This document shows positions 1 to 64,000 of a stretch of DNA of 64,000 nucleotides, in pieces. A program made the position numbers and the translations under genes. Origin of the DNA: an uncultured Candidatus Cloacimonadota bacterium (lineage in GTDB: Bacteria > Cloacimonadota > Cloacimonadia > Cloacimonadales > Cloacimonadaceae); contig CAYSAT010000002.1 of the NCBI GenBank assembly GCA_964429035.1, positions 26,626 through 90,625 on the forward strand, given 5' to 3'. Position 1 is the stretch's first letter, and each line of letters opens with the position of its first letter. The notes below the pieces were generated by a model, which saw only the letters and a list, made by a program, of their open reading frames with translations, was not told the origin of the DNA and ran no database searches.

Positions 1-667
1 GTGATCCTTCTCTGAAAGAAGTCAATAGTACTAAATCCGCCGATCTGATATAATCAGGGACCCTTTCGGGATCAATTCCCTCCACTTGCCGAAGTCCAAC
101 ATTGCGTCCTTTTATCAAATCGACGGCCTGCCGGGCAAGTGAGAAATTCTTTTCTTTTCTCTGGATCCCCGCCAAAAAAAGCACATTGTCTACGTCACGG
201 GGAAAGACCGTTGCTTGTGGCTCATCATTCCAAGGACGAAAACGCTCTATATTAACTCCATTGGGAATGACAAAGATTTTTCCCCTTGTTTTCAAGGCTT
301 GCAACATATCGTTCGATTTAACTATAGTTCTCTTCCAGATATATTTAGCGAAAAACCTGGCCATCGAGGCTCTAGTGCGGGTGGACAAATCCGACCCCAT
401 CAGCGAGCATATTATTGGCAGGCCAGTCATAGCCAGCGCTGCGCTGTAACCGCAGAGAGAATAGTGGGCATGTATCAGGTCATAGTTTTTATTTCTACTT
501 GCAGCCTTTATCTTGGGTATCGCTTCCAGATAACCCCTGTAACTCGGTCTTGAAATCAATAAGTAATCAAAGTCAACACCGAGTTCCTTGATCGATTCCA
601 TTTGATTGGCTACAACAGCGGAGGCTCTGTGCAACCTGGCACCTGAAGCAATAACCAGTACCCTCAC
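1..667 (-). CDS. Glycosyltransferase family 4 (GT-B, group 1), N-terminal ~222 aa; 3' end lies beyond the window start
   Basis: Absent from the ORF track because it runs off the window. My own minus-strand translation from GTG 667-665 gives VRVLVIASGARLHRASAVVANQMESIKELGVDFDYLLISRPSYRGYLEAIPKIKAASRNKNYDLIHAHYSLCGYSAALAMTGLPIICSLMGSDL...LFLAGIQRKEKNFSLARQAVDLIKGRNVGLRQVEGIDPERVPDYIRSADLVLLTSFREGS. There is no stop down to position 1, and an in-frame TAA lies upstream at 694-692. The layout is typical of GT4 enzymes. Plus-strand ORFs 102..449 and 215..553 are its antisense shadows. Confidence 0.75.
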   Translation of the reverse strand, partial: MRVLVIASGARLHRASAVVANQMESIKELGVDFDYLLISRPSYRGYLEAIPKIKAASRNKNYDLIHAHYSLCGYSAALAMTGLPIICSLMGSDLSTRTRASMARFFAKYIWKRTIVKSNDMLQALKTRGKIFVIPNGVNIERFRPWNDEPQATVFPRDVDNVLFLAGIQRKEKNFSLARQAVDLIKGRNVGLRQVEGIDPERVPDYIRSADLVLLTSFREGS

Positions 668-753
668 AGGGCTGTCATTCCAAATCTCAGATTATGGACA
701 TGATCTGGTGCGTGAAAGCCTAATCAATGTCGATAGCATAACGAGATACTTTG

Positions 754-2517
754 TTATTTGCTTCTATTGAAGTACAAAGCATGATTTAATGGATTTGAGA
801 ATTTATGAAAGTAGCCTTCGTTTCTTTCAGCACCATTAATATCTTGAAGATTAGATTTCAATTTGTTAATATCATACAAGTAACATACGGGTTCCATTTT
901 CTGTAGTGCTTCATGTAGATACTGGACAAACCACTTATCGTAAGGAAAATTAGGCTCAGGAGGTACAATTTTATCATATAAATATACTATGCCTCTTTTC
1001 AGGAAATACATCTTTCTGTTGTGCAAAAAATCGTTTCCTGAGTATCCATTTGCGTAGTTGTATCCAAGCAACTCGGGATAAAGCTTATGGACAATGTACA
1101 TTTGAAGACTGTGTGTCCGCAATTGGTCTCTAAAACTTGGCGAGGTTCTATTGCAGAAAAACAAATTCATCTCGGACCCAAATAGCGCTTCAATAAAATC
1201 GATGTCGAAGAATGGCACCATACATCTTCCGAAGACTTTACTAAACAAAAAGATATCCTGATAATCGTGAAACGAGCCGATTAAACGAACAGCGAAATCA
1301 AACTCTGTCTGCTTCCTGCTTGACCCGGCGAATGACGTTGCTTCAATAGCAGACAAAACCTGTTGTTGATCTATCGGGTCAGGGATAAAAAACCTGTCGT
1401 TAAGCATTGAAGAGAAGACACTGCTTAAGCGCTCATTTTCGAAGTAATGCCGTCTCACATACTCGGAAATTATATAATCATTTAAGTGCACTCCTTTTAT
1501 CAAATCACCACCCATACAGCCCATAAACACCATGCTCTGATCAGAGCGCTGCTCGCGTTCTCGCTTTGCTGACTCCAGTCTATGAGCCCTATGAAGATGA
1601 ATCAACGGATTACCTAGATTTATCACATTATCCACCATTTGGGAATATTGTGCCGCAGTAATATTATTATATGTGTGATTTTTATAATTCAGTTTTAGAC
1701 CATAGGCTATTCTGGACGATGCTTCAACATCCCTGCTTCTAGATGAACCGAAGGTAAAGCAATTAGGTCTAATACCTAGGCTTAAAAGCGCAGCCAGTAT
1801 AGCTCTGGTATCCCCTCCGCCTGTTAGGGTCATTGTCACTGCATCCGTGTCGAAAAACATCAAATAGTTTTTTATTGTTTGTAGGAATACTTCGACTAAA
1901 TGATCAGAAGAACATCGGTGGTTGGAACTCAAACCATAAAATCGTTCTGGTGACAAATCGTATGTATACTTTTCAATGATTTTATCCCCAACTAAGGCAT
2001 ATGATGTTCCCATCTTCAATACGGAGATCCCCTTATAGGGTGTCGTGCCGATGAAATGCTGGAAGAAATCATGTTGAGCCAAAGCTTCCGCATCTATAGT
2101 AAAGCCCCCGTGACTAATCAAAGTCAAATCATTCGTAATAATCCCATTCTGGGCCGAGTAAAACACTTTGTACAAACCAAGATGGTCAGTTAGAACCGAT
2201 AAAGAACCCTCAAACATCAAAATAATCACATATATGCCTTTTATCCTCCTATAGATATCTTCTATGCCATTATGAAAGAATTCACCTATCAAACCTGTAA
2301 TATCCCGGTTTTGATCCAGTTCGAAATAACCGTTCCTAGGCAATAGATACCCATCAGTAAAAATAAATATGTCATTCTGATCGTCATCACTTGATAATTC
2401 TGACTCACCTTGATAGAGTAATACATAATCTCCAAATCTCTTAACCTGAAATTCAAATAGACTTTGGCACATTCTACGATAATAACCTTCATTGCATATC
2501 AGCCATCGATTATTCAT
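754..2517 (-). CDS. Asparagine-synthetase-like (PP-loop ATP-pyrophosphatase) amidoligase lacking the N-terminal Cys nucleophile
   Basis: ORF 754..2673. I place the start at ATG 2517 (MNNRWLICNEGYY), which is preceded by GAGGAAAGA and overlaps the upstream stop by 8 nt. The TTG at 2673 would overlap the upstream CDS by 164 nt. AsnB-like layout with the PP-loop variant LTGGGDTRAIL (SGGxDS-like). Residue 2 is Asn, not Cys. Confidence 0.65.
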   Translation of the reverse strand: MNNRWLICNEGYYRRMCQSLFEFQVKRFGDYVLLYQGESELSSDDDQNDIFIFTDGYLLPRNGYFELDQNRDITGLIGEFFHNGIEDIYRRIKGIYVIILMFEGSLSVLTDHLGLYKVFYSAQNGIITNDLTLISHGGFTIDAEALAQHDFFQHFIGTTPYKGISVLKMGTSYALVGDKIIEKYTYDLSPERFYGLSSNHRCSSDHLVEVFLQTIKNYLMFFDTDAVTMTLTGGGDTRAILAALLSLGIRPNCFTFGSSRSRDVEASSRIAYGLKLNYKNHTYNNITAAQYSQMVDNVINLGNPLIHLHRAHRLESAKREREQRSDQSMVFMGCMGGDLIKGVHLNDYIISEYVRRHYFENERLSSVFSSMLNDRFFIPDPIDQQQVLSAIEATSFAGSSRKQTEFDFAVRLIGSFHDYQDIFLFSKVFGRCMVPFFDIDFIEALFGSEMNLFFCNRTSPSFRDQLRTHSLQMYIVHKLYPELLGYNYANGYSGNDFLHNRKMYFLKRGIVYLYDKIVPPEPNFPYDKWFVQYLHEALQKMEPVCYLYDINKLKSNLQDINGAERNEGYFHKFSNPLNHALYFNRSK

Positions 2518-3559
2518 TCTTTCCTCTTGACAAAGATAGGGCATCTTCCAAGCGTAGGGAAAATGATAAATTTTTATTGAAACTACCTTCCTCATACAGC
2601 CACATACCATCGAAAAAAAGCAACCTTCCTGGCGTTCCGTTTTTCTCGCAGATATGATCCTGAACATGGCCAAAAACAGTTTGAAGCTCGTTCACAAGGT
2701 ATCTTCCGTCATGTTCAAAGCAATCCATAGACATACAACGAAAACTATGCTCATCGCAGATAGATTTAAAGAAATCCATAAGTTCCAGGGGGGGTAGGTC
2801 ATACCGAATGAGCTTTGTTCCGCTGGCCTTGGTTCCGGTTTTCATCTTTTTATGACCAAAATAACTGTCCCCGATCCTAACAAGCCTCCATTCATAATCG
2901 TGAGCGATAAATTCTTGAAGAATTATAAAACGTCTTTCTTTATCACGAGAAATCCGTAAATACTTTTTGGCTTTATCCACTCTCTGATCTTTGCTTCTTA
3001 AAACCCTATATGCTCTCTTCAACAAAGACCCCATCCGTAAGTTAGGCCCCGAATATCTTGTAACTCCCCGGTTAAAAGAGTTATTTATATACTTAACAAG
3101 ATTATGCTTCGTCTTGATGAATTTAACCCCAGATCCAGAAGCACCAATATTGGATTTCGCTACTATAGGAAACTTTGTTAAGCTATCTGCGAATTGCAGC
3201 GCTTCGTCGTTCCTATAAAAGACATAGGTTTCTGCGTGAGGGATATCGTTGACTGTCAACCAATCCGACAAATACCGCTTATTTTCATGAAGTCTGATTT
3301 CATTCATAGTCGGATAGATATACCGCTTTAATTCCCTGTCAATAAAACTCAGTTTTTCATCGTATAATTGCTTAGCTACTGATATTTCTCCCGATGGACA
3401 TGCTAATAAGATATCGTACATGGGACTCACCTGAAGTTGCTTAAGCCACTCATTAGAGGAAAGATCTATTGTGTCAACTGCCAGGCCTTTATCAGCACAG
3501 GCAATTAGCCACATTCTATAAGCAGTATCATTATCACTTTTTAGTACAGCTATTCTCAT
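2510..3559 (-). CDS. ATP-grasp domain protein (RimK/Ddl-like carboxylate-amine ligase)
   Basis: 349 aa; ATG 3559 preceded by GAGGAG. FPIVAKSNIGASGSGVKFIK and IILQEFI..DYEWRLVRIGDSYFGHKK resemble the ATP-grasp nucleotide-binding subdomains. Confidence 0.7.
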   Translation of the reverse strand: MRIAVLKSDNDTAYRMWLIACADKGLAVDTIDLSSNEWLKQLQVSPMYDILLACPSGEISVAKQLYDEKLSFIDRELKRYIYPTMNEIRLHENKRYLSDWLTVNDIPHAETYVFYRNDEALQFADSLTKFPIVAKSNIGASGSGVKFIKTKHNLVKYINNSFNRGVTRYSGPNLRMGSLLKRAYRVLRSKDQRVDKAKKYLRISRDKERRFIILQEFIAHDYEWRLVRIGDSYFGHKKMKTGTKASGTKLIRYDLPPLELMDFFKSICDEHSFRCMSMDCFEHDGRYLVNELQTVFGHVQDHICEKNGTPGRLLFFDGMWLYEEGSFNKNLSFSLRLEDALSLSRGKNE

Positions 3560-3769
3560 ATATTCTCCTCTATTCCCTTAAAAACGATAAAAAGGTACAT
3601 GAAGCCTACATTTATTGTATCAAGTCACTAAGATGTTTGATAGACTGAGTATTATATCTGACTAGCGTCTAATCTCTGTGCTAGACGAACCAATCTCATG
3701 ATAGGGAGATAAACCCATAACATTTATATTCAAAAGGAGGATTTACTCGTACATTCTGATCAACAAATA

Positions 3770-4921
3770 TCATTTCCTTTGTTTAACATCTTCTACTAAT
3801 TCAATACTCTCCAGTGTTGAGGTAGCCCAATAATTCAAAGACATACATCTCAGCAGATTCAAGAGAACTCTTTGCTTCATTCTAGGCAATGTCCTTTGCG
3901 TAATTTTCAGTCTTTTCAATATCGCATATTCAATCCTGTGCCGTGATTGAAGTAACCGGATAAGGTACTCTTGTCTATTCTGGAAGATCTTCTGCCAAAG
4001 AGATTCTAGTATCACTGGATTTTGCACCTGACATGCCAACTCTTGTTGATGCTTCTGAAAGTCAATCTGCTCGATTTGATTCGCTAACCGAACTTGTGAG
4101 TAATCGCTATGAGTTATTATGGGTTGTAGTGTAAACTCACTGTGCTCAGGATAAAAATCTATAACAGCTAATGCGCCTGTAAACCAATCGTATTTTTTTT
4201 GTTTGACCATAGATAAAGCATACAGATTACCAAGTCCATAGAACAACGCTTTGCCTTGTCTAATCTCGTAACTGCTATAAGCATGGGAATGATGTGCAAT
4301 TATTGCGTCTACCCCTAAGTCTGCCAGAAAGCGAAAGAGTTTTACCATCGGTGGAGTGGGATAATGCACATACTCAATGCCGCCATGATATATTACGATC
4401 AGTTTATCTACTTGCGAGCGTATTTTTTGTATCTGATTGAATGAGTCAATGAAATCAAAAGGATTTGCACCAGGTAGATCAGTATTTGCTATATTGAATT
4501 CCCTCTCACAGTAATTTAAAAAAACAATCTTCCAGCCTCCTATATCCGTTCTCAAGGGAGCAGCAGCAATTTCTGAGTCTCTTCCAGCTCCGACTGTATC
4601 CAATCCGGATTCATGACAGACCTGTAGAGTGTCTCTTACACCTTGTCCGCCGAAATCACGTATATGATTGTTGGCTAAGGTAACACAATTAATCCCAGCA
4701 TCTTTAAGAACCTGAGCTTGCTTAGGATTGATTTTAAAGTTTCGGCCTGTTTTTTTTATGCATTTATCATACATTGTCAAAGGTGCCTCTAGATTTACTA
4801 TAGCGTAGTCTGCGCTATGTAGATAGTTACTAATCTGCTCTGAAAAGGGATTGCGTATTGAACCAGGACTTGGGAAATAATCACCCCCGATTACTATTCT
4901 TATACGCTCTTTTTTTTTCAT
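3770..4921 (-). CDS. CapA-family (PGA_cap) metallophosphatase-fold protein
   Basis: 383 aa. IVIGGDYFP, NLEAPLT, TLANNHIRDFG, VIYHGGIEY and IIAHHSHAY match the CapA/poly-gamma-glutamate capsule family pattern. Confidence 0.75.
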   Translation of the reverse strand: MKKKERIRIVIGGDYFPSPGSIRNPFSEQISNYLHSADYAIVNLEAPLTMYDKCIKKTGRNFKINPKQAQVLKDAGINCVTLANNHIRDFGGQGVRDTLQVCHESGLDTVGAGRDSEIAAAPLRTDIGGWKIVFLNYCEREFNIANTDLPGANPFDFIDSFNQIQKIRSQVDKLIVIYHGGIEYVHYPTPPMVKLFRFLADLGVDAIIAHHSHAYSSYEIRQGKALFYGLGNLYALSMVKQKKYDWFTGALAVIDFYPEHSEFTLQPIITHSDYSQVRLANQIEQIDFQKHQQELACQVQNPVILESLWQKIFQNRQEYLIRLLQSRHRIEYAILKRLKITQRTLPRMKQRVLLNLLRCMSLNYWATSTLESIELVEDVKQRK

Positions 4922-4935
4922 TATTGTAAAATTAA

Positions 4936-5577
4936 TTACCTTTTAACGACCTTAACGGCATCAAAAGCTTCAGCATAATCTGCGTTACATTGGCACCCTC
5001 TATACTGAGCTAATGCCCTTGTACCGTAGATGATTTGATTATTGTACTTCGTAATTACCTGACTCTTATGTTGTTGGCAGGCAAGTTCTTTCTGTTCATA
5101 GTAGTTACTAATATCCACATAGTAATTGACTTCGGCAGATATGTTCCCAACTCGTGGTAAAGGGATTTGCTCGAATAAGAAAATTCTATCTATATGTCTG
5201 GCTGCTGCAAGTACAGTTCTAAGTGTATTAATATGGTCCTGATGAGAATCTCCACTCCAATGTGTATAAACAGTATCTATCCGTAAGTTAACGATTAACT
5301 TTTCTACTTCGAATACAGATTCCTTGTTAAATGGTATCTCTTGATCTATAAAATGTAATATTTTTAAATTTGCCCCAATAATATCTGCAGATTGTTTGGC
5401 TTCTCTCAGGCTTTCTTGAGCTTTTCTAATCAGTTTACCATTAATATTTTTACAGTCAGAGCAACTCATATGTAAGATTGTAACATTATCACCTTGGTGA
5501 ACATGTTTTATCAAGGTTCCTCCGCATCCAAATTCAACATCATCCGGATGCGCACCAATTGCCAGTATTCTATTCAT
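4936..5577 (-). CDS. PIG-L/LmbE-family N-acetylglucosaminyl deacetylase
   Basis: 213 aa. ILAIGAHPDDVEFGCGGTLIKH and SHQDH are the AHPDD / HxDH zinc-deacetylase signatures. Confidence 0.85.
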   Translation of the reverse strand: MNRILAIGAHPDDVEFGCGGTLIKHVHQGDNVTILHMSCSDCKNINGKLIRKAQESLREAKQSADIIGANLKILHFIDQEIPFNKESVFEVEKLIVNLRIDTVYTHWSGDSHQDHINTLRTVLAAARHIDRIFLFEQIPLPRVGNISAEVNYYVDISNYYEQKELACQQHKSQVITKYNNQIIYGTRALAQYRGCQCNADYAEAFDAVKVVKR

Positions 5578-5597
5578 ACAGCCTTATCCATCAATAT

Positions 5598-6515
5598 TCA
5601 AAAGTTGTAAGGTTTTTCGTTTGTTGCAACTATTCTTGCAGGATTCCCGTAAACAGTAACATTATCTGGAAAGGATTTAGTAACCACTGAACCCATTCCA
5701 ATAACAACGTTCTTTCCAATTTTACATTCGTTTCTTACAACTGAGTGTGCTCCGACATAGGTATTCTCTCCCAAACAAACGCTCCCACATATTACGCTAT
5801 TTGCTGTAATCACCACATTTTTTCCAATATCTGAATTATGTCCTATCTGACACATTGCATCTATTTTACAACCAGTCCGTATTATCGTACTTGATAAAGT
5901 TCCTCTTCCTACAATCGTCGCCGCATAAATCTCGACATTATCTTCAATGATTACATTCCCAATCTGCGGAAACATTTCAACTGAGTTGTCATTTCTTCGA
6001 ATCGGACCGAAGTCCTCGGAACCAATAATACATAACTGGTGTATTTTTACATTCTGACCAATAACTGTTCTATCACCAATAATCGCGCTGGATTCGATTC
6101 TGCTGTTTTCTCCTATCTGGCAATCGCCAACTATACATCTTTCCCCAATATGCACTGATGGATGTATTCTCGCATCTTTGTCCAGTATAGCTGACTCAGC
6201 TATTAACTCATCATTTCCAGGAATGCTGAAAAAGTGTTTCACTGTGTGGACAAAATCCAATTTTGCTTGAGAAGAAAATATCATCATTTTACTTTTATGG
6301 CCTGCTGTATATTCTTTCAAACTGTCATTGATGATGAATAAAGTCTCATCTCCAAAAAGGTCTATATAAGATAAAAGAGTTTTGTCATTCTTATATATGT
6401 ATGTTAGGGTATTGTTGCCCGGGTCGAAAATCGAACTAACACGCAAGATCTGAAATGCTTTTTTATTCGTTGTATCTAAATCGAGGTAATCGCTAACATC
6501 AGTACTGCACACCAT
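5598..6515 (-). CDS. Left-handed beta-helix N-acyltransferase, LpxD-like
   Basis: 305 aa; ATG 6515 preceded by AGGAG. It has a non-repeat N-terminal domain, then many hexapeptide repeats (IGERCIVGDCQIGENSRIESSAIIGDRTVIGQNVKI...) with QIGHNSDIGKNVVI (catalytic-His context as in LpxD). It ends in VYGNPARIV. Confidence 0.7.
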   Translation of the reverse strand: MVCSTDVSDYLDLDTTNKKAFQILRVSSIFDPGNNTLTYIYKNDKTLLSYIDLFGDETLFIINDSLKEYTAGHKSKMMIFSSQAKLDFVHTVKHFFSIPGNDELIAESAILDKDARIHPSVHIGERCIVGDCQIGENSRIESSAIIGDRTVIGQNVKIHQLCIIGSEDFGPIRRNDNSVEMFPQIGNVIIEDNVEIYAATIVGRGTLSSTIIRTGCKIDAMCQIGHNSDIGKNVVITANSVICGSVCLGENTYVGAHSVVRNECKIGKNVVIGMGSVVTKSFPDNVTVYGNPARIVATNEKPYNF

Positions 6516-6523
6516 GTTTTCTC

Positions 6524-7723
6524 CTATACAATGTTATGGTAAATTCTGGACATAGATTGCATATATGTATATATAGAGTACTTTCTTATTGCCTTTTCTG
6601 CTGCAGTTTTTGCTTTATCAAGATAATACTGGTAATCACGGTATATTTTGTAAACTGCATTACTTAAATCAGCTGTGTCTTTTGTTTTAAATATGTTGGT
6701 CAGGTTTTCTTGATCCGATAACTCCTGAAACACCTCCAAGTCATTGACTAGTGTAACCGTGCCACTAATAATGGATTCTATCACAGCAATTCCAAATGTC
6801 TCATCTAGTGAACTGTAAACAAATAAGTCCAAACTGGCCAGTATATCAGGAATATCCGTCCTTGAGCCTAAAAAGAAGACTTTGTCTGACATATGCTTAC
6901 TTACTATAAACTCCTTGCATTGCTCAAACACTTTATCATCAGTTTTTCCAATGAATACAAAATACGCTCGGGGAATCTGCATTAAGATATATGGTAAACT
7001 ATAACATATCGTTAATTGGTCGCGTCCAGAAGAAATGCTATCTCCTCTACCGACAAAGTTCCCTACCATACCCATTAGAAAAGAATCATTAGGTAGTCCA
7101 AGTTCTTTTTTTAAAACTGATTTACCTGAATTGAGGTAATCAACGTCGATACCATTATACACAATTATAGGATTTTGTATTTCTTCAATCTTTGAATCTT
7201 TTACGAATCGTCTCTTATATGAGTTGCTCACAAAAATATTAACCTGTGCATATTTGGATGCGACCCAGTAATAGAACGTTTTGTAATGGTGTTTGATTAG
7301 TCCCATCATACCAATATATGATCCTAGATATCCATGGTTTGTGTAAACGACCTTCACCTTCGTAAATAGAGAGGTAAGAATGGCACAAACACACAGTAAG
7401 GGATTATGGGCGTGTATTATTTGTATATGGTTATCTTTTGTGAATTTAATTAACTTAATAATATAGATTATGCTAGCACTTTTTCTTGGAATAAGCCCCA
7501 TTTGCACGCTTGATTGTTTAAATTGACCGCCCAGATTACCATCTTGGTTATAAACAACGAAGTATTTGATACCGAACTGCTTAGCATATTTCAGACTGTT
7601 TAGAACCAGTATTTCATATCCTCCTGTAGATAAACTGCCTATGAGTTGCAAAACACGCATGTAATTAGTCTGATCTAAAAATGTATGGTCGCCGCAGCTT
7701 GCAATGTTATTGATTAACTCCAT
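6524..7723 (-). CDS. Glycosyltransferase family 4
   Basis: 399 aa; GT-B layout with an E-x7-E motif (DETFGIAVIESIISG) in the C-terminal half. Confidence 0.8.
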   Translation of the reverse strand: MELINNIASCGDHTFLDQTNYMRVLQLIGSLSTGGYEILVLNSLKYAKQFGIKYFVVYNQDGNLGGQFKQSSVQMGLIPRKSASIIYIIKLIKFTKDNHIQIIHAHNPLLCVCAILTSLFTKVKVVYTNHGYLGSYIGMMGLIKHHYKTFYYWVASKYAQVNIFVSNSYKRRFVKDSKIEEIQNPIIVYNGIDVDYLNSGKSVLKKELGLPNDSFLMGMVGNFVGRGDSISSGRDQLTICYSLPYILMQIPRAYFVFIGKTDDKVFEQCKEFIVSKHMSDKVFFLGSRTDIPDILASLDLFVYSSLDETFGIAVIESIISGTVTLVNDLEVFQELSDQENLTNIFKTKDTADLSNAVYKIYRDYQYYLDKAKTAAEKAIRKYSIYTYMQSMSRIYHNIV

Positions 7724-7765
7724 CTATCATATTACCATATTAGGCATTAATGTAACACCTATAAC

Positions 7766-9220
7766 TTAAACCTTTAGCAATTGGTTTGTATCAGTTGACA
7801 TCCTAGACTCATCATCTTGGACAGATAAAATATGTATTAGATAGAAGAATATGGATAAAGACAATGCTTCGTCGACCGGAAAGGAGTATAAAAACACCGT
7901 TGTGCTCGTACCGACAAGTATGAAAGATATGATGCCAAACATACAAGGATACAAATAAGTTTTCTTCTTCGCTCGTATGACAGATATGATATGTATTATG
8001 GCACCTAAGAGAAAGACAATATAGAATATAAAACCAACTACACCGCCATTTAGCAATAGGGTCGGTATTCCCACGTGATCGTTGGCATACTGGTAATATT
8101 CGGGTGAAAATCCAAATCCTATGACCGGACTTTCGTAGAATTTTGCCATCACTGCCGGAGTATACTCCGTAATTCTGGCCAGTGTTCCTCCTGCTGTTAG
8201 ATCACCTTCCAACAGCAATTGAACGGTCATTATTCGACCATAAGAACGGAACACTTGATTACGAACAAAGGGTATTGAAAACAAGATGATTGTCATAATG
8301 CCCAAGTACGATACTGTTTTGAAAATGGTGGACCTGAAATAGAAAGCTGAAAAACCTAACAAAAAAGCTGCAGCTACGGTCCAACCCCTGCTTGCACTGA
8401 GGATTAATCCAAATACACTCACGAATACGATTACACTTAGATAGAAGCGGGAAAACGGTGATCGACCCTTGATCAGCATGGACAGTGACATTGTTAACGT
8501 AATCAGCAAGGTATAGACTCCATAAACCGATCGCGAATAACCGGTACTGGTAACGAATATATTCATCATGGAATACTCGTCACCTCTTTTTGTCATTCTC
8601 ATATCACCCAAATACGATGCAATTGGGCTACCTGTGAAGCGATCGAATAGTTGTGAGATGAATAGGATCAGGATAGAAACGAAAAGTAGATTCATCAACG
8701 AATATAACGATTCTTTCGTCATTATCTTGGGAATGGCAACAAAGAGGAATATCGGAAAAAGATAACGAGTTGATTTCAACACGCCAATTAGTGAGGATCC
8801 AAACAATAATCCCTGCAGCAATAAAAATATAGTATAAATGATGATTAACCATATCGAAGTATGATAGAAAACATGTGACCTCCTCCCATATATTAAAGCA
8901 TAGACTAAAAGAGCCACAGTCATGATCTCAGAATATCTAACGTCCCGGCCGAAAAAGGGCAGATTAATCTGTGGCAGACAAAAATTGGTCATAGCATGAA
9001 GTAGGTATCCAGGGCTGTTTAACACCAGTAAAAATAGAGCCAGCCAAAAATACATTTTATTTAATTTAACAAAAAACAAACATGGAATCAGAGCCCAGAA
9101 AAACATATTACCTAAGATAGAGGGTATATAATACCTTACTAGGACCAACACAAAGAATGCAGCAATGAACTTGAATGCATCGTTGCGAAGAGCTAAACTC
9201 ATTGTCTGCCAATCAATCAC
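7766..9220 (-). CDS. O-antigen polymerase/ligase-family (Wzy-like) polytopic membrane protein
   Basis: 484 aa, almost entirely hydrophobic segments (>=10 predicted TM helices) with a larger loop around SASRGWTVAAAF. It sits between glycosyltransferases. GTG 9220 overlaps the upstream stop (GTGA); ATG 9202 (MSLALRND) is an alternative start. Confidence 0.6.
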   Translation of the reverse strand: MIDWQTMSLALRNDAFKFIAAFFVLVLVRYYIPSILGNMFFWALIPCLFFVKLNKMYFWLALFLLVLNSPGYLLHAMTNFCLPQINLPFFGRDVRYSEIMTVALLVYALIYGRRSHVFYHTSIWLIIIYTIFLLLQGLLFGSSLIGVLKSTRYLFPIFLFVAIPKIMTKESLYSLMNLLFVSILILFISQLFDRFTGSPIASYLGDMRMTKRGDEYSMMNIFVTSTGYSRSVYGVYTLLITLTMSLSMLIKGRSPFSRFYLSVIVFVSVFGLILSASRGWTVAAAFLLGFSAFYFRSTIFKTVSYLGIMTIILFSIPFVRNQVFRSYGRIMTVQLLLEGDLTAGGTLARITEYTPAVMAKFYESPVIGFGFSPEYYQYANDHVGIPTLLLNGGVVGFIFYIVFLLGAIIHIISVIRAKKKTYLYPCMFGIISFILVGTSTTVFLYSFPVDEALSLSIFFYLIHILSVQDDESRMSTDTNQLLKV

Positions 9221-10263
9221 GAGTATGTTCCTTTGATCAGACGGCCGATTGTCTCCCTTGGTGCATAGAGATCATTCACTCTCATTTGTAAAGACTCAAC
9301 AATTGACCGACTGGCGTTTTCATCCTGAAGTATTTTCTGAGCAATATCGTCGGCATCACTGAATTTTTTAATATACTGCAACTCACTGCCGAATATACTT
9401 TCTAGATCAGCGGTCCATTCCACCAATGGGTACGCACCCGCAGATATGGCTTCAAACACGCGTAAGTGGATCCCATTTTGAATGCCCGGATTGATGTCTA
9501 TTGGGTATATCTTACAGCAGTTCATTGCATAATTGTACTCACTATCCGAAAGCCTTTGCGTGAGAAGATGGAATTTTCTGGCTAATTCTGGAAAAAACGG
9601 TAGCCAGCGATGCCACTCTCTGGAGCCGTAGATTTTTAGATCGTTTGAGGCAAATTTACTGAGAAATAAAGTCCTTTTGTAACCAGCGGAGTCAGAGTAT
9701 GATCGTCCGATGAACAATATATCCGACTTATATCTGGATATCATATCTGAAGGGATATCCGGAGTCTGATAGAAATACTTTCTGGTAGCTGCAATAAAAT
9801 CAAGACAGATGTTGGGAATTCCTATCCTATCTAAACTTTCGCTCCATCCGCTGTCAGGGCATACTGTATAATCTGAGAGTTCCAGGATCTTCAAGTTGAA
9901 ATCTGAAGTGTGGCTATACAAAGGATTATCGCCTAAAACAAAACAGATTTTTGCCCCTGTACGCTTAAATGCCGCAATAGTATCCGGATGGATCATCTGG
10001 TTATTATAAATCATTATAAGGTCAGGATGTTCTGTACAAAATCTATTATGATATTCCTTGTTAACCCAGTCCACCAATTCTTGGGTTCTTAATTTTGCCA
10101 GTCTCCTTGGTAATGCCGCAGTTTTCTTATAAACCCTGTATGCTAGCCTGGGAAGCATTGCTTCCCAATCCAGGGAAAAAACCTGCCAACCGTTATCTAA
10201 AAAACCCTCCTCCAGAGTAGCTTTTAAAGAATAGTAGTCTGGGATTAGAATCATTGCTTTCAT
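9217..10263 (-). CDS. CgeB-family / DUF3880-type glycosyltransferase-like protein
   Basis: ORF 9217..10275 starts at a TTG. I prefer ATG 10263 (MKAMILIPDYY). The C-terminal IHLRVFEAISAGAYPLVEW resembles the CgeB-type GT-B C-terminal domain. Confidence 0.55.
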   Translation of the reverse strand: MKAMILIPDYYSLKATLEEGFLDNGWQVFSLDWEAMLPRLAYRVYKKTAALPRRLAKLRTQELVDWVNKEYHNRFCTEHPDLIMIYNNQMIHPDTIAAFKRTGAKICFVLGDNPLYSHTSDFNLKILELSDYTVCPDSGWSESLDRIGIPNICLDFIAATRKYFYQTPDIPSDMISRYKSDILFIGRSYSDSAGYKRTLFLSKFASNDLKIYGSREWHRWLPFFPELARKFHLLTQRLSDSEYNYAMNCCKIYPIDINPGIQNGIHLRVFEAISAGAYPLVEWTADLESIFGSELQYIKKFSDADDIAQKILQDENASRSIVESLQMRVNDLYAPRETIGRLIKGTYS

Positions 10264-10290
10264 AGAATTGTACAATCTCGATGTTATATT

Positions 10291-10860
10291 TTATAGATGT
10301 CTAATCAATTTTACCGGGATTCCCGCATAGAAGCCATAGGAGGGGAGATTTGAAGTAATAACGCTGCCAGCTCCGATTCTTGTATACTCGCCGACTACAA
10401 CACCAGGCGACAGGATAACACCTGAATAGATAACAGTTTTATTTTTTACAGTGATAGACTCGATTCTTTCATGATAATCATTTTCCCTGTCCGTTAGCTT
10501 CTCCTTGTAGTCTCCTACATGTGTCCAAAACTGGCAAGCAGCGCCTATACCAACATCATGTTCTATGTGTATGGTATCTGTCAGATCAAATAGTATATTA
10601 TGCCCAATATAGCAGTTATCGTCAATTATCAGGTTCTTGAACGGTTTTTTTTTATCAGGACGGTGGATGATCATACCAGTGTCAATCACACACTTTGAAC
10701 CTATTCTTGCACCATATAGTTTTAGAACTGGCTGGATAAATGGAAATGGGGCAGTTTTTAATAGGTCTGACACGCCATATGGTCCAAATATCCAGAATCT
10801 AAGCCTACAGCGGCATAAAAATACACATAGTAGAATTTTAATAATAGCCTTTCTAGCCAT
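10291..10860 (-). CDS. Hexapeptide-repeat O-acetyltransferase (MAT/LacA-like)
   Basis: 189 aa. N-terminal hydrophobic segment, then LbH repeats (IGSKCVIDTGMII...IGHNILF...IGAACQFW...IGAGSVITSNLPSYGFYAGIPVKLI). Confidence 0.75.
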   Translation of the reverse strand: MARKAIIKILLCVFLCRCRLRFWIFGPYGVSDLLKTAPFPFIQPVLKLYGARIGSKCVIDTGMIIHRPDKKKPFKNLIIDDNCYIGHNILFDLTDTIHIEHDVGIGAACQFWTHVGDYKEKLTDRENDYHERIESITVKNKTVIYSGVILSPGVVVGEYTRIGAGSVITSNLPSYGFYAGIPVKLIRHL

Positions 10861-12034
10861 AACAAAGCACTTTTTTTACCGCCTTCACAACCAAAGCCAT
10901 TTCGGCATTTGTCAAATCGGGGTATATCGGCAGCCTCAGTAGGCGTTGGAAAAACTGCATGGCTCCCGGAAAATCTTCATCACGGCCGTAGGACTTATAA
11001 TACTCATTGCGATGCAGTGGAGTGTAGTGCACATTGGCATGAACGCCTTCAGCCCGCAGAGCATCCATCACCCAGTACTTATGTTCCGGCGGCACCAGAA
11101 TCCCGAAAATGTGCCAATTTGTACTGGCATCCTCGGTAAGCCGGACAAATTCCAAATTCTTGATTCCGCTCAGTTCCGTGAGATAGTATTCCGCAATAGC
11201 GCGCCTTTTACCGTTGATCTCATCTATCTTGCGTAACTGGTTTGCCCCCAGAGCTCCAAGAATGTTTGATTGGACATAGGAATTTCCTATGTCCACGTAT
11301 TCGTAGAAACCCTTGGTACGGTTATCAGTCAGGAAAGAGTGCTTGTTAGTACCCTTTTCTCTGAGTATCTTAACCCGATCGGCAATTATGTCGTCGTTCG
11401 TAGTTATTGCTCCGCCCTCCCCGGTGGTGACATTCTTTGTGCCATGAAAACTAAACGTAGAGACATCGGCCAAAGAACCGGTTTTGTGTCCTTTGTATTC
11501 CGAACCCAATGACTGGGCGGTATCGTGAACCAAATACAAGTTATGTTTGTGAGCTATCCGGATCACTTCATCCATTTCAGCGGGATTTCCTGTGTAATCG
11601 ACCGGTACTATCGCCACAGTTTTCCTGGTTATGTAAGACTCGAGCTTGTTAACATCAATATTGCCATTGTCTGGATTCACATCGCAGAGCACAACTTTGA
11701 GGTTATTATACAAGGGTCCCAACGCAGATGAAGTGTAAGTGAAATCGGGCACTATCACTTCAGAACCTGGGGAAAAACCCTTTACCCTGAATGCGAGTTC
11801 CAGGGCATTAGTCGCCGACCCAAGATACAGCGCGTGCTTGACTCCAACGTACTCAGCCAGAAGGGTTTCAAATTCCCGGCAGGCTGGACCGTCGCCAGAT
11901 ATGAAAGTAGTTCTAATAGCCTTATCCACTGCTACAAAATCGGATTCGTCAAGATAAGGTTTGTGGATGATTACGGGATCTTGCGTAACCGGATTACCAC
12001 CGTTTATGGCCAGTTCTTTCCTAGTTTTGTCCAA
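10853..12034 (-). CDS. DegT/DnrJ/EryC1/StrS-family PLP-dependent sugar aminotransferase
   Basis: ORF 10853..12073 (TTG). A second TTG at 12034 is preceded by GAGAAGGAGAATATC (strong SD, 6-nt spacer) and gives MDKTRKELAINGGNPV. The PLP-lysine context is FSFHGTKNVTTGEGGAI. Confidence 0.85.
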   Translation of the reverse strand: MDKTRKELAINGGNPVTQDPVIIHKPYLDESDFVAVDKAIRTTFISGDGPACREFETLLAEYVGVKHALYLGSATNALELAFRVKGFSPGSEVIVPDFTYTSSALGPLYNNLKVVLCDVNPDNGNIDVNKLESYITRKTVAIVPVDYTGNPAEMDEVIRIAHKHNLYLVHDTAQSLGSEYKGHKTGSLADVSTFSFHGTKNVTTGEGGAITTNDDIIADRVKILREKGTNKHSFLTDNRTKGFYEYVDIGNSYVQSNILGALGANQLRKIDEINGKRRAIAEYYLTELSGIKNLEFVRLTEDASTNWHIFGILVPPEHKYWVMDALRAEGVHANVHYTPLHRNEYYKSYGRDEDFPGAMQFFQRLLRLPIYPDLTNAEMALVVKAVKKVLCYG

Positions 12035-12069
12035 GATATTCTCCTTCTCTAAAACTACGTAACAACTTG

Positions 12070-12996
12070 TCAAGCGTTGCTGTAGGGGGACCGGTAATCA
12101 ATCGCTTTCAAGGCGCGGACCAATTCTGCTATTCCTTCTTCCACGGAAATAGTAGTATGATAACCCATCTTTTCTATCTTCTCGTAACTGACCACGTAAT
12201 TGCGCTTATCCGCGTCTTCCCCGATATCGGCGAAATGCACATAGGCATTGGTATTGGCCTTGATCAAGTTACATATGTCTTCTTTACTGTAATTCATTTT
12301 CTCATTTCCGACATTGTACACGTTTTTGATCATTTTATCCTGATTGGCGATGCCAAACAAAAACACCCTTCCCATGTCGTGGACATGAATAAAAGTCCGC
12401 ATGAAGTGTTTCTCATAGACCACAAGGTAACCCTGAGTCATGGCCCTGTAAGTGAAATCATTGATCAACAGGTCGAGGCGAAGCCGCGATGAAACACCAA
12501 ACGCAGTTGCAAAGCGCCAGGCGATCGTCTTTCTCTCTTCCAGCAGCATTTTTTCTGCCATGGTCTTGGTCTGGCCATATAAACTCAGCGGGTTGAGAGG
12601 CGTTTCTTCCGTGCAAATGTCCTCCACAGCGCCGTAATTCGATCCTGTCGAACCATAGATGATCAATTGGTCATTGGAGGTTACATCGATCAGATTTCTG
12701 GTGCCATCTACATTGACCGCCTTGGCTAGATCCGGTTCTCTGCGGCAAGCTGGAAATCCCACGATCGCTGCCAGGTGGATGATAATGTCTGCCTCTTTGG
12801 CAGCTTTGCCGAGATCTTCCTTGTTGCGGATATCGCCTTTAATAAAGCAAAATTTCGGATTGCGGAAAAAAGGCAGGATGGAATCCCCGCCAAACATCAA
12901 GATATCATAACATACTACTTCATGCCCGGCAGCGAGCAATTGAGGGATGAGCGAAGTGCCGACATAGCCGGCTCCACCAGTTACCAGTACTTTCAT
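12070..12996 (-). CDS. NAD-dependent sugar epimerase/dehydratase (extended SDR)
   Basis: 308 aa; MKVLVTGGAGYVGTSL Rossmann motif and YGQTK (YxxxK). ATG preceded by AGGAG. Confidence 0.85.
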   Translation of the reverse strand: MKVLVTGGAGYVGTSLIPQLLAAGHEVVCYDILMFGGDSILPFFRNPKFCFIKGDIRNKEDLGKAAKEADIIIHLAAIVGFPACRREPDLAKAVNVDGTRNLIDVTSNDQLIIYGSTGSNYGAVEDICTEETPLNPLSLYGQTKTMAEKMLLEERKTIAWRFATAFGVSSRLRLDLLINDFTYRAMTQGYLVVYEKHFMRTFIHVHDMGRVFLFGIANQDKMIKNVYNVGNEKMNYSKEDICNLIKANTNAYVHFADIGEDADKRNYVVSYEKIEKMGYHTTISVEEGIAELVRALKAIDYRSPYSNA

Positions 12997-13005
12997 TGTT
13001 TCTCC

Positions 13006-13509
13006 TTATCGTCCTATTACTTCCCATTTATCTTTACCGATCACATAAGGATCGATGCGAATGTCGTCGTGTTTAGCTTTGTCAAAGGGTAGATTGCTGA
13101 GCGAAAACAAAGTCGTGTTATCCTCCAATCCGACCCATCCGTTGGCGTAGCGAGGCGGTATTACCAGCAGGGCATGGTGCCTGGAACTCATTACCCATGA
13201 CTTTAACACGTCAGGCTGTTTGTCAATGAAATCCTTTATTTCCTCATTGTTGTTGCGTTGAGCAAGCTCAAGGGGTAGTTTTAAAGTAATGAACTTGGCG
13301 GCGCCCCAGCCGATAATGAACATTTTCATTTCTTCCAGATGGTAGTGCAGCCCTCTGATTACGCCCCTGCTGTAGTTTTGTACGTAGTATGACCTTTGCA
13401 TTACAGCTGGATCGATATCATCCCCAAAGGGGACCAACAGCCCCCGGTCGTCATTATAGGACTGAATTGGTATCATGATGGGTTCTTGCAGATCCATGGT
13501 GATCTTCAT
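13006..13509 (-). CDS. RmlC-like cupin (dTDP-4-dehydrorhamnose 3,5-epimerase-related) sugar epimerase/isomerase
   Basis: 167 aa; DDRGLLVPF and IRGLHYH resemble the RmlC/cupin sugar-epimerase motifs. AGGAG before the ATG. Confidence 0.6.
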   Translation of the reverse strand: MKITMDLQEPIMIPIQSYNDDRGLLVPFGDDIDPAVMQRSYYVQNYSRGVIRGLHYHLEEMKMFIIGWGAAKFITLKLPLELAQRNNNEEIKDFIDKQPDVLKSWVMSSRHHALLVIPPRYANGWVGLEDNTTLFSLSNLPFDKAKHDDIRIDPYVIGKDKWEVIGR

Positions 13510-13541
13510 TGTTATACTCCTTGTTAATCAGATTTTTTATC

Positions 13542-14639
13542 TTAACATATCAGGCTGCTGACTTGCCGGGCAATTGCCAAACTGGCGGTCAGGCCTGGAG
13601 ATTCAATACCGATAAGATTTACGAGGCCGGGCAAACCATTATCGCTTTCCTCACGGATATAAAAGTCCTGGACTGAATCTCCCGGACCTTGCAACTTGGG
13701 GCGAATCCCGGTATCATCGGGAACCAGTTCTTCCCTGCTTACATCTAGATAGCGATTGATCGACTGGTAGAAATCCTCAAAAAACTCGTCCTCAAACTTA
13801 TAGTTGATGTCATCCACGTAAAACGCGTTGGGGCCGAAGCGCACTTCTCCGTTTAGATTGATCGTCAAATGGATTCCCAAGAACACCCCAGAGGGATCAG
13901 CTACCGGATAGATCAGGTGTTCTACTCCCTTGATGCGGGAACTCTTATAATACTCGGCCTTGCAGGGATATTGCCTGATGTGCAATGTTTGCACATCCAT
14001 GCCGCATAATGCGGCAATCTGATCTGCCCAAAGCCCAGCTGAATTGACAAGATACTCAGTTTCATATTGCTCGCCATTGGCAAACTCCACCAGATAGCCA
14101 TTGGCAGATGGATTGATGGCGGTGACCTCTGATTGATAAATCAAAAAACCATCGTTGTTTTCGATGTGTCTGGCCAGTGATTCCATGTACCGATGTGTGT
14201 CGAAAATTCCAGTGGTTGGCACCCACAATCCGCATACACATTTAGCCAGAGGCTCTAGATCCCTCACTTCTTCTGAAGTTATCAGTTTCAACCCCTCGCA
14301 TCCATTGGCCGTTCCCTGTTCCAAATACTTATGCAGAACTTTTTCTTCTTCCGCATTGGTAGCCAGTATGATCTTGCCGGTATTCCTGTGTGGAATTCCG
14401 TTATCGGCCAGGTACCCGTAAAGCAATTCATTGCCTTCCACGCAAAGCCTGGCTTTCAAAGTGTCTTTCGGGTAGTATAGCCCGGCATGGATGACTTCGC
14501 TGTTCCGGCTGCTGGTGTGCTGGCCAAAGCTCTTTTCTTTATCCACAACCACCACTTCCGGATGTTTTTTTGCTAGTTCATATCCTATGGCAAGCCCCAC
14601 AGCTCCGGCGCCAATCACCAATATCTTCACTCGTTCCAT
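13542..14639 (-). CDS. FAD-dependent oxidoreductase (DAO family, L-2-hydroxyglutarate-oxidase-like)
   Basis: 365 aa; VKILVIGAGAVGLAIGYELAK dinucleotide-binding motif with DAO-like length and C-terminal GIESPGLT. Confidence 0.75.
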   Translation of the reverse strand: MERVKILVIGAGAVGLAIGYELAKKHPEVVVVDKEKSFGQHTSSRNSEVIHAGLYYPKDTLKARLCVEGNELLYGYLADNGIPHRNTGKIILATNAEEEKVLHKYLEQGTANGCEGLKLITSEEVRDLEPLAKCVCGLWVPTTGIFDTHRYMESLARHIENNDGFLIYQSEVTAINPSANGYLVEFANGEQYETEYLVNSAGLWADQIAALCGMDVQTLHIRQYPCKAEYYKSSRIKGVEHLIYPVADPSGVFLGIHLTINLNGEVRFGPNAFYVDDINYKFEDEFFEDFYQSINRYLDVSREELVPDDTGIRPKLQGPGDSVQDFYIREESDNGLPGLVNLIGIESPGLTASLAIARQVSSLIC

Positions 14640-14655
14640 AATCGCTCTGCGTCCC

Positions 14656-15603
14656 CTAACTTCTACTTGATGTAAGGATGTCAGCGCTTAATTTCTTACT
14701 CAATACAACAGCCCCTTTCTGATTTAAATGCTGGCAATCATAAAAATCTGAGTCAGGCAGAGCTAACTGAGAATAATTGATATAATGGGTAGTGGCATTT
14801 TCCAGCGATTCCGCCGCCGAATCCACTTCTCTGATGAATTTTTCGGGGATCTTGCGATAATAGGAGTCATGTACAGGCGTATTGACCAAATATAGGTTTA
14901 TCCCTGACGCTCCGCATAGATCACTGATTCTCTCCAGATAAGCTATCTTCATTGCCGAGATATCCTTGATCCCGTGGTTTTTATGGTAATGGTTTTGAAT
15001 GGTCTTGTCCAATTCAGCAGCCTCCCTCACGACAGATGTGCCGGCACTTATAAATGATCCAATGTACGGAGCGTTGAGGGTCCCCCGATATTTTCTGAAA
15101 TTCAGGCACTCAGCAAAATCGTTGGCTACACCAAAAGGTATTTTGTATACATCCGCCAAATACCTGATAACGAAATTGAAAAAAACGCCCTCATCAATAA
15201 AAAAGTCCCGGTAAAAAGCCTCGTCAAGCAGCATATGATACCTTTTCAGCATCTCCGAACTCCCGCTACTGCCGTATTTGCTGAGGGAATGATAGGAATA
15301 GGTAAGGACTACGTTCTCAATGCCATTATCGCTCTGCAGTATTTTGGCCAACTTATAATAGGAGTACATGAGAAATTCGGAAGATTGTGATATGTTAACA
15401 CTTGCTTCAAGATAATCAGGATTAATGCCCTGCTGCGCGTGCGAATCCCCGAGAATCAGTGTTTTAATGCCGCCGGGCAACGTGACCTGATATGACTTGT
15501 TGTGATTGAACAACTTCGCCTTCACTATCGACGCGACAAACAATATGGCGAATGCCAGTATAATCATGGCGCCTGCGGTTGCGTGTTTCTTAGAAATTGG
15601 CAT
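14656..15603 (-). CDS. Membrane-anchored SGNH/DltD-like acyl-transfer protein (module A)
   Basis: 315 aa. One N-terminal TM segment (AGAMIILAFAILFVASIV), block-I-like LILGDSHAQQG and a C-terminal YDCQHLNQKG (DxxH). It overlaps the stop of the upstream MBOAT gene by 14 nt. Confidence 0.5.
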   Translation of the reverse strand: MPISKKHATAGAMIILAFAILFVASIVKAKLFNHNKSYQVTLPGGIKTLILGDSHAQQGINPDYLEASVNISQSSEFLMYSYYKLAKILQSDNGIENVVLTYSYHSLSKYGSSGSSEMLKRYHMLLDEAFYRDFFIDEGVFFNFVIRYLADVYKIPFGVANDFAECLNFRKYRGTLNAPYIGSFISAGTSVVREAAELDKTIQNHYHKNHGIKDISAMKIAYLERISDLCGASGINLYLVNTPVHDSYYRKIPEKFIREVDSAAESLENATTHYINYSQLALPDSDFYDCQHLNQKGAVVLSKKLSADILTSSRS

Positions 15604-16945
15604 AGATAAAACCCGTATCCATCATGCTGAATGACAGCATGACGGCCAACATGGCAAGCGCCACCGCGAAACGGTTGTTGGTGCGGGGCGCAACCCGCTT
15701 GACATAGATGCCGTGTGTGATGATGAAAAAGATCGACGCACAGGCCATAATCAACAGCCAGCCCAGTCCGAAAGTGTGGTTGATGAGCTTCAATCCGCCT
15801 CTGAACGCAAGCCAGCCACACGTCACAAACACGAAAGTACAACACATACTTAAATAATTGAATACAGGCGATCTTAAAGTTTGAGCCAGGTTTTTATGTT
15901 CGCGTTTATAATTGCTCCAGATCTTGAATGCCGCCAAACCCATCCCATGCCATACGCCCCAAACCACATAATTCCATCCAGCGCCGTGCCATAAACCGCA
16001 AATGGCCATGGCAATCACCGGAACAGCGACTATTTTCCATAAATTCCAGGATAGAATCCCTGAAAGCGGGAAGAATATGTAGTCACGGATCCAGTCCGAG
16101 AGGGAAATATGCCAGCGCCTCCAAAACTGGCTGATATTGGGCGCGAGATAGGGGTTGTCGAAATTTTCCATGATCCTGATGCCAAATAGCCGCGAAGAAC
16201 CGATGGCAATGTCGCTGTAACCCGCAAAATCGAAGTAGATCTGCAGGGAATAGCCCAATAATGCCAGAGAACCCGCCCATACGCTGTAAGCACCAGGATC
16301 GTCCCAGATGGGTTTGACAATATAAGCCAGCCAGTCGGCTATCACTAGTTTTTGAAACATGCCAAATGCGATCCGCTTTAGCCCATACTTGAAATCTGCC
16401 CTGACAAACAGCAAGCGTTTATTTTCCACTTGAGGTTTGAAGCGCTCGAAGCGCTCGATCGGTCCAGCCACGAAAATGGTAAACAGGCTGCTATACAAAA
16501 GGAAATCGCTGAGTTTGCCCGGCTTGACTATCCGCCACTTGATGTCGGTAATGTAACTCAAGTGCTTGAATACGATGTAGGAAATTCCCAAGGGCAGCAG
16601 CAATTTCGTAAACCTGAACTGCGGCAAGCCACCTACGAACTCACTCAGGTTGTTGATGACACCCGTTAGAAAGCCTAAGTATTTAAAGGTAACCAAAATT
16701 GCCAGAATGCCCAAGACGCCCAGCAGATGTATGTATCCCCGGCGCGGATACTTATAGATCAGCAGGCCCAAGCCATAAGTAAACAAGGATAATCCGACAA
16801 CTACCGCGATGCTCCACTTATCAGTAAAGTACAAAAACACGAAACTGGACAGAATGAGCAACACATTGCGCCATGCTTGCCTACGTATCAACCAGTAACA
16901 AATAAGCGATACGAGCAGGACGCTGAAATAGGGCAGCGATATCAA
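15590..16945 (-). CDS. MBOAT-family membrane O-acyltransferase (DltB/AlgI-like, module A)
   Basis: 451 aa polytopic. FWRRWHISLSDWIRDY and ICGLWHGAGWNYVVWG carry the conserved MBOAT His. TTG start at 16945. Confidence 0.85.
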   Translation of the reverse strand: MISLPYFSVLLVSLICYWLIRRQAWRNVLLILSSFVFLYFTDKWSIAVVVGLSLFTYGLGLLIYKYPRRGYIHLLGVLGILAILVTFKYLGFLTGVINNLSEFVGGLPQFRFTKLLLPLGISYIVFKHLSYITDIKWRIVKPGKLSDFLLYSSLFTIFVAGPIERFERFKPQVENKRLLFVRADFKYGLKRIAFGMFQKLVIADWLAYIVKPIWDDPGAYSVWAGSLALLGYSLQIYFDFAGYSDIAIGSSRLFGIRIMENFDNPYLAPNISQFWRRWHISLSDWIRDYIFFPLSGILSWNLWKIVAVPVIAMAICGLWHGAGWNYVVWGVWHGMGLAAFKIWSNYKREHKNLAQTLRSPVFNYLSMCCTFVFVTCGWLAFRGGLKLINHTFGLGWLLIMACASIFFIITHGIYVKRVAPRTNNRFAVALAMLAVMLSFSMMDTGFIYANF

Positions 16946-16993
16946 TGTGTAGTACCTTCTTGGGACTTAACGAGTCATTCAGGAGTAGTTCAC

Positions 16994-17224
16994 TTAAAAC
17001 TGGTTGATGACCTCGATCATCTGCCGGACAGTATCGAAGGACTGAGCTGTGATCTTGGGCGCAGGGATGCGCTTGCCGAACTCTTTTTCAATGAATGCTT
17101 GTAGTGAAACCAGGGAAAACGAGTCGATCAAGCCGCTGGAAATTAGTGGGGTTCCCGCATCCAGTGCGACCTCCGGATCATCCAGGAATTCTTCCTTGAT
17201 AAAATCAAGCAATTTGTCTTCCAT
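16994..17224 (-). CDS. Acyl/aminoacyl carrier protein, DltC-like (module A)
   Basis: 76 aa, acidic. SSGLIDSFSLVSLQAFIEKEFG is a phosphopantetheine-Ser context resembling D-alanyl carrier proteins. Confidence 0.75.
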   Translation of the reverse strand: MEDKLLDFIKEEFLDDPEVALDAGTPLISSGLIDSFSLVSLQAFIEKEFGKRIPAPKITAQSFDTVRQMIEVINQF

Positions 17225-17271
17225 CTTTATACCTCACATATGTATCTGATACATTGATCTTTGCATAATTG

Positions 17272-18519
17272 TCACGCCAGTTGCAGGCGCAGCAGGTCTT
17301 CTTTCGATTTACCCAAAACATCGTATTTTTTTCCGATTTTCACAAACACTTCCAGAGCCCGGTCCAGGTGGACTTGATCATGGGCGGCCGATAATTGCGT
17401 CCTGATCCTGGCCTGGCCCTGGGCTACGACCGGGAAAAAGAAGCCCACGGCATACACTCCCTCTTGATAGAGATCATGGGAGAAGTTTTGGGCCAGTTTG
17501 GCGTCGTAAAACATAATGGGAACTATCGGCGAATCTCCGTTCACAATGATAAATCCCGCATCGTCCAGGCTGCGGCGCCACCATTGGGTGTTTTTTTCCA
17601 ATTTATCCCTGCGTTCGGTGGTTTCTTCCAGGAGGTCAAGTACTTTCATGGTGGATAACGTGATCATCGGCGCCAGCGTATTGGAAAACAGGTAAGGCCG
17701 CCCTCTTTGCCGCAGCATGTCTATCAGCTCTTTCCTGCCGGAAACGCAGCCGCCGGATGCTCCGCCCAGGGCTTTGCCAAAAGTAGTGGTTATAATATCT
17801 ATCCTGCCCAGTACATCATGCAATTCAGGCGTGCCCCTGCCCTGTTTTCCCATAAAACCAGTGGCATGAGAATCATCGACAAAGACCAGGGCATCGAATT
17901 CATCCGCCAATTGCACTATTTGGCCAAGTCTGGCGATGTCGCCATCCATCGAAAACACACCGTCGGTAATGATCACTTTACGGGGACAATTCTGATATTG
18001 CTCAAGTTTCTTCCTCAGATGCTCCATATCGCTGTGTTTGTAAGTGTCTCTTTGAGCTTTGGCAAGCCTCATCCCATCGATAATCGAAGCATGCACCAAA
18101 CGATCGGAGATCATGACGTCATTTTCGTCCAGCAAGGTTTCAAACACCGCGCCGTTGGCGTCAAAACAGGAGCTGAAAAGAATGGTATCCTCAGTGCCCA
18201 GAAACTGGCTTAGCCTGGCTTCCAGTTGTTTGTGGATATCCTGAGTGCCGCAGATAAATCGCACCGACGACAAGCCATAACCCCTGTATTCGAGAGCTGC
18301 GTGAGCAGCTGCCACGACTGCAGGATGGTTGGACAGCCCCAAGTAATTATTGGAACACATATTGATCAACTTTTTCTGGGTACTGCCCGCAGGATACTCG
18401 ACCGTGATCTCAGCTCCCTGCACATCGCAGATGATACGTTCGTTTTTGTAGAGTCCGTTCTCGGAGATGGACCTGAGGGTCTCCTGGTATGATCCTTGTA
18501 CCTTTGCGGAATAGGCCAT
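17272..18519 (-). CDS. kbl: Glycine C-acetyltransferase / 2-amino-3-ketobutyrate CoA ligase (alpha-oxoamine synthase family)
   Basis: 415 aa, colinear with E. coli Kbl as I recall it: NNYLGLSNHP, VRFICGTQDIHKQLE, SSCFDANG, HASIIDG, TDGVFSMDGDIA, VDDSHATGF, FGKALGGASGG (PLP Lys), RPYLFSN. Confidence 0.85.
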   Translation of the reverse strand: MAYSAKVQGSYQETLRSISENGLYKNERIICDVQGAEITVEYPAGSTQKKLINMCSNNYLGLSNHPAVVAAAHAALEYRGYGLSSVRFICGTQDIHKQLEARLSQFLGTEDTILFSSCFDANGAVFETLLDENDVMISDRLVHASIIDGMRLAKAQRDTYKHSDMEHLRKKLEQYQNCPRKVIITDGVFSMDGDIARLGQIVQLADEFDALVFVDDSHATGFMGKQGRGTPELHDVLGRIDIITTTFGKALGGASGGCVSGRKELIDMLRQRGRPYLFSNTLAPMITLSTMKVLDLLEETTERRDKLEKNTQWWRRSLDDAGFIIVNGDSPIVPIMFYDAKLAQNFSHDLYQEGVYAVGFFFPVVAQGQARIRTQLSAAHDQVHLDRALEVFVKIGKKYDVLGKSKEDLLRLQLA

Positions 18520-18620
18520 GATTTACTCCTTATCTGTTGTGGTGGCATCCGGCGAAAAACATCCACTGAACTGGCCAGTGATGTGGCTTCAGTTCCAGAA
18601 TGCCACCTGTGTTCGTTTGC

Positions 18621-19067
18621 TTAGATCAGTTTATCCAGCGATTCATGCCCCGGAACCTGTTCCAGATAACCGGCATTCACTGAGGCGGCTATGCTCCGGC
18701 AGGGCAAGCCCTGCTCCCGGATTTCCTCCCTGGTGAGGACTTTGTAGTCCAGGCCGGGATTGGCTTTTTGCTGCGCCCGCATCAGCTTCAAAAACACGTT
18801 GGGCCAGGTGCTGAGCGCCCTGCCCTGCCTGCGGTTTTTTTGGTTGAACCGGCGGATATACTCGTCGCAATCGGCGTGGTAATCCTCCGAAATCCTGATC
18901 CGGCGCGCCAGTGCGAATATATCCTTCATGTCCTGGTTGGAGGGGACGAAGCTGGGCTTCACTTTACGCCGGGCAATGTATTTATTCAGCTTGGCATTGT
19001 AATAGATCACTACATCGTCCATATTGCCGGTAAAACCAGGCAAGAGGACTTTAAGTTTGGCCTTCAT
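18621..19067 (-). CDS. Hypothetical protein (basic, 148 aa), no recognisable domain
   Basis: ATG 19067 preceded by GAGGAG. The ORF is intact with coding-like composition; I recognise no motif. Confidence 0.45.
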   Translation of the reverse strand: MKAKLKVLLPGFTGNMDDVVIYYNAKLNKYIARRKVKPSFVPSNQDMKDIFALARRIRISEDYHADCDEYIRRFNQKNRRQGRALSTWPNVFLKLMRAQQKANPGLDYKVLTREEIREQGLPCRSIAASVNAGYLEQVPGHESLDKLI

Positions 19068-19239
19068 GGGTGCTCCTCAAGAGAGTTTATAAGTGATCGG
19101 GACCCTGGTCATACTCAATTAATCCCTTGCCTATATATGGTGATGATGTGGCGGCAATACCCCGCGAAGCGCGGAGAGAGGCAACGGCATTGCGACCGAT
19201 GGTAACCAAGGGCGATCCAGGAAATGGAAGCAACGTACA

Positions 19240-19278
19240 GGGCTATGCTTCATTGGCAATGATGCAGAAGCATAGCCC
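19240..19278 (-). terminator. Possible stem-loop downstream of the GT2 gene
   Basis: GGGCTATGCTTC (19240-19251) and GAAGCATAGCCC (19267-19278) form a 12-bp perfect stem with a 15-nt loop, 29 nt after the stop at 19307. There is no clean U-tract, so this is weak. Confidence 0.25.
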
Positions 19279-19306
19279 AGGTCATCACGTGCAATTGAAT
19301 TTGCCA

Positions 19307-20257
19307 TTAGTTATTGTAGATAAGCCGATGCTCCACCATGAGGGGGTTCTGTTCCGGTATTAGCCTGGCAGCCAGCTTCGAGCCGTAGAAGCCGGTTTTG
19401 GATATGGCGCAGAGTCCCGCGATAACCAGGAAGATGGGCTTCAACCGCCTGTAACCGGAACAGGATGCAGACGCTTGCTGATAATAATGCAGCGCTTTTC
19501 GCTGTTGATTGTTCCTGAGATACCACAGCGCAACCGAATAAGCCCAGAATGCCTTCTCCTCCGGAAACATCAGGTGCCCCACCTCCCCGAGCAACTGGAT
19601 CTTGCCCAGGGCTCCGTTTTCACCCTTGCTGGTGGATTCTTCGCTGTGGTACATGGTGGTCACCACGTCGGCATGGTGGGCATAGGTGTACTTCGCGGCC
19701 AGGCGGTAGCTTAGTTCAATCTCCTGCATGGCCCTCATTTTGGGATTGAAGCCTCCCACCTCTTCCAGGAGCGTTTTTTCGATCATCCAGCGGCTGGGAA
19801 AACCGGCGCCGGAGCCCCTGAGCACAGTCTTATCCGTTCTTTTCAAAGCGCCGCTCTGGCGATCCCTAACCTCATGCCAGGATACAATGAACCGGGAACC
19901 CGAGCTTTGCATGGCCCGCAGCTGGCTGGCAAAGCGGTGCGGCAAACTGACATCGTCATCGTCCAGAAAGGCTATGTATTTCCCAGACGCTTGCCCGATG
20001 CCCAGGTTGCGGGCATAGTTCGCGCCTTTGTTCGGATTCCGGAAACACTTGATGCGTTGATCTGCCGCGGCATATTCCGAAATAACCTCCCAAGTGTCAT
20101 CTGTGGACTGGTCGTCGACCAGGATCAACTCCCAGTTGGCATAGCTTTGGGCTAGGGTGCTCTCGATCGCCTGCCTGACTATTTGAGCGCGGTTGAAAGT
20201 GGCGATCACGCAGGATACTAAAATGGGATCAGCATCGGACGTGAATACCTCACTCAT
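19307..20257 (-). CDS. Glycosyltransferase family 2
   Basis: 316 aa; VSCVIATFNRAQIVRQAIESTLAQSY..ELILVDDQSTDDT and FLDDDDV (DxD). Confidence 0.85.
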   Translation of the reverse strand: MSEVFTSDADPILVSCVIATFNRAQIVRQAIESTLAQSYANWELILVDDQSTDDTWEVISEYAAADQRIKCFRNPNKGANYARNLGIGQASGKYIAFLDDDDVSLPHRFASQLRAMQSSGSRFIVSWHEVRDRQSGALKRTDKTVLRGSGAGFPSRWMIEKTLLEEVGGFNPKMRAMQEIELSYRLAAKYTYAHHADVVTTMYHSEESTSKGENGALGKIQLLGEVGHLMFPEEKAFWAYSVALWYLRNNQQRKALHYYQQASASCSGYRRLKPIFLVIAGLCAISKTGFYGSKLAARLIPEQNPLMVEHRLIYNN

Positions 20258-20374
20258 TTATGGTTATATCCCTCAAATGCAAGCTCCGCGCAGGCATGGC
20301 GAGCAGAATCCAGACACCAGCGCTAATTGAACAGGGGGCGGAACATCAAGACCGCGAACCGCAGACGCCAATTT

Positions 20375-21463
20375 TTACCCAGTCGCTCCGGCGTACTTGC
20401 CGAGCTTCTTCAACGCAAGGGACCTGAACGCCTTATGCAACAATGGAGCAGTGGCAATGGTAGAATACATCCGGTTTTTCCTGGAAATGCCCTGGCTTCC
20501 AGCCGCGTCGATGATCTTCTGCTTCGCCACTTTCAAAAGGGCGGTATCGCCGGTTAAAAAAGCCGAAGACATGATGCTGTTATTGAAGCTCACATGGAGT
20601 TGCCTTTCCGTCTCCGGAGCGCAGCCGTATTTATCTACGAAATACTGGTAAAGCTCATATTCCTTTTGCCGGAACCGCAGTTTCTTCGCCACATCAGAGC
20701 TTTGCGTCGCCGATTCCGTGATGATCCTGCGGACAGCCGTGGATTCAGGCAAATAATGGAATTTCGTGATCCGGGAGAGGCTGAGCCAGATGTAGGTATC
20801 CCAGCTGATGAAGCCCTTGGCTGGTTCCATGTCTACTTTATACTTGTCTTCCAGGCGGGTCAGGGCAGTGCAGTTAAAAACATGGTACTCTCTCTTCAGC
20901 AAACTATCATAGACAGGGTCTTCAGGCATCGGTAATCTTTGCGATCTGTGGTAGTTATGCACCATTTTGTTACTGGCTTCATACAGTATATCAGCGTCTG
21001 TATGCACCATGCCGCAGTCAGGATGCTCCTCCATGTAATCGACCTGTTTCTGCAGTTTGTAGGGATCCGTCCAGTAATCGTCCCCCTCGCAGGATGCGTA
21101 GTATCTCCCTCTAACAAGCGGGCCTAGGATTCTTTTAATAAACTGGAAGCCAAGTTTGCTATACTGGTTTTCCTTTTGGTAAATTGCCATAATAATATGG
21201 GGATGCTGTTGTTCATATTCTCTGATAATTTTGGCAGTTCCATCAGTCGAGGCATCATCGTGGATGAGAACCACAAATGGAAAATCCGTCACTTGCAACA
21301 AAAAACTCTCTATAGCTTGCGCAATATAGGTCTCATGATTGTAAGCAAGGCATACGATGCTGACCAAAGGATTGGCATTCTGAACTCGGTCCGTCAGTTC
21401 ATCTAGTACAGCCGGTTTTTTCTGCATTACGCTGCTGGCTCTAGCACCTTTATCGGGATTCAT
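20375..21463 (-). CDS. Glycosyltransferase family 2
   Basis: 362 aa; VSIVCLAYNHETYIAQAIESFLLQ...VLIHDDASTDGT. ATG 21463 has AGGAA upstream; ATG 21427 is an alternative. Confidence 0.85.
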   Translation of the reverse strand: MNPDKGARASSVMQKKPAVLDELTDRVQNANPLVSIVCLAYNHETYIAQAIESFLLQVTDFPFVVLIHDDASTDGTAKIIREYEQQHPHIIMAIYQKENQYSKLGFQFIKRILGPLVRGRYYASCEGDDYWTDPYKLQKQVDYMEEHPDCGMVHTDADILYEASNKMVHNYHRSQRLPMPEDPVYDSLLKREYHVFNCTALTRLEDKYKVDMEPAKGFISWDTYIWLSLSRITKFHYLPESTAVRRIITESATQSSDVAKKLRFRQKEYELYQYFVDKYGCAPETERQLHVSFNNSIMSSAFLTGDTALLKVAKQKIIDAAGSQGISRKNRMYSTIATAPLLHKAFRSLALKKLGKYAGATG

Positions 21464-22055
21464 TCACATTTCCTGGGTCATTGATTTTGACCACTTTTGC
21501 CGGTATCCCAACAACGGTTGCATAATCCGGAACGTCTTTGGTTACAACCGCTCCAGCGCCTATTCTTGAAAATTTGCCGATGTAATTGCATGATGAGAGA
21601 ATGATGGCCCTTAGGCCTATGTATGCCCCCTCTTCTATTACCAATCTGGTTGGGATGTTTTTATCCTCTCCCAAAGCATAGGCCTCAAGATCCCGGTGAT
21701 GGCTCTCAATAATCACACCGGAAGCAAGTCTAACGTCAGATTTGATGATCACTTCACCGCTATAGTCGATGAAAACGTCCCGGGTAAGCACCACATTATC
21801 TCCCAGTGACAGTTTTCCGATAAAACCATGAACTCTTTGTAAAATTACATTGTGCTCGATATAGGGCTTTTCCCCAAATCTAAAGTGCTTTTTATACGCC
21901 CTTAAGCGATATTTATACGTTTGCGGGAAACTGAACCATTTGGACCCGTAAAATGTGAAACACCACCGCCGTTTAATCTGTTCTTTTCTGTATTGTTTGT
22001 ATCCTTCCTTGGTCACTACTTGAGAGTCCGGAGTCGATACGCCTTGAACATTCAT
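21450..22055 (-). CDS. Hexapeptide-repeat acetyltransferase
   Basis: 201 aa; LbH repeats (LGDNVVLTRDVFIDYSGEVIIKSDVRLASGVII...IGLRAIILSSCNYIGKFSRIGAGAVVTKDVPDYATVVGIPAKVV). Confidence 0.75.
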   Translation of the reverse strand: MNVQGVSTPDSQVVTKEGYKQYRKEQIKRRWCFTFYGSKWFSFPQTYKYRLRAYKKHFRFGEKPYIEHNVILQRVHGFIGKLSLGDNVVLTRDVFIDYSGEVIIKSDVRLASGVIIESHHRDLEAYALGEDKNIPTRLVIEEGAYIGLRAIILSSCNYIGKFSRIGAGAVVTKDVPDYATVVGIPAKVVKINDPGNVNESR

Positions 22056-22155
22056 GATTTAATTCCTTTTGTATCTGCGATAACTAGTTAGTAGTTGATA
22101 TGGAGATAGCCCGTTTAAAATGCATTGTAAGATAGTACGTATCCTGTGTCAACTG

Positions 22156-22797
22156 CTATACGGTTTTCGCTGGATTCCCAAAAACCGTCACGCCCGGTTT
22201 GACATCACGGATAACCACGCTGCCAGTGCCTACCGTTGCGCCGTCCCCGATCTTAATTCCCGGAATCAAAACAGCGCATGAGCCGATGGTAACGTTTTCG
22301 CCGATGATACAACCGCCTCCTACCTGGACCCGAGCAAATAGGGTTGTATAGTCTCCGATCACCGTATCATGCCCAACCTGTGTGCCACCGTTCACAAAGA
22401 CCAGAATCCCCAGTTTCACATTAGCAGACAAGACGCTATAGGCGGCCACGATGGATCCTTCACCGATCTGGTTGAATTTCCCGATCCTGGCGGTAGCGTT
22501 GACATAGGTCACAATGTTGGTTTTGGCCTTCAGATGCCTGTAGATCTTCAGTTTCCAGTCCGCCTGAGTTACCGCTATCAGGCAATGGTCATCTTTGGTA
22601 AGTGGGTAATCCTCCCAACTGCCAAGTATGTTGTAATCGCTTGGATATCCTTCCAGGGGGGATTTTCCGCTATTTGTATGCAGATAACCTTGAATATTCC
22701 AAAGCAACGCATCCGCAGGAGTAATTTCAATGGCAGATTCCAGTTCCCGACCAAAGTTCGCTGCACCCACGATGAAGAGTTTTTTCCTAATGGGCAT
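22156..22797 (-). CDS. NeuD/PglD/VioB-family amino-sugar N-acyltransferase
   Basis: 213 aa. N-terminal Rossmann-like KLFIVGAANFGRELE, then an LbH domain with VGHDTVIG (general-base His context) and a VFGNPAKTV end. Confidence 0.8.
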   Translation of the reverse strand: MPIRKKLFIVGAANFGRELESAIEITPADALLWNIQGYLHTNSGKSPLEGYPSDYNILGSWEDYPLTKDDHCLIAVTQADWKLKIYRHLKAKTNIVTYVNATARIGKFNQIGEGSIVAAYSVLSANVKLGILVFVNGGTQVGHDTVIGDYTTLFARVQVGGGCIIGENVTIGSCAVLIPGIKIGDGATVGTGSVVIRDVKPGVTVFGNPAKTV

Positions 22798-23551
22798 TCA
22801 AGCCACCGTCCACGATCAGATTGGTCCCAGTGATCCACCGCGAAGCATCGGCCATAAGGTACACGCAGGCATTTGCCACATCCTGAGGTTCGCCCAAACC
22901 CAAAAGAAATTCCCCGGTTCTTTGAGCCAACTGCTCGCTGTTCAATTGCGCTAAAACATCCCGGACTATATCGGTCATTATTAAACCTGGAGAAACACAA
23001 TTAACTCGCACTTTCTTCTTTGCCAGTTCGATCGCCATTGAGCGAACCGCAGAGATCAATGCCCCTTTGGTCGAGGCATAGCCTGTGACTCCCGCCCTGC
23101 CTTTGATCCCACTTATAGAGCTGATAAAGACGATACTGGAACCTTCCGGGGGAATGTGCCTGGGGTTGGTGACCAACTTAGCAATTTCCAAAGCAGGATA
23201 CAGGTTTACCTCAAACAGTTTCCTGTAATTGTCTATTTTCATTTGCCTGAAGGCCATCGTCAATTGGATACCTGCTGAATGTATAAAGCCGTGGATCTGA
23301 TTGAATCTATCCAATACCAGTACCAACGCGTCATGCAGATCCCCCTCTGAAGTGATATCAACCGGTACAATGAGATGGTTCCCCTCTTTCATTAAGCCCA
23401 AGGTCTCTTTCAGACGCATGCTATCTCTAGACATAAGCGTTACATTAGAACCCCTGTTACTGCACTCGATGGCACACTGCCGACCTATTCCGGAGGAAGC
23501 GCCGGTAATGATTACATTTTTTCCATCTAGTCTGAATTGATCGTGATTCAA
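22787..23551 (-). CDS. Short-chain dehydrogenase/reductase, FabG-like ketoreductase (SDR-3)
   Basis: 254 aa; VIITGASSGIGRQCAIE, YASTK (YxxxK), VNCVSPGLI. The TTG start lies 2 nt after the upstream stop. Confidence 0.85.
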   Translation of the reverse strand: MNHDQFRLDGKNVIITGASSGIGRQCAIECSNRGSNVTLMSRDSMRLKETLGLMKEGNHLIVPVDITSEGDLHDALVLVLDRFNQIHGFIHSAGIQLTMAFRQMKIDNYRKLFEVNLYPALEIAKLVTNPRHIPPEGSSIVFISSISGIKGRAGVTGYASTKGALISAVRSMAIELAKKKVRVNCVSPGLIMTDIVRDVLAQLNSEQLAQRTGEFLLGLGEPQDVANACVYLMADASRWITGTNLIVDGGLNAH

Positions 23552-23552
23552 T

Positions 23553-24614
23553 TCAGATCTCCACCAGATCGCTTATTTTAGGATTGTCCAAACGGATTAT
23601 GGCGCTGGCCCAAGAAAGTCCCACTCCAAAAGCGGATAAAAGTAAGGTGCTTTTCCGGTTTGGTAAGTTCCCCGCGAGTTCGGTGACCATGGTGAGCGGC
23701 AGCGAAACGGAGCTAAGGTTGCCAAAACGGTCCAGTGAAAGGGGTATCTTCTCCATCGGAATCTTCATCTTCCTGGAGATGTGCTTGATGATGAACAGAT
23801 TCGCCTGATGGAAAATGAAATGGTCAATATCCTCCACTCCGATATGTGTACGCTCCATTAATTCCCTGATATCTTTAGGCACTTCAGTTATCGTGAAATC
23901 AAAAACGGCCGGGCCGTCCATTCTGGCCTGTTCGTCACTGCGAATGCTGCCGTCCTCGCGTAGTAAAGGTTCCAGTGTCGCGGCAGAAGTGGGATTGCGA
24001 TAAGCACCACCGTCCTTGATTATCGCCTGGTATCCTGATCCGTCTGTGTTAAGGCTGAAGCCTGATTTTAGCTCGGCATCACCCAATCTTTCAACTAGTG
24101 CGGCCGTAGCCCCGTCCCCGAAAAGCAAGGAAGTGGCTCTATCTGTTTTGGATATGTAATTGACAATCACATGTCCATTCACCAGCAGAATCCTGTTCAT
24201 TGATTTGTTCTGCAACAGGCTATAGGCCATGTTCAAGGCGTAAACGAAGCCGCTGCAGCCCATGCTGATATCATAACACATAGTGGACTCAGGAAGCCTG
24301 AGTTTATCATGTAGAATGAATGAGGTTGGGGGCACCCTGTAATCTGGAGTGGCGTTACAGAATATCATAGCATCAATGCTTCTCGCATCGATGTCATTAT
24401 CGCTAAGCAATTTGGCGGTTGCGGAAAAAGCCATATCCGAAGCAACAATATCAGCACTGGACCAGCGCCTGAATTCAATGCCGGTCATCTTGATAACCTT
24501 GTCAGCTTCTTCATCCGAAAAGAAATCCGAGAAGGATTTGTTGTCGGCCACACGCTTGGGGGTGCATGCACTCATGGCTGTTATGGCCACGTTATCATAT
24601 TCGAAATATGCCAT
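23553..24614 (-). CDS. 3-oxoacyl-ACP synthase III (FabH-like), catalytic triad intact (KAS-4)
   Basis: 353 aa; YDISMGCSGF (Cys), FIFHQANLF (His), FGNLSSVSLP (Asn). GAGGAG before the ATG. Confidence 0.85.
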   Translation of the reverse strand: MAYFEYDNVAITAMSACTPKRVADNKSFSDFFSDEEADKVIKMTGIEFRRWSSADIVASDMAFSATAKLLSDNDIDARSIDAMIFCNATPDYRVPPTSFILHDKLRLPESTMCYDISMGCSGFVYALNMAYSLLQNKSMNRILLVNGHVIVNYISKTDRATSLLFGDGATAALVERLGDAELKSGFSLNTDGSGYQAIIKDGGAYRNPTSAATLEPLLREDGSIRSDEQARMDGPAVFDFTITEVPKDIRELMERTHIGVEDIDHFIFHQANLFIIKHISRKMKIPMEKIPLSLDRFGNLSSVSLPLTMVTELAGNLPNRKSTLLLSAFGVGLSWASAIIRLDNPKISDLVEI

Positions 24615-24623
24615 ATTAACTCC

Positions 24624-25394
24624 TCAGTGAGCTGTGTAGCCGCCGTCCACGATCATATTGGTACCGGTGACGAAGGATGCAGCGCGAGAAATCAGATAAA
24701 CGCATGCCAGAGCCACGTCAGTAGGTTTGCCCAGCCCTAAAACCTGATTTTTCAACATGTTTTCCATCGCGTTGGCGGGAACCTTGTCTTCATATCTGTC
24801 GTTCATCTCTGTATCGATGATACCTGGAGAGATAGCATTGACCCGGATCTTTTTCCTGCCCAGTTCCATGGCCATAGACCTGACTCCGGATATCAACGCC
24901 CCTTTGCTGCTGCAATAGGCCGTTTTCAAACCTTCGCCAACCACTGACATAACAGAAGAAATGAACACATAACTGGCTCCGGTTTCTGGATAAGATCCTT
25001 TTTTGGAAAGCAGGCGTACAAACTCAAAACCTGAAATGACATTAATCCGGAACTCTCTTTCGTATATCTCCGGTTTGGTTAAATGTATCGGAAACGTGCC
25101 GCCAATGCCCGCAGAATGGATGAAGCCTGCCATAGCGCCCAGTTTATCGACGGAGTCCCGCACGATGTTTTGGATATTAACATAATCCGAGATGTCGGCA
25201 GCGTAGCTCAGATGTGATCCCGGTTTGAGCAGGGACAGAGTCTGTTCCAGCCGATCCCTGTTTCTTCCGATCAAGACAACGTTGGCGCCATAGCGGCTGC
25301 ACTGGATGGCGCATTCCCTGCCGATTCCGGATGACGCTCCGGTGATCATCACGTTCAGACCTGCCAGGCCAAAGTTGCTTTTTTCGATGTCCAT
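24624..25394 (-). CDS. Short-chain dehydrogenase/reductase, FabG-like ketoreductase (SDR-2)
   Basis: 256 aa; VMITGASSGIGRECAIQ, YCSSK, VNAISPGII. Clear paralog of 22787..23551. Confidence 0.85.
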   Translation of the reverse strand: MDIEKSNFGLAGLNVMITGASSGIGRECAIQCSRYGANVVLIGRNRDRLEQTLSLLKPGSHLSYAADISDYVNIQNIVRDSVDKLGAMAGFIHSAGIGGTFPIHLTKPEIYEREFRINVISGFEFVRLLSKKGSYPETGASYVFISSVMSVVGEGLKTAYCSSKGALISGVRSMAMELGRKKIRVNAISPGIIDTEMNDRYEDKVPANAMENMLKNQVLGLGKPTDVALACVYLISRAASFVTGTNMIVDGGYTAH

Positions 25395-25397
25395 TAT

Positions 25398-26453
25398 TCA
25401 GATTTCCATCAGTTCGGAGCGATAAGTGTTTTCCAGGACTACCAGAGCCGAAGCCAGGGATAACCCGGCGCCGGCAGCGCATAGCATCACTACCTGCTTT
25501 TCCGTGCGGCCCATGCCAATATCTTTAAGCAAACTCAGAACAAAGGCTGCGGAGCCAGTGTCTCCAAAGCGTTCTACAGCATTAAGCGCTTTCTCGGCTG
25601 GGAATCCGGCCGAGTTCACGATGAGGTCGTTAGTTTTCTTGTCAAAGGCGTGAGGAATGATCCGGGAAACCTCATCCGCCTGCATCCCCGCCGCATCAAA
25701 TAACGACATGATTTGCGGTTGCACAGCTGTCTGCACATAGCGCTGCAGGGCCTCGATATCCACATGGCACTGCTCGTCCGAGCGGACGCTGCCGTCAGGA
25801 TAGTTCTTTTCCCGCAGGCTTTCCAAGCTGCTGGGGTTCCGGTAGCCACCCGCGGGGATCATGACGCTGGCGTTTTGGCCCGCGTTGGTGGAAAATAGAA
25901 AGTGGGACCTCTCCGCTGTTTCCGATTTTCCCAACAAGCAAGCGGTGCCGGCATCGCCAAACACCAGGCCGGTGGTCCGGTCTTTGAATGAATACGCCTT
26001 GGAGGCTGTTTCCCCGCAGAGCAGCAAGACATGCCTGACGTTTTTGCTCTGCAGGAGTGAAAAGCCCAGGCTCAGGCCCAGCAAAAAGCCCGGAGGGCCA
26101 AGATTGATATCGTAGGTGGCACAGCTTTTAGCAAAGCCCAGCTTGTGCTGCAGCACATTGCTGGTTCCGGGCGTCTTGTAATCCGGGGTTTGGGTGTTCA
26201 CGATCAAGACGTCGATCTGACTGCGCTCGATGCCCATTTCGCCCAGAAGCTTTTCCGCGGCAGCCTGGCAAAGGTCGGAAGCACAGATTTCCGGGGGCGC
26301 AAGGCGTCTCTGCAGCACCCCAGTCCGTTCAACGATCTCCCTCGCTTCATCCGGGCTGAAGAAACTGCTGTCCGTCAGATTGTTGAAAATCTTGCGGGGA
26401 ACAGCCCCGGCCACTCCCAGGATCGCGGTCCCGTCAAACTGTAGGTATGCCAT
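25398..26453 (-). CDS. KASIII-fold protein with degenerate active site (KAS-3; Cys->Pro, Asn->Asp)
   Basis: 351 aa, full-length paralog of 23553..24614 (GGYRNPSS, DGSVRSDEQ, C-terminal SELMEI). It reads YDINLGPPGF, IIPHAFDKK and FGDTGSAAF at the three catalytic positions. Confidence 0.8.
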   Translation of the reverse strand: MAYLQFDGTAILGVAGAVPRKIFNNLTDSSFFSPDEAREIVERTGVLQRRLAPPEICASDLCQAAAEKLLGEMGIERSQIDVLIVNTQTPDYKTPGTSNVLQHKLGFAKSCATYDINLGPPGFLLGLSLGFSLLQSKNVRHVLLLCGETASKAYSFKDRTTGLVFGDAGTACLLGKSETAERSHFLFSTNAGQNASVMIPAGGYRNPSSLESLREKNYPDGSVRSDEQCHVDIEALQRYVQTAVQPQIMSLFDAAGMQADEVSRIIPHAFDKKTNDLIVNSAGFPAEKALNAVERFGDTGSAAFVLSLLKDIGMGRTEKQVVMLCAAGAGLSLASALVVLENTYRSELMEI

Positions 26454-26465
26454 TGTCTATCCCAG

Positions 26466-26687
26466 TCAGGAATTTTGCGAGATATAGGCGTAAACTTCGC
26501 CCAGAGTTAGCATTTGCTTGAACTCGTCTCTGGGAATGACCAGCCCGTATTCCTCATCAATCAGAGAAATAAAGGTCAAGTGTGCCAGAGAGTCCCATTC
26601 GGGGTAATCCCTGAAGATGTCCTCGGGTTTCACGGTGCCTTCATCCCTTTCCAGGGCTTCTGTGATGAGATTGATGAATTTCTCCAT
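26466..26687 (-). CDS. Acyl carrier protein (ACP-2)
   Basis: 73 aa, acidic; YPEWDSLAHLTFISLIDEEYG Ser attachment context. AGGAG before the ATG. Confidence 0.8.
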   Translation of the reverse strand: MEKFINLITEALERDEGTVKPEDIFRDYPEWDSLAHLTFISLIDEEYGLVIPRDEFKQMLTLGEVYAYISQNS

Positions 26688-26722
26688 TTTATGCTCCTTA
26701 TGCTTACTTGTTTTGGCAATTT

Positions 26723-28108
26723 TTAGGTATAGAGTACCTTACCAAATTCGTTCCGCGGAATCTCGGCCTGGCAGGATATCTCCACAGCCAAAGACTGGAT
26801 CCCGGTTTTGTCAATAATATGTTTGCGGACCGCATCGACAGAGTCAGCCTTCGTAATAACCAGTTGCAGTTTGTCGTCCCTGCCGGCGCACAGGCATTCA
26901 ATGCCAAACTTTTCCCTGACCATAGTTTCAATTTCATCGAGGCTGACCCTGAGCCCGTAGATCTTGAGAAACCTGCTTTTCCTGCCAACGATATAGTAGC
27001 AGCCATCGGAATCCCTGCGGGCAATGTCCCCGGTGGGCAAAACCCCTTCGCGCTCGTCGCCTTTTATCAGGTCTTCGCCGCCATAGGCATAGCCCCAGGT
27101 AACGTTGGGACCCCGGTAAACCATCTCGCCTGTCGCCGCCATTTCCTTTATCTCACCGCCTGATTCGTCAATCAGGGCGAGTTCGCCGCCAGGAATGGCG
27201 CGACCGATGCTGCAGGTTTTTGTAACCGCCAATTCTGGAGGTAAGTATGCCATCCTGGCTGTCCCTTCGGTTTGTCCGTAGGTGGCATAGAACTTTCTGC
27301 CGCTCTGCTGGCAAAAATCCGCCAGTTTTTGGAACAAGGCAGCAGGGAGTTTTCCACCGCCCTGGCTCAAGGTGTTCAAGTGAGGTAAGTTCATCCTATA
27401 GAAACGCAATTTGTCCAGCACTTCGTAGCTGTAAGGCACTCCGGTAAAACTGCTGGCCTGGCACTCTCTCGCATAAGTCCAGAAAGAACTTTCCGTGAGG
27501 GCGGATGCGGCCAAAAGAACCGTGGCGCCGCTGCAGAGGTGGCTGTTGATAACTGAGAGCCCCATGGTGTATTGCATGGGCAGCGCAGCGAGGGAGCGCT
27601 CTCGTTCCTGAATGTCAAAAAACTCAGCCACGCTGCGGGCGCTGAATTCCAGGTTGGCATAGCTGTGCCGCACCAGTTTCGGGCTGCCGGTCGAACCCGA
27701 GGTCGTCAGCAGCAATGCCAGCTGCGGGTGCAGGGAAAACCCCGGCAAGCCTGTTTTGAGCAGCGCATAACCGCAGTGTTGAAGAACGCTCCGGAAGGGA
27801 AACTCAGCTTTGCACCAATCCGGCGCCCACAGATATCCAGGTTGATAAAGTTCGATCAGTTTTTGCAGCAGCTGGCGGTCCAGGTCCGCGCTAACAAGCA
27901 GAGGGACCAGTCCAGAGGCAAGGCTGGCAATGTAGCCGCTCAGCGAACCAACCGTGTTACTGGCCAGGATGAAGAGCAAAGACCTGGAGCCCACAGCATC
28001 AGCGAAACTTCCGGAAAAGTTGGCCAGATCACCATAACTTAGCTCGCATCCAGTCTCATCGACTGCCGCAATCGCTCCAGGATCTTTTTGCTCAAGATCT
28101 AAGTACAT
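26723..28108 (-). CDS. Adenylate-forming (ANL superfamily) acyl-CoA/acyl-ACP ligase
   Basis: ORF 26723..28228. The start is set at ATG 28108 (MYLDLEQKDPGAIAAVD), 5 nt after the upstream stop. LLLTTSGSTGSPKLV (A3 motif), YGQTEG, GDIARRDSDGCYYIVGR, FGKVLY. Confidence 0.85.
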   Translation of the reverse strand: MYLDLEQKDPGAIAAVDETGCELSYGDLANFSGSFADAVGSRSLLFILASNTVGSLSGYIASLASGLVPLLVSADLDRQLLQKLIELYQPGYLWAPDWCKAEFPFRSVLQHCGYALLKTGLPGFSLHPQLALLLTTSGSTGSPKLVRHSYANLEFSARSVAEFFDIQERERSLAALPMQYTMGLSVINSHLCSGATVLLAASALTESSFWTYARECQASSFTGVPYSYEVLDKLRFYRMNLPHLNTLSQGGGKLPAALFQKLADFCQQSGRKFYATYGQTEGTARMAYLPPELAVTKTCSIGRAIPGGELALIDESGGEIKEMAATGEMVYRGPNVTWGYAYGGEDLIKGDEREGVLPTGDIARRDSDGCYYIVGRKSRFLKIYGLRVSLDEIETMVREKFGIECLCAGRDDKLQLVITKADSVDAVRKHIIDKTGIQSLAVEISCQAEIPRNEFGKVLYT

Positions 28109-28112
28109 TCTT

Positions 28113-28868
28113 TTACAGGACCGTACAGCCGTCCACCCCGATGATCTGCCCTGAGATATAACTTGAGAGGTCGGAAGCCAGGAACACGCAGGCGTTGGCG
28201 ATTTCCTCCGGCTCTGCCAAACGGCCAAACCCGATGTTCGAGACCTTGTCCGAAAAATTGTCCTCCATAACTTGTTTCAGTCTCTCTGTAGCCACCATAC
28301 CCGGAGCTAGGGCATTTACCCTGATGTTGGCGGCAGCCAATTCCTTTGCGGCTGACTTCGTTATAGACACAACCGCCCCTTTGGAAGCGGAATATGCCAG
28401 CTGGCCACCAACGCCATTTACGCCCACGATACTAGACATGTTGATGATAGAGCCTGATTTGTTGCGCGCCATGACTCTGGATACCATTTGTATTAGATCA
28501 ATCATAGCAAACACATTTACATCGAACATGGCACGGAGGTTGTCTTTAGTGATCAAACTCATGAATTCGTAAGTGACAATACCCGCATTATTAACCAGTA
28601 CATCAATGCGGGATTGTTGCTTTCTGATACCGGCCAACGTTTCCTTGACTGCTACGGAGTCAGTGATATTAAAGTAACTGGGTATGATCGTGCCCGGCAA
28701 ATCAGCTGGCAATTCACCCAGCCAGGCATCGACTGAACCCGACACCACATCATTAGCGTAAACAACCGCCCCCTCCTCCGCAAAGCGCTGCGCAATGGCG
28801 CGGCCGATACCTCTTCCACATCCGGTCACCAGGGCGATCTTTCCTTCCAGAAGCCGTGTGCCGTTCAT
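28113..28868 (-). CDS. Short-chain dehydrogenase/reductase, FabG-like ketoreductase (SDR-1)
   Basis: 251 aa; IALVTGCGRGIGRAIA, NNAGI, YSASKGAV, VNALAPGMV. Confidence 0.85.
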   Translation of the reverse strand: MNGTRLLEGKIALVTGCGRGIGRAIAQRFAEEGAVVYANDVVSGSVDAWLGELPADLPGTIIPSYFNITDSVAVKETLAGIRKQQSRIDVLVNNAGIVTYEFMSLITKDNLRAMFDVNVFAMIDLIQMVSRVMARNKSGSIINMSSIVGVNGVGGQLAYSASKGAVVSITKSAAKELAAANIRVNALAPGMVATERLKQVMEDNFSDKVSNIGFGRLAEPEEIANACVFLASDLSSYISGQIIGVDGCTVL

Positions 28869-28880
28869 ATTATCTCTGCT

Positions 28881-29123
28881 CTAATCTACTGTAATGCCGT
28901 ATTTGGCCAGGATATCCTTGCCCACCACATATGATCTGAAGCCCAAAATATCCTCCGGATCCAGCATAATGTCAAACACATCCTCAAGCTGGCTGACCAG
29001 GCTCAAGTGTACGATCGAATCCCAGCGGGGAAAAGTCCTGATCGCCAGGTTTTCATTGAGCAAGCTCTTATCGATCTCAAAAAGTTCCGTAAATACTTTA
29101 TTGTATGTCTCAGTGTGCGTCAT
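28881..29123 (-). CDS. Acyl carrier protein (ACP-1)
   Basis: ORF 28881..29147. I prefer the third ATG (29123, MTHTETYNKVF) because GAAGGA lies 7 nt upstream. FPRWDSIVHLSLVSQLEDVF is the Ser context. Confidence 0.75.
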   Translation of the reverse strand: MTHTETYNKVFTELFEIDKSLLNENLAIRTFPRWDSIVHLSLVSQLEDVFDIMLDPEDILGFRSYVVGKDILAKYGITVD

Positions 29124-29219
29124 CGTCATTCCTTCGTAAAAAAACATCCTGTTCTGGAGTAACCGTCCGATTTACATTTTCCGATGTTTCCAGTGCCTTT
29201 ATCCAAGGCATCCGGCTGA

Positions 29220-30296
29220 TCATAGAACTCCTTCTGCATAGAAGGCATCTGTTCGGATCGGTGGTAACATGGCTCCGGTGTTGATCACAAGATCGGCGCA
29301 AGCCCAGGACAGCCCGGCTCCGAAGCCGCACATCAGCAGCCTGATGTCCCGTTTTTCTTTGCCAGCATAGGTTTCCGACAAGGTCATGGGTATGGAATTG
29401 CTGCTGGTGTTGCCGTAAAGATCCAACGAGACCGGCATTTTTTCGGGCGGGATCTTGATCTTGCGGGCTATTTGCTTCAGGATGTAGATATTGGCCTGGT
29501 GCAAGGCGAAACAGTCATAATCATCTGATGTGGCGGCCAAATGATCCATGAATTCCTTGATCAGTTTGGGCACATCCGTGATAGAAAAACCGAACACCTC
29601 CATGCCCTTCATATTGATGTCGTAGTCTGAGCGCAGAATGCCGTCAGACCACAGCACTCTCTCATGTGATGCTCCCATGTTTCGGTATGCCCCCGACGGA
29701 GTTATTATGGCTTTGAACCGGTTTCCGTCGGTGCGGTGAGTAAAATGTGTGTGACTGTTCTGGTCAGATTTCTCGATGAGAGTAGCCGAACCGCAATCCC
29801 CGAACAGCATGATCATTGTGCGGTCGTGAGGAGAGATCGTTCTAACTGATGTGTCGCCGGTTATGAGAAGGGCAGTAGTGGCGTCGGAACTCGCCAGCAT
29901 CGAATAGACCAGATTCAGCCCGTAGATGAAGCCAGAGCAGGCCAGGTTGATATCGAAACACATGCAGTTGCGGCTGAGACCCAACCTTTTGTGTATGACA
30001 AAAGCGGTGGAGGGAGCCCGGTAATCAGGTTTTTGAGTCACGAAAACCAATAAGCCGATTTTCTCCGGATCAACTTCTTTTTGGGTGATCAGATGCCTGG
30101 CAGCCTCATAACCCAGATCGCCCGCTGTTTGTTCAGGGATGGCCCGGCATACGCTTTTAACTCCGGTCATTTCGGAAAACTTATCCACAGTCTCTGCCCC
30201 GAACGAATCCTTGTAGAAATCAACCGAAAGATCGGTGGTTGGCATGGCCACGGACATTCCAGAGACAGACAGCCCTTGAAAACTACTGATTAACAT
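29220..30296 (-). CDS. 3-oxoacyl-ACP synthase III (FabH-like), catalytic triad intact (KAS-2)
   Basis: 358 aa; FDINLACSGF (Cys), FALHQANIY (His), YGNTSSNSIP (Asn). Confidence 0.85.
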   Translation of the reverse strand: MLISSFQGLSVSGMSVAMPTTDLSVDFYKDSFGAETVDKFSEMTGVKSVCRAIPEQTAGDLGYEAARHLITQKEVDPEKIGLLVFVTQKPDYRAPSTAFVIHKRLGLSRNCMCFDINLACSGFIYGLNLVYSMLASSDATTALLITGDTSVRTISPHDRTMIMLFGDCGSATLIEKSDQNSHTHFTHRTDGNRFKAIITPSGAYRNMGASHERVLWSDGILRSDYDINMKGMEVFGFSITDVPKLIKEFMDHLAATSDDYDCFALHQANIYILKQIARKIKIPPEKMPVSLDLYGNTSSNSIPMTLSETYAGKEKRDIRLLMCGFGAGLSWACADLVINTGAMLPPIRTDAFYAEGVL

Positions 30297-30335
30297 ATAG
30301 ATCCACTCAACAGAAACCCCTGATCCTGTCTGAGT

Positions 30336-31364
30336 CTAAATATCATGGCTAACTGCCCCTTCCGTGTAGAAGTCATCAGTCTCAATCACGGGCAATACGG
30401 CATCGGCGCAGATCGTAAAATCGGCAAATCCCCAGGATAATCCCTCACCCAAACCACAAGCCAGCACCCGCGAGCATTTATTGCCTTTGACATGCCCGTA
30501 ATGATCAGATATTAGCAGAGGTATTGATCCTGCTCCTGCATACCCCATTTGCCTGCTGTTTTTCAATACTTTCTCTGCTGGAATGCGTAATCTGTGGGCT
30601 AGTTCCTGGACCAATCCTTCACTGAATTGAGTCAGGGCAAAACTATCAAAATCTGCAGTCTCTGAGCCACAACTTGCTACATACTCCTGAAATGCCTGCG
30701 GAATTTCATTGCTAAAGAAATCATGTAGCCCCTGAACGTCGACGCGGAGAGAATCTTCCTGATCCGACCCTGCATCTTCTGCTTTTATAAAGCCATTGGA
30801 CGGATGCTGCATTCTGAAAGCTCCAGATGGAAGGATCATTGAGTTGATAGCATTTCCATCTGTGCCAGTAAAAACATGAAGATCATCAGAAATCTGCGCA
30901 CTTTCTAGTAGAAGCGCTGAAGTACTGTCTCCCACTTTCCAATCTGGATACAATTCAGAGGGGGCCATCTGCTTGCTTAGGGTGTCGCCCGTGATCAATA
31001 ATCCATAACGGCAATTGATTCGACTTAGAAGTGATCCTACAATGGCAATACCATAAATGAAACCTGCACCACTAAGATTGATATCAAAAACAATACAATC
31101 TACTGGTAACCCTAACCGACTCTGCAGCACGCACGCGGTTGCAGGGCTGCGATAATCTGGGGTTTGTGAAACAAAAACCAATATTCCGATCTCAGCAACC
31201 GAAACTCCCAGTTCTTCAATCGCACATTGCGCGGCGCTAAAACCAAGGTCTCCTGCCGTCTGGAATTCTGAAACCCAGTATGCGCCTGTTTCACTTGATC
31301 TTTTTTTGGGGATTGCTGAAGCCAGGGCAGCAATTTTTACGTCTGAAATACTGAATTTATTCAT
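30336..31364 (-). CDS. KASIII-fold protein lacking all three catalytic residues (KAS-1)
   Basis: ORF 30336..31466 (TTG). The start is set at ATG 31364 (MNKFSISDVKIAALASAIPKK), which aligns with the N-termini of the other KASIII paralogs. It reads FDINLSGAGF, FALTQFSEG and MGYAGAGSIP at the Cys/His/Asn positions. Confidence 0.8.
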   Translation of the reverse strand: MNKFSISDVKIAALASAIPKKRSSETGAYWVSEFQTAGDLGFSAAQCAIEELGVSVAEIGILVFVSQTPDYRSPATACVLQSRLGLPVDCIVFDINLSGAGFIYGIAIVGSLLSRINCRYGLLITGDTLSKQMAPSELYPDWKVGDSTSALLLESAQISDDLHVFTGTDGNAINSMILPSGAFRMQHPSNGFIKAEDAGSDQEDSLRVDVQGLHDFFSNEIPQAFQEYVASCGSETADFDSFALTQFSEGLVQELAHRLRIPAEKVLKNSRQMGYAGAGSIPLLISDHYGHVKGNKCSRVLACGLGEGLSWGFADFTICADAVLPVIETDDFYTEGAVSHDI

Positions 31365-31478
31365 CCGGTCTATCGCATACCATAATACAGATGTAAATAG
31401 GGTCAACCTTGTTTTCAAAGTTGGACATATGCATTCGCTTCCGCATTCAATATCGAGTCCATACAACCTATCGCTGCG

Positions 31479-33065
31479 TCATATAATTCCGGCATTGGAG
31501 ACACGGGATCCCCGGCGAGGATTGAAAGATACTGTATATGAGAAGGTTGCCATGCCAGGATAGTTGTGATCGACAACATGCATCAGTAGATCTGGCGCAA
31601 CCAGGTAATTGTTGGGAAATATATGGTCGCTGCTGATCCCAGGAAAATTATGGGCGCCGTCAGCGTAATACGAGTTTGTCCCAAAGCAATGGACATAGAT
31701 GCCATTGCCGAAGAAGTTGTTATTTTCAGCTGAGGGGATACAGCTAATAACGCCAATCCCATCTTCATAAAAACCATTTAGCTCAATATCAATATCGTTA
31801 GCATAGAATTCATTGTATTCAATTTCGATTTCTGAAGCGCTGGGTGATACTGCGCTGGAATTGCGGTCAAAGCAATTGTGGGTAATTGATACCGTGCCAA
31901 TGATCGGCCTGACGCCGAACAAATTCTCGCAGAAATAGTTATTGTTGACATTGCCAACAGTTACCAATAACTGTAGAGGATCCCTATTTGCGTAGAAAAC
32001 AGATTCTTCCACTGTGATGCTATTCATAAGGGAGTGGATGCCTCTCAGCCCGTTTCCGGTCATCATAATATTACTGATGTTGCATTGAGTGGTTTGTACA
32101 AGCAAAGCCATAGAACTGGTATTTTTGAGGATAGAATAGCTAAGTTGCAGAGAACTGCCCGCTATTTTAATGCCTTCAACAGCAGAATCCATGATCATGC
32201 CAGAAATGCTGACATTATTGTTCGGATTCAGTACGCCTACAGAATTGTAGGGCATAATAGAATCGATATCTGCAATCAAGTCAATATTATGCGATGATGT
32301 TAGTCGCCACCAGCCTCCATCATTACTGGTTGTCACTGCTCCCTGGAAATTCAACCTGGTGTTTGGTGCCACAGCAATTACTGAACCTGCTTCAACTGTT
32401 GCGGTGCCGAGCACAGTGGTGTCAGTCGTAATAAGATATGTCCTGCCCTGGGCAAAGGTTATATTGTTAGAAACAAGCGCAGGTACTTGCCTGGTTGGAT
32501 ACAAAGTGACGCTTCCCTTATGAATTGGAGGCTGCACTTTAGTGATAAGTGATTTATCAAGAGATCTGGCACTATGGTAGTTGCTGGCTTTTTTAAGATC
32601 ATTATCTCCTTGTTCTACTTCAAATTCCAATATATACAGCTGTCCCCAACCCTGTTTCAAAAACACGAGATTATATGTTCCAACCTCAATATCATTAAGT
32701 GTAAAGACACCGGCCGCGTCAGTAACAGAATGTTTCATGGGGTCCTCTTTACGGTGGTCGAATTCAGTCTCCTGGCTGACGGACACTCCGATCTCGGGAT
32801 ACTTTTGATTGATACGCACAAGGGTTGTATCGAGTTCAGCCAGTTTATATAAGGCTACCGTAACACCGGAAAAATCGCCAGGATCATTGGCGGGATATCC
32901 TGTATCATTGACCAATTGTACATTTCCAGCCAGTGAACCAAATTCCGGCTTGTGGGAGTTACAACTGAAAAGCAATGCAAATGCCACCAGAGTAAAGAAA
33001 AGGGTGGCAAAGGCTGACGCGCGGCGGTGCGTGATGCTACGCTGGATATCTATCCTAGTGTTCAT
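31479..33065 (-). CDS. Probable lipoprotein with CarboxypepD_reg-like domain and right-handed parallel beta-helix repeats
   Basis: 528 aa. Signal peptide with LFSC lipobox-like site (FTLVAFALLFSCNSHK). DAAGVFTLNDIEVGTYNLVFLKQGW resembles a carboxypeptidase-regulatory-like fold. The C-terminal half is repetitive N/G/I-rich, beta-helix-like. Confidence 0.5.
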   Translation of the reverse strand: MNTRIDIQRSITHRRASAFATLFFTLVAFALLFSCNSHKPEFGSLAGNVQLVNDTGYPANDPGDFSGVTVALYKLAELDTTLVRINQKYPEIGVSVSQETEFDHRKEDPMKHSVTDAAGVFTLNDIEVGTYNLVFLKQGWGQLYILEFEVEQGDNDLKKASNYHSARSLDKSLITKVQPPIHKGSVTLYPTRQVPALVSNNITFAQGRTYLITTDTTVLGTATVEAGSVIAVAPNTRLNFQGAVTTSNDGGWWRLTSSHNIDLIADIDSIMPYNSVGVLNPNNNVSISGMIMDSAVEGIKIAGSSLQLSYSILKNTSSMALLVQTTQCNISNIMMTGNGLRGIHSLMNSITVEESVFYANRDPLQLLVTVGNVNNNYFCENLFGVRPIIGTVSITHNCFDRNSSAVSPSASEIEIEYNEFYANDIDIELNGFYEDGIGVISCIPSAENNNFFGNGIYVHCFGTNSYYADGAHNFPGISSDHIFPNNYLVAPDLLMHVVDHNYPGMATFSYTVSFNPRRGSRVSNAGII

Positions 33066-33196
33066 AGCTCTGGCTACCTCACTCTTTTTGTATAAATCTG
33101 ACCTGATGCAACAACATAATTCGGTTTTCTCATGTGTTATGAAAAACTAATCTATCTTCGTCACAGTATATAGGACAAAGCAAATCCGCCATCAAG

Positions 33197-34066
33197 TCAA
33201 TCCAATTTCACAATCAGATTCAACAGGTATTCCCCATATCCGCTTTTTCTGATCGGTTCTGCAATGCGGCAAAGTTGATCCTTGTCTATATAGCCTTTAC
33301 GGTATGCTATCTCTTCTATACAGCCAATTTTAAATCCCTGCCGTTGTTCAATGATCTCCACGAATTGGGAAGCCTGCAGAAGTGATTCAAAGGTACCAGT
33401 ATCCAGCCAGGCAGTGCCGCGGCCAAAGACCATAACTTTAAGTTTGCCTGCTTCCAGGTAAACCCTGTTCACATCCGTAATTTCATACTCGCCACGGGAC
33501 GAAGGTTTGATCTCGCGGGCGATCCGGAGTACGCTGTTATCATAGAAATACAAACCAGGTACGGCAAAATTGGATTTGGGGTTCGCCGGTTTTTCTTCGA
33601 GTGATATCGCATTAAAACTCTTATCAAACTCCACCACTCCGAAAGATTTGGGGTCACGGACTGGATAGGCTGTTATTATCGCACCCTCTGGATCTATGCA
33701 GTTGCTCAATCGAGACTGGATATCGGCACCATAAAAAATATTGTCTCCCAAGATCAGGCAGACATTATCTGAGCCCACAAAATCTGCTCCGATCACCAGC
33801 GCTTGTGCCAGGCCGTTTGGTACGCTCTGGATTGCGTATACGAATCTCATACCCAGGTCAGAGCCGTCCTTAAGTAATTTCTTGAATGATGCTTGATCTT
33901 CCGGCGTGGTGATGATCAGCACATCTTTGATACCGGTAAGCATCAATATTGAAAGAGGATAGTAGATCATGGGCTTGTCATAAACCGGCATCAGCTGTTT
34001 ACTGACCGCAATTGTCAGCGGATGAAGACGGCTTCCGGCTCCTCCGGCTAAAATGATACCTTTCAT
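33197..34066 (-). CDS. rfbA: Glucose-1-phosphate thymidylyltransferase
   Basis: [55 protein letters not shown] is the classic RmlA N-terminus. ATG 34066 is preceded by GGAG; the TTG at 34078 in the ORF track is less likely. Confidence 0.9.
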
Positions 34067-34112
34067 TGTGCGCTCCAATTCGTTTTATTGATTTTTGATA
34101 GGCTCATCTAAA

Positions 34113-35198
34113 CTATTTAGTAACATTTAAAAGGATTGCGCAGATTCTGTCAATATCATTGTGGGTAAGGGTATAATAGAGAGGCAAGCAAAGAATCCGC
34201 CTGGAGATATCTTCGGACACTGGGCAGGGCATATATGGTGTTATCTTGATAAAAGTATTGACTGAAGGATAGAAATACCGTCTGGCATAGATCTCGTGTT
34301 GGGCCAAGGCTTCAAGCACATTCAAGGTTATTTTTTCGGTAGGAAACATCACTGGAAAATAGGAATAATTACTGGTCCCGTGTACAATTCTTTGGAATTT
34401 TAGGGAAGAGGAACGGCTCAGCAAAGCATTATATAGGTGATGTTTTTCTTTGCGGTCATTCAGAATACTTTGGAAAGAATCTAGATTAAGTATTCCCAGG
34501 GCAGCATGAACCTCGGTCATTTTGCCGTTGAATCCGTCTTCAACTACCTCCTTGGCAGAGTCAAATCCAAAGAACCTGATTCTATTCAGTTTTTCATATA
34601 CATCCGGGTCATTGGTTACACAGGCACCACCCTCAGCAGTGTTGATGATTTTGGTTGCGTGAAAGCTTGTTGCAGAAATATCTCCATAACTAAGTAAGCT
34701 TTCTCCGTTGACAACTGATCCAACTGCATGGGCGGCATCATAAATCACTTTGAGATTATACTCACGAGCGATCATGTCTATTGTCTCGATATCACAGGGG
34801 TTGCCAAATACATGTACGGGCATTATGGCGACCGTTTTTTCTGTTATGAGTTCCTCTATTTTTCGGACATCAAGGTTCAGGGTGTTTGGATCAATATCAC
34901 AGAAGACTGGAGTGCAAGACTCCCATTTTATTGCGCTGATTGAGGCTACCCACGTAAAAGGTGTCGTGATGATCTCGCCTCTTAAACCCATCGCTTTGAT
35001 GGCCATCTGCAGTGCTACAGTCCCGTTAGTAACTGCTATGATATGTTTTAAACCTAGCACAGAGCATAAAGACCGCTCAAATCTCTGGACCACTGGGCCG
35101 TTATGGGTTAATATTCCGGTTCCCCATATGTCAGCAAGGATTTTATCCAGCCTACTAATATCCGGCAAATATGGTTTGATCACTGGTATCTTAGCCAT
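34113..35198 (-). CDS. DegT/DnrJ/EryC1/StrS-family sugar aminotransferase
   Basis: Start at ATG 35198 (MAKIPVIKPYLP), an 8-nt overlap with the upstream stop. The PLP-Lys context is TSFHATKIINTAEGG. Confidence 0.85.
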   Translation of the reverse strand: MAKIPVIKPYLPDISRLDKILADIWGTGILTHNGPVVQRFERSLCSVLGLKHIIAVTNGTVALQMAIKAMGLRGEIITTPFTWVASISAIKWESCTPVFCDIDPNTLNLDVRKIEELITEKTVAIMPVHVFGNPCDIETIDMIAREYNLKVIYDAAHAVGSVVNGESLLSYGDISATSFHATKIINTAEGGACVTNDPDVYEKLNRIRFFGFDSAKEVVEDGFNGKMTEVHAALGILNLDSFQSILNDRKEKHHLYNALLSRSSSLKFQRIVHGTSNYSYFPVMFPTEKITLNVLEALAQHEIYARRYFYPSVNTFIKITPYMPCPVSEDISRRILCLPLYYTLTHNDIDRICAILLNVTK

Positions 35199-36156
35199 TT
35201 GCAACTCTTAAGAATTCTTCGATCAGCTCAGCTTGTCTAATATTCTGAGCGTACTCAGGAGGCAATAAGCCCATGACAGTGTCATGAAAATATAACAGCA
35301 TATTTCTGAAATGATTGTCGGGAGGAAGAGATATCTCCTTAATCCCATAATCGGTCTCCAGTACGATTGTCGGAACATAACCGGGTGGTGCGGTGAAAAT
35401 GCGATTTGTAAAGATCTTACCTTTACTACCCCATAATTCCAACGAACACTGGTAATGGCAATCAAAACCAAATGCTATTTCCGAAAACAAATCACCTGAT
35501 TTCTGTTTAATAAAACCTCCACCCCAAAGGTCTACACCCGTAATCTCATCCCAATGGAGGCTTGCAGATCCCACACAGATATCTTCCCCCATCAAGATCT
35601 GTGAAATCTTGATCGGATATGCCCCTACATCGAGGAGAGCGCCGCCACCTAATTCTTTTTTATACCTGATATTATTGGTATCCTTGAAGGGTGGGAAGCC
35701 AAACGAACTCCTAATACACCGTAAGTCTCCTATTATCCCTGACTTCACCATATCCAGTATCAACATTAACTGGCTATGGTATTGAAATTGAAAATTCTCC
35801 AACAACACCAGATTCCTGGCCTGGGCTGAATTGTTTAGCCTTCTAACTGCGGATGCCGTGGTTGCCAAAGATTTCTCTACAATGACATGTAATCCCCGCT
35901 CGAGAGCCCGTTCGACCCACTCTTCATGTAGAGAATTCGGCAAAGGAATATATACTGCGTCCAGATCAGAGACATCAAACAGGGCGTCGTAGGGATACAT
36001 TGGATTCGTTTGGAAACGTTCAGCCATATTTCGCGCCTTACTATATGACCTGCTTGCGATTCCTACTAATGTAAACTCCTCTCCTAAGGCAACTAAATTG
36101 GGGAGCATATATCTCTCAGCTATATTGGCACATCCAATTACACCAATGTTGACCAT
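35191..36156 (-). CDS. Gfo/Idh/MocA-family NAD(P)-dependent oxidoreductase (candidate NDP-hexose C-3 ketoreductase)
   Basis: 321 aa; MVNIGVIGCANIAERYMLPNL Rossmann N-terminus and EKSLATT. It lies directly downstream of a 2,3-dehydratase, as in deoxysugar pathways. Confidence 0.75.
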   Translation of the reverse strand: MVNIGVIGCANIAERYMLPNLVALGEEFTLVGIASRSYSKARNMAERFQTNPMYPYDALFDVSDLDAVYIPLPNSLHEEWVERALERGLHVIVEKSLATTASAVRRLNNSAQARNLVLLENFQFQYHSQLMLILDMVKSGIIGDLRCIRSSFGFPPFKDTNNIRYKKELGGGALLDVGAYPIKISQILMGEDICVGSASLHWDEITGVDLWGGGFIKQKSGDLFSEIAFGFDCHYQCSLELWGSKGKIFTNRIFTAPPGYVPTIVLETDYGIKEISLPPDNHFRNMLLYFHDTVMGLLPPEYAQNIRQAELIEEFLRVANG

Positions 36157-36160
36157 ATCC

Positions 36161-37510
36161 CTAATCCCCCGAGTGAAATGGCAATACCGATATCAGACTG
36201 CGCGCTTGAACATTAAAGTGATTACCGTGAATTAACAGCTCATGTATTTGACTCAGAGACATCCACAAATAAAAATCCGGTACTTCCTCTGGAAAATCTG
36301 ATGTAGCCTCAACAATCATATATCTGTTTTGATCTCTGAAGAAACGTCCGCCTTCCTCTGACAGTAGTGCATCATAGACAGGCTTGTTTTTCTTTCCGTG
36401 AAGTATCTCTTCTAAGAAAGGGTAGTCCGCCACATTGCACTTTGAATAGTCTTCATCCAGGCACTGAACTGTTGGGGCAAACTCGACTGTATCCAAGTTC
36501 CCGCACTCGACTAACATTTGTACCAGGAAATGTATTAGACCAGAAATTCTTTTGTAAACAAAACAACATAAACCCTGGCATACTGGCTGTAACATAGGCT
36601 GGCACCAAGATACAACCTCCCGGTTTCCAATTTCAACTCGAGTACCTATGATACTGAAGTATTTGGATTCACAATAATGAATAACATTATCATCACACTG
36701 CCATTTTTCAAGATGATGTAGAGGTATGATTTTTCTTTCAAGATCAATCCGGCATTTGATATTCGTTAATGATGAGACTATGCTTTCTATCGACTCTCTC
36801 CCTATATTTGAAGACAGAGATTCTAGTAAGAACTCGGAGTATTGCTTTAATGATGTTGCAGGATTTACTACCTTAGAATATAAGCTCGGGCTAAGTCCGG
36901 ACAAAACTGATCTGGTATCCATGTTGACAATATTGTCATATTTCATAAGTGATTTAAGATCTCTAAGACTTATCCAGGCAAAATTATCCCTCAATGGTAT
37001 TTCGGTCTCTCTATCAACCATAACGATCATATTACGGTTGCGCTTAGCTAAAAACCTCGAGCCCTGCTCGGACTGCAGGGAGTCATATAATATGGAATGC
37101 TTTCCTGCATTGATAAAATACTCGATATAGGTCGGTTTACGCCCCTTGTGAATCTGAGTATAATTACTCTTTGTTGCCTGAACAGTTGGAGAAAGTTGGA
37201 CATAATTTACATTACCAGGCTCAACTTTTGCCTGCATCAGCAAATAGAGGTCACCATGTTGTTTCATTGCTAAGATGCCTAGTACTCCATATTCGTTTTG
37301 CTGGATAATAGGCTGTTCCCATCTTGTGTTTCCATTGACTGAGGCACTAATACCTTCAATAGAATAGAAACCTCCAGAACAGTGGTATATTCTCCCTCTG
37401 GATCTGTCGTAGATCCAGTCAGCCATTTCTGAGAGTTGAACTTGTTCCACTGAAATGGTTACCAATTTATTCTGCTGATCAACCCACTCAAGGACGTTGT
37501 TTACATCCAT
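36161..37510 (-). CDS. NDP-hexose 2,3-dehydratase (EvaA/TylX3/OleV family)
   Basis: 449 aa with two internally repeated Nudix-like halves (WEQPIIQQNEYGVLGILAMKQHGDLYLLMQAKVEPGN...SPTVQATKSNY and WCQPMLQPVCQGLCCFVYKRISGLIHFLVQMLVECGN...APTVQC). This is the hallmark architecture of the hexose 2,3-dehydratase family. Confidence 0.8.
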   Translation of the reverse strand: MDVNNVLEWVDQQNKLVTISVEQVQLSEMADWIYDRSRGRIYHCSGGFYSIEGISASVNGNTRWEQPIIQQNEYGVLGILAMKQHGDLYLLMQAKVEPGNVNYVQLSPTVQATKSNYTQIHKGRKPTYIEYFINAGKHSILYDSLQSEQGSRFLAKRNRNMIVMVDRETEIPLRDNFAWISLRDLKSLMKYDNIVNMDTRSVLSGLSPSLYSKVVNPATSLKQYSEFLLESLSSNIGRESIESIVSSLTNIKCRIDLERKIIPLHHLEKWQCDDNVIHYCESKYFSIIGTRVEIGNREVVSWCQPMLQPVCQGLCCFVYKRISGLIHFLVQMLVECGNLDTVEFAPTVQCLDEDYSKCNVADYPFLEEILHGKKNKPVYDALLSEEGGRFFRDQNRYMIVEATSDFPEEVPDFYLWMSLSQIHELLIHGNHFNVQARSLISVLPFHSGD

Positions 37511-37622
37511 CTTGTCTCAATTCTAAGTCTCATTTGGGTTATTGATTGATTACTCAACAACTAGAATTCTGACACTACTCATTGGTAGCGTTGCATTTTT
37601 TTACTAAAGTATTTATCATTAT

Positions 37623-39095
37623 CTATTGGATCAATTTTTTCTGCAAGATATGCCGATGATGCACAATCTGCTCTCTAATGATGGCTTTGAGCTCGAGATA
37701 TTCAATTCTTTTCAATACTTGGCCAGTCAGTATTATAAAAGCGAAGGCGGTAGTTATCTTGAGCACAAAAGATATCACGATACTATGTGGCGCAAGAAGG
37801 CCTGCTAACCATACTACAATAACCATTGGTATAGACAGTATTGCTGTGGGCATTATATCGAGTAGCTGTTCACTTGTAGGGTAGTTGACCAATTTGGCTG
37901 ACCACATTGAATTTAGCAGATAAGCAATAAATGAGTTAAATACCATTCCCCACAGCATTACAATCATGCCGAATTTAATACCGACTACTATTATTGGAAT
38001 AACAAGTATTTTCTTAATGATTTCCAGTTTGAGATAGAGGTCAGGCCGGTTTCTAGCATTCAACATATTCAGGTTCAAAGAATGGAGCGGATAAAGCGTT
38101 GCAGAAATACACATGATCCGTAAGTATGGAATCGCGGGTATCCACTTATCACCAACTAAAAGTTGAATGATTTCCTTCGATGTCGACATCATTAGCAACA
38201 TAAGGGTGCAGGTGATATAAAATGATAATTTAATCAACTTTTTATAGCCTGCCTTGAGTTTTACGTCATCACTGGCAATTGAGGCTAGGACAGGATAAGT
38301 CACTTGCTGAGTTGTCATTTCCAGATTTCGGGAAGGTAGGTTTTTGAACTGGTCAGCACGGGTAAAAAAACCTAGTTCTTGGGCAGAAAAGTATTTCCCG
38401 ATGATAAGTTTGTATATGTTTTTATAGACCGCGCCTATAAGATTGGCAGTTAGTATTTTCAGCCCAAAACCAAACAACTCTTTTAGTGAGTTTTTGCTGA
38501 ATTGAAATCTAGGATGCCAGCTAGACCATATGTGAAGCAATAAGACTCTTAGTACATTTTGTGTAATTGTCTTGATCGCCAAGCTCCAATATCCCAGTCC
38601 CATAAAAGCGAGGGTAATACCGACAACTCCTGAGCTAGTTGAAGAAATCAAAGATATCTTAGTTTGCAATTTAAAGTCAATATTCTTTGTCAGAATAGCT
38701 GTTTCAATCAACCCAAAGGAATTGACTATCAGATTTACAGCCATTATTTTAATTAAAAGATTGAGATCAGGCATCTTATAAAAGGACGATATAAAACCTG
38801 ATGCAAGGTATATTATCGTAAACATCAGCAAACCCATTGCAAGGTTTGTAAAAAACATTGTGTTATAGTCTTCGTCTGTGCAATTCTGTTTTCGGATCAG
38901 AGCCGATGTTAATCCCATTTCCACTAAAGAATCAGATATAGCAATGAAAACCGTAATCATGCCTATGGTCCCATATTCTTGGGGACTCAATAGTCGTGCA
39001 AGAATTACACCTACAATAAACTGCAGTAATTGATTAGCAGTTTTATCTGCAAAACTCCATTTCAAGCCACCAATTGTTTTATTCTTCAAACCCAT
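37623..39095 (-). CDS. wzx: Wzx-type oligosaccharide flippase (polysaccharide biosynthesis protein, MOP superfamily)
   Basis: 490 aa, ~12-14 TM segments. The N-terminus KNKTIGGLKWSFADKTANQLLQFIVGVILARLLSPQEYG is typical of Wzx/PST proteins. Confidence 0.8.
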   Translation of the reverse strand: MGLKNKTIGGLKWSFADKTANQLLQFIVGVILARLLSPQEYGTIGMITVFIAISDSLVEMGLTSALIRKQNCTDEDYNTMFFTNLAMGLLMFTIIYLASGFISSFYKMPDLNLLIKIMAVNLIVNSFGLIETAILTKNIDFKLQTKISLISSTSSGVVGITLAFMGLGYWSLAIKTITQNVLRVLLLHIWSSWHPRFQFSKNSLKELFGFGLKILTANLIGAVYKNIYKLIIGKYFSAQELGFFTRADQFKNLPSRNLEMTTQQVTYPVLASIASDDVKLKAGYKKLIKLSFYITCTLMLLMMSTSKEIIQLLVGDKWIPAIPYLRIMCISATLYPLHSLNLNMLNARNRPDLYLKLEIIKKILVIPIIVVGIKFGMIVMLWGMVFNSFIAYLLNSMWSAKLVNYPTSEQLLDIMPTAILSIPMVIVVWLAGLLAPHSIVISFVLKITTAFAFIILTGQVLKRIEYLELKAIIREQIVHHRHILQKKLIQ

Positions 39096-39146
39096 CGACG
39101 CATAACCGTATCATTTCAATCTGTTATAAATAACATATATAAACAT

Positions 39147-40142
39147 TTATGGCCGCATAACACCATGATCACTTGTCATAATAGAAGATTTCAGTATCTC
39201 ACCAACAATTCTACTGTAAACTTGAGCACCCTGGTGATTCAAATGACTAAGATCTTTATACAGATTACAATCATTCAATTCTGGATATGAGGCAGGGATG
39301 ATGATGTGTAAGGGTACTCCCTTTTTTTGTAATGCGGCTATAAGCTCTTCAGATATGAAAGTTGTCGAAGCAATGGCAGTATTGGCTGGACATCTTGGTG
39401 AAACGAAAGCAATTAAAAAAATGCCATTAACCCTGCACTCATCAATAAATAAGTTAAAGTATTGTTTCGCCAATAAGTCCCGTCTTCGGTCGGTCCTAGT
39501 GATTACTGTATTAGTGATTAAATTTTCAGAAAGATACTTATCAAAATCGTTAGCATTATATTTCCTTAAGTCTACGGTATCATGTAAGGGTATATACCCT
39601 CGGTCTGTGAGGTCTCGTTCACTAGGAGATTTAAGCAACTCAGCAATAATTGCCGCTACCTTCTGATTATAGGGAAGCATACGAAATGTATTTGTTAAAG
39701 AATTTGTAAAATCAATATCCACCAATAATCTGTTGATATGCGGGGTTTTTCTATATGGTCGCAATAAGTTTACTTTAGTATAGTGTTTATCGAAAAAATA
39801 GTCTATGTCCGATATGTCCCATAAAATAACTTTCGGCTTGTTCCGCTTGAGTATCAGTTGCAGTATTGCATACTTGTAAAAAATACTGGTTGCATCCTCT
39901 CCGGCATTATAAGTTGGCATTCCAACTTCAGCCTCGATAATGTCCGGTACATAGCCATGTTGGGCTGCTGAAGCTCCCATTATATAAACATCATAGTTGA
40001 TTTCTGCCAGATGGTTTATCAGAGCCCCTGAGGTCCCGGTATCTAAATCAAAATACCAATTCTCCAGTACTCTGCCAATCAATTGATCGAATAGCACCAA
40101 TATACTGAGAAAAATCATCACTTTTGTCAGTAGTTTCTTCAT
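39147..40142 (-). CDS. Membrane-anchored SGNH/DltD-like acyl-transfer protein (module B)
   Basis: ORF 39147..40175. The start is set at ATG 40142 (MKKLLTKVMIFLSILVLF), 5 nt after the MBOAT stop. VYIMGASAAQHG (Ser block) and KDLSHLNHQGAQ (DxxH block) are present. Same architecture as 14656..15603. Confidence 0.5.
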   Translation of the reverse strand: MKKLLTKVMIFLSILVLFDQLIGRVLENWYFDLDTGTSGALINHLAEINYDVYIMGASAAQHGYVPDIIEAEVGMPTYNAGEDATSIFYKYAILQLILKRNKPKVILWDISDIDYFFDKHYTKVNLLRPYRKTPHINRLLVDIDFTNSLTNTFRMLPYNQKVAAIIAELLKSPSERDLTDRGYIPLHDTVDLRKYNANDFDKYLSENLITNTVITRTDRRRDLLAKQYFNLFIDECRVNGIFLIAFVSPRCPANTAIASTTFISEELIAALQKKGVPLHIIIPASYPELNDCNLYKDLSHLNHQGAQVYSRIVGEILKSSIMTSDHGVMRP

Positions 40143-40146
40143 ATCT

Positions 40147-41538
40147 CTAGAACTGGAAATAGATAAAATTCTCACTGTTTAGGGAACCAATTAGCACTAT
40201 CAGTAGCGTGCAGACTATGTAAAAGGACCACCTAATCATTAACCTTTTACTGGCAATAAAGGAGGGAAGCAACTCGTCTCCCTTGATAACTTCCAGAAGC
40301 CAGATCATCCCTGTGCCGATCAAAGAATATATCAGCAGTTGCTTGGAGCCCCAATAAAATCCAGATGGGCTCAAACCAAGATGAGATACTATGTATACAA
40401 CATCATTGATATTTCTGGCTCGGAACAAGATGAAGCAAAAGACGAAAAACCCCATCACTAAAATGTTGGATATTGCGTTACCCAGAATGCCCGGAAAATA
40501 CTTCCTTACTCGAGATCTCAGATTCGTAGTAGATAACTCCCAAAGTATTGCTGCAGCCTGTAGTAGCCCGAAAACCACAAAATTCCAGTTGGCGCCATGC
40601 CAGATGCCGATGATCTGAAAGGTAACCAGGGCTGCCAACAAAATTCCAACCCGGCCTATTCCCCGCAATTTGTACTGCAGAGGGGTATTCACGTAATCTC
40701 TGACCCAGGAAGAAAGTGAAATATGCCAGCGTCGCCAGAAATCTGTCACGCTTTTGGCAAAGAAAGGGATTCGGAAATTCTCAATCAGATTGAAGCCGAA
40801 CATTTTTGCCGAGCCAATCGCGATCTCCGAATACCCGGAAAAATCAGCGTAAATTTGAATAGTGTACGCAATTGCCGCGACAGTAAGGGTCAATCCATGG
40901 TGCATGTGGACATTGTTGAACACAGCGTCCGTATAGGGAGCCAAATTATTCGCCACAACCAGCTTTTTGAACAAACCCCAAAGAATAAGTGTGGCACCCC
41001 CTACCAGGTTGTTATATTCAAAACGTTTGACCTTGTCTATCTGGGGAAGGAACAATTTGCTGCGGGCAATAGGTCCGGCCAGCAGCTGAGGGAAAAAAGA
41101 CATATAGAGCGAGAACCGGCTAAAAGATGCCTGGCGATTACTGTTCTGCCAGTAAAGATCCAAAACATATCCGATCGCCTGGAAACTGAAAAATGAAATA
41201 CCAATCGGCAGTAGCAGCCTGGACCACAGAGAGTCATCAGGTATGTTTTGACCAAACAGGAGGATGGGGATGTATTTAAAAAATGCCAGTATCAGCACAT
41301 TGTAAGTTATAGCAGCGTAGATCAGCCATGTTTTTCTAAATCTGAGCCACAGCGCGCAAATGACGTAGTTGATGACAATTGCAGAGGCCAGGAAAACAAC
41401 ATACCAGCTTTGATTGACGTAATAGAAAACGAAACTTGCAGCCAGTAGCAGATAGATCCTGTACTTGTGCTGGAGCGTATAGTACAGAGCAACTATAGCA
41501 GTCAGGTAAATCAAATAGTAAAGGGACGTTAAGGACAT
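40147..41538 (-). CDS. MBOAT-family membrane O-acyltransferase (DltB/AlgI-like, module B)
   Basis: 463 aa polytopic; FWRRWHISLSSWVRDY and IIGIWHGANWNFVVFG (conserved His). Confidence 0.85.
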   Translation of the reverse strand: MSLTSLYYLIYLTAIVALYYTLQHKYRIYLLLAASFVFYYVNQSWYVVFLASAIVINYVICALWLRFRKTWLIYAAITYNVLILAFFKYIPILLFGQNIPDDSLWSRLLLPIGISFFSFQAIGYVLDLYWQNSNRQASFSRFSLYMSFFPQLLAGPIARSKLFLPQIDKVKRFEYNNLVGGATLILWGLFKKLVVANNLAPYTDAVFNNVHMHHGLTLTVAAIAYTIQIYADFSGYSEIAIGSAKMFGFNLIENFRIPFFAKSVTDFWRRWHISLSSWVRDYVNTPLQYKLRGIGRVGILLAALVTFQIIGIWHGANWNFVVFGLLQAAAILWELSTTNLRSRVRKYFPGILGNAISNILVMGFFVFCFILFRARNINDVVYIVSHLGLSPSGFYWGSKQLLIYSLIGTGMIWLLEVIKGDELLPSFIASKRLMIRWSFYIVCTLLIVLIGSLNSENFIYFQF

Positions 41539-41658
41539 CTGGCTAAATGGGTCTCCTCGATATAATCTGCTCTTTCATAGGCTACAGGTGTTGAGTGATA
41601 CCCCCTCATTACAATACTGTTAAGTCGCCCGATTCTGTACAATCCTCGCGCAAATACC

Positions 41659-41904
41659 TTAAGGCGTGATTTTTGACAGTATGCAGATATAAAGGTCTGC
41701 CATAGTGTTAAAGTTTATCACTTCCACGAAGCTGAATTTCACATTAAAATGCTTCTCGATCTCGGTGATTATAACCATATGTGAAAGAGAATCCCAACCC
41801 TTAATGTCTCCGGCAGTAGTATCATCTGTTAAATCAAAATCGCTGTGTTTCAAGACATCTTGCACAATTGCTGACACATTTTGTTTTACTTGTTCTTTAG
41901 TCAT
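41659..41904 (-). CDS. Acyl/aminoacyl carrier protein (module B)
   Basis: ORF 41659..41937. Start at ATG 41904 (MTKEQVKQNV), preceded by AGGAGATAGT and lying downstream of the GNAT stop at 41913. DIKGWDSLSHMVIITEIE is the Ser context. Confidence 0.75.
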   Translation of the reverse strand: MTKEQVKQNVSAIVQDVLKHSDFDLTDDTTAGDIKGWDSLSHMVIITEIEKHFNVKFSFVEVINFNTMADLYICILSKITP

Positions 41905-41912
41905 ACTATCTC

Positions 41913-42686
41913 CTATCTTGCGTGACCAACTTTCCAAAATATGTCAAAGTAGCCACTTATTTGAAAGCCTAAATCCAACCAAGGTTTTCTGCCCATTTTT
42001 GACGCTTGCGAAAACACAAATTTGTACCCATTATCTAGACACAGTTGCAGTGCTTTAGTAAAAATCGATTTTCCAATCCCTTGTCTTCTAAATTCGGGAT
42101 CTACTGCCACCATATGTACACTAGCACCTGTAGAGCCCAAGAAAACCAGGGTTGTAGCCACTGGTTTGTTATCGAGATACCCAAGCAAAAGAACATACTT
42201 TTGAGACAAGAATCCTAGGACTGGTAACTCCTTGTTAGAGAATAGTACCTTTCTAGCGATTTCATGCCACAAATCCAAAGTTGGATTGTCTGATACAATC
42301 CTAACCTGTAGTTCCAATGACTCTTGATTTTCCGGTATGCCTTGTGTGAGATCGTAGAAAATGGCCGGCCACACCTCAATTTGCCTGATGCCCAGATTTT
42401 CCATTTCTGCAGTCAGATTTCCGTTTTCCAGTAACTCGTGCCTTATGAGAAATATCGGTGATATTGTGTTAGTCAACACACTGTCATTAAGAGCGCTAAG
42501 GTATCCTTCAGCTTCTGCAATCCTATCCGAGACTATCGTGAAATTCGGCCAACAGAAACGACTTGAAAAGATACTGAGATCAGGTTCATCAACTTTGATT
42601 ATGTCTGTTGATTGATAAAACACATCTTCATACATCTCTATCAGATTCTTCCAGTTTAGTTCATTCAACTGTGATGATCGGTCCAT
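41913..42686 (-). CDS. GNAT-family N-acetyltransferase
   Basis: ORF 41913..42695 (GTG); ATG 42686 (MDRSSQLNELNW) preferred. VHMVAVDPEFRRQGIGKSIFTKAL is the acetyl-CoA-binding motif A (Q/RxxGxG). Confidence 0.65.
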   Translation of the reverse strand: MDRSSQLNELNWKNLIEMYEDVFYQSTDIIKVDEPDLSIFSSRFCWPNFTIVSDRIAEAEGYLSALNDSVLTNTISPIFLIRHELLENGNLTAEMENLGIRQIEVWPAIFYDLTQGIPENQESLELQVRIVSDNPTLDLWHEIARKVLFSNKELPVLGFLSQKYVLLLGYLDNKPVATTLVFLGSTGASVHMVAVDPEFRRQGIGKSIFTKALQLCLDNGYKFVFSQASKMGRKPWLDLGFQISGYFDIFWKVGHAR

Positions 42687-42700
42687 ACCTAACACGAAAC

Positions 42701-44170
42701 CTAGGTTAATCCTGATAACTTGTTTCGATCAATTTTATCGTTTACATTCAAGGGAAATTGATCTATGTTAACAATGTTTTTGGGAACCATGTAGGGTGGC
42801 AATTTCAACCCAAGGTATCCAACAACATCTTCGTGCGACCCTTGATAATTTTCAATGAACAGAAACAACTGCTGGTTTCCATCTACCGTCTTGACGATGG
42901 CAATGGAGCGCTTACCAGTGAATTTGCTTGTGTGATATTCGATTTCATTTAGTTCGATGCGGAGACCCTGGATCTTGGCTTGAAAATCTTTCCGTTCACA
43001 ATATGAATAGTCGCCCTTTTCATTCATAAACACAATATCTCCGCTAGCGTAAAAGCGCTCGACCTGCCCGTTGTAATTTAAATAATGAAAGGATTCTGTA
43101 TTCTTTTCTTCGTCATTTAGGTAGCCTTCCGATACTTGGGGACCACCGATCAGCAATTCTCCTTTCTGACCAATTTCCGTGACCACTCTGTTATCATCCA
43201 ATATCAGGTGCTTAACTCCCGGCATAGGTTTTCCAATTGGAATTATATCATTGTAGAGTTCATCTGTACGAATCACATCCAACTGTTTTGTAAAAACGAT
43301 CACAGTTGTTTCGGTAGGACCGTATATGTTCCAAATTTTTGCATTGGGAATTGAAGGTTTAAACATATCAACCAAGGTTTTTGTAACAGGTTCAGCTCCA
43401 ATTAGAAGTGTTTTAACACTGGGCAGATGAAGTGACGATATGTACGATTTCAGTAAAGAAATAACTGACGGAACGAGAAATATAAACGTGATCGGATAAG
43501 TCGTAAGCACTCTAGCTATGTCAATTATCTTAATGCTTGCTGGATTAATAGTATAGATTGTGGCTCCAACGCAAAGTGAAGGAAGAAGCATGAGAATCGA
43601 AGCATCAAATGTTAGGTCGAACATCTGTAAAACACTGTCAGTTTCACGATACTCTATGGTGGTTCCAAATAGTGACTGAAGAAAAGCTTCTAGGTTTTTC
43701 TTTGTGATTTTAACGCCTTTAGGTTTTCCTGTACTGCCAGATGTATATACAATATATGCTGTAGAAAGAGGTTCCAGACTTCTAAAATGCATATCAGTAA
43801 GTGGTTCAGGTATAGAATCCATACCAATAAAAGACAGGAAATCTGGTACCTTTTCTGAATCTGCCTTGATGCTGCTAACTACATGACTAATGTTCGAACT
43901 GGTAGATATTTGTATTAAACGATCAGGAGGATACGCCAGATTGAGAATTACATATCCACAATTACTCAGGAACGTGGCAATTATGAAAGCATAAGTTTCA
44001 ATATCATCATGCATGACTATGCCTAGTAAGTCATTGTCATGATGCTCATACAAATATTGGCAGTATTTTTTTACCCGCAAGCCCAGATCTTTATAACTGT
44101 GTGATTTATCACTAATCACAAAAGCTGTGTTATCTGAATGGAGCAAGTGTTCTATGATTTGTTCGATCAT
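42701..44170 (-). CDS. Adenylation enzyme, DltA-like (amino acid/carboxylate--carrier protein ligase)
   Basis: ORF 42701..44233. ATG 44170 (MIEQIIEHLL) is preferred because GGAGATAAT lies upstream. YIVYTSGSTGKPKGVKITKKNL, NIYGPTETT, YASGDIV, and a stand-alone ~490-aa size match DltA/NRPS A domains. Confidence 0.85.
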   Translation of the reverse strand: MIEQIIEHLLHSDNTAFVISDKSHSYKDLGLRVKKYCQYLYEHHDNDLLGIVMHDDIETYAFIIATFLSNCGYVILNLAYPPDRLIQISTSSNISHVVSSIKADSEKVPDFLSFIGMDSIPEPLTDMHFRSLEPLSTAYIVYTSGSTGKPKGVKITKKNLEAFLQSLFGTTIEYRETDSVLQMFDLTFDASILMLLPSLCVGATIYTINPASIKIIDIARVLTTYPITFIFLVPSVISLLKSYISSLHLPSVKTLLIGAEPVTKTLVDMFKPSIPNAKIWNIYGPTETTVIVFTKQLDVIRTDELYNDIIPIGKPMPGVKHLILDDNRVVTEIGQKGELLIGGPQVSEGYLNDEEKNTESFHYLNYNGQVERFYASGDIVFMNEKGDYSYCERKDFQAKIQGLRIELNEIEYHTSKFTGKRSIAIVKTVDGNQQLFLFIENYQGSHEDVVGYLGLKLPPYMVPKNIVNIDQFPLNVNDKIDRNKLSGLT

Positions 44171-44280
44171 ATTATCTCCGTTTTGGTTTTTAGCAAATAT
44201 CTGCCATAGAATTTGTAAGCGAATTTTTTCCATTCTTCATTTCGATACCTCATCAATTCTCACGAGATGACATTGTAAAG

Positions 44281-45660
44281 TCATTTATGGTATCTACGAA
44301 TAAATTCTTCCACCTCAGGTATCCCGCCCTGGAAGATGAGGTAGCCGTTGTAGGGTTCGCCGGCGGTGATATCTCCGGCGATGGGAGTGAGCATCAATTC
44401 GCGGACTTTCTCAGGATCGGTGGTTTGCCCCAAAGCCCAGCCCAGCTTGATGTAGGCGACTTCGGGGAGGAGGTTTTCACCGGGGACCACGCCCATGCTC
44501 ATGAGGTCGCGGCCGGTGTCGTAAACGAACATATGGACGAAGCCCCAGAGGGTTTGCACGGTCATAAAGATCTGGACGCCTTTGGCGACGGCGCGCTGGA
44601 TGGCGGGATACAGGGGCTTGTTGACGTGCCCGAGTCCCGTTCCGGCGATCACGATGCCCTTGTAGCCGTTCTCCGTGAGGGAATCGATGATGTCCGGATG
44701 CATGTTGGGATAGTAATAAACGATCGCCACCCGTTCCTCGAAGAAGGGCAGCACTTTCACAGTTTTGTCCTTGCGCCGCTGGTTGTAATCCTTCATCGGG
44801 ATCACGGAATCCCGCGTCACACGGGCGATCGGGATATCTCCGACGGTGCGGAAGGTGCTGCGGTAGGAGGAGTGCATCTTGCGCACACGTGTGCCCCGGT
44901 GGAGCAAACCATATTCATCGCTGGTGGGGCCAAACATGCAGACCATCACCTCCGCGATATCGGAATGTCCGGCGGCATAGGCGGCGTGCATCAGATTCAG
45001 CGCGGCGTCGGAAGACGGGCGGTCGCTGGAACGTTGCGAACCCACCATCACCACAGGGACCGGCAGGTCCTGCAGCATGAAGGAAAGCGCCGCGGCGGTG
45101 TGATGCATGGTATCGGTGCCGTGGCCGATGATGATGCCTTGGGTGCCCGCGTTGATCTCGTGGCCGATGGAAACCGCCAGTTTCTTGTACTGGTCGGGCC
45201 CCATGTTTTCGGAAAAAACGGCGAAAAGTTTTTCGGTGTCGAGGTTGCAGATCTCCGCCAATTCTGGCACCGCGCCATAGAGTTCGCCGGGAGAGAAAGC
45301 AGGAATCACGGCTCCGGTGCGGTAATCCAGACGCGAGGCGATGGTCCCGCCGGTGCCGAGCAGCTTGACTTTCGGCAAGCCCGGGGTGAAGGGAAATTCC
45401 TTCTCCGGAATCTTGTAATGCGCCTCTTTGTAGCCGATCTCCTGCATGCCGCGGATCGTGTCCACATCAATGCCGACGTTGTAACCGGTGGCCAGTTTGA
45501 TCACGATGTGACGGTCGTCGTCATTTTCGCTGCGGGGCAGGATGATGCCCTGAAAATCCCCGCGCGAAGTCTGGATATTCGTCTCTCCCCAGACTCTGGC
45601 TTGAAAGTGTTTCAACACTTCAAGCGCTCGCCCTTTGTAGCCCTTGAAGAGATCAAGCAT
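44281..45660 (-). CDS. gatD: Glutamyl-tRNA(Gln) amidotransferase subunit D (archaeal-type, asparaginase-like)
   Basis: 459 aa. A ~90-aa N-terminal extension precedes the asparaginase core with LLGTGGTIASRLDYRTG and IIGHGTDTM motifs. Encoded next to a GatE homolog. Confidence 0.85.
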   Translation of the reverse strand: MLDLFKGYKGRALEVLKHFQARVWGETNIQTSRGDFQGIILPRSENDDDRHIVIKLATGYNVGIDVDTIRGMQEIGYKEAHYKIPEKEFPFTPGLPKVKLLGTGGTIASRLDYRTGAVIPAFSPGELYGAVPELAEICNLDTEKLFAVFSENMGPDQYKKLAVSIGHEINAGTQGIIIGHGTDTMHHTAAALSFMLQDLPVPVVMVGSQRSSDRPSSDAALNLMHAAYAAGHSDIAEVMVCMFGPTSDEYGLLHRGTRVRKMHSSYRSTFRTVGDIPIARVTRDSVIPMKDYNQRRKDKTVKVLPFFEERVAIVYYYPNMHPDIIDSLTENGYKGIVIAGTGLGHVNKPLYPAIQRAVAKGVQIFMTVQTLWGFVHMFVYDTGRDLMSMGVVPGENLLPEVAYIKLGWALGQTTDPEKVRELMLTPIAGDITAGEPYNGYLIFQGGIPEVEEFIRRYHK

Positions 45661-45671
45661 TTTCTGATCTG

Positions 45672-45708
45672 TTCACGAATTTCACGAATTTACACGAATT
45701 ACAGGAAT
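45672..45708 (+). repeat. Tandem CACGAAT array (left flank of the GxxExxY gene, 5' leader of gatD)
   Basis: gtTCACGAATtTCACGAATttaCACGAATtaCAGGAATg: four units at 9-10-nt spacing (45674, 45683, 45693, 45702). Confidence 0.85.
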
Positions 45709-45717
45709 GCAAAATAT

Positions 45718-46101
45718 CTAGAGGACTATACGTTCATGCTGAAGACTTGGGGTACCAAAATTGACCAGAATACCCAATTTTAGCTGAGCTGCTTTCAGGT
45801 AATTGAGAACCTGTGCGAAATGATCACTGGTGAATTGGCTCAAGGCTTTCAATTCGACGATAATCTGTCCGTAGCATAGGAAGTCAACTTTGTAGGTCTT
45901 CGATATGATAGCACCTTTATAGGCGATCTCAAATTCTTTTTCGCGCTCAAAGGGAATCCCTCTAGTCTGGAGTTCCAAGGCTAACGCTTCCTGATAAACT
46001 GGTTCCAGAAAACCACATCCCAAGGTTCTGTGTACTTCCATGCATGCGCCAACAATAGCGTAACTCTCGTCTTTGAAAAGTAGATCCTGGCTATTGTCCA
46101 T
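45718..46101 (-). CDS. GxxExxY protein (PD-(D/E)XK-like, PDDEXK_3 family)
   Basis: 127 aa; the name-giving motif is present (GCGFLEPVYQEAL). Typical size and a C-terminal LVNFG motif. Confidence 0.85.
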   Translation of the reverse strand: MDNSQDLLFKDESYAIVGACMEVHRTLGCGFLEPVYQEALALELQTRGIPFEREKEFEIAYKGAIISKTYKVDFLCYGQIIVELKALSQFTSDHFAQVLNYLKAAQLKLGILVNFGTPSLQHERIVL

Positions 46102-46107
46102 TAGTTG

Positions 46108-46138
46108 TCCACGAATTGCACGAATTCACACGAATTTT
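46108..46138 (+). repeat. Tandem CACGAAT array (right flank of the GxxExxY gene)
   Basis: tcCACGAATtgCACGAATtcaCACGAATttt: three units (46110, 46119, 46129), same orientation as the 45672..45708 array. Confidence 0.85.
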
Positions 46139-46266
46139 AGGTTTTACCGGTTACCTAGTGTTGAGATGGTTGCAGAACCCTGGGGCTACCACTATTGTTC
46201 ACAGGTTCCCATGTAGCTTTCATGCGCAGGTACCCAGGAAACTTTGTCATTGCAGATCTGGCGGTC

Positions 46267-46295
46267 ATTATATAAGTTGAGGTAATTCGTGTCAA
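46267..46295 (-). promoter_or_regulatory. Perfect sigma70-consensus promoter (TTGACA-N17-TATAAT) facing the GxxExxY gene and gatD
   Basis: Minus strand 46295->46267 reads TTGACA cgaattacctcaactta TATAAT. The -35 lies inside the inverted CACGAAT array, and its internal TGA is the gatE stop codon (46294-46292). Confidence 0.45.
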
Positions 46296-46310
46296 TTCGT
46301 GTAATTCGTG
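46285..46310 (-). repeat. Tandem CACGAAT array in inverted orientation, overlapping the gatE 3' end
   Basis: Plus strand ATTCGTGtcaATTCGTGtaATTCGTG (46285, 46295, 46304) is the reverse complement of CACGAAT x3. It encodes the last gatE residues ...STNYTN and the stop. Confidence 0.85.
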
Positions 46311-48346
46311 GACAGCTCTTCTTCCACAGCCTGCCGTAACTCCGCCAGCGGAATGTTACCCAAGGCAAGGTAACGCAAACGGCCCATCATCCAGTTGGAT
46401 TGGGCGTCCGGGCGCTTCAAGCCGTGCGTTTTGGCGCGCGCCCACATATTGCGTAACAGGGGTATTTGCGCCAGGATTTCCTCCCGCGCTACGTCCTTAT
46501 AATTCAGAACTGAAAGTACGGAAGAGAACTGCATATTGGGGCTGGCAAAAAGCACTCTCAGCATTTCCGGCAGGATGTCCGGCGCCAGTTTCTTCTTGGC
46601 GGCATAGATCAGCAAATCTTCCACCCGCTGATTGTCGAAGGGCAGCGGATCGCGTCCCTGCAGGCTTTTGAGCAGGTGCGCGTAGTACAGGCCCAGGCGT
46701 TTGGGCGGCACACCATGTTTGGTTGAAAAATCCTCGAGTACCGGCAGCAGATTGTTGCGCAGCAAGTAGGTATGCGCGTCGTCTGGGATACCCCACTCCG
46801 CAAGTTGTTCCAGCCGCTTCTGCAAACCAACTGGAAGCAAGGCGCGGGCTGCCTCGATCTCCTCGTCAGTTACGGGAATAGGAGCGGAATCGGTGTCCGG
46901 ATACATTCTGTCCGCGCCCGGCAACACCCGTTCAAACAGCGTCGTGCCGTCTGGCAGGGATTTCCGCGTTTCGTTGGGCACGCCCTGGAAAGCCAGCTGG
47001 CAGCGCTCGGAAATGGTCTCCAGAGCGGTTTTGATATCTTCGTCAGAAGCCCAAAAAAGCATCTGCGCGTCGGCATTTGTGGACTTCAGTTCTTTGCGGA
47101 TCTTGCCCCAATCCGTGGAGTGTAGCGAAGAATGAGCCTGGGTTATTGAATCTATATTCGCCGACGGGGACGTCGGCGCTCCCAGTTCCTCCGAATGGAA
47201 CATGTTCGGTTTTTCCAGGCAGGCAATGACTTTCAGGCGGTCGGAAATCTCGTCGGCGAAGCAGCGTCCGGGCTGATTAAAGTAACTCAGGATGCCTGCG
47301 AACCCCGGAAGGTTCACCGCTACAAGTTTCCAGCCTTCCGCGCCGGCTTGTTTCAGCAGCGGAATATGGCGCCAATCTGCGGGATCCAGAACTGCGTGTT
47401 GGATACTCCATTCAGCCTGGTCCTTGATCCTGGCAGCCAGTTCATCCCGGATCAACAGCAGCGATTTCTGACGGAAAGCCTCGTTATGAGTGAGTTTAGG
47501 AATCCAGGCGATGTGCGCCACGCCCTTGATTTCTACCCGCGTCCCACCTGTGATGGAAACGTTCACATCCTGGCGCGCGGCTCCAATGCCAACCCTCACC
47601 AATCCAGAGCTGCGGGCGATGAAGCGGATGTTCTGCGCGGCTTCCGCTGCCTCCCAAGGTGTGAGCATATCCGGATAGGTAACCGTTTCGATGAGCGGCA
47701 TGCCCAAGCGGTCAGCGTAGTATACCCTGGTGTGGCGTACGTCGGACACTTCGCGGCAGCTGTCTTCCTCGATGGAAAACTGGATCACGCGGATTTTTTT
47801 GGTGGAGATGGGAAACTCGCCCTCGATACCCAGGATCGCCGTGCGTTGGAAACCGGTGGGGATGCTGCCGTCCAGATACTGTTTGCGCGTGATATGCAGT
47901 TCGCCCACGATCTTCATGTTCAGGAGCAGGGCGATCCGCAGCGCGTGGGACAGCGCTTCGCGGCTCAGGGCAAAGGGCGGAGTGTCGTCCACTTCGTAGG
48001 TGCAGGCGCTGTCGTTCTTGATGCGGTACAGTATCTTTTTCCGCGTCTTGAATTCCATCAGCGCGGTGCCGTCGTACTCACCGAGTTCGGAAAGAGTGGG
48101 CCGCATATGCCGCACGATTTCCGCGTCGTAATCGGCGAAATCGTGGTAGATACCTGCGGCGCAGCGGCAAAATAGTTTGCGCTGGGTGAGGAGCTGTTGG
48201 TGAACTTCCAGGCCGCACTTGAACCCAAGCGTTCGCCAGGTCGCTTGCACGGCGTCCGAAAGGCTCACCCAGCCTGTGTTTGAGCGGCTGAGCAGCCAGT
48301 TTTGCCGGTGGGGATTAGCCTCCGGCAAGTGTATATACTCTGACAT
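46292..48346 (-). CDS. gatE: Glutamyl-tRNA(Gln) amidotransferase subunit E (archaeal-type)
   Basis: ORF 46292..48361 (GTG); ATG 48346 (MSEYIHLPEANP) is slightly preferred. FKCGLEVHQQLLTQRKLFCRC and ITRKQYLDGSIPTGFQRTAILG are the GatE versions of the GatB/E cradle-domain motifs. Paired with gatD. Confidence 0.85.
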   Translation of the reverse strand: MSEYIHLPEANPHRQNWLLSRSNTGWVSLSDAVQATWRTLGFKCGLEVHQQLLTQRKLFCRCAAGIYHDFADYDAEIVRHMRPTLSELGEYDGTALMEFKTRKKILYRIKNDSACTYEVDDTPPFALSREALSHALRIALLLNMKIVGELHITRKQYLDGSIPTGFQRTAILGIEGEFPISTKKIRVIQFSIEEDSCREVSDVRHTRVYYADRLGMPLIETVTYPDMLTPWEAAEAAQNIRFIARSSGLVRVGIGAARQDVNVSITGGTRVEIKGVAHIAWIPKLTHNEAFRQKSLLLIRDELAARIKDQAEWSIQHAVLDPADWRHIPLLKQAGAEGWKLVAVNLPGFAGILSYFNQPGRCFADEISDRLKVIACLEKPNMFHSEELGAPTSPSANIDSITQAHSSLHSTDWGKIRKELKSTNADAQMLFWASDEDIKTALETISERCQLAFQGVPNETRKSLPDGTTLFERVLPGADRMYPDTDSAPIPVTDEEIEAARALLPVGLQKRLEQLAEWGIPDDAHTYLLRNNLLPVLEDFSTKHGVPPKRLGLYYAHLLKSLQGRDPLPFDNQRVEDLLIYAAKKKLAPDILPEMLRVLFASPNMQFSSVLSVLNYKDVAREEILAQIPLLRNMWARAKTHGLKRPDAQSNWMMGRLRYLALGNIPLAELRQAVEEELSTNYTN

Positions 48347-48504
48347 TGGGGACAAATCCACTCATAGTGCGGATTTTGTCCAGCTTTAATTTTATCCCTG
48401 AGGGGCAGGTTCCAAATCGCCTGGCGACGTTTTGGGCGCAGTTTCGCGAAGCAATTGTTTCATTGTGAAATCATTGCCTTTGTTTATAAGCAATTACTGA
48501 GAGG

Positions 48505-48600
48505 CTCCCACGATCATTACGCGCTGATTGCGGGCTCATTGCGCGCTAAGCCCGCAGTGAGCGCGCAATGACCGCGCAATGATAACGGGAACGGTCTGGG
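48505..48600. repeat. Imperfect palindromic repeat element built from CATT(A/G)CGCG-type units (family copy A)
   Basis: ctcccacgatCATTACGCGctgATTGCGGGctCATTGCGCGct-aagcccgcagtg-aGCGCGCAATGacCGCGCAATGataacGGGAACGGTCTGgg. The core 12-bp stem is 48536-48547/48560-48571. It shares an identical 18-mer (48561-48578 = 60251-60268) and the 12-mer GGGAACGGTCTG (48587-48598 = 60186-60197) with the element at 60186..60292. Confidence 0.7.
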
Positions 48601-48624
48601 CATTCTCCTAAAAACATATCCGGC

Positions 48625-50532
48625 TCAGAGTATCACGTCGCCCATAACGACCAGTTCCTCCAAATCCACATCGGCGATCACCAGTTTGACTGGAGTTTGC
48701 AGGGGCGGACGGTCTTCGCAGCGCAGCACGATGCGCTTGTCCCAAGCGGTGAGTTCCGTCAGGAAACCGTGTTTCAGCCGCTTGAGCAAAACGGCGTCAA
48801 GAGGGGAATTCAGGTGCTTTTTTCGCAGGAAGCGCAGCAGCCAGTAACGCTCGCTCCGATGGGCTATGGCGCGCAGCTGGAGCAGCCGCTTTTCGATAAC
48901 GGGGATCATTTCATCCAAATCATTGCGGGAAAAAGGCTGGGGCGATCCCGCCAGCAGCGATTCAAACTGCGCCTGGTTGACGATATCGGCGAATCTGCGG
49001 ATGGGCGAAGTGGCGTGCAGATAGGCCTGCGAGCCGATCCCGGGATGGAATTTGCCCTCGGTGGAAAGATAGGCCTGGATGCCCGGAAACTTGGCCTCTT
49101 CTTCATCTTCCGGCTCGAAATACTGCGCGATGTTGCGGTAGATGAGGGGCAAATCCTGGCTGCTGGCCTGTTCCGCCATAATCCGGTTGTAGAGGATCAT
49201 CAGTTCTTCCACGATGAACCGGGCAGGGCTTAGGTTATCGATGCGCTGCATCAGCATATCTCCATCCGCCACCTTCAAGTTCCAACTATAACGCTGCCGG
49301 TGGTCGTTCGCGCCGCCAGTCCGCTCCAGCTGCAGTTTGCGGCAAACGCGCAGCAGATCCGCGTAAGGCTTGGCAGCGATTTGGGCGTCCACCTCGTCAT
49401 AAGTGAGATTGCGCGCCAATCGAATGGTTGCGCGGCGAAACTCATAGCGATGCGGACGCAGATCCTGATCCAAACTAACGAAAAGCGAGAGGACGGCACG
49501 CGGTGCGGACTCTAGCAAACTGAAAGCCTGAGAGGAAAGTTCAGAAGGCAGCAGGGGAATGCTCCCGGAGGGTAGATACAAGGAGGAGACGCGGTTTTGG
49601 GCTTCCCGGAAAAGGTCAGAACCAAGCGCTAATTGAGCCGCCACGTCGCTGATGTGGATCCCCACTTCCCAGCCGTCGGGCAAAGCCTGCAGGGAGATGG
49701 CGTCATCGTGGTCGGGAGAATCGGCGGCGTCGATGCTGAAAGCCTCGACAGCGATCGGTTCCCCGGTCACCGATGGCCTGGCCTCACGCCACAAATCAGG
49801 CGTAAAAAGGACCGGAATCCCGCTACCTGCGGCCATGGGATCGGTCTCTAAATCCAAATCGCCCAGGAGGGCTCGCAGATCCAGGATCTGACGCGCTGTC
49901 TCGGCACCATCGGACGCTTTGCGGAGCAACCGCGCCAAGTCCCTATGACCTTCCGCAACCTGCAATTCCCGCAGTTCAGCCAGAAACCTGTTCCGGGTTT
50001 GCGCAGAAAGGGATGGCGCTTTGCCTGCTGCAACGCCAGCCAGGAATTCCGCGAGTTCTTGCAGATACGCGGCGCGTTCGTTCTCCAGATTGCGCTGCTC
50101 GAGGAAAACAGCGCGTTCCTCTTCAGTGCGGCGTTTGAACAACCCTTTCTTATACAGGAAAAGGTCAGCGCGGTCTTTCAGCAGCAGAAACAGCGCGAAG
50201 CGGTGCAGATCGTCCGTGTAACCCAGTTCTGAGCAGGCTGCGTCGATCTCGAACGGAGTGGATAGGCCTGCCAGTTTAGCGAGCATGGGTTCGGTGTCCA
50301 GGGCGTCTCGGCAATCCTGCAATTCCTGCGACCAGCTGTTCAGAGCAGCTGGCGTGACCGATGCCAGGGCAACACGCGAAACCAGGATAAAGCGGTCGGT
50401 GGAAAGGTTTAGCGATTGGCCGGAGCCGTCCAGAACTTGGCAGTAACGCTCGCCAACAGAGGCAAGCAATCCCGGGCGGAGCTGCGCCTGAGAGTAAAAG
50501 AGCACGATTTGGCCTGGCTCGAAGTGCTTCAT
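48625..50532 (-). CDS. RNB-domain 3'-5' exoribonuclease (RNase II/R family)
   Basis: 635 aa; DSPDHDDAISL and YLHATSPIRRFADIVNQ are RNB catalytic-domain motifs. Confidence 0.85.
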   Translation of the reverse strand: MKHFEPGQIVLFYSQAQLRPGLLASVGERYCQVLDGSGQSLNLSTDRFILVSRVALASVTPAALNSWSQELQDCRDALDTEPMLAKLAGLSTPFEIDAACSELGYTDDLHRFALFLLLKDRADLFLYKKGLFKRRTEEERAVFLEQRNLENERAAYLQELAEFLAGVAAGKAPSLSAQTRNRFLAELRELQVAEGHRDLARLLRKASDGAETARQILDLRALLGDLDLETDPMAAGSGIPVLFTPDLWREARPSVTGEPIAVEAFSIDAADSPDHDDAISLQALPDGWEVGIHISDVAAQLALGSDLFREAQNRVSSLYLPSGSIPLLPSELSSQAFSLLESAPRAVLSLFVSLDQDLRPHRYEFRRATIRLARNLTYDEVDAQIAAKPYADLLRVCRKLQLERTGGANDHRQRYSWNLKVADGDMLMQRIDNLSPARFIVEELMILYNRIMAEQASSQDLPLIYRNIAQYFEPEDEEEAKFPGIQAYLSTEGKFHPGIGSQAYLHATSPIRRFADIVNQAQFESLLAGSPQPFSRNDLDEMIPVIEKRLLQLRAIAHRSERYWLLRFLRKKHLNSPLDAVLLKRLKHGFLTELTAWDKRIVLRCEDRPPLQTPVKLVIADVDLEELVVMGDVIL

Positions 50533-50547
50533 GTAGTCCTTTAGAAA

Positions 50548-50623
50548 TGGCGCCCCAGAGATGAATCGAACATCCGACCAACGGTTTAGGAAACCGCTGC
50601 TCTATCCCCTGAGCTACTGGGGC
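50548..50623 (-). tRNA. tRNA-Arg (anticodon CCT), CCA encoded
   Basis: Reverse complement folds by hand into a cloverleaf: GCCCCAG-TA-GCTC-AGGGGATA-GAGC-A-GCGGT-TTCCTAA-ACCGT-TGGTC-GGATG-TTCGATT-CATCT-CTGGGGC-G-CCA (76 nt). It has a 7-bp acceptor stem, a TTCGATT T-loop and anticodon CCT. Confidence 0.85.
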
Positions 50624-50674
50624 GCAAGATCACGGGCTAAAAATCTCTGGAGCCCCTTTTTGTCAAGTTTTGCA

Positions 50675-50703
50675 TTGACAAAAGGCGGCGCTCGCTATAT
50701 AAG
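50675..50703 (+). promoter_or_regulatory. Candidate sigma70-type promoter for asd
   Basis: TTGACA (50675-50680), a 17-nt spacer, then TATAAG (50698-50703), 34 nt upstream of the asd ATG. The -35 is the right arm of a 9-bp inverted repeat (TTTTGTCAA 50658-50666 / TTGACAAAA 50675-50683). Confidence 0.4.
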
Positions 50704-50736
50704 GCGCAATCTGGAACTCATGGAAAAGGACTATAT

Positions 50737-51717
50737 ATGAAGATTGCAGTTGTCGGTGCCACCGGTGAAGTGGGCAGAATGATGCTCACTTGTTTGGAAG
50801 AATTCCGCGTTCCCATCACGGAATTGGATCTCTACGCTTCAGAGCGGTCGCAGGGAAGTTCGCTGGAATTTGGCGGCCAGCCCGTTCCAGTGCAGGTTCT
50901 AAAGAAAGATTCCCTGCTCCGGCCTTACGATTATGTGCTCTTCTCCGCTGGAGGAAGCGTGGCGAAGCAATTCGCGCCTGGTGCAGCCTCAGCTGGTGCT
51001 GTAGTGATCGACAACTCGTCGGCTTTCCGCCGGGATGATAACATTCCGCTGGTCGTGCCGGAAATCAATGGCAGCCTGCTTGAGGGCTACATAGGCATCG
51101 TCGCCAATCCCAATTGCACCACGATCCAAATGGTGCTGCCCCTGGCTATCCTGGACCGCATGTTCGGATTGCAAAAAGTGGTGGTGAGCACCTATCAAGC
51201 GGTTTCGGGCAGCGGCCACAAGGGCATCAGCGCCCTGCAAAGCCAGCGCAAGGGAGGAACCGATCCCGGGATTTATCCTGATCTGATCGACCTCAACGTG
51301 ATTCCGCAGATCGGCGATTTCCTGGACGGCGGCTATTGCCTGGAAGAGGAAAAAATCCACCAGGAAACCCGCAAGATCCTGGCTCTGCCAGGCCTGGAAG
51401 TCTGCGCCACAACGGTGCGCGTCCCGGTGATCTTTGGCCATAGCGAGAGCATTTACGCGGAGTTCCAGAAACCGGTCGACCTGGCCAAAGCCGCTCAGGA
51501 ACTGGTCCGCGGCGAATCCATTGCTTATGCAGATCATGCGTATGCCACGCCCCGGAACCTCGGCTCTTCCAACTCCAGCCATGTTTCCAGATTGAGGAAA
51601 GGCACCGGTCCAGGCAGCCTCTGTTTCTGGTGCGTTGGGCACAACGTCAGGCTCGGCGCGGCGACCAATGCCGTCCGCATCTTGCTAAAACACGCCCAAA
51701 TGGCAGGCCGGTTATGA
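50737..51717 (+). CDS. asd: Aspartate-semialdehyde dehydrogenase
   Basis: 326 aa; MKIAVVGATGEVGR, VANPNCTTIQMV (active-site Cys), STYQAVSGSG, RVPVIFGHSES, GHNVRLGAATNAVRI. Confidence 0.9.
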   Translation: MKIAVVGATGEVGRMMLTCLEEFRVPITELDLYASERSQGSSLEFGGQPVPVQVLKKDSLLRPYDYVLFSAGGSVAKQFAPGAASAGAVVIDNSSAFRRDDNIPLVVPEINGSLLEGYIGIVANPNCTTIQMVLPLAILDRMFGLQKVVVSTYQAVSGSGHKGISALQSQRKGGTDPGIYPDLIDLNVIPQIGDFLDGGYCLEEEKIHQETRKILALPGLEVCATTVRVPVIFGHSESIYAEFQKPVDLAKAAQELVRGESIAYADHAYATPRNLGSSNSSHVSRLRKGTGPGSLCFWCVGHNVRLGAATNAVRILLKHAQMAGRL

Positions 51718-52817
51718 GCTGGGACTTGGGACAGATCCGCCGGGAATTGCACCAGATACCGGAGCTTGCCTTTGCCGAGAACGCCACCAAAGCCTTGCTG
51801 CTGCGGTATCTGCGGACCCTGGAAGGCATCCGGATCCATACTTTCGAACGGAGCACCGGCATCCTGGTGGAACACAGCCATGGAGAAGATGCCTACAGGC
51901 TGTTCCGGGCTGACATGGACGCCCTGCCGGTTTCCGAAAATACCGGCTGCGGTTTCACGTCCCAAAATCCTGGCATGATGCATGCCTGCGGACACGACGT
52001 GCATATGACGGTGCTGCTGGGTCTGATCGAACGCGTTGTGGCGCTGCGGCCAGAGCGGAACCTGCTGTTTCTGTTTCAGCCCGCGGAAGAAGGCCAGGGC
52101 GGCGCGGAATCCATACTGGGCGAGGGACTGATCCAGCAGTTTCCTATCCGCGGAGTTTTCGCACTGCATGTGGCCAGCGGATTGCCTGTGGGCAAGGTGG
52201 CCAGCCGGAGCGGTGTTTTCTTTGGCATTCCGCAGGAATTCGACGTCGTCTTCAAAGGCGTCAGCTCGCACGCCGCCTATCCGGAACAAGGCGTCAACGC
52301 GCTACTCACCGCCCTGGATTTCATGCGCCTGATGCAGCGCGAGATCGCGGACCTGGCCCAAAAAGAAAGGGTGATCTGGCATGTGGGGAAAATGAGCTCC
52401 GGGACCGTGCGCAACGTGGTTCCCGGCCTCTGCAAGCTGGAAGGGACGCAGCGCAGCCTGGCTAAAGCTGTGAAAGAGCAGGTGAACACCCTGACGCTCA
52501 AGAATTGCGCCCTGGCCGCAGCTAAAACCGGCGCGGAATACGAGGTCAACTTCCTGGGCACTTACGATCCCGTGGTCAATGACGCGGAACTGGTGGAAGA
52601 ACTGCAGAAGGTGTGCGCTGAAACGGGCATCGCTTTCGAAGAGGCGGAAACGGCCTTGACCGGAGAGGATTTCGGCTTTTTCACTTCACTATATCCGGGC
52701 TTGCTGTTTTGGCTGGGCTCGGGGTGCGGGCATCCCCTACACTCGGACAAGTATCTGGCCGAAGAGGCTTGCATCCCTGTGGGGATCAGGATCTTTGAGC
52801 GTCTGGCACTAAACTAG
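51714..52817 (+). CDS. M20D-family amidohydrolase (N-acetyldiaminopimelate deacetylase / aminoacylase-like)
   Basis: ORF 51630..52817. Start set at ATG 51714 (MSWDLGQIRRELHQIPELAFAE), an ATGA overlap with the asd stop. MHACGHDVHMTVLLG and FQPAEEGQGGA are metal-ligand motifs. The specific DAP-pathway role is only suggested by linkage to asd. Confidence 0.8.
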   Translation: MSWDLGQIRRELHQIPELAFAENATKALLLRYLRTLEGIRIHTFERSTGILVEHSHGEDAYRLFRADMDALPVSENTGCGFTSQNPGMMHACGHDVHMTVLLGLIERVVALRPERNLLFLFQPAEEGQGGAESILGEGLIQQFPIRGVFALHVASGLPVGKVASRSGVFFGIPQEFDVVFKGVSSHAAYPEQGVNALLTALDFMRLMQREIADLAQKERVIWHVGKMSSGTVRNVVPGLCKLEGTQRSLAKAVKEQVNTLTLKNCALAAAKTGAEYEVNFLGTYDPVVNDAELVEELQKVCAETGIAFEEAETALTGEDFGFFTSLYPGLLFWLGSGCGHPLHSDKYLAEEACIPVGIRIFERLALN

Positions 52818-52819
52818 GC

Positions 52820-55333
52820 TCAGCGCAGCAGGGCGATCTTGCCAGACCGGCGCTGGCCTTTGGCGTCGTTCACCACCACGTAGTAAACACCGCTGCCGCA
52901 CTTCTTCCCTTTAGCGTTCTGGCCGTTCCATTCAAAACGCGAAAATTCGTTCTCATCCAAAATGATCACCAACGCTCCGGAAGCGTCGTAAATCCGGCAC
53001 TGATTGGTGCCGCGGGGCATGATTTCGCTGGGGAAATTGCTGATGACCAAGGTGCTTTTGCCATCCGGACGGAAGGGATTGGGGTAGATCTTGAGAGTCT
53101 CCAGAGCGGTTTCCGGCTTGATCGTCCGGCCGATGGTTAGCGTATTCAAGCCATCCGGAGTGCCGATCAACAGCAAGCCCTCGGTGGGTTGGTAACCCAG
53201 GGCGGTGATATAGTTGGAAAGCAGGGGCGAGTTGTCCTGATAGTAGTTCGTAAACCGTTCAGTCTGGGGGTCATACATGCTGATCCCGTGCTCCAAACTG
53301 CCGATCCAGACGCGGTTGAAAGGATCGAGGAAGATCGCCGTGGGTGTGGTGCGCACCGACCCGTAGAGCCGTTCTTCGTCCACGTAATAGAGTAGGTCGT
53401 TGTTCCAAAGGTTGGTGGAGGTGTTATAGATGAAGCGTTTGACCGAGGTGTCCCACTTATACCAGAAAGCCTCGTCCCACATGAACAATCCGGTGCTGGC
53501 GGCGATCCAATGCTGCGTTCCCTCATAGGGGCTTTCCACAGAAACCACGCCGTAAACCTCGCAATTGTTCAGGTCTGAAGGCGGCGGAACGATCCAATGG
53601 TCGCCATTGGTGGCAGGGATGGAGTCGTCGTTCCAGATCACGAGGCCGCGGTCGCTTTCCGTGCCGATAAAGTATTGTCGCCCGTTGTGGAAACTGAAGG
53701 TGGAACGCTGAAACACGCTGTTGGGGATCGTGAATGTGCCCACCAGGCTGTCCGCCGCGTTGAACACGCTGAAACCGTCGTCGTAGCAGGCCACAAGCAT
53801 GTTGCCGTGTGAATCGCGGGACACATGCGTCGAGGTGTCGCCCAAAAGGGTTGGCGAGCCTGGAATGACGTCTCCCCACTCTGTGGTCTCCGCGTCCCAA
53901 ACCCTTATCCCATCGCTGTCGAGGAGTTTCCAGGCCCCGGTGGTTTCATCATAGATGGTCAGGCCGTTGTCCCAGTCCAGAGGGCTGCCTGTGGTTACGT
54001 CGTAGGTGCCGAACCATTTGCGGTTGTGGCTGTCCACGGTCACGCTAAGTACGTTATCCGTATGGATGGGGCTGTTGCCGGTGGTGAAGGTTTGCCATTC
54101 CCCGTCCAGATAGCGGCTGGTTCCCAGCGCGCTTTTCTTGAGCGGCAGATGGTTGATGTTCCCGCTGGAAAACCAGGCGGCGTGGTTGGCGTCCGTGGTG
54201 ATCTGGCGGATCTTGGGAAAGCCGATGGAATTGGGCTGAAAGCGCACCCACATATCCAATTGCCGCTTGTTTGTGTTGTCGGCCCAAAGGTCCTGATAGG
54301 TATAGATTCCGTCGCCCCAGGTGCAAAGATAGACGACGCGTCCGTTGGGAGAAGGGACGATGCGGCTGACGCTTTTGCTTCCGAGTCCGGACTCGCCGGC
54401 ACTCCAATGCTTGATGTAGCCGCTGGTATCGATGCTGGTGAGCAGCGTGTCGGAACTGCGTGAATATGCCAGGAAATCCTCGTTCCACAGGCCATAGGAA
54501 ACCCACACGGTGTTCCAGTGATCCACGCAAGCGCTGGATATCACGTCGCCGAGCAGGCCCTGGCTGGAAGAAATGGTCTGCCAGCCATCGCTCCAGGGAT
54601 CGCTGGAATGCAGATACACCGCGGAGGATGTGGCAACCACCAGTTTCTGCTCGTTGATGGCGAGTTTGTTCTGGAAACCAATGGGAATCGGCGCGCCCTG
54701 GAACCGGTGCCAGGCGGAATCGACGTCCAGGGAATCCACATGCACGAAATTCACGCCCGCTGTGCTGCTCAGAAACAGGTAATCGTTTTCAGCCAGGGCG
54801 AGGGCGTCGATCTGGTTGTTAAGCAGGCCCCCGTTGGTGTTTTCCGCGCTGTAAAGATGCAGCAGCAGAGGGAAGTTTACGCCTTCCAGGTAATAGTAGG
54901 AAGCCAAACCGTTGGCTGTGGCCACCAGGATGTTGGATCCGTGCTCCACGATGCCGGTCACACGGTTGGAAGGCAGGCCCAGCTCCGTGTTCAATTGCTG
55001 GATGCCCAAAGGGCTAACGATGCTGATGCCGTCGAAAGCGCTGCCCAGCCACAGACTTTGGGAAGCGCTGATGTATTCGATATTGCGCACGTCGTTGGAA
55101 GCCAGGCCGTCTGCCGTGGTCCAGATCCTCTTTTGCTCCAGGGCGCTCTGGTTATCGATGCTGGATGGCGTAAGGCCGAGCTGCAGCACTCCGCCCCAAG
55201 TGGAAAAATAAACGTCTTCGCCCTGAACCATCAGGTCATAAACGTGGCTGGTATTGGTCACGGTCTGCCATTTCGCGGCATGCAAGGCCAGGCAGCAGAT
55301 TCCCGCCGCCAAAAGCGTCAAAACTCTCTTCAT
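52820..55333 (-). CDS. Secreted beta-propeller-repeat protein with T9SS-type C-terminal sorting domain
   Basis: 837 aa. Signal peptide MKRVLTLLAAGICCLALHA. Repeated W/G/D-rich blades resemble two-component-regulator propeller repeats. The C-terminus is LKIYPNPFRPDGKSTLVISNFP...GSGVYYVVVNDAKGQRRSGKIALLR (Por_Secre_tail/FlgD-Ig-like). Confidence 0.65.
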   Translation of the reverse strand: MKRVLTLLAAGICCLALHAAKWQTVTNTSHVYDLMVQGEDVYFSTWGGVLQLGLTPSSIDNQSALEQKRIWTTADGLASNDVRNIEYISASQSLWLGSAFDGISIVSPLGIQQLNTELGLPSNRVTGIVEHGSNILVATANGLASYYYLEGVNFPLLLHLYSAENTNGGLLNNQIDALALAENDYLFLSSTAGVNFVHVDSLDVDSAWHRFQGAPIPIGFQNKLAINEQKLVVATSSAVYLHSSDPWSDGWQTISSSQGLLGDVISSACVDHWNTVWVSYGLWNEDFLAYSRSSDTLLTSIDTSGYIKHWSAGESGLGSKSVSRIVPSPNGRVVYLCTWGDGIYTYQDLWADNTNKRQLDMWVRFQPNSIGFPKIRQITTDANHAAWFSSGNINHLPLKKSALGTSRYLDGEWQTFTTGNSPIHTDNVLSVTVDSHNRKWFGTYDVTTGSPLDWDNGLTIYDETTGAWKLLDSDGIRVWDAETTEWGDVIPGSPTLLGDTSTHVSRDSHGNMLVACYDDGFSVFNAADSLVGTFTIPNSVFQRSTFSFHNGRQYFIGTESDRGLVIWNDDSIPATNGDHWIVPPPSDLNNCEVYGVVSVESPYEGTQHWIAASTGLFMWDEAFWYKWDTSVKRFIYNTSTNLWNNDLLYYVDEERLYGSVRTTPTAIFLDPFNRVWIGSLEHGISMYDPQTERFTNYYQDNSPLLSNYITALGYQPTEGLLLIGTPDGLNTLTIGRTIKPETALETLKIYPNPFRPDGKSTLVISNFPSEIMPRGTNQCRIYDASGALVIILDENEFSRFEWNGQNAKGKKCGSGVYYVVVNDAKGQRRSGKIALLR

Positions 55334-56379
55334 TTTTTTCTCCCCTGCCGCATCAAAATGTATGCCACCACCACCATCAGCATCAACAGCCCCAGCAGCA
55401 CCAGGAACAGGATCTTTTTGGAGGAAAAGGAAAAGCCGATGGCGATGAGGCCAAACAGCAGCGTCACAATATACACGATAAGCGAAATCGCCCTTTGGGA
55501 AAGGCCGAGGGCCAGCATGGCGTGATGCAGGTGCGCTTTGTCGGCGGCGAATATGCTGCCCACGCGAAAACGCCGGAACACCGCCAGCGCCATGTCGATC
55601 AAGGGAATGGAAAGCACCGCCAGCGGAATGAGCAGGGTCATGGAGGTGATGCCCTTGAATTGCGTGGTCCCCGCAGTGGCAATGGCGGCGATGACCAGGC
55701 CGTTGAATTGCGCTCCGGTGTCGCCCAAAAAGATCCTGGCCGGATAGAAATTGAAGCGCAGGAAGGCCAGGTTTCCCGCCAGCAGAAAGGCGGAAAGCGC
55801 GCTCACCACGATATTCTGTTCCTTGATCCCCACGATCAGCAGCACCGCGCAGACGATCACGCAGATACCGGTGGCCAGGCCGTCGATGCCGTCGATCAGG
55901 TTGATCGCGTTCAGCACCACCAGATACCAGATCAAGGTGGCCGGAAAGGACAGCCAGCCGAGCACGAACTCCGCCCCGAAAGGATTGGTGAGGGTATTCA
56001 CGCGGAAGCCGATCACATACATGATCACGCCCACAGCCAGTTGCCAGACCAGTTTGTAGCGCACCCGGCTTTCATAGCGGTCGTCCAGCACGCCGAAAAC
56101 CAGGGTCAGGCAGCCCACTCCCGCTAGTAGCATCAGCATGCGGCCCAGTACGTCCGGCAGCAAACCCAGCCCCAAGCCCAGCATTGCCAAAACGGCAGGC
56201 ACAGCGAAGGAAAGTCCGCCCGCTTCAGGCCTGGCCTGGGCATGGATCTTGCGCTCGCTGGGTTGGGCTATGATGCCGTGCTTGTTGGACCAGCGGATAT
56301 TGATGGGCGCCAGCAAGTGCGTGAGCAGGTGGATACCCGCGGCGTAAAGGACTATCTGCAGAACCACGCTGTGCGTCAC
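55330..56379 (-). CDS. Polyprenyl-phosphate HexNAc-1-phosphate transferase (MraY/WecA/WbpL family, GT4 of the PNPT superfamily)
   Basis: 349 aa polytopic; FGVLDDRY and NAINLIDGIDGLATG motifs. GTGA overlap with the upstream gene and ATGA overlap with the downstream gene. Confidence 0.85.
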   Translation of the reverse strand: MTHSVVLQIVLYAAGIHLLTHLLAPINIRWSNKHGIIAQPSERKIHAQARPEAGGLSFAVPAVLAMLGLGLGLLPDVLGRMLMLLAGVGCLTLVFGVLDDRYESRVRYKLVWQLAVGVIMYVIGFRVNTLTNPFGAEFVLGWLSFPATLIWYLVVLNAINLIDGIDGLATGICVIVCAVLLIVGIKEQNIVVSALSAFLLAGNLAFLRFNFYPARIFLGDTGAQFNGLVIAAIATAGTTQFKGITSMTLLIPLAVLSIPLIDMALAVFRRFRVGSIFAADKAHLHHAMLALGLSQRAISLIVYIVTLLFGLIAIGFSFSSKKILFLVLLGLLMLMVVVAYILMRQGRKK

Positions 56380-57518
56380 GAGCCTTCCCCCGCTTGGGAA
56401 AAATCCTGCCTGTAGATGCCCAGATAGCCTTGCACCATCTGTTCATAATCGCAGAGGGAACTGATGCGCTGCGCCGCGTACTGCCCTTTGGCGAAGGTTT
56501 CGCTGGCTTGCCGCGCCATCAGCTGCAGCGTTTGAATGAGGGCCTTGTGATCTTCCAGGGCCACCAGCCAGCCGCTGCCCTCATCCACCAATTCCGCGAT
56601 GGATGGTATGCGCGAGCCCAGCACAGCAAGGCCCGAGCGCATCGCTTCGATGATGCTGAAAGGTTGGGCTTCCCAGCGCGAATAGAGCACAAAGGCGTCA
56701 AACCTGGCCAGCCAGGGCAAAACGTCCGTATCCCAACCCGGTAGAAGCACGCGCTCGTTCAAGCCATGCGAATGCACGATCTGCCGGCAAAGGTCCAGAT
56801 ATTCGCCTTCGCCCAACAGGATGAAGCGCAGGCGCGGATCCTGTGTGCAAGCCCGGCAAGCAGCGCTGACCAGGTTTACCACGTTCTTTTGCCGGGAAAA
56901 ACGCAAGGTGGAACCGAACACGAAATCCGGCTTGCGCGCATCGAAAACGCGGCTTTCAGAAATCCCGGCAAGCCGGGCTGCAAGAGGGCCGGGCAGGGCG
57001 TTGTAGAATGTCAGGGCTTTCTGGGACTCCAGCAAACCCAGTTCAACGCACTTGATCCGGTCGGAGTTATTCACGAAAACCACGCGATCGCACAATGTGT
57101 TGCCCAGGCGTTCCATGGCCCGGTAAAACGCCTGCGTAAGCATGCCCTGGCCATCCTGAAAAGCTGTTCCGTGCACCGTGTGCAGGATGGTGGGCACCCG
57201 GCAGAGTCTGGCCGCCAGGCGTCCCAAGAGGCCGGGCTTGGAAGAATTGGTGTGCACGATGTCGAAGCGGTGGCGCCGCATGATCCACAGCAATTCCAGG
57301 AAGGCGAGGATGTCGCGCGGCGAAACCGGATGACGCAGATTCCGCACCGGAATGTAGTTGTAACCCCGGGCTCGGACCGCCTCCACAAATTCCCCTCCGG
57401 GCTGGCAAGCCACCCAGATCTCGAATTCTCCTTCCGGAAGCCCTTCCAGCAAGCGCAGGCTGAAATTCTGCACACCGGTGAGCAGAGGCAAAAGTTGCAA
57501 ATGGAGGAGTTTTTTCAC
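56376..57518 (-). CDS. Glycosyltransferase family 4
   Basis: 380 aa; E-x7-E motif (WEAQPFSIIEAMRSG). GTG start overlapping the upstream stop (GTGA). Confidence 0.85.
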   Translation of the reverse strand: MKKLLHLQLLPLLTGVQNFSLRLLEGLPEGEFEIWVACQPGGEFVEAVRARGYNYIPVRNLRHPVSPRDILAFLELLWIMRRHRFDIVHTNSSKPGLLGRLAARLCRVPTILHTVHGTAFQDGQGMLTQAFYRAMERLGNTLCDRVVFVNNSDRIKCVELGLLESQKALTFYNALPGPLAARLAGISESRVFDARKPDFVFGSTLRFSRQKNVVNLVSAACRACTQDPRLRFILLGEGEYLDLCRQIVHSHGLNERVLLPGWDTDVLPWLARFDAFVLYSRWEAQPFSIIEAMRSGLAVLGSRIPSIAELVDEGSGWLVALEDHKALIQTLQLMARQASETFAKGQYAAQRISSLCDYEQMVQGYLGIYRQDFSQAGEGS

Positions 57519-59182
57519 GCGTCCTTGTTCAGCCGGATCACCGCTATGGAGCCGGCTTTGACGTTGCTGAAGCGGATCAAACTGCCGTCCAGTTTTCCGG
57601 GCACGCCTTCGATTTCCTTGATTTTGGCGTCGTTATAGATCTGCAGGCTCAGCTGGTCCAGGTCGTCGGGAAAATACACGCTGATCTCGAATTCGCCCTC
57701 GTCGATCGTCACCCGGCTGCGTTTTTCCCACCAGGAGGTGATTTCCTGCGCGGTCGCCACCCACAGTTTGCTGGCTTTGATGAGGGCGAGGATGTAGGCA
57801 TACAGCTTGTGGCAGTAATGGATGTCGGTATAGCTGGCCAGGCTGAAATCCAGCCCGAAAACGCCTCTCGTCCGGATCGTGCTTTGCAAAAACTTCTTCA
57901 GCAGATGCTTGGCGGCGTCCAATTGCAGATATTTGTAGCGGCTCACTTTCAGCTGCCCGTCGTGGAACACCGTCGGCAATTCCCAGTAGCCGGCATTCAA
58001 ACCCGCTATCCATGGCTGCCAGGGCACGGACAGCCCATTGGGATACCCCGGCGTTTCCTTGCGGGCGGTGCTTTGGCTGAAAGCGGGCGCCAGCTTGGCG
58101 TGCAGGTCGCGCAGCGTGCCGCTGGCCTGGAAGTTCAGTTGCCGGATTCCCAGTTGCTCCTTGTGCAGTTGGTGCAGCATGATCTGTTTGCGGGTCACGA
58201 ACTCGTCGCGGCTAAGTTTGGCGGAAGATAGGAGCAGCCCCACGTCGAAGCCGCCGCGCAGAAGTTGCTGGATCTCCTCTTGCAGGTCGGGATCGTCGAG
58301 GTTGTAGGGTATGAATTCATCCTTGTCCGCCGCGATGTAAAAGGTGCTGCGGCAGTTTGCGTCCTTCTCCAGTTCGCGGAATTCCTCGAAATTCCAGTAT
58401 AGTTCTTCGTTGGTGAACAGGTAGCGGAACTTGCCTTTCAGCGTATGCAGCAATTGCTTGAAGTTCAGGCTGAACAGCAGCACCAGATCGCTGGCCACGG
58501 AAAGGATCAGCGAGGAATAGTTCCATTTCTGCAGATTGTCCACGGTATGGGAAAGCGTCGCCGCGGCTTGCTGAGCGTCCGGCCAGTAGTGCTTCTGGAC
58601 GATGTAGATGCCCTTGGCTCGCGTATGTTCCTTGATCATGCTGTCGATCAGCCACAGCAGGTTGTCCACGTAGGGGGTTTCCCGGAAGGGGTGGAAAACG
58701 CTGGATTCTTCGGGGTACAATCCCTCCGCATTCCGGGTTCCGTCGATCTGGGGCTCCAGCTCCGCCAGATGGAAAAACACGTTGCCCACCAGGTCGAAAT
58801 TGATCTTGCCGGCGTGGATGCTGCTGTCGGAATAGCTCTCCGCGGGATAATCGAATTTGCGGACGCTGATCACCGGAGTGGGCGAAAGCAGCTTGATCGT
58901 CCGCAACGACCGCCGCAGCTTTTCCACGTTGTAGGCCTTGGGGTCAAACAGGTCGGGATCGCTTTGGATGAAGATGGTGGTGTAATGCTGCGCGATGCCC
59001 TTCAATTCCTCCACCGTGGGATCGGTGTACCCGTAGATGAAGAGGATGTCGTTTTCCTTCAGCTGGCCGGTTTCTGCGATGAAGCAGAAACTGTAGCCCA
59101 GCGTCTGGAAAATGTAGCTGAAAGCATACTTTATCTCGTGCTGAAACCGGGTCAGCTTATAGTCTATGAAGATCGAGATCAT
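57515..59182 (-). CDS. Hypothetical protein, first gene of the GT4/WecA-like operon (possible carbohydrate-esterase-like fold, unverified)
   Basis: 555 aa with coding-like composition, translationally coupled to the GT4 gene. ATLSHTVDNL faintly resembles the (T/S)HD(V/I)D motif of some polysaccharide deacetylase-like families. This is not enough for a call. Confidence 0.45.
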   Translation of the reverse strand: MISIFIDYKLTRFQHEIKYAFSYIFQTLGYSFCFIAETGQLKENDILFIYGYTDPTVEELKGIAQHYTTIFIQSDPDLFDPKAYNVEKLRRSLRTIKLLSPTPVISVRKFDYPAESYSDSSIHAGKINFDLVGNVFFHLAELEPQIDGTRNAEGLYPEESSVFHPFRETPYVDNLLWLIDSMIKEHTRAKGIYIVQKHYWPDAQQAAATLSHTVDNLQKWNYSSLILSVASDLVLLFSLNFKQLLHTLKGKFRYLFTNEELYWNFEEFRELEKDANCRSTFYIAADKDEFIPYNLDDPDLQEEIQQLLRGGFDVGLLLSSAKLSRDEFVTRKQIMLHQLHKEQLGIRQLNFQASGTLRDLHAKLAPAFSQSTARKETPGYPNGLSVPWQPWIAGLNAGYWELPTVFHDGQLKVSRYKYLQLDAAKHLLKKFLQSTIRTRGVFGLDFSLASYTDIHYCHKLYAYILALIKASKLWVATAQEITSWWEKRSRVTIDEGEFEISVYFPDDLDQLSLQIYNDAKIKEIEGVPGKLDGSLIRFSNVKAGSIAVIRLNKDA

Positions 59183-59400
59183 GCTGTGACATTACCACCA
59201 ATTTAGTTTTTACCCTTCAATTTGGATTTTTGCCCTGTGTCAAGGAAAATCGTCATCCTGGGCAAAGCACTCCACTTTCCGGTGTTCTGGGCAAACTTTC
59301 CTGACACAAGGCGCGTGGTGTGGAAATGTTCATCCGATGTGAATAAAGACACTGCATTGCACCTGGGTTAACCCAAAAATAGTTCAGTAATGAGAGAAGC

Positions 59401-60129
59401 ATGGATGACAAGTTGATGAGCGCATACGAATGGCGAAGACTCAAGCCAGCTGGCAAAATCGGCAGTAGATCCCTCTGCCTGCTTGTCTTGATAAGTATTA
59501 TTCTGCTGTGCGGTTCTTGCGAAAAGGACCAGATCACGGGGCTGGATCTGACCTCCAACGACTATACGGACGCATTCACCTATGTCCTCAGCATTTCCAT
59601 CAACGACGCAAGGCTACGCTGCCCCCTCGGCGAACTTCCCGGCATTTTGACGATCAATGGCAGAACCTTTGGCGAAGAGTATTGGTGGCTTTCCTCTCAA
59701 ACTGCACATCACGTGTATTACGAATACCCGAATATCTACGGCGGCGAGTCCGTTTTCCGGGATACGACGGACTACACGCTAACCAAAGATGGCAAGACCT
59801 ATTCCGGCAGGATCATCCAGCCCGGAGCCCCCATCATGAACATGCCCGAATTCGAGCTGGGGGAGGATTACTCATTCAGCTGGACTGCCGATCCCCAACC
59901 CCTATATTTTCGGCTCAACCTCTATTTCCTGGACGAGCATCCGGACAGAATTATCCAACTGCCGGGCCGGAAACGCAGCTATACCGTGGACAGATCGCCT
60001 TGGGTAGGCGCAGATTGGTACATCTTCAACGTTGTGATGGAATCAATCACCTATAATGCCCACGCCAAAGACCTTCTGGTGATCCAAAGCAGCGGCACGG
60101 TCGGGAACTGGGTAATGCCGCCGGAATAG
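59401..60129 (+). CDS. Hypothetical secreted protein or lipoprotein
   Basis: 242 aa. The N-terminal SRSLCLLVLISIILLCGSCEKDQ looks like a signal peptide with a Cys-containing cleavage region. No recognisable domain. The overlapping ORF 59508..60056 in another frame is Arg/Pro-rich and rejected. Confidence 0.5.
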   Translation: MDDKLMSAYEWRRLKPAGKIGSRSLCLLVLISIILLCGSCEKDQITGLDLTSNDYTDAFTYVLSISINDARLRCPLGELPGILTINGRTFGEEYWWLSSQTAHHVYYEYPNIYGGESVFRDTTDYTLTKDGKTYSGRIIQPGAPIMNMPEFELGEDYSFSWTADPQPLYFRLNLYFLDEHPDRIIQLPGRKRSYTVDRSPWVGADWYIFNVVMESITYNAHAKDLLVIQSSGTVGNWVMPPE

Positions 60130-60205
60130 CAGCCCGGCCGGAAACCCTTGGTGGCCAAAAGTCTGTAGTCAGATTACAAGTATTTGGGAACGGTCTGACG
60201 TGATT

Positions 60206-60292
60206 CTCCCGCGACCATTACGCGATCAATGCGCGGTCATTACGGGCAAAGCGCGCAATGACCGCGCATTGATCGCGTAATGGTCGCGGGAG
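60206..60292. repeat. Perfect 36-bp inverted repeat (87-bp palindromic element, family copy B)
   Basis: Left arm 60206-60241 (ctcccgcgaccattacgcgatcaatgcgcggtcatt) is the exact reverse complement of right arm 60257-60292. The 15-nt loop is acgggcaaagcgcgc. It is built from the same CATTACGCG/CAATGCGCG units as 48505..48600. Confidence 0.9.
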
Positions 60293-60481
60293 CGGAATTC
60301 ATAAAGGCTCTCTTTCAAACCGAGTGGGTAACTGGGGAATCTAGCATGCTGGCAAACCCGCTTCAGCGGGTGCAGGACGGTAGGCGGGTGATTTATCGCC
60401 CGTGCCAACCGTGACGCCAATTCAATAATAAACCGGTTTCAACCGGTGCAGGACTTCACACGCTTCGACCATGAAAGAGAG

Positions 60482-60822
60482 GGCTCAAGTTCAATTATGG
60501 TGGGTTAAGTATTGGAACAGGTCAATACGGATATTCTGGCTGGATAAGCCCCTCGGGGGCGAAAAAACTTAGCCCACAGTGGAGCGACCGGGTCCTCATC
60601 ATCATGCGCAGCATGGTGATGGGGTGGTCTGCGGAACTGTGGGATATGGGCAAACAATGAATCTAGCCCCTTGTGGGCGACACAAAGATAAGTCTGATTG
60701 TGTCGCCCACAAGGGGCTTCGCTGGGGATATTGGTATCACGAGTCCCACAGTTCCGCTGCGCTCCACTGTGGGCTAAGTTTTTTCGCCCTCCGGGCTTAC
60801 CCACCATAATTGAACTTGAGCC
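60482..60822. repeat. 341-bp nested palindromic element with 24-bp perfect terminal inverted repeats (MITE-like or structured RNA)
   Basis: TIR GGCTCAAGTTCAATTATGGTGGGT 60482-60505 pairs with 60799-60822. Inner arms are 60546-60586/60760-60798 (near-perfect) and 60631-60643/60745-60757 (13/13). The central hairpin is 60665-60685/60698-60718 (21/21) with a 12-nt loop. Confidence 0.8.
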
Positions 60823-60916
60823 AAAATCTGTTACCGATGCCTCCGGTCTAAAGTGTTACCGATGTCTAGTCTGAACATTCTGTAGTTATCCGAATAGCGC
60901 ACTCTGGTCGTACTTA

Positions 60917-60951
60917 CCCAAAACAACAACCCCGGAATCGCTTCCGGGGTT
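60917..60951 (-). terminator. Rho-independent terminator of the large surface-protein gene
   Basis: AACCCCGGAA (60928-60937), loop tcgc, TTCCGGGGTT (60942-60951) form a 10-bp GC-rich stem. On the minus strand it is followed by GTTGTTGTTTTGGG, ~50 nt after the stop at 61003. Confidence 0.6.
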
Positions 60952-61002
60952 GCCAGACATTCTATCCGCCCAAAAGATTGGACGGTGCGCGCGTACAGCG
61001 CT

Positions 61003-64000
61003 TTATTTCATGAGCAGCATCTTGCGCGTGGAGTTGTATCCGCTGGTCTCCAGGCGGTAGAAATAGACACCCGAAGCCACATTGCGGCCCGCTCTGTCCT
61101 TTCCGTCCCAAACCAGGCTGTGCGATCCGGAAAGCAGTGACTGATGGGCAAGCTGCTTCACCAGCTGTCCGCGGATGTTATAGATGCTTAGATCCACATT
61201 CCCGGACTTGGCCAGATCGAAGGAAATGGTGGTGCTGGGATTGAAGGGGTTGGGGTAGTTGCTCTTAAGTTTGGTCACCAATCCCGGCGCGGCATCCTCT
61301 TCGCCGGAAACATAGGGGAAGGTAAAGGCCAGGGTATCGGAAGGGCTGCCTTCGGTGTTGAGGAAGACGGCACAGATCAGATACTTGTAGTTTCCTTCCA
61401 GCACGATGTTTTCGTTGAAGGTGGTGCCGGTGGTTTCCTGGATCATGGTGAAGGGGCCGGTGTCGAACTTCTTGTACACGTGGTAGCTCATCACTGGCAG
61501 CACCGGATCGTAGGGCGGGCTCCAGGTCAGGGTCACCAATCCGGTGGGATTGTCCACCGTGAAGCTGGCGCCTTCCGGTTTGGGCAGGTTGATGAGGGTG
61601 AAATCGGCCAGGTGGATGGGATCGGCTGGCGAAACGGCGACGTTGTTTACCGTTGACGACTGGTGATATTGCAGGGACGCCGTGGCGGAAAAAGTCCCAT
61701 TGGGCAAATAGAGCCGGTAGGAGCCGTCGGCAGCCGGTTGCGTGGCGAAGTAGTTGTTGGCCATCACCAGGGCTTGCGTGGCGGGCGTCGAAGAGGTGGG
61801 GATCACCGTTCCGTGAATGTAGCCGGTCTTCTGGTTAACGTTGCTGAGCTCGAAGTTGTCGATGAACCAGCCGATGTTGGTGGTGCCGCCGTCGGAGCCC
61901 ATGCGGAAACGGAGCATGACCTGCTGTCCGGTATAGGCAGCCAGGTTCACGGTTACGGTTTCCCAGCTGCCGATGCTTCCGGTGTAGCCAGGCTGGCCGT
62001 TCAAACCGCTGAGGCTGCCGTAGGGATAGCCGCCCGTCGGAGTCAACACAGTCCAGGTGTTGCCGTTGTCCGTCGAAATCCCGATGTTGCCGCCGTCGTA
62101 GCCATTCTCGAAACCGTATCTGTGCCTGAAAGTGAGCGTGCTGCCCGGTTCCAGGTTATACAACGGCGTTACCAGGTGATAGGTAACCAGGTCCGGATAA
62201 TTGCCGGAGAGGTTGGTGGCCCAGAGTTTCGTGCCGGAATAGGGCGTCACCTGAGTAGGCGTACCCCAGGTCCAGCCGGTCTCGGAGTAGAAGTTGCCGT
62301 TGTTGGTTTCGAAATCGTTGAAGATGTTGGCCATGTTGTAGGGGATCATGAGGTTCGTATTCACGGGCGTCCCATTGGCCATGGAAACGTTGAACTGGAA
62401 GGGGACGTAGTTACCTACGCCGGCGGTTCCGATGAACTGCAATTCGTACACGAACTGCATCACCGCGTTGGCCTCGATCGCATCCAGCATGATGATCGGC
62501 TCGGCGATCATTACGTCCGCACTGGAAGTGCTGAGCGTGGCCAGAACATTGCGGGCCTGGACATCGGCATGGTTGTTCAGGTTAACGATCAGTTTCACGG
62601 TTTCCAGGGGGTCGATGATCCCGTTGTAGTTGGTATCCGCGTCATTGATCAGGAAGGAGTTGTATTCCATCACCGAAGCGTCCACGCGGATGCTGAAGGG
62701 ACGCGACCAGAGATAATCGCCAGACACCACTTCCAATACGAAATTGACCACGGTGCCGTTGGGGCAGGTAGGAGACACGGTGAAGATGAAGGGGGTGCGG
62801 TTGACGCCAAACGCGTCTCCGGCCAGCGGAAAATACTGCGAGACCGCGTTGACGATCGTGATGTTGGGGTCGTCGGTGGAAAGGGTGGCTACGATTCCGG
62901 TGGCCACCATGTTGCCGATGTTTTGCAGTTGGATGCCCAGTTCGACCGTTTCGCCTGGTTCGCAGACGTGGTTGCCGTTGGGATCGTTGACATAGGTTTC
63001 GCCCAGGATCACGTGGGCTTCCTCGTGATAGATGGGCACGTTGGTGATGTAGATGGCGCGCGAGTTGCCCAATTGCGCTGCAGCTGTGGGATACTGGTTG
63101 TTGAAGGTGTATTCCAGGCCCACCATTCCGCTGTGGTCCTCGATGCCGATGGTGGCGAAACAGCCGTGGTTGCTGGTGCTGGCGGAAGCGGAAACGTTGT
63201 TGAAGGTGTGGTACTGGATCTTGATCGGCCCGTCACCCAAGGATGTGGAATGCACCGACTGGTCGTAGAGGATGATCTGGAAGGTTTCGGGGCTGGTGCC
63301 GTTGTAGCCGTTCTTGAGGTTGTACCATTCGATCACGAAAGCGTGGTTGTTGCGGTCAAACCAGGAATAGATTCCGCTGCCGGTGGTCGTGCCCAGGTCA
63401 TCCCAGAACGCGGCGATCATGGGATTGGGACCCATGGGGCCGGGAATGCGGTAGTTGCGGAATTCGGCGTTGGAGGTGGCGCCAAAGGCGATGAAGCCGT
63501 TGGAGCACACGGTGATCTGGTTGTACATGATGCCGTAGAACTGGAAGGGGAAAGGCAGGTCGATAGTTTCCAGGGCGTCGGCGCCAACCTGGTCGCCTTC
63601 GTCGCCGCTGGAATAGGCGTCGGTGATCGTCAGGGGCGTTCCCACACCGCCTTCAGCCGGCGCGATGCCCACCCAGTCGTAAACCGGGCATTCGGCATAA
63701 GCGGTGTCCTGATCGTCGTAGATCACGTATCCATAGGCGTCCGGACCCACGGGATCGTTGACTGTGACCACACCGACCGTGAGCGTGAAATCCAGCCACT
63801 GGACGAATCCGGCGTCGTTGTAAAGTTTGAGTTGCATGGGGATCAGCATCCCGGGCAGCAGCATCGGCCTGCCGAATAGCTCAAAAGCGTCGGCGGACGG
63901 AGTCACCTGCACGTTTTGCAGCAGGTCTCCGTAATAGGCCGTGTTGTCGGTGATCGAGACCAGGTCGTTGAGGCTGTAGAGGCGGCCATAGACGTTGCTT
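61003..64000 (-). CDS. Very large secreted surface protein with T9SS type-A C-terminal sorting domain (5' end beyond window)
   Basis: The track ORF starts at GTG 63912, but the same frame stays open to position 64000 (...SNVYGRLYSLNDLVSITDNTAYYGDLLQN-VQVTPSAD), so the gene is truncated by the window. The C-terminus is NYPNPFNPSTTISFDL..GNVDLSIYNIRGQLVKQL...SGVYFYRLETSGYNSTRKMLLMK. An internal jelly-roll-like segment (GWTWGTP...GISTDNGNTW...MLRFRMGSDGGTTNIGWFIDNFEL) resembles MAM/choice-of-anchor-type domains. Confidence 0.75.
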   Translation of the reverse strand, partial: SNVYGRLYSLNDLVSITDNTAYYGDLLQNVQVTPSADAFELFGRPMLLPGMLIPMQLKLYNDAGFVQWLDFTLTVGVVTVNDPVGPDAYGYVIYDDQDTAYAECPVYDWVGIAPAEGGVGTPLTITDAYSSGDEGDQVGADALETIDLPFPFQFYGIMYNQITVCSNGFIAFGATSNAEFRNYRIPGPMGPNPMIAAFWDDLGTTTGSGIYSWFDRNNHAFVIEWYNLKNGYNGTSPETFQIILYDQSVHSTSLGDGPIKIQYHTFNNVSASASTSNHGCFATIGIEDHSGMVGLEYTFNNQYPTAAAQLGNSRAIYITNVPIYHEEAHVILGETYVNDPNGNHVCEPGETVELGIQLQNIGNMVATGIVATLSTDDPNITIVNAVSQYFPLAGDAFGVNRTPFIFTVSPTCPNGTVVNFVLEVVSGDYLWSRPFSIRVDASVMEYNSFLINDADTNYNGIIDPLETVKLIVNLNNHADVQARNVLATLSTSSADVMIAEPIIMLDAIEANAVMQFVYELQFIGTAGVGNYVPFQFNVSMANGTPVNTNLMIPYNMANIFNDFETNNGNFYSETGWTWGTPTQVTPYSGTKLWATNLSGNYPDLVTYHLVTPLYNLEPGSTLTFRHRYGFENGYDGGNIGISTDNGNTWTVLTPTGGYPYGSLSGLNGQPGYTGSIGSWETVTVNLAAYTGQQVMLRFRMGSDGGTTNIGWFIDNFELSNVNQKTGYIHGTVIPTSSTPATQALVMANNYFATQPAADGSYRLYLPNGTFSATASLQYHQSSTVNNVAVSPADPIHLADFTLINLPKPEGASFTVDNPTGLVTLTWSPPYDPVLPVMSYHVYKKFDTGPFTMIQETTGTTFNENIVLEGNYKYLICAVFLNTEGSPSDTLAFTFPYVSGEEDAAPGLVTKLKSNYPNPFNPSTTISFDLAKSGNVDLSIYNIRGQLVKQLAHQSLLSGSHSLVWDGKDRAGRNVASGVYFYRLETSGYNSTRKMLLMK

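What the first reader, a model, noticed from the sequence alone, without database searches (positions are those of the whole stretch)
39147..44170. Complete Dlt-like (adenylation enzyme / carrier protein / MBOAT / DltD-like) module with an inserted GNAT, fused to the Wzx end of a glycan locus in a T9SS-bearing (diderm) organism
On the minus strand the order is DltA-like ligase (YTSGSTGKPKGV), GNAT (RRQGIGKS), an 81-aa carrier protein (GWDSLSH) and an MBOAT (RRWHISLSSW, WHGANWNF). These are followed by a single-pass SGNH/DltD-like protein (MGASAAQ ... DLSHLNHQG) and then directly Wzx. This is the four-component logic of DltABCD, the D-alanylation system of teichoic acids in Firmicutes. The steps are cytoplasmic adenylation, thioester on a carrier protein, MBOAT-mediated transfer across the membrane, and an extracytoplasmic esterase-fold transferase. 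Here the gene order differs (A-GNAT-C-B-D versus A-B-C-D) and a GNAT is intercalated. The context is a Wzx/Wzy-type polysaccharide in an organism with outer-membrane secretion cargo. I infer that an amino-acyl group (possibly N-acetylated) or another small acyl group is esterified onto the glycan after flipping.
Basis: partly seen in the sequence, partly recalled or inferred. Interest (0 to 1): 0.65.

Follow-up and report, generated by a model that had tools for sequence, protein, structure and literature searches.

The report
Carrier-protein-fed MBOAT–SGNH glycan acylation cassette
Five adjacent genes at the head of a surface-sugar gene cluster in an uncultured sludge bacterium probably attach an amino-acid-derived group to the sugar chain outside the cell membrane, using Dlt-like chemistry with differently related parts. 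This suggests that carrier-protein-fed MBOAT acylation is not limited to the teichoic acids of Gram-positive bacteria.

Summary
On the minus strand of 39147-44233 lie an NRPS-type amino-acid adenylation enzyme, a 260-aa GNAT, an 81-aa phosphopantetheine carrier, a 463-aa MBOAT and a single-pass SGNH/DltD-like protein, followed directly by Wzx. All quoted motifs are present. The same five-gene order recurs in four other, diverged metagenomic loci, each beside glycan genes.

The Dlt interpretation is only partly right. None of the proteins reaches a DltA, DltB, DltC or DltD family cut-off. The MBOAT carries the DltX "acyl-shuttle" motif (FIYFQF) fused to its own C-terminus on two extra hydrophobic segments, as PatA/AlgI-type MBOATs do. 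It still does not group with carrier-less MBOATs. In a small tree it falls in a third clade whose members nearly always have a PP-binding gene within about 1 kb, whereas 0 of 17 "PLGG[NS]R"-type loci do.

Best reading: an α-amino acid is loaded on the carrier, possibly Nα-acylated by the GNAT, passed by the MBOAT to its own terminal Tyr, and moved by the SGNH protein onto the flipped glycan. All of this is inferred from sequence and gene context.

A second carrier–MBOAT–SGNH triad lies in the same locus. Verdict: a new variant of a known kind, of moderate to high interest.

The parts
42701..44233 (-). Stand-alone NRPS-type amino-acid adenylation enzyme. The probable true start is the ATG at 44170, giving 489 aa. 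Core motifs are YTSGSTGKPKG, NIYGPTE, YASGD and NDKIDR. The 10-residue specificity code is DALSLGIVIK.
   Evidence: PF00501 scores 193 bits and TIGR01733 scores 291.6 bits (cut-off 317). The DltA models score 241 and 224 bits (cut-offs 476 and 560). Identity to Listeria DltA is 28%.
41913..42695 (-). 260-aa GNAT. A canonical GNAT domain covers about residues 127-260, with the acyl-CoA pyrophosphate loop RRQGIG at 42072-42089. It follows a conserved N-terminal region of about 125 aa (WPNF, GIRQI..W) of unknown fold.
   Evidence: The nearest PDB and NCBIfam sequence matches are N-acetyltransferases, many of them Nα-acetyltransferases (tandem-GNAT 7wx5/6wqb, RimI, Naa30/50). The family was found only inside this cassette.
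41659..41904 (-). 81-aa phosphopantetheine carrier protein. The attachment Ser39 lies in GWDSLSH (codon 41788-41790).
   Evidence: PF00550 scores 32.2 bits. There is no significant match to Listeria DltC (E 0.63).
40147..41538 (-). 463-aa MBOAT with His272 (RRWHIS) and catalytic His314 (GIWHG). It has two extra C-terminal hydrophobic segments (400-418, 433-451) and the terminal acyl-shuttle motif FIYFQF (40150-40167; Tyr460 codon 40159-40161).
39147..40142 (-). 331-aa single-pass (TM 4-22) SGNH/DltD-like acyltransferase. The predicted triad is Ser58 (39969-39971), Asp297 (39252-39254) and His300 (39243-39245).
37623..39095 (-). Wzx-type MOP flippase immediately downstream. It marks the glycan as flipped on a lipid carrier.
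   Evidence: In L032 a Wzx homologue also follows the cassette.
14656..17233 (-). Second, independent carrier-MBOAT-SGNH triad in the same locus. ACP is at 16997-17233, MBOAT2 at 15590-16945 (ends GFIYANF) and SGNH2 at 14656-15603. It is preceded by a Kbl-type glycine C-acetyltransferase (17272-18519).

Best explanation
The five genes form one operon module that decorates the Wzx-flipped glycan of this locus, on the periplasmic side, with an acyl group derived from an α-amino acid.

Step 1 (well supported by sequence): the adenylation enzyme activates an α-amino acid and thioesterifies it to Ser39-phosphopantetheine of the 81-aa carrier.

Step 2 (inferred, weakest): the GNAT uses acetyl-CoA or another short acyl-CoA to acylate the free α-amino group of the carrier-bound aminoacyl.

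Step 3 (inferred from clade and context): the MBOAT accepts the phosphopantetheine thioester from the carrier at its cytoplasmic tunnel. With His314 it transfers the acyl group to Tyr460 of its own C-terminal FIYFQF motif on the outer face, so no separate DltX is needed.

Step 4 (inferred by analogy with DltX→DltD and PatA→PatB): the membrane-anchored SGNH protein takes the acyl group on Ser58 and delivers it to a hydroxyl of the undecaprenyl-linked or polymerised glycan.

The system therefore combines a Dlt-type donor (ligase plus carrier) with a PatA/AlgI-type self-shuttling MBOAT and SGNH pair.
For: All five genes are tightly packed on one strand with gaps of 4-120 bp. The order is conserved in five diverged loci, always next to glycan genes. 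The GNAT family and the close SGNH subfamily were found only in this cassette among 5.8 billion proteins.

The A domain keeps Asp235 and Lys517 and scores as an amino-acid adenylation domain, well above the fatty-acyl ligase models. Two code groups occur in the cassette family: DALSLG[IF]V[IG]K and DVASITLIWK.

The MBOAT has both conserved His residues and a terminal FxYxx[FY], conserved in all cassette copies. This motif is the experimentally defined acyl-Tyr shuttle (PMC12148441).

The MBOAT clusters with MBOATs that lack the PLGG[NS]R signature. The five cassette loci, L005a, L005b, L006, L008, L009, L010 and L028 each have a PP-binding gene 44-1104 bp away. So do the partial MBOATs of L024 (8 bp) and L026 (911 bp), whose signature could not be typed. 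In contrast, 0 of the 12 genome or plasmid loci plus 5 further plasmid loci of PLGG[NS]R type have one.

A second carrier-MBOAT-SGNH triad in the same window and S. meliloti pSymB (MBOAT next to ACP SMb20651, which the ligase SMb20650 acylates in vivo) show the pairing recurs.

The SGNH protein has an N-terminal TM helix, an invariant Ser/His with a near-invariant Asp, and DltD as its best fold match. The locus has its own NeuD/PglB-type and hexapeptide N-acetyltransferases for amino sugars, so the GNAT is not needed for that role.
Against: There is no biochemical or expression evidence; everything rests on sequence and gene context. The closest annotated MBOAT+SGNH pairs (P. distasonis, Vescimonas) have no carrier nearby. 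The DltB residues that dock DltC (M302, V305, I306, M309, K312, R317) are not conserved in the aligned segment.

The carrier-association statistic uses few, phylogenetically related loci. One non-GG locus (L012) shows no carrier, and two (L007, L011) are truncated. The NJ tree is crude.

The specificity code matches no amino acid I can assign, so the substrate is unknown. The GNAT model failed (pLDDT 40), so its acceptor is a guess. The acceptor of the SGNH protein is unknown.
Confidence: 0.55

Rival explanations
1. The cassette is two separate systems that travel together. The MBOAT and SGNH protein form an ordinary acetyl-CoA-dependent O-acetylation pair (PatA/PatB or AlgI/AlgJ logic). The ligase, carrier and GNAT act in the cytoplasm, with the GNAT transferring the carrier-bound aminoacyl group, or acetyl, onto an amino sugar nucleotide made by the neighbouring DegT aminotransferases.
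For: The MBOAT has PatA/AlgI architecture with the fused FxYxxF. The nearest annotated relatives are carrier-less two-gene pairs. The DltC-docking residues of DltB are not conserved. The locus makes amino-deoxy sugars: RmlA, a 2,3-dehydratase and two DegT enzymes. N-(N-acetyl-aminoacyl) amino sugars are known in O-antigens (my own knowledge).
Against: All five genes keep the same order in five diverged loci with different sugar genes. Neither this GNAT family nor this SGNH subfamily was found outside the cassette. The MBOAT falls in the carrier-associated clade, not the PLGG[NS]R clade. The carrier sits directly upstream of the MBOAT here, in L005a, in L024 and in the second triad of the window. 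The GNAT keeps the acyl-CoA pyrophosphate loop, which suggests a CoA donor rather than a carrier donor.
Confidence: 0.2
2. The chemistry is the same carrier→MBOAT→SGNH route, but the acceptor is not the Wzx-flipped glycan. It would be another envelope molecule such as lipid A/core, a lipid or an outer-membrane protein. Precedents are the Bordetella dra locus, whose target is an unidentified outer-membrane component, and the AlmEFG glycylation of lipid A in V. cholerae.
For: The acceptor cannot be read from sequence. Known aminoacylation systems in Gram-negative bacteria target non-glycan or unidentified components.
Against: The cassette is always embedded at the edge of polysaccharide loci and is followed directly by Wzx in two of them. 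It also shares the low G+C content of the glycan island, 37-43% against 52-58% for the backbone.
Confidence: 0.12
3. It is a true DltABCD orthologue that D-alanylates an anionic polymer.
For: DltA and DltB are the best-named NCBIfam hits. DltD gives the best fold matches. Five of the ten specificity-code positions equal those of Listeria DltA.
Against: All scores are far below the equivalog cut-offs (241/476, 224/560 and 166/375). DltC and DltD show no sequence similarity. The enantiomer-selecting Cys of the code is Gly. There is no separate DltX, the gene order differs, a GNAT is present, and the host is diderm.
Confidence: 0.03
4. The ligase activates a non-amino-acid carboxylate, such as a hydroxy or keto acid, and the GNAT has an unrelated role.
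For: The specificity code cannot be assigned. The TIGR01733 score is slightly below its cut-off.
Against: Asp235, which binds the α-amino group, is retained in all five cassette ligases. The carrier-linked ligases of L005 and L028 are of a different, acyl-CoA-ligase-like type.
Confidence: 0.05

Closest known systems
DltXABCD teichoic-acid D-alanylation (Firmicutes)
   Same: The donor logic is the same: an adenylating ligase, a small Ppant carrier, an MBOAT, an acyl-Tyr shuttle motif (FxYxxF) and a single-pass SGNH-fold transferase.
   Different: None of the proteins passes a Dlt family cut-off. The shuttle motif is fused to the MBOAT rather than carried on the DltX microprotein. The gene order is A-GNAT-C-B-D, a GNAT is present, the specificity code differs, and the context is a Wzx glycan locus in a diderm.
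PatA/PatB, AlgI/AlgJ/AlgX and WssH/WssI MBOAT–SGNH O-acetylation pairs
   Same: The MBOAT has two extra C-terminal helices that end in the acyl-shuttle hexapeptide. It has an adjacent SGNH partner and acts on a polymer in the periplasm.
   Different: Those systems use acetyl-CoA and have no carrier. Here a carrier and an amino-acid ligase are conserved next to the MBOAT, and the MBOAT lacks the PLGG[NS]R signature shared by the carrier-less relatives.
Bordetella pertussis dra locus and other dlt operons in Gram-negative bacteria
   Same: They use an amino-acid ligase/carrier route to modify the envelope of a diderm.
   Different: To my knowledge the dra genes are dltABCD homologues. Their target is an unidentified outer-membrane component, and they have no GNAT and no glycan-locus context. 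No dra sequence was compared here.
Vibrio cholerae AlmEFG (glycine on lipid A)
   Same: A stand-alone A-domain ligase (AlmE, PDB 4oxi, hit at 118 bits) plus a carrier feeds an envelope aminoacylation in a Gram-negative bacterium.
   Different: To my knowledge AlmG is a cytoplasmic-face lipid A acyltransferase, not an MBOAT–SGNH pair. The target is lipid A.
Sinorhizobium meliloti pSymB cluster around ACP SMb20651
   Same: An MBOAT ending in a Tyr motif, a membrane-anchored 409-aa protein and a dedicated ACP lie together, and a dedicated ligase (SMb20650) acylates that ACP in vivo.
   Different: The function is unknown. The ligase is of fatty-acyl type, the 628-aa protein annotated 'HAD family hydrolase' looks FkbH-like (my own reading of its sequence) and stands where this cassette has the GNAT, and identity to the MBOAT here is only about 30%.

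Membership tests
DltABCD(X) D-alanylation system | DltA equivalog (TIGR01734 >= 559.85 bits; NF003417 >= 476) with the D-Ala specificity code | tested here: not met
   The scores are 224 and 241 bits. The code is DALSLGIVIK against Listeria DltA DLMSLCTVAK, with the selectivity Cys replaced by Gly. Identity is 28%.
DltABCD(X) D-alanylation system | DltB equivalog (TIGR04091 >= 375 bits), about 395-425 aa, without a C-terminal shuttle extension | tested here: not met
   The score is 166 bits. Identity to Listeria DltB is 29% and ends at residue 374. The protein has about 90 extra residues ending in FIYFQF.
DltABCD(X) D-alanylation system | DltC carrier and DltD (PF04914) recognisable by sequence | tested here: not met
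   There is no DltC model hit. BLAST against Listeria DltC gives E 0.63 and against DltD E 0.86. The protein itself has no PF04914 hit, and 7 of 95 family members hit it weakly. At fold level DltD is the top PDB match, but TM is only about 0.37 on a model of pLDDT 71.
DltABCD(X) D-alanylation system | Separate DltX microprotein with a C-terminal FxYxxF | tested here: not met
   No such small ORF occurs in 39000-44350. The motif is fused to the MBOAT.
DltABCD(X) D-alanylation system | Acceptor is teichoic acid and the transferred group is D-alanine | not testable with these tools
   This needs biochemistry. The host encodes T9SS cargo and is therefore diderm.
Bacterial MBOAT–SGNH polymer acyltransferases (PatAB/AlgIJ type) | MBOAT with the invariant catalytic His and a C-terminal FxYxxF on two extra TM helices | tested here: met
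   His272 and His314 are present. Hydrophobic segments lie at 400-418 and 433-451, and the terminus is FIYFQF.
Bacterial MBOAT–SGNH polymer acyltransferases (PatAB/AlgIJ type) | Adjacent extracytoplasmic SGNH-fold partner with a Ser/Asp/His triad | tested here: met
   The partner starts 4 bp downstream of the MBOAT. It has an N-terminal TM helix, and S58, D297 and H300 are conserved across 95 relatives.
Bacterial MBOAT–SGNH polymer acyltransferases (PatAB/AlgIJ type) | Acyl-CoA donor and no dedicated carrier protein | tested here: not met
   At the level of gene context only: a carrier and a ligase are conserved beside the MBOAT in five loci, and the MBOAT belongs to the carrier-associated clade. 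Actual donor use was not tested.
NRPS-type amino-acid adenylation domain (TIGR01733) | Family score plus core motifs A3, A5, A7, A8 and A10, with Asp235 and Lys517 | tested here: inconclusive
   The score of 291.6 bits is just under the cut-off of 317.4. All core motifs, Asp235 and Lys517 are present. The best PDB matches are NRPS A domains (LgrA, TycA, PheA).
AlmEFG lipid A glycylation | An AlmG-type lipid A acyltransferase as the final enzyme | tested here: not met
   The final enzymes here are an MBOAT and an SGNH protein. AlmE is only a distant A-domain relative (118 bits).

The most novel reading that the evidence does not exclude
There is an unrecognised class of carrier-protein-fed, self-shuttling MBOAT–SGNH systems in diderm bacteria, chiefly Bacteroidota and Chlorobiota with some Alphaproteobacteria. 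These would install non-acetyl acyl groups built on dedicated carriers onto flipped surface glycans. This locus would run two of them. One delivers an amino acid, probably Nα-acylated by a cassette-specific GNAT, which would be the first aminoacyl ester on a Wzx-dependent polysaccharide made by Dlt-like chemistry.
Probability: 0.4. Interest if true: 0.75.

Novelty: new variant of a known kind. Interest (0 to 1): 0.62.

Why it matters
Current accounts describe two kinds of bacterial MBOAT–SGNH pathway. Dlt uses a carrier protein and a separate DltX. All other pathways use acyl-CoA with the shuttle motif fused to the MBOAT and "lack a similar carrier protein" (PMC12148441). This cassette and the clade around it combine the two designs.

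If the reading is confirmed, the acyl groups that bacteria can place on surface polymers outside the membrane would not be limited to acetyl and D-alanyl. Such modifications could be predicted from ligase specificity codes in O-antigen and capsule loci. Aminoacyl or N-acyl-aminoacyl esters would change the charge, antigenicity and phage or antimicrobial-peptide sensitivity of Gram-negative surfaces.

The finding also gives a concrete hypothesis for the many uncharacterised MBOAT + ACP + ligase clusters, such as S. meliloti SMb20650/51 and the Lentimicrobium-type module.

Tried and rejected
- **Genome scan with the SGNH alignment.** It found no relatives among 185,579 species genomes. The metagenome scan found one further partial locus (L029). 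The close cassette is therefore rare.
- **GNAT homologue searches with one sequence and with a five-sequence profile.** They returned only cassette copies.
- **AF2 model of the GNAT from three sequences.** It was unusable (pLDDT 40), so I ran no fold search. A profile search of the PDB matched only the C-terminal GNAT domain and nothing for the N-terminal 125 aa.
- **Assigning the amino acid from the specificity code.** This was not possible. No public code table was available, and resemblance to codes I recalled from memory is weak. I reject any call of D-Ala, Gly or Leu.
- **Comparing DltC-docking residues of DltB with the MBOAT.** They are not conserved, which does not settle the question either way.
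- **Promoter and terminator scan.** Counts were no higher than in shuffled sequence.
- **A separate DltX-like ORF.** None was found.
- **OlsHI ornithine-lipid ACP lead for the second ACP.** It scored 38 bits against a cut-off of 130 and the pathway is unrelated, so I dropped it.
- **Schultz et al. 2023.** The paper is not held in the library, so I took its mechanism from PMC12148441.

Full report
**1. What is in the sequence**

On the minus strand between 44233 and 39147 there are five tightly spaced ORFs, followed directly by Wzx.
- A 510-aa AMP-binding enzyme at 42701-44233. Homologue starts favour the ATG at 44170, giving 489 aa.
- A 260-aa GNAT at 41913-42695.
- An 81-aa PP-binding carrier at 41659-41904.
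- A 463-aa MBOAT at 40147-41538.
- A 331-aa single-pass protein at 39147-40142.
- Wzx at 37623-39095.

Pfam and NCBIfam confirm the families for four of the five proteins and for Wzx.

The region has 37-43% G+C and heads a minus-strand glycan locus of about 43 kb with lower G+C than the backbone. The backbone is 52-58% G+C and starts at gatD. The organism encodes T9SS cargo: ORF 61003-63912 has a Por_Secre_tail domain above the cut-off. The sequence comes from sludge metagenomes.

**2. The fifth protein**

It has no Pfam hit of its own. A profile search of 1.84 billion representatives shows that it belongs to a large family, with 4536 members at E<=1e-3 and 349 at E<=1e-30.

In a 95-sequence alignment G56, S58, G81 and H300 are invariant, and N79 and D297 are more than 90% conserved. 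This is an SGNH-type Ser/Asp/His arrangement with oxyanion residues. Family members weakly match DUF1574 (24 of 95), GDSL_2 (17) and DltD (7).

An AF2 model (pLDDT 71) finds DltD crystal structures as its best PDB matches, at E 2e-5 but with TM only about 0.37, followed by small GDSL esterases. The protein has one N-terminal hydrophobic helix after MKK, so the catalytic domain should face the periplasm. "DltD-like SGNH" is a fair description. "DltD" is not.

**3. The cassette is a conserved unit**

The same order, ligase–GNAT–carrier–MBOAT–SGNH, occurs in four other independent metagenomic contigs: L001/L002, L004, L030/L031 and L032. Identity to the window proteins is as follows.

| Protein | Identity to the window |
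|---|---|
| Ligase | 36-66% |
| GNAT | 21-83% |
| MBOAT | 60-67% |
| SGNH protein | 42-50% |

The flanking genes differ but are always glycan genes. They include nonulosonic-acid-type genes, UDP-sugar dehydrogenases and glycosyltransferases. In L032 a Wzx again follows directly.

The GNAT family and the close SGNH subfamily were found nowhere else by the word-indexed searches of the 5.8-billion-protein database. The close cassette is absent from 185,579 species-representative genomes. The five genes are therefore inherited, and probably work, as one module.

**4. The ligase**

It is an NRPS-type amino-acid adenylation domain.
- TIGR01733 scores 291.6 bits, just under its cut-off of 317.
- The best solved relatives are LgrA, TycA and PheA.
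- DltA structures score about 150 bits and AlmE 118 bits.
- Fatty-acyl ligase models score at most 133 bits.

I anchored the specificity positions on motifs A4, A5 and A10 and checked them against an annotated Listeria DltA (L036). The resulting code is DALSLGIVIK. L030 and L032 give DALSLGFVGK, L001 and L004 give DVASITLIWK, and Listeria DltA gives DLMSLCTVAK.

Asp235 binds the α-amino group and Lys517 binds the carboxylate. Both are kept in all five cassette ligases, so the substrate is an α-amino acid. The two code groups suggest at least two different amino acids across the family. I cannot name either one. The position of DltA's enantiomer-selecting Cys holds a Gly.

**5. The MBOAT**

Its only named matches are DltB: TIGR04091 at 166 bits against a cut-off of 375, and PDB 6bug and 8jem at E 2e-21. 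Even so, it is closer to generic "MBOAT family O-acyltransferases" (30-38% identity across residues up to 463) than to annotated DltB (26-31%, ending near residue 375).

It has two hydrophobic segments beyond the DltB-equivalent core and ends …SLNSENFIYFQF. The other cassette copies end the same way or in FLYFQY or FIYYQF.

This is the FxYxxF "acyl-shuttle" motif. In Dlt it sits on the separate microprotein DltX (Listeria DltX ends …GAKFIYNEF). In PatA it is fused to the MBOAT and is acetylated on Tyr before hand-over to the SGNH partner (PMC12148441). No separate DltX-like ORF exists here. In architecture, then, this MBOAT is of the PatA/AlgI type.

**6. Does it use the carrier?**

Comparative evidence says probably yes. 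In the segment that aligns with DltB helix HC, the DltC docking site (PMC11035591), the fetched MBOATs fall into distinct types.
- **DltB proper.** No fused C-terminal motif.
- **A "[PS]LGG[NS]R" type.** This includes P. distasonis, Vescimonas, ten Firmicutes MAG loci, Bartonella, Deinococcus (with AlgF), Vibrio alfacsensis, Methylomonas and B. thuringiensis.
- **A type without GG, P[LFI]xx[KR]xRxxG.** This contains all cassette MBOATs plus L005a, L005b, L006-L011 and L028.
- **Outliers.** A few Firmicutes MBOATs (L019, L021, L022), the window's MBOAT2 and the S. meliloti pSymB MBOAT fit none of the three types.

A neighbour-joining tree places the cassette MBOATs inside the third group, apart from the other two.

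A PP-binding ORF lies 44-1104 bp from the MBOAT in every evaluable member of the third group. These are the five cassette loci, L005a, L005b, L006, L008, L009, L010 and L028. The same holds for the partial MBOATs of L024 (8 bp) and L026 (911 bp), whose signature could not be typed. Pfam confirmed the carriers in L005, L006, L009, L024 and L028.

There are exceptions. L007 and L011 are truncated on the carrier side, and L012 shows no carrier. In contrast, none of the 17 loci of the second type has a carrier within 5-8 kb.

The sample is small and partly related by descent, so this is an association and not a proof.

Two further observations fit. First, the window holds a second triad: ACP 16997-17233, MBOAT2 15590-16945 (ending GFIYANF) and an SGNH-family protein 14656-15603, downstream of a Kbl-type enzyme. 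Second, S. meliloti pSymB has an MBOAT next to ACP SMb20651, which the ligase SMb20650 acylates in vivo.

On the other side, the DltB residues that contact DltC are not conserved here. The nearest annotated relatives by overall score are carrier-less pairs whose partner protein is a distant member of the same SGNH family.

**7. The GNAT**

A canonical GNAT domain occupies about residues 127-260, with the acyl-CoA pyrophosphate loop RRQGIG. It follows a conserved region of about 125 aa (WPNF, GIRQI..W) that matches nothing.

Its closest sequence relatives are generic N-acetyltransferases, many of them Nα-acetyltransferases such as RimI, Naa30/50 and the tandem-GNAT N-terminal acetyltransferases. 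The structure model failed.

Three points bear on its role. It keeps a CoA-binding loop. It lies between the ligase and the carrier in every copy. The locus has other sugar N-acetyltransferases of NeuD/PglB and hexapeptide types. The simplest role is therefore Nα-acylation of the carrier-bound aminoacyl group, which would give a neutral and more stable ester. This is the least secure step of the model. I put it at about 0.35-0.4.

**8. Most likely mechanism and rivals**

The core reading has four steps, and I give it a confidence of 0.55.
1. The ligase loads an amino acid on the carrier.
2. The MBOAT moves the acyl group, possibly already N-acylated, to its own Tyr460.
3. The SGNH protein takes the acyl group on Ser58.
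4. The SGNH protein delivers it to the flipped glycan.

The main rival (0.2) treats the cassette as two co-travelling systems: acetyl-CoA-dependent O-acetylation by the MBOAT and SGNH protein, plus cytoplasmic N-aminoacylation of an amino sugar by the ligase, carrier and GNAT. The other rivals are a non-glycan acceptor (0.12), true D-alanylation (0.03) and a non-amino-acid substrate (0.05).

**9. Comparison with known systems**

The system works like Dlt on the donor side and like PatAB/AlgIJ on the transfer side. It is a member of neither by the tests run here (see the membership table). I found no paper describing this cassette, or a GNAT-containing Dlt-like module, in the searches run. The closest partial precedents are the Bordetella dra locus, AlmEFG and the S. 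meliloti SMb20650/51 cluster.

**10. Verdict**

This is a new variant of a known kind, and it bears on the published generalisation that non-Dlt MBOAT–SGNH pathways lack carrier proteins. All functional statements are inferences from sequence and gene context.

Noticed in passing
window 13542-18519 (minus strand): A second carrier-MBOAT-SGNH triad lies in the same glycan locus. It runs from a Kbl-type glycine C-acetyltransferase (17272-18519; 582 bits, above cut-off 460) through an ACP (16997-17233), MBOAT2 (15590-16945, ending GFIYANF, 33% identical to the first MBOAT) and an SGNH-family protein (14656-15603) to an FAD oxidoreductase (13542-14639).
   Followed up: partly
window 22156-31466 (minus strand): An acyl-building block sits inside the glycan locus. 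It comprises four FabH-like KAS III genes, three SDRs, an AMP-binding ligase (26723-28228; best model is the exosortase-associated ligase TIGR03098, below its cut-off), an ACP (26469-26738), a possible further ACP (28884-29171, no Pfam hit) and a NeuD/PglB/VioB-type acetyltransferase (22156-22797). This suggests an unusual acyl substituent made on carriers.
   Followed up: partly
window 44281-48361 (minus strand): An archaeal-type GatD (TIGR02153, 512 bits, above cut-off) and GatE (PDB 2d6f, 287 bits) are encoded in a T9SS-bearing bacterium. A PD-(D/E)XK family gene (45718-46101) lies between them. G+C jumps from about 39% to about 55% at the cassette/gatD boundary.
   Followed up: partly
L009 4754-13212; also L006, L008, L010, L026, L028, L005 6689-11540: An apparently uncharacterised module recurs in Lentimicrobium, Bacteroidales, Chlorobiota and Alphaproteobacteria MAGs. 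It consists of an asparagine-synthase-like gene, an 83-aa ACP, a 288-aa unknown, an MBOAT (FxYxxF end), a roughly 315-aa unknown, an AMP-ligase and an NAD-synthase-like gene, sometimes with a methyltransferase.
   Followed up: partly
L005 2700-5479: In an Alphaproteobacteria MAG a carrier, an MBOAT (ending QFIYFSF) and a strong member of the same SGNH family (378 bits to the family HMM) lie in that order without a GNAT. An acyl-CoA-ligase-type enzyme lies 1.2 kb downstream.
   Followed up: partly
L042 4737-9772 (S. meliloti pSymB): An MBOAT, a 409-aa membrane-anchored protein annotated 'TonB-dependent receptor' (probably a misnomer), ACP SMb20651 and a 628-aa protein annotated 'HAD family hydrolase' (it looks FkbH-like to me, with a possibly GNAT-like C-terminus) lie together. 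This gene neighbourhood may explain the orphan ACP studied in the literature.
   Followed up: no
window 52820-55333 and 61003-63912: There are two large secreted proteins with T9SS C-terminal sorting domains. One has Por_Secre_tail above the cut-off. The other has a weak CHU_C hit plus Reg_prop repeats.
   Followed up: no
window 3770-5577: A PGA_cap (CapA-like) gene and a PIG-L family de-N-acetylase lie at the far end of the glycan locus. This hints at a de-N-acetylated amino sugar that could be an alternative acceptor with a free amine.
   Followed up: no
window 44287-45783 (+), 47195-48175 (+): Long ORFs of 498 and 326 aa lie antisense to gatD and gatE in the high-G+C backbone. They are probably artefacts of composition rather than genes.
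   Followed up: no

Follow-up and report, generated by a model that had tools for sequence, protein, structure and literature searches.

The gatE and gatD genes and their products

The window, a 64,000-nt stretch of DNA from a Syntrophosphaera-like Cloacimonadota bacterium (family Cloacimonadaceae) of anaerobic sludge, carries on its minus strand gatE (46292..48346), encoding a predicted tRNA-binding kinase/amidase subunit, and gatD (44281..45660), encoding a predicted glutaminase subunit, with an inserted cassette between them. The ORF called for gatD encodes 459 aa, in which Pfam places a GatD-specific N-terminal domain (GatD_N, PF18195, aa 29-69, 47 bits) in front of the Asparaginase (PF00710, aa 97-286) and Asparaginase_C (PF17763, aa 310-423) domains. 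Both curated GatD equivalog models were passed, TIGR02153 with 512.5 bits (cutoff 324) and NF003217 with 506 bits (cutoff 310), and the motifs TGGTIAS, HGTDTM and RKMH were placed at aa 103, 180 and 260, which bears out the first-pass annotation of a GatD with the first two motifs behind an N-terminal extension. The asparaginase-type Thr (TGGT), Thr-Asp (HGTDT) and Lys residues are identical to those of the archaeal structures 1zq1_A and 2d6f_A, and the alignment to the latter begins at its residue 2. A plain asparaginase is ruled out for this gene by the GatD HMMs, the GatD_N domain and a 3-4 times higher score to GatD structures (407 bits for P. abyssi GatD 1zq1_A and 388 bits for 2d6f_A, against at most 125 bits for free asparaginases).

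The gatE gene begins with ATG and encodes 684 aa, while its open frame extends on to an alternative GTG start at 48361. The operon's promoter is presumed to lie in the 278-nt gap (48347..48624, minus strand) between gatE and the RNB-family gene (48625..50532), in which neither an Rfam element nor, on the minus strand, a strong sigma-70 match was found. The product contains GLEVHQQL (aa 45), KLFCRC (aa 57) and RKQYLDGSIPTGFQRT (aa 154), and the catalytic motifs are invariant in 33 bacterial GatE sequences. It scored 394.6 bits against TIGR00134 (cutoff 319.55) and 456 bits against NF003107, exactly the cutoff of 456, whereas GatB models reached only 46-117 bits for cutoffs of 315-680. Using phmmer, aa 36-678 aligned with residues 2-619 of M. 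thermautotrophicus GatE (2d6f_C, 287 bits), while the best GatB gave 69 bits over aa 127-296. For the AlphaFold2 (AF2) model (pLDDT 78.5), Foldseek placed 1zq1_C and 2d6f first (E 1e-35 to 1e-39), with GatB (E around 1e-19) following some 19 orders of magnitude behind. GatB is therefore ruled out for this gene by the sub-cutoff GatB HMMs, the full-length alignment to GatE chains and the Foldseek ranking, and the earlier call of the GatE form stands.

The Pfam GatB_N model has 277 positions but spans aa 43-497 of the window GatE, an excess that points to about 180 aa of inserted sequence within the cradle. This insert pairs with the insertion domain of 2d6f_C in phmmer and is modelled with pLDDT mostly of 82-97; among the weak Foldseek matches of the GatE model are AspRS structures from bacteria and mitochondria. 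An AspRS-like (GAD-type) insertion domain is thus present in the cradle, even though the Pfam GAD model itself has no match; both GAD and YqeY (PF02637, GatB_Yqey) fall below detection in GatE of the Cloacimonadota branch. The C-terminal tail, modelled as helical with pLDDT above 90, aligns by phmmer to the last residues of 2d6f_C with MGRLR in common, but its identity to archaeal tails is only about 15%, and it reads YLALGNIP where Methanothermobacter reads RGRADGKV. In this branch the tRNA-contacting insertion, helical and tail domains of GatE are highly diverged, being 15-24% identical to archaeal GatE, compared with 42-49% for the catalytic cradle. At its N-terminus the window GatE is longer by about 35 aa, and this added segment contains a confidently predicted helix.

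Genomic context and the inserted cassette

The flanks are bacterial, as the first-pass annotation had described, and each of the genes it named was located: T9SS Por_Secre_tail proteins (52820..55333 and 61003..63912), a WecA-like gene (55330..56379), Kbl (17272..18519) and a tRNA-Arg(CCT) with encoded CCA (50548..50623). The order WecA, PorZ-like gene, M20, asd, RNB, gatE and gatD recurs in a genome assembled independently (GCA_027318475.1); synteny is kept in the closest relative, L092. The named closest GatE matches (62-84% identity) all belong to Cloacimonetes, Syntrophosphaera, Cloacimonas or Cloacimonadaceae, and in three relatives (L001, L002 and L004) the gatE-gatD pair lies on Mb-scale bacterial contigs, including contigs of 2.7 and 4.4 Mb.

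The earlier statement that gatDE resembles its neighbours in composition held for one side only. The GC of gatD and gatE (0.57-0.58) and their GC3 (0.70-0.75) are matched by the right-hand neighbours (GC3 0.67-0.75), but directly left of gatD the GC drops to 0.38-0.44, with a sharp step at 44.2 kb, and the cassette gene that separates the two likewise departs from them. This step beside gatD could be taken for a trace of a chimeric assembly, of mis-binned archaeal DNA or of a very recent genomic island. Such an artefact is extremely improbable, as it is the low-GC side of the step that holds a glycan locus, while gatDE shares its GC3 with asd, the RNB-family gene, M20 and the PorZ-like gene, and its codon-position GC agrees with host core genes. 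Moreover, the read-coverage check once suggested for 44-50 kb gave even depth (3-8x across 40-52 kb in two sludge runs) on both sides of the step, the gene order recurs in the independent assembly, and the pair is found on bacterial contigs of 2.7-4.4 Mb and on complete chromosomes. As far as the present data on synteny, long contigs, depth and GC3 reach, the artefact explanation is refuted.

In the window, an inserted cassette at 45663..46311 (minus strand) splits the operon; it is missing from L092, in which gatE and gatD share an 8-nt overlap. It carries a GxxExxY / PD-(D/E)XK gene (45718..46101; TIGR04256 151.8 bits, PF13366 143 bits) with GC 0.44 and GC3 0.47, against GC3 0.70-0.75 for gatE and gatD. 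A pattern search found three matches of the CACGAATT triple repeat in the window, where none is expected. The end of gatE, with its final codons and stop, runs into the left boundary copy (46284..46310, minus strand), and it is here that the window gatE diverges from L092 in alignment, giving a new C-terminus ...STNYTN*. The internal copy (46110..46136, plus strand) sits shortly before the start codon of the GxxExxY gene and coincides with raised depth and loose read ends at 46107/46137; the right boundary copy (45674..45700, plus strand) precedes the start codon of gatD by 14 nt. In run X4, one contig lacks the cassette and connects 45700 directly with 46283. Inside the left repeat, a perfect sigma-70 consensus, TTGACA-17 nt-TATAAT (46267..46295, minus strand, 12/12 positions), might by virtue of this match serve as a putative promoter facing the GxxExxY gene and gatD.

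Distribution and origin of bacterial GatDE

Textbooks describe GatDE as an archaea-only enzyme. Reviews up to 2022 also state that it is exclusively archaeal (PMC2811023, PMC8762117, PMC9499178), and the first-pass annotation noted that it is generally treated as an archaeal signature. The literature does say so, but the distribution does not: at least 596 bacterial species-representative genomes in GTDB carry close relatives of the window GatDE, among them Ignavibacteria, Planctomycetota, Myxococcota and Aminicenantes, and the best 80 of these at least 596 matches all have bacterial titles, with four complete chromosomes. Exclusive occurrence in archaea is thus contradicted by a large and conserved bacterial clade, and the enzyme is widespread among uncultured bacteria. 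Exclusivity is a statement on distribution rather than a biochemical criterion and therefore has no bearing on family membership.

The pair is not specific to the window genome and is conserved throughout Cloacimonadota, with GatE identity of 62-84%; across phyla, GatD is 65-74% identical and the GatE cradle about 62%. In 71 of 79 loci gatD directly follows gatE, with no further neighbour conserved, and L001 and L004 have the same 8-nt overlap as L092. Public annotation pipelines already name bacterial gatDE genes, and no paper describing bacterial GatDE was found. The window pair belongs to a bacterial GatDE branch that has been little described, in which it is unexceptional, as it is within its phylum. 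Since annotation already names these genes and the clade spans at least 596 genomes, the surprise lies in the textbook statement and not in the window, and the value of the finding in the clade rather than in the locus.

Neighbour-joining trees built from simple distances with archaeal references, the phylogenies once proposed as a check, showed that bacterial GatE and bacterial GatD each form one clade, apart from the archaeal sequences and nearest to Asgard. The bacterial GatE clan was recovered in 200/200 bootstraps unrooted and 189/200 with a GatB outgroup, while bacteria grouped with a Heimdallarchaeota sequence in 160/200 and archaeal monophyly appeared in only 15/200. For GatD, the bacterial clan was found in 300/300 bootstraps and bacteria plus Asgard without Pyrococcus and Methanothermobacter in 288/300, in a tree whose archaeal sequences had been chosen for their similarity to an Asgard query, with two euryarchaeal references only. 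When a Heimdallarchaeota GatD was used as query, bacterial GatDs scored level with other Asgard GatDs (52-57% identity). The Asgard affinity is suggestive rather than established, and as such adds one observation on gene exchange between anaerobic bacteria and Asgard archaea.

One clade per subunit, both nearest Asgard, agrees with a single, old transfer from archaea to bacteria and subsequent spread among the latter. Alternatively, GatDE might date back to the last bacterial common ancestor or, following the proposal of Sheppard and Soll, to LUCA, most bacteria having since lost it. The bacterial clade is indeed deep and diverse (about 40 clusters at the 50% identity level), covers many phyla, and is separated from archaea by the root under midpoint rooting. 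With outgroups, however, bacteria nest within archaeal diversity beside Asgard for both subunits, and the patchy distribution cuts across phyla; the Cloacimonetes-labelled and the Aminicenantes-labelled sequences are each split over two separate subclades. We regard such vertical descent as very unlikely. The earlier view of an old, ameliorated transfer rather than a recent island agrees with the host-like codon-position GC, the Cloacimonadota-wide pair and the single bacterial clades. We give a probability of roughly 0.8 to the reading that the window pair is a genuine heterodimeric GatDE tRNA-dependent amidotransferase, of a clade that most likely goes back to a single ancient transfer, the donor being an archaeon near the present Asgard lineages, and that would then have spread among phyla and been inherited vertically within Cloacimonadota.

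Possible function and comparison with known systems

By analogy with the solved archaeal enzymes, a non-discriminating GluRS would load glutamate onto tRNA-Gln, and GatE would hold the acceptor end and phosphorylate the gamma-carboxyl group with ATP. The asparaginase-type Thr/Thr-Asp/Lys site of GatD would hydrolyse glutamine (or asparagine), and the ammonia would reach GatE by an internal tunnel, allowing it to form Gln-tRNA-Gln. No biochemical assay of any bacterial GatDE was found in the literature, and no tRNA-Gln gene in the window or in the 85 fetched loci.

Archaeal GatDE recognises the D-loop of tRNA-Gln. It also recognises the A1-U72 pair, whereas bacterial tRNA-Gln is normally U1-A72 (PMC2330236). 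This mismatch, together with the fact that the tRNA-selecting insertion, helical and tail domains are the most diverged and Pfam-undetectable in the Cloacimonadota branch, might suggest that bacterial GatDE does another job beside GatCAB and/or GlnRS, acting on Asp-tRNA-Asn, on both mischarged tRNAs or on a non-translational tRNA, or serving as a redundant back-up. Both GlnRS and gatCAB have been reported from Ignavibacterium album, which is in culture and related to some of the lineages that bear GatDE (PMC3927822), so that redundancy of GatDE in some hosts is conceivable; neither I. album nor any other isolate, however, is represented among the GatDE matches listed. The whole architecture is also retained, including the insertion domain that sterically excludes AspRS complexes in archaea, both subunits are strongly conserved across phyla, and the tight conservation of the two-gene operon is as expected of an essential translation function. 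A different role is on this evidence unlikely.

Tentatively, and with a little less than even odds, Asgard-derived GatDE may have displaced GatCAB as the sole route to Gln-tRNA-Gln in Cloacimonadota and many uncultured bacterial lineages, its insertion and tail domains being re-tuned from A1-U72 to U1-A72 tRNA-Gln and to a bacterial GluRS. If displacement and re-tuning took place, GatDE would be no archaeal signature. The co-evolution of GatDE with archaeal tRNA-Gln has been used to explain the absence of GlnRS from archaea (PMC9499178), and with displacement, nature would already have run the tRNA-identity swap experiment invoked to explain why archaea never acquired GlnRS. Bacterial GatDE enzymes are natural test cases for how the tRNA identity rules of an amidotransferase change, how it pairs with bacterial GluRS and whether GatCAB can be replaced by it.

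Among known systems, archaeal GatDE (M. thermautotrophicus 2D6F and P. abyssi 1ZQ1) has the same two subunits and domain order as the window pair, namely GatD_N followed by asparaginase N and C domains in GatD, and cradle, AspRS-like insertion, helical domain and tail in GatE. It aligns end-to-end (388-407 bits for GatD, 269-287 bits for GatE) with conserved catalytic motifs and gives the best structural match of the window GatE. The window pair differs in its bacterial host, in the additional N-terminal segment of GatE, in insertion, helical and tail domains that lie under the Pfam GAD/GatB_Yqey thresholds, and presumably in a partner GluRS and tRNA-Gln that must be bacterial. In addition, gatD and gatE are divergent in the Heimdallarchaeota locus, while the bacterial order is a coupled gatE-then-gatD operon.

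Bacterial GatCAB (S. aureus 3IP4) has the chemistry in common, with a tRNA-dependent kinase/amidase and a glutaminase connected via an ammonia tunnel, and the GatB cradle is homologous to that of GatE, as the 69-bit and Foldseek matches indicate. GatDE, however, uses the asparaginase-type GatD in place of the amidase GatA and has no GatC, and the insertion domain of GatE is absent from GatB, whose HMMs stay far below their cutoffs on the window GatE. Searches of the loci with the window GatE and GatD (tblastn) gave no second GatB- or GatE-like match, and Pfam identified no amidase or GatC among the called genes of five loci (L001-L005). The GatB tail carries a Lys-rich KxGKxK, where a GatE would be expected to have a motif of its own on a YqeY-like helical tail. 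GatCAB also makes Asn-tRNA-Asn, which archaeal GatDE does not (PMC2330236). Finally, type I L-asparaginase (archaeal and bacterial AnsA) shares the Thr/Thr-Asp/Lys motifs with GatD, and the core of the window GatD passes TIGR00519 (383 bits, cutoff 260.5), but GatD is set apart by its N-terminal domain of about 95 aa (PF18195) and by always being paired with gatE.

Identity of the two subunits

The gatD gene (44281..45660, minus strand) is a long ORF encoding 459 aa, and gatE (46292..48346, minus strand) encodes 684 aa from its ATG, its frame extending without a stop as far as a GTG at 48361; the first-pass annotation had placed two genes at exactly these positions, and every motif that it quoted is present in the window proteins. 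Window GatD passes both GatD equivalog models, TIGR02153 (512.5 bits, cutoff 324) and NF003217 (506 bits, cutoff 310), and has a GatD-specific N-terminal domain followed by the asparaginase N and C domains, which bears out the earlier GatD call. The GatD chains of the solved Pyrococcus and Methanothermobacter structures match it at 407 and 388 bits, respectively, and the best free asparaginase reaches 125 bits.

Window GatE passes TIGR00134 (394.6 bits, cutoff 319.55) and stands exactly at the cutoff of NF003107 (456 bits, cutoff 456), while all GatB models give 46-117 bits against cutoffs of 315-680. Its residues 36-678 were aligned to residues 2-619 of Methanothermobacter GatE (287 bits), and the best GatB match, at 69 bits, is confined to the cradle domain. 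In addition, the AlphaFold2 model of GatE (pLDDT 78.5, pTM 0.72) has a predicted fold whose top Foldseek matches are two archaeal GatE structures (E 3e-39 to 2e-35, target TM 0.71-0.75), and GatB chains rank after them (E ~1e-20 to 1e-15). Profile models and structure matches thus agree with the proposal that this is the GatE form and not GatB. The data show that the window GatDE belongs to the family, has intact motifs and is under strong purifying selection, and they support the reading of an archaeal-type GatDE in a bacterium.

Genomic setting and an inserted cassette

The closest named GatE relatives (62-84% identity) are all Cloacimonetes, Syntrophosphaera, Cloacimonas or Cloacimonadaceae MAGs, and the window sequence is contained in sludge and digester metagenomes. 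As had been claimed, the flanks are of bacterial type and include two T9SS-tail proteins, a WecA-like transferase, asd, an M20 amidohydrolase, an RNase II-family protein and Kbl, as well as a tRNA-Arg with encoded CCA. An independent assembly (GCA_027318475.1) has the identical order of WecA-like, PorZ-like, M20, asd, RNB, gatE and gatD, and in other Cloacimonadota the pair lies among bacterial genes (ComEC, RelA/SpoT and T9SS proteins) on the 2.69-Mb JGI contig Ga0496408_000001 and the 4.38-Mb ENA contig ERZ21831265 ctg82157l. Read depth, the suggested check for a chimera, is even in Logan contigs of two sludge runs (3-8x over 40-52 kb). Chimerism is therefore excluded by the synteny of the independent assembly, the Mb-scale bacterial contigs of relatives and the even depth.

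The statement that gatDE shares the composition of its neighbours stands for the right-hand side, where core genes have a GC3 of 0.67-0.75 and gatD and gatE have 0.75 and 0.70; to the left of gatD it does not, as there is a real GC step at 44.2 kb, which marks where a low-GC glycan locus ends. The left-hand two-thirds (1..44233) is low or uneven in GC (0.35-0.54), the GC-rich core beginning right at the gatD stop codon, and has the look of a single extended locus for surface glycans and acyl carriers. Its genes include two of MBOAT/DltB-like type (15590..16945 and 40147..41538), one for a carrier protein (41659..41937) and two for adenylating ligases (26723..28228 and 42701..44233), as well as those for two FabH-like synthases, for a Wzx flippase and for glycosyltransferases.

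The RNB-domain protein at 48625..50532 (635 aa), whose gene also adjoins gatE in the closest relative, scores 134 bits, far below the 598-bit RNase R/RNase II equivalog cutoffs, and neither an S1 nor a cold-shock domain was detected in it; it seems to be a divergent member of the RNase II family. An Rfam search for regulatory RNA upstream of gatE returned a tRNA as the sole match.

The two genes overlap by 8 nt in relatives, the start codon of gatD lying within the end of gatE (ATGCTTGA), and at this point the window is interrupted by a cassette of ~650 bp (45663..46311, minus strand), which contains a GxxExxY / PD-(D/E)XK gene (45718..46101, GC3 0.47). Triple CACGAATT repeats mark both ends of the cassette; the window has three copies, all at the cassette, with none expected by chance. 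The insertion replaced the last five gatE codons, creating a new C-terminus (...STNYTN*), and the left repeat holds a perfect match to the sigma-70 consensus, a putative promoter directed towards the GxxExxY gene and gatD. A contig of one wastewater run joins 45700 to 46283 and lacks the cassette, which is accordingly polymorphic. Bins of its repeat have 10-150x depth in metagenome contigs versus ~5x elsewhere. Its absence in some strains and the marked over-representation of its repeats suggest a small mobile element. A PDDEXK_3 gene also follows gatE in another relative (L093).

Spread among bacteria and origin of the pair

Review articles published between 2008 and 2022 treat GatDE as restricted to archaea or call it an archaeal signature protein, just as the first-pass annotation had said. 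No report of bacterial GatDE was found in a full-text literature search whose coverage stops short of subscription journals, and public annotation pipelines already name these bacterial genes GatD and GatE. All 1.84 billion cluster representatives were scanned, which gave 587 GatE-like clusters at E < 1e-30; these clusters form two groups in a neighbour-joining tree. The first group, with 40-55% identity to the window protein, holds Cloacimonadota, Aminicenantes, Binatia and CSSED10-310 sequences, and in the second (32-40%) the named members are archaeal (Heimdallarchaeota, Thorarchaeota and Thermoprotei).

When a profile of the 40-55% group was run against one genome per GTDB species, at least 596 gatE loci were confirmed by tblastn. 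The best 80 of these bear bacterial titles throughout, including Ignavibacteria, Melioribacteraceae, Kapaibacterium, Myxococcota, Phycisphaerae and other Planctomycetota, Krumholzibacteriota, Aminicenantes, Rhodothermaceae, Neomarinimicrobiota and Cloacimonetes, and four of the 80 lie on complete chromosomes of 3.8-4.2 Mb. Complete genomes that encode GatDE include CP070718.1, OY760517.1, OY820579.1 and OY970271.1. Several third-party MAGs with gatE-gatD (L035, L036, L046, L057, L060, L067, L078, L080 and others) are titled Hyphomicrobiales, Rickettsiales, Eubacteriales or Cytophagia; their identities to the query profile and the window proteins fall within the range of other bacterial loci, and these titles look doubtful and are not relied on for the spread. 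The named hits of three protein searches include no cultured isolate; one of the three, with an Ignavibacteriaceae GatE as query, returned only MAG-labelled names.

In 71 of 79 loci gatD is the next gene downstream of gatE, and identity to the window proteins across phyla is 65-74% for GatD and 41-55% for GatE. Across the loci examined no neighbour other than gatD is conserved, the largest other neighbour clusters (MFS transporter, ABC ATPase, PhoH-PIN protein and aldehyde dehydrogenase) covering at most six loci; gatE and gatD thus make up a module of two genes that stands by itself. The window locus adds one more member to a known family and is ordinary within Cloacimonadota; what seems under-described is the entire clade of bacterial GatDE.

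In the unrooted GatE tree (617 columns), bacteria form one clan in 200/200 bootstraps and join the Heimdallarchaeota sequence in 160/200. With two GatB outgroups, taken from the gatCAB of S. aureus and B. thuringiensis (440 columns), the bacterial clan is recovered in 189/200 and falls within a group holding Heimdall and Thor sequences. Archaeal GatE monophyly appears in only 15/200 bootstraps. Two further references were left out of the trees, namely a Stutzerimonas gatB region without a long ORF and the GatE of Natrinema thermotolerans (L088 3986..5330, on a 987-kb replicon). The latter is a truncated frame of just 448 aa with no feature listed there, and may be a frameshifted gene or a gap in the plasmid gene table.

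The GatD tree, rooted on two archaeal asparaginases, has the bacterial clan in 300/300 bootstraps, and bacteria plus Asgard are set apart from Pyrococcus and Methanothermobacter in 288/300. When Heimdallarchaeota GatD is the query, bacterial GatDs follow its own relatives and equal other Asgard GatDs (Frey-, Odin-, Jord-, Baldr- and Sigynarchaeia) in score, at 52-57% identity. For both subunits, then, the phylogenies that had been called for place bacterial clans near Asgard sequences. The earlier suggestion of an old, ameliorated transfer agrees with the single bacterial clan of each subunit and with the host-like GC3 of gatDE.

The simplest reading of these sequences is that the gatDE pair would have passed once, long ago, from an Asgard-like donor to bacteria and would then have spread among them. 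All trees are distance trees and the archaeal GatD sample is skewed to Asgard, so the donor assignment is a lead and not a result. The spread is supported in that GatE sequences labelled Aminicenantes, and likewise those labelled Cloacimonetes, each fall in two distant bacterial subclades (loci L027, L039 and L053 versus proteins P0104 and P0108; L066 versus L001 and L004), and this split reflects either a move of gatED from one bacterial phylum to another or mislabelled MAGs.

Function and comparison with archaeal GatDE

In the canonical GatDE mechanism, which is the best supported for the window pair, a non-discriminating GluRS would charge Glu onto tRNA-Gln, GatE would phosphorylate the glutamyl side chain, GatD would deliver ammonia from glutamine via a tunnel, and GatE would complete Gln-tRNA-Gln; activity, substrate and indispensability of the window enzyme are inferred. 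Cultured Ignavibacterium album is listed with both GlnRS and gatCAB in a published survey (PMC3927822). Archaeal GatDE reads A1-U72 and the D-loop of tRNA-Gln, whereas bacterial GatCAB reads U1-A72 (PMC2330236, PMC2811023). ARAGORN found tRNAs of Lys, Glu, Arg and Val types in the window and 85 related loci, and no tRNA-Gln gene among them. Ideas on tRNA-Gln identity and on how amidotransferases evolved can be tested directly in the bacterial GatDE clade.

The catalytic cradle of GatE is well conserved, at 62% identity within bacteria and 43-47% between bacteria and archaea, while the parts that hold tRNA in the Methanothermobacter co-crystal fall to 24% (insertion domain), 19% (helical domain) and 18% (tail) between the two. 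We infer from these alignments that the tRNA-holding modules may have diverged as adaptation to bacterial tRNA-Gln would produce. In Pfam, Cloacimonadota-type GatE matches GatB_N only, unlike Heimdallarchaeota GatE, which also matches GAD and GatB_Yqey. A loss of detectable GAD and YqeY in all bacterial GatE was considered and rejected, since Ignavibacteria-type proteins mostly keep the GatB_Yqey match (PF02637); the loss holds for the Cloacimonadota-type branch, and the extra divergence is therefore specific to the window's branch. A further feature of this branch is an N-terminal extension of ~35 aa (48242..48346, GatE aa 1-35), absent from archaeal and Ignavibacteria-type GatE, with a confidently predicted helix at aa 12-24 (pLDDT > 90) and a conserved NWLxTRxxVGW motif. 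Moreover, a 16-aa low-confidence insert in the insertion domain, PTSPSANIDSITQAHS (~47132..47179, GatE aa ~390-405), is restricted to the window's own lineage. In the closest archaeal relative, Heimdallarchaeota contig L086 (5939..9488), gatD and gatE are divergent, back to back, and near the archaeal ribosomal protein genes S13, S4 and S11, whereas the bacterial gatE-gatD is a co-directional coupled operon.
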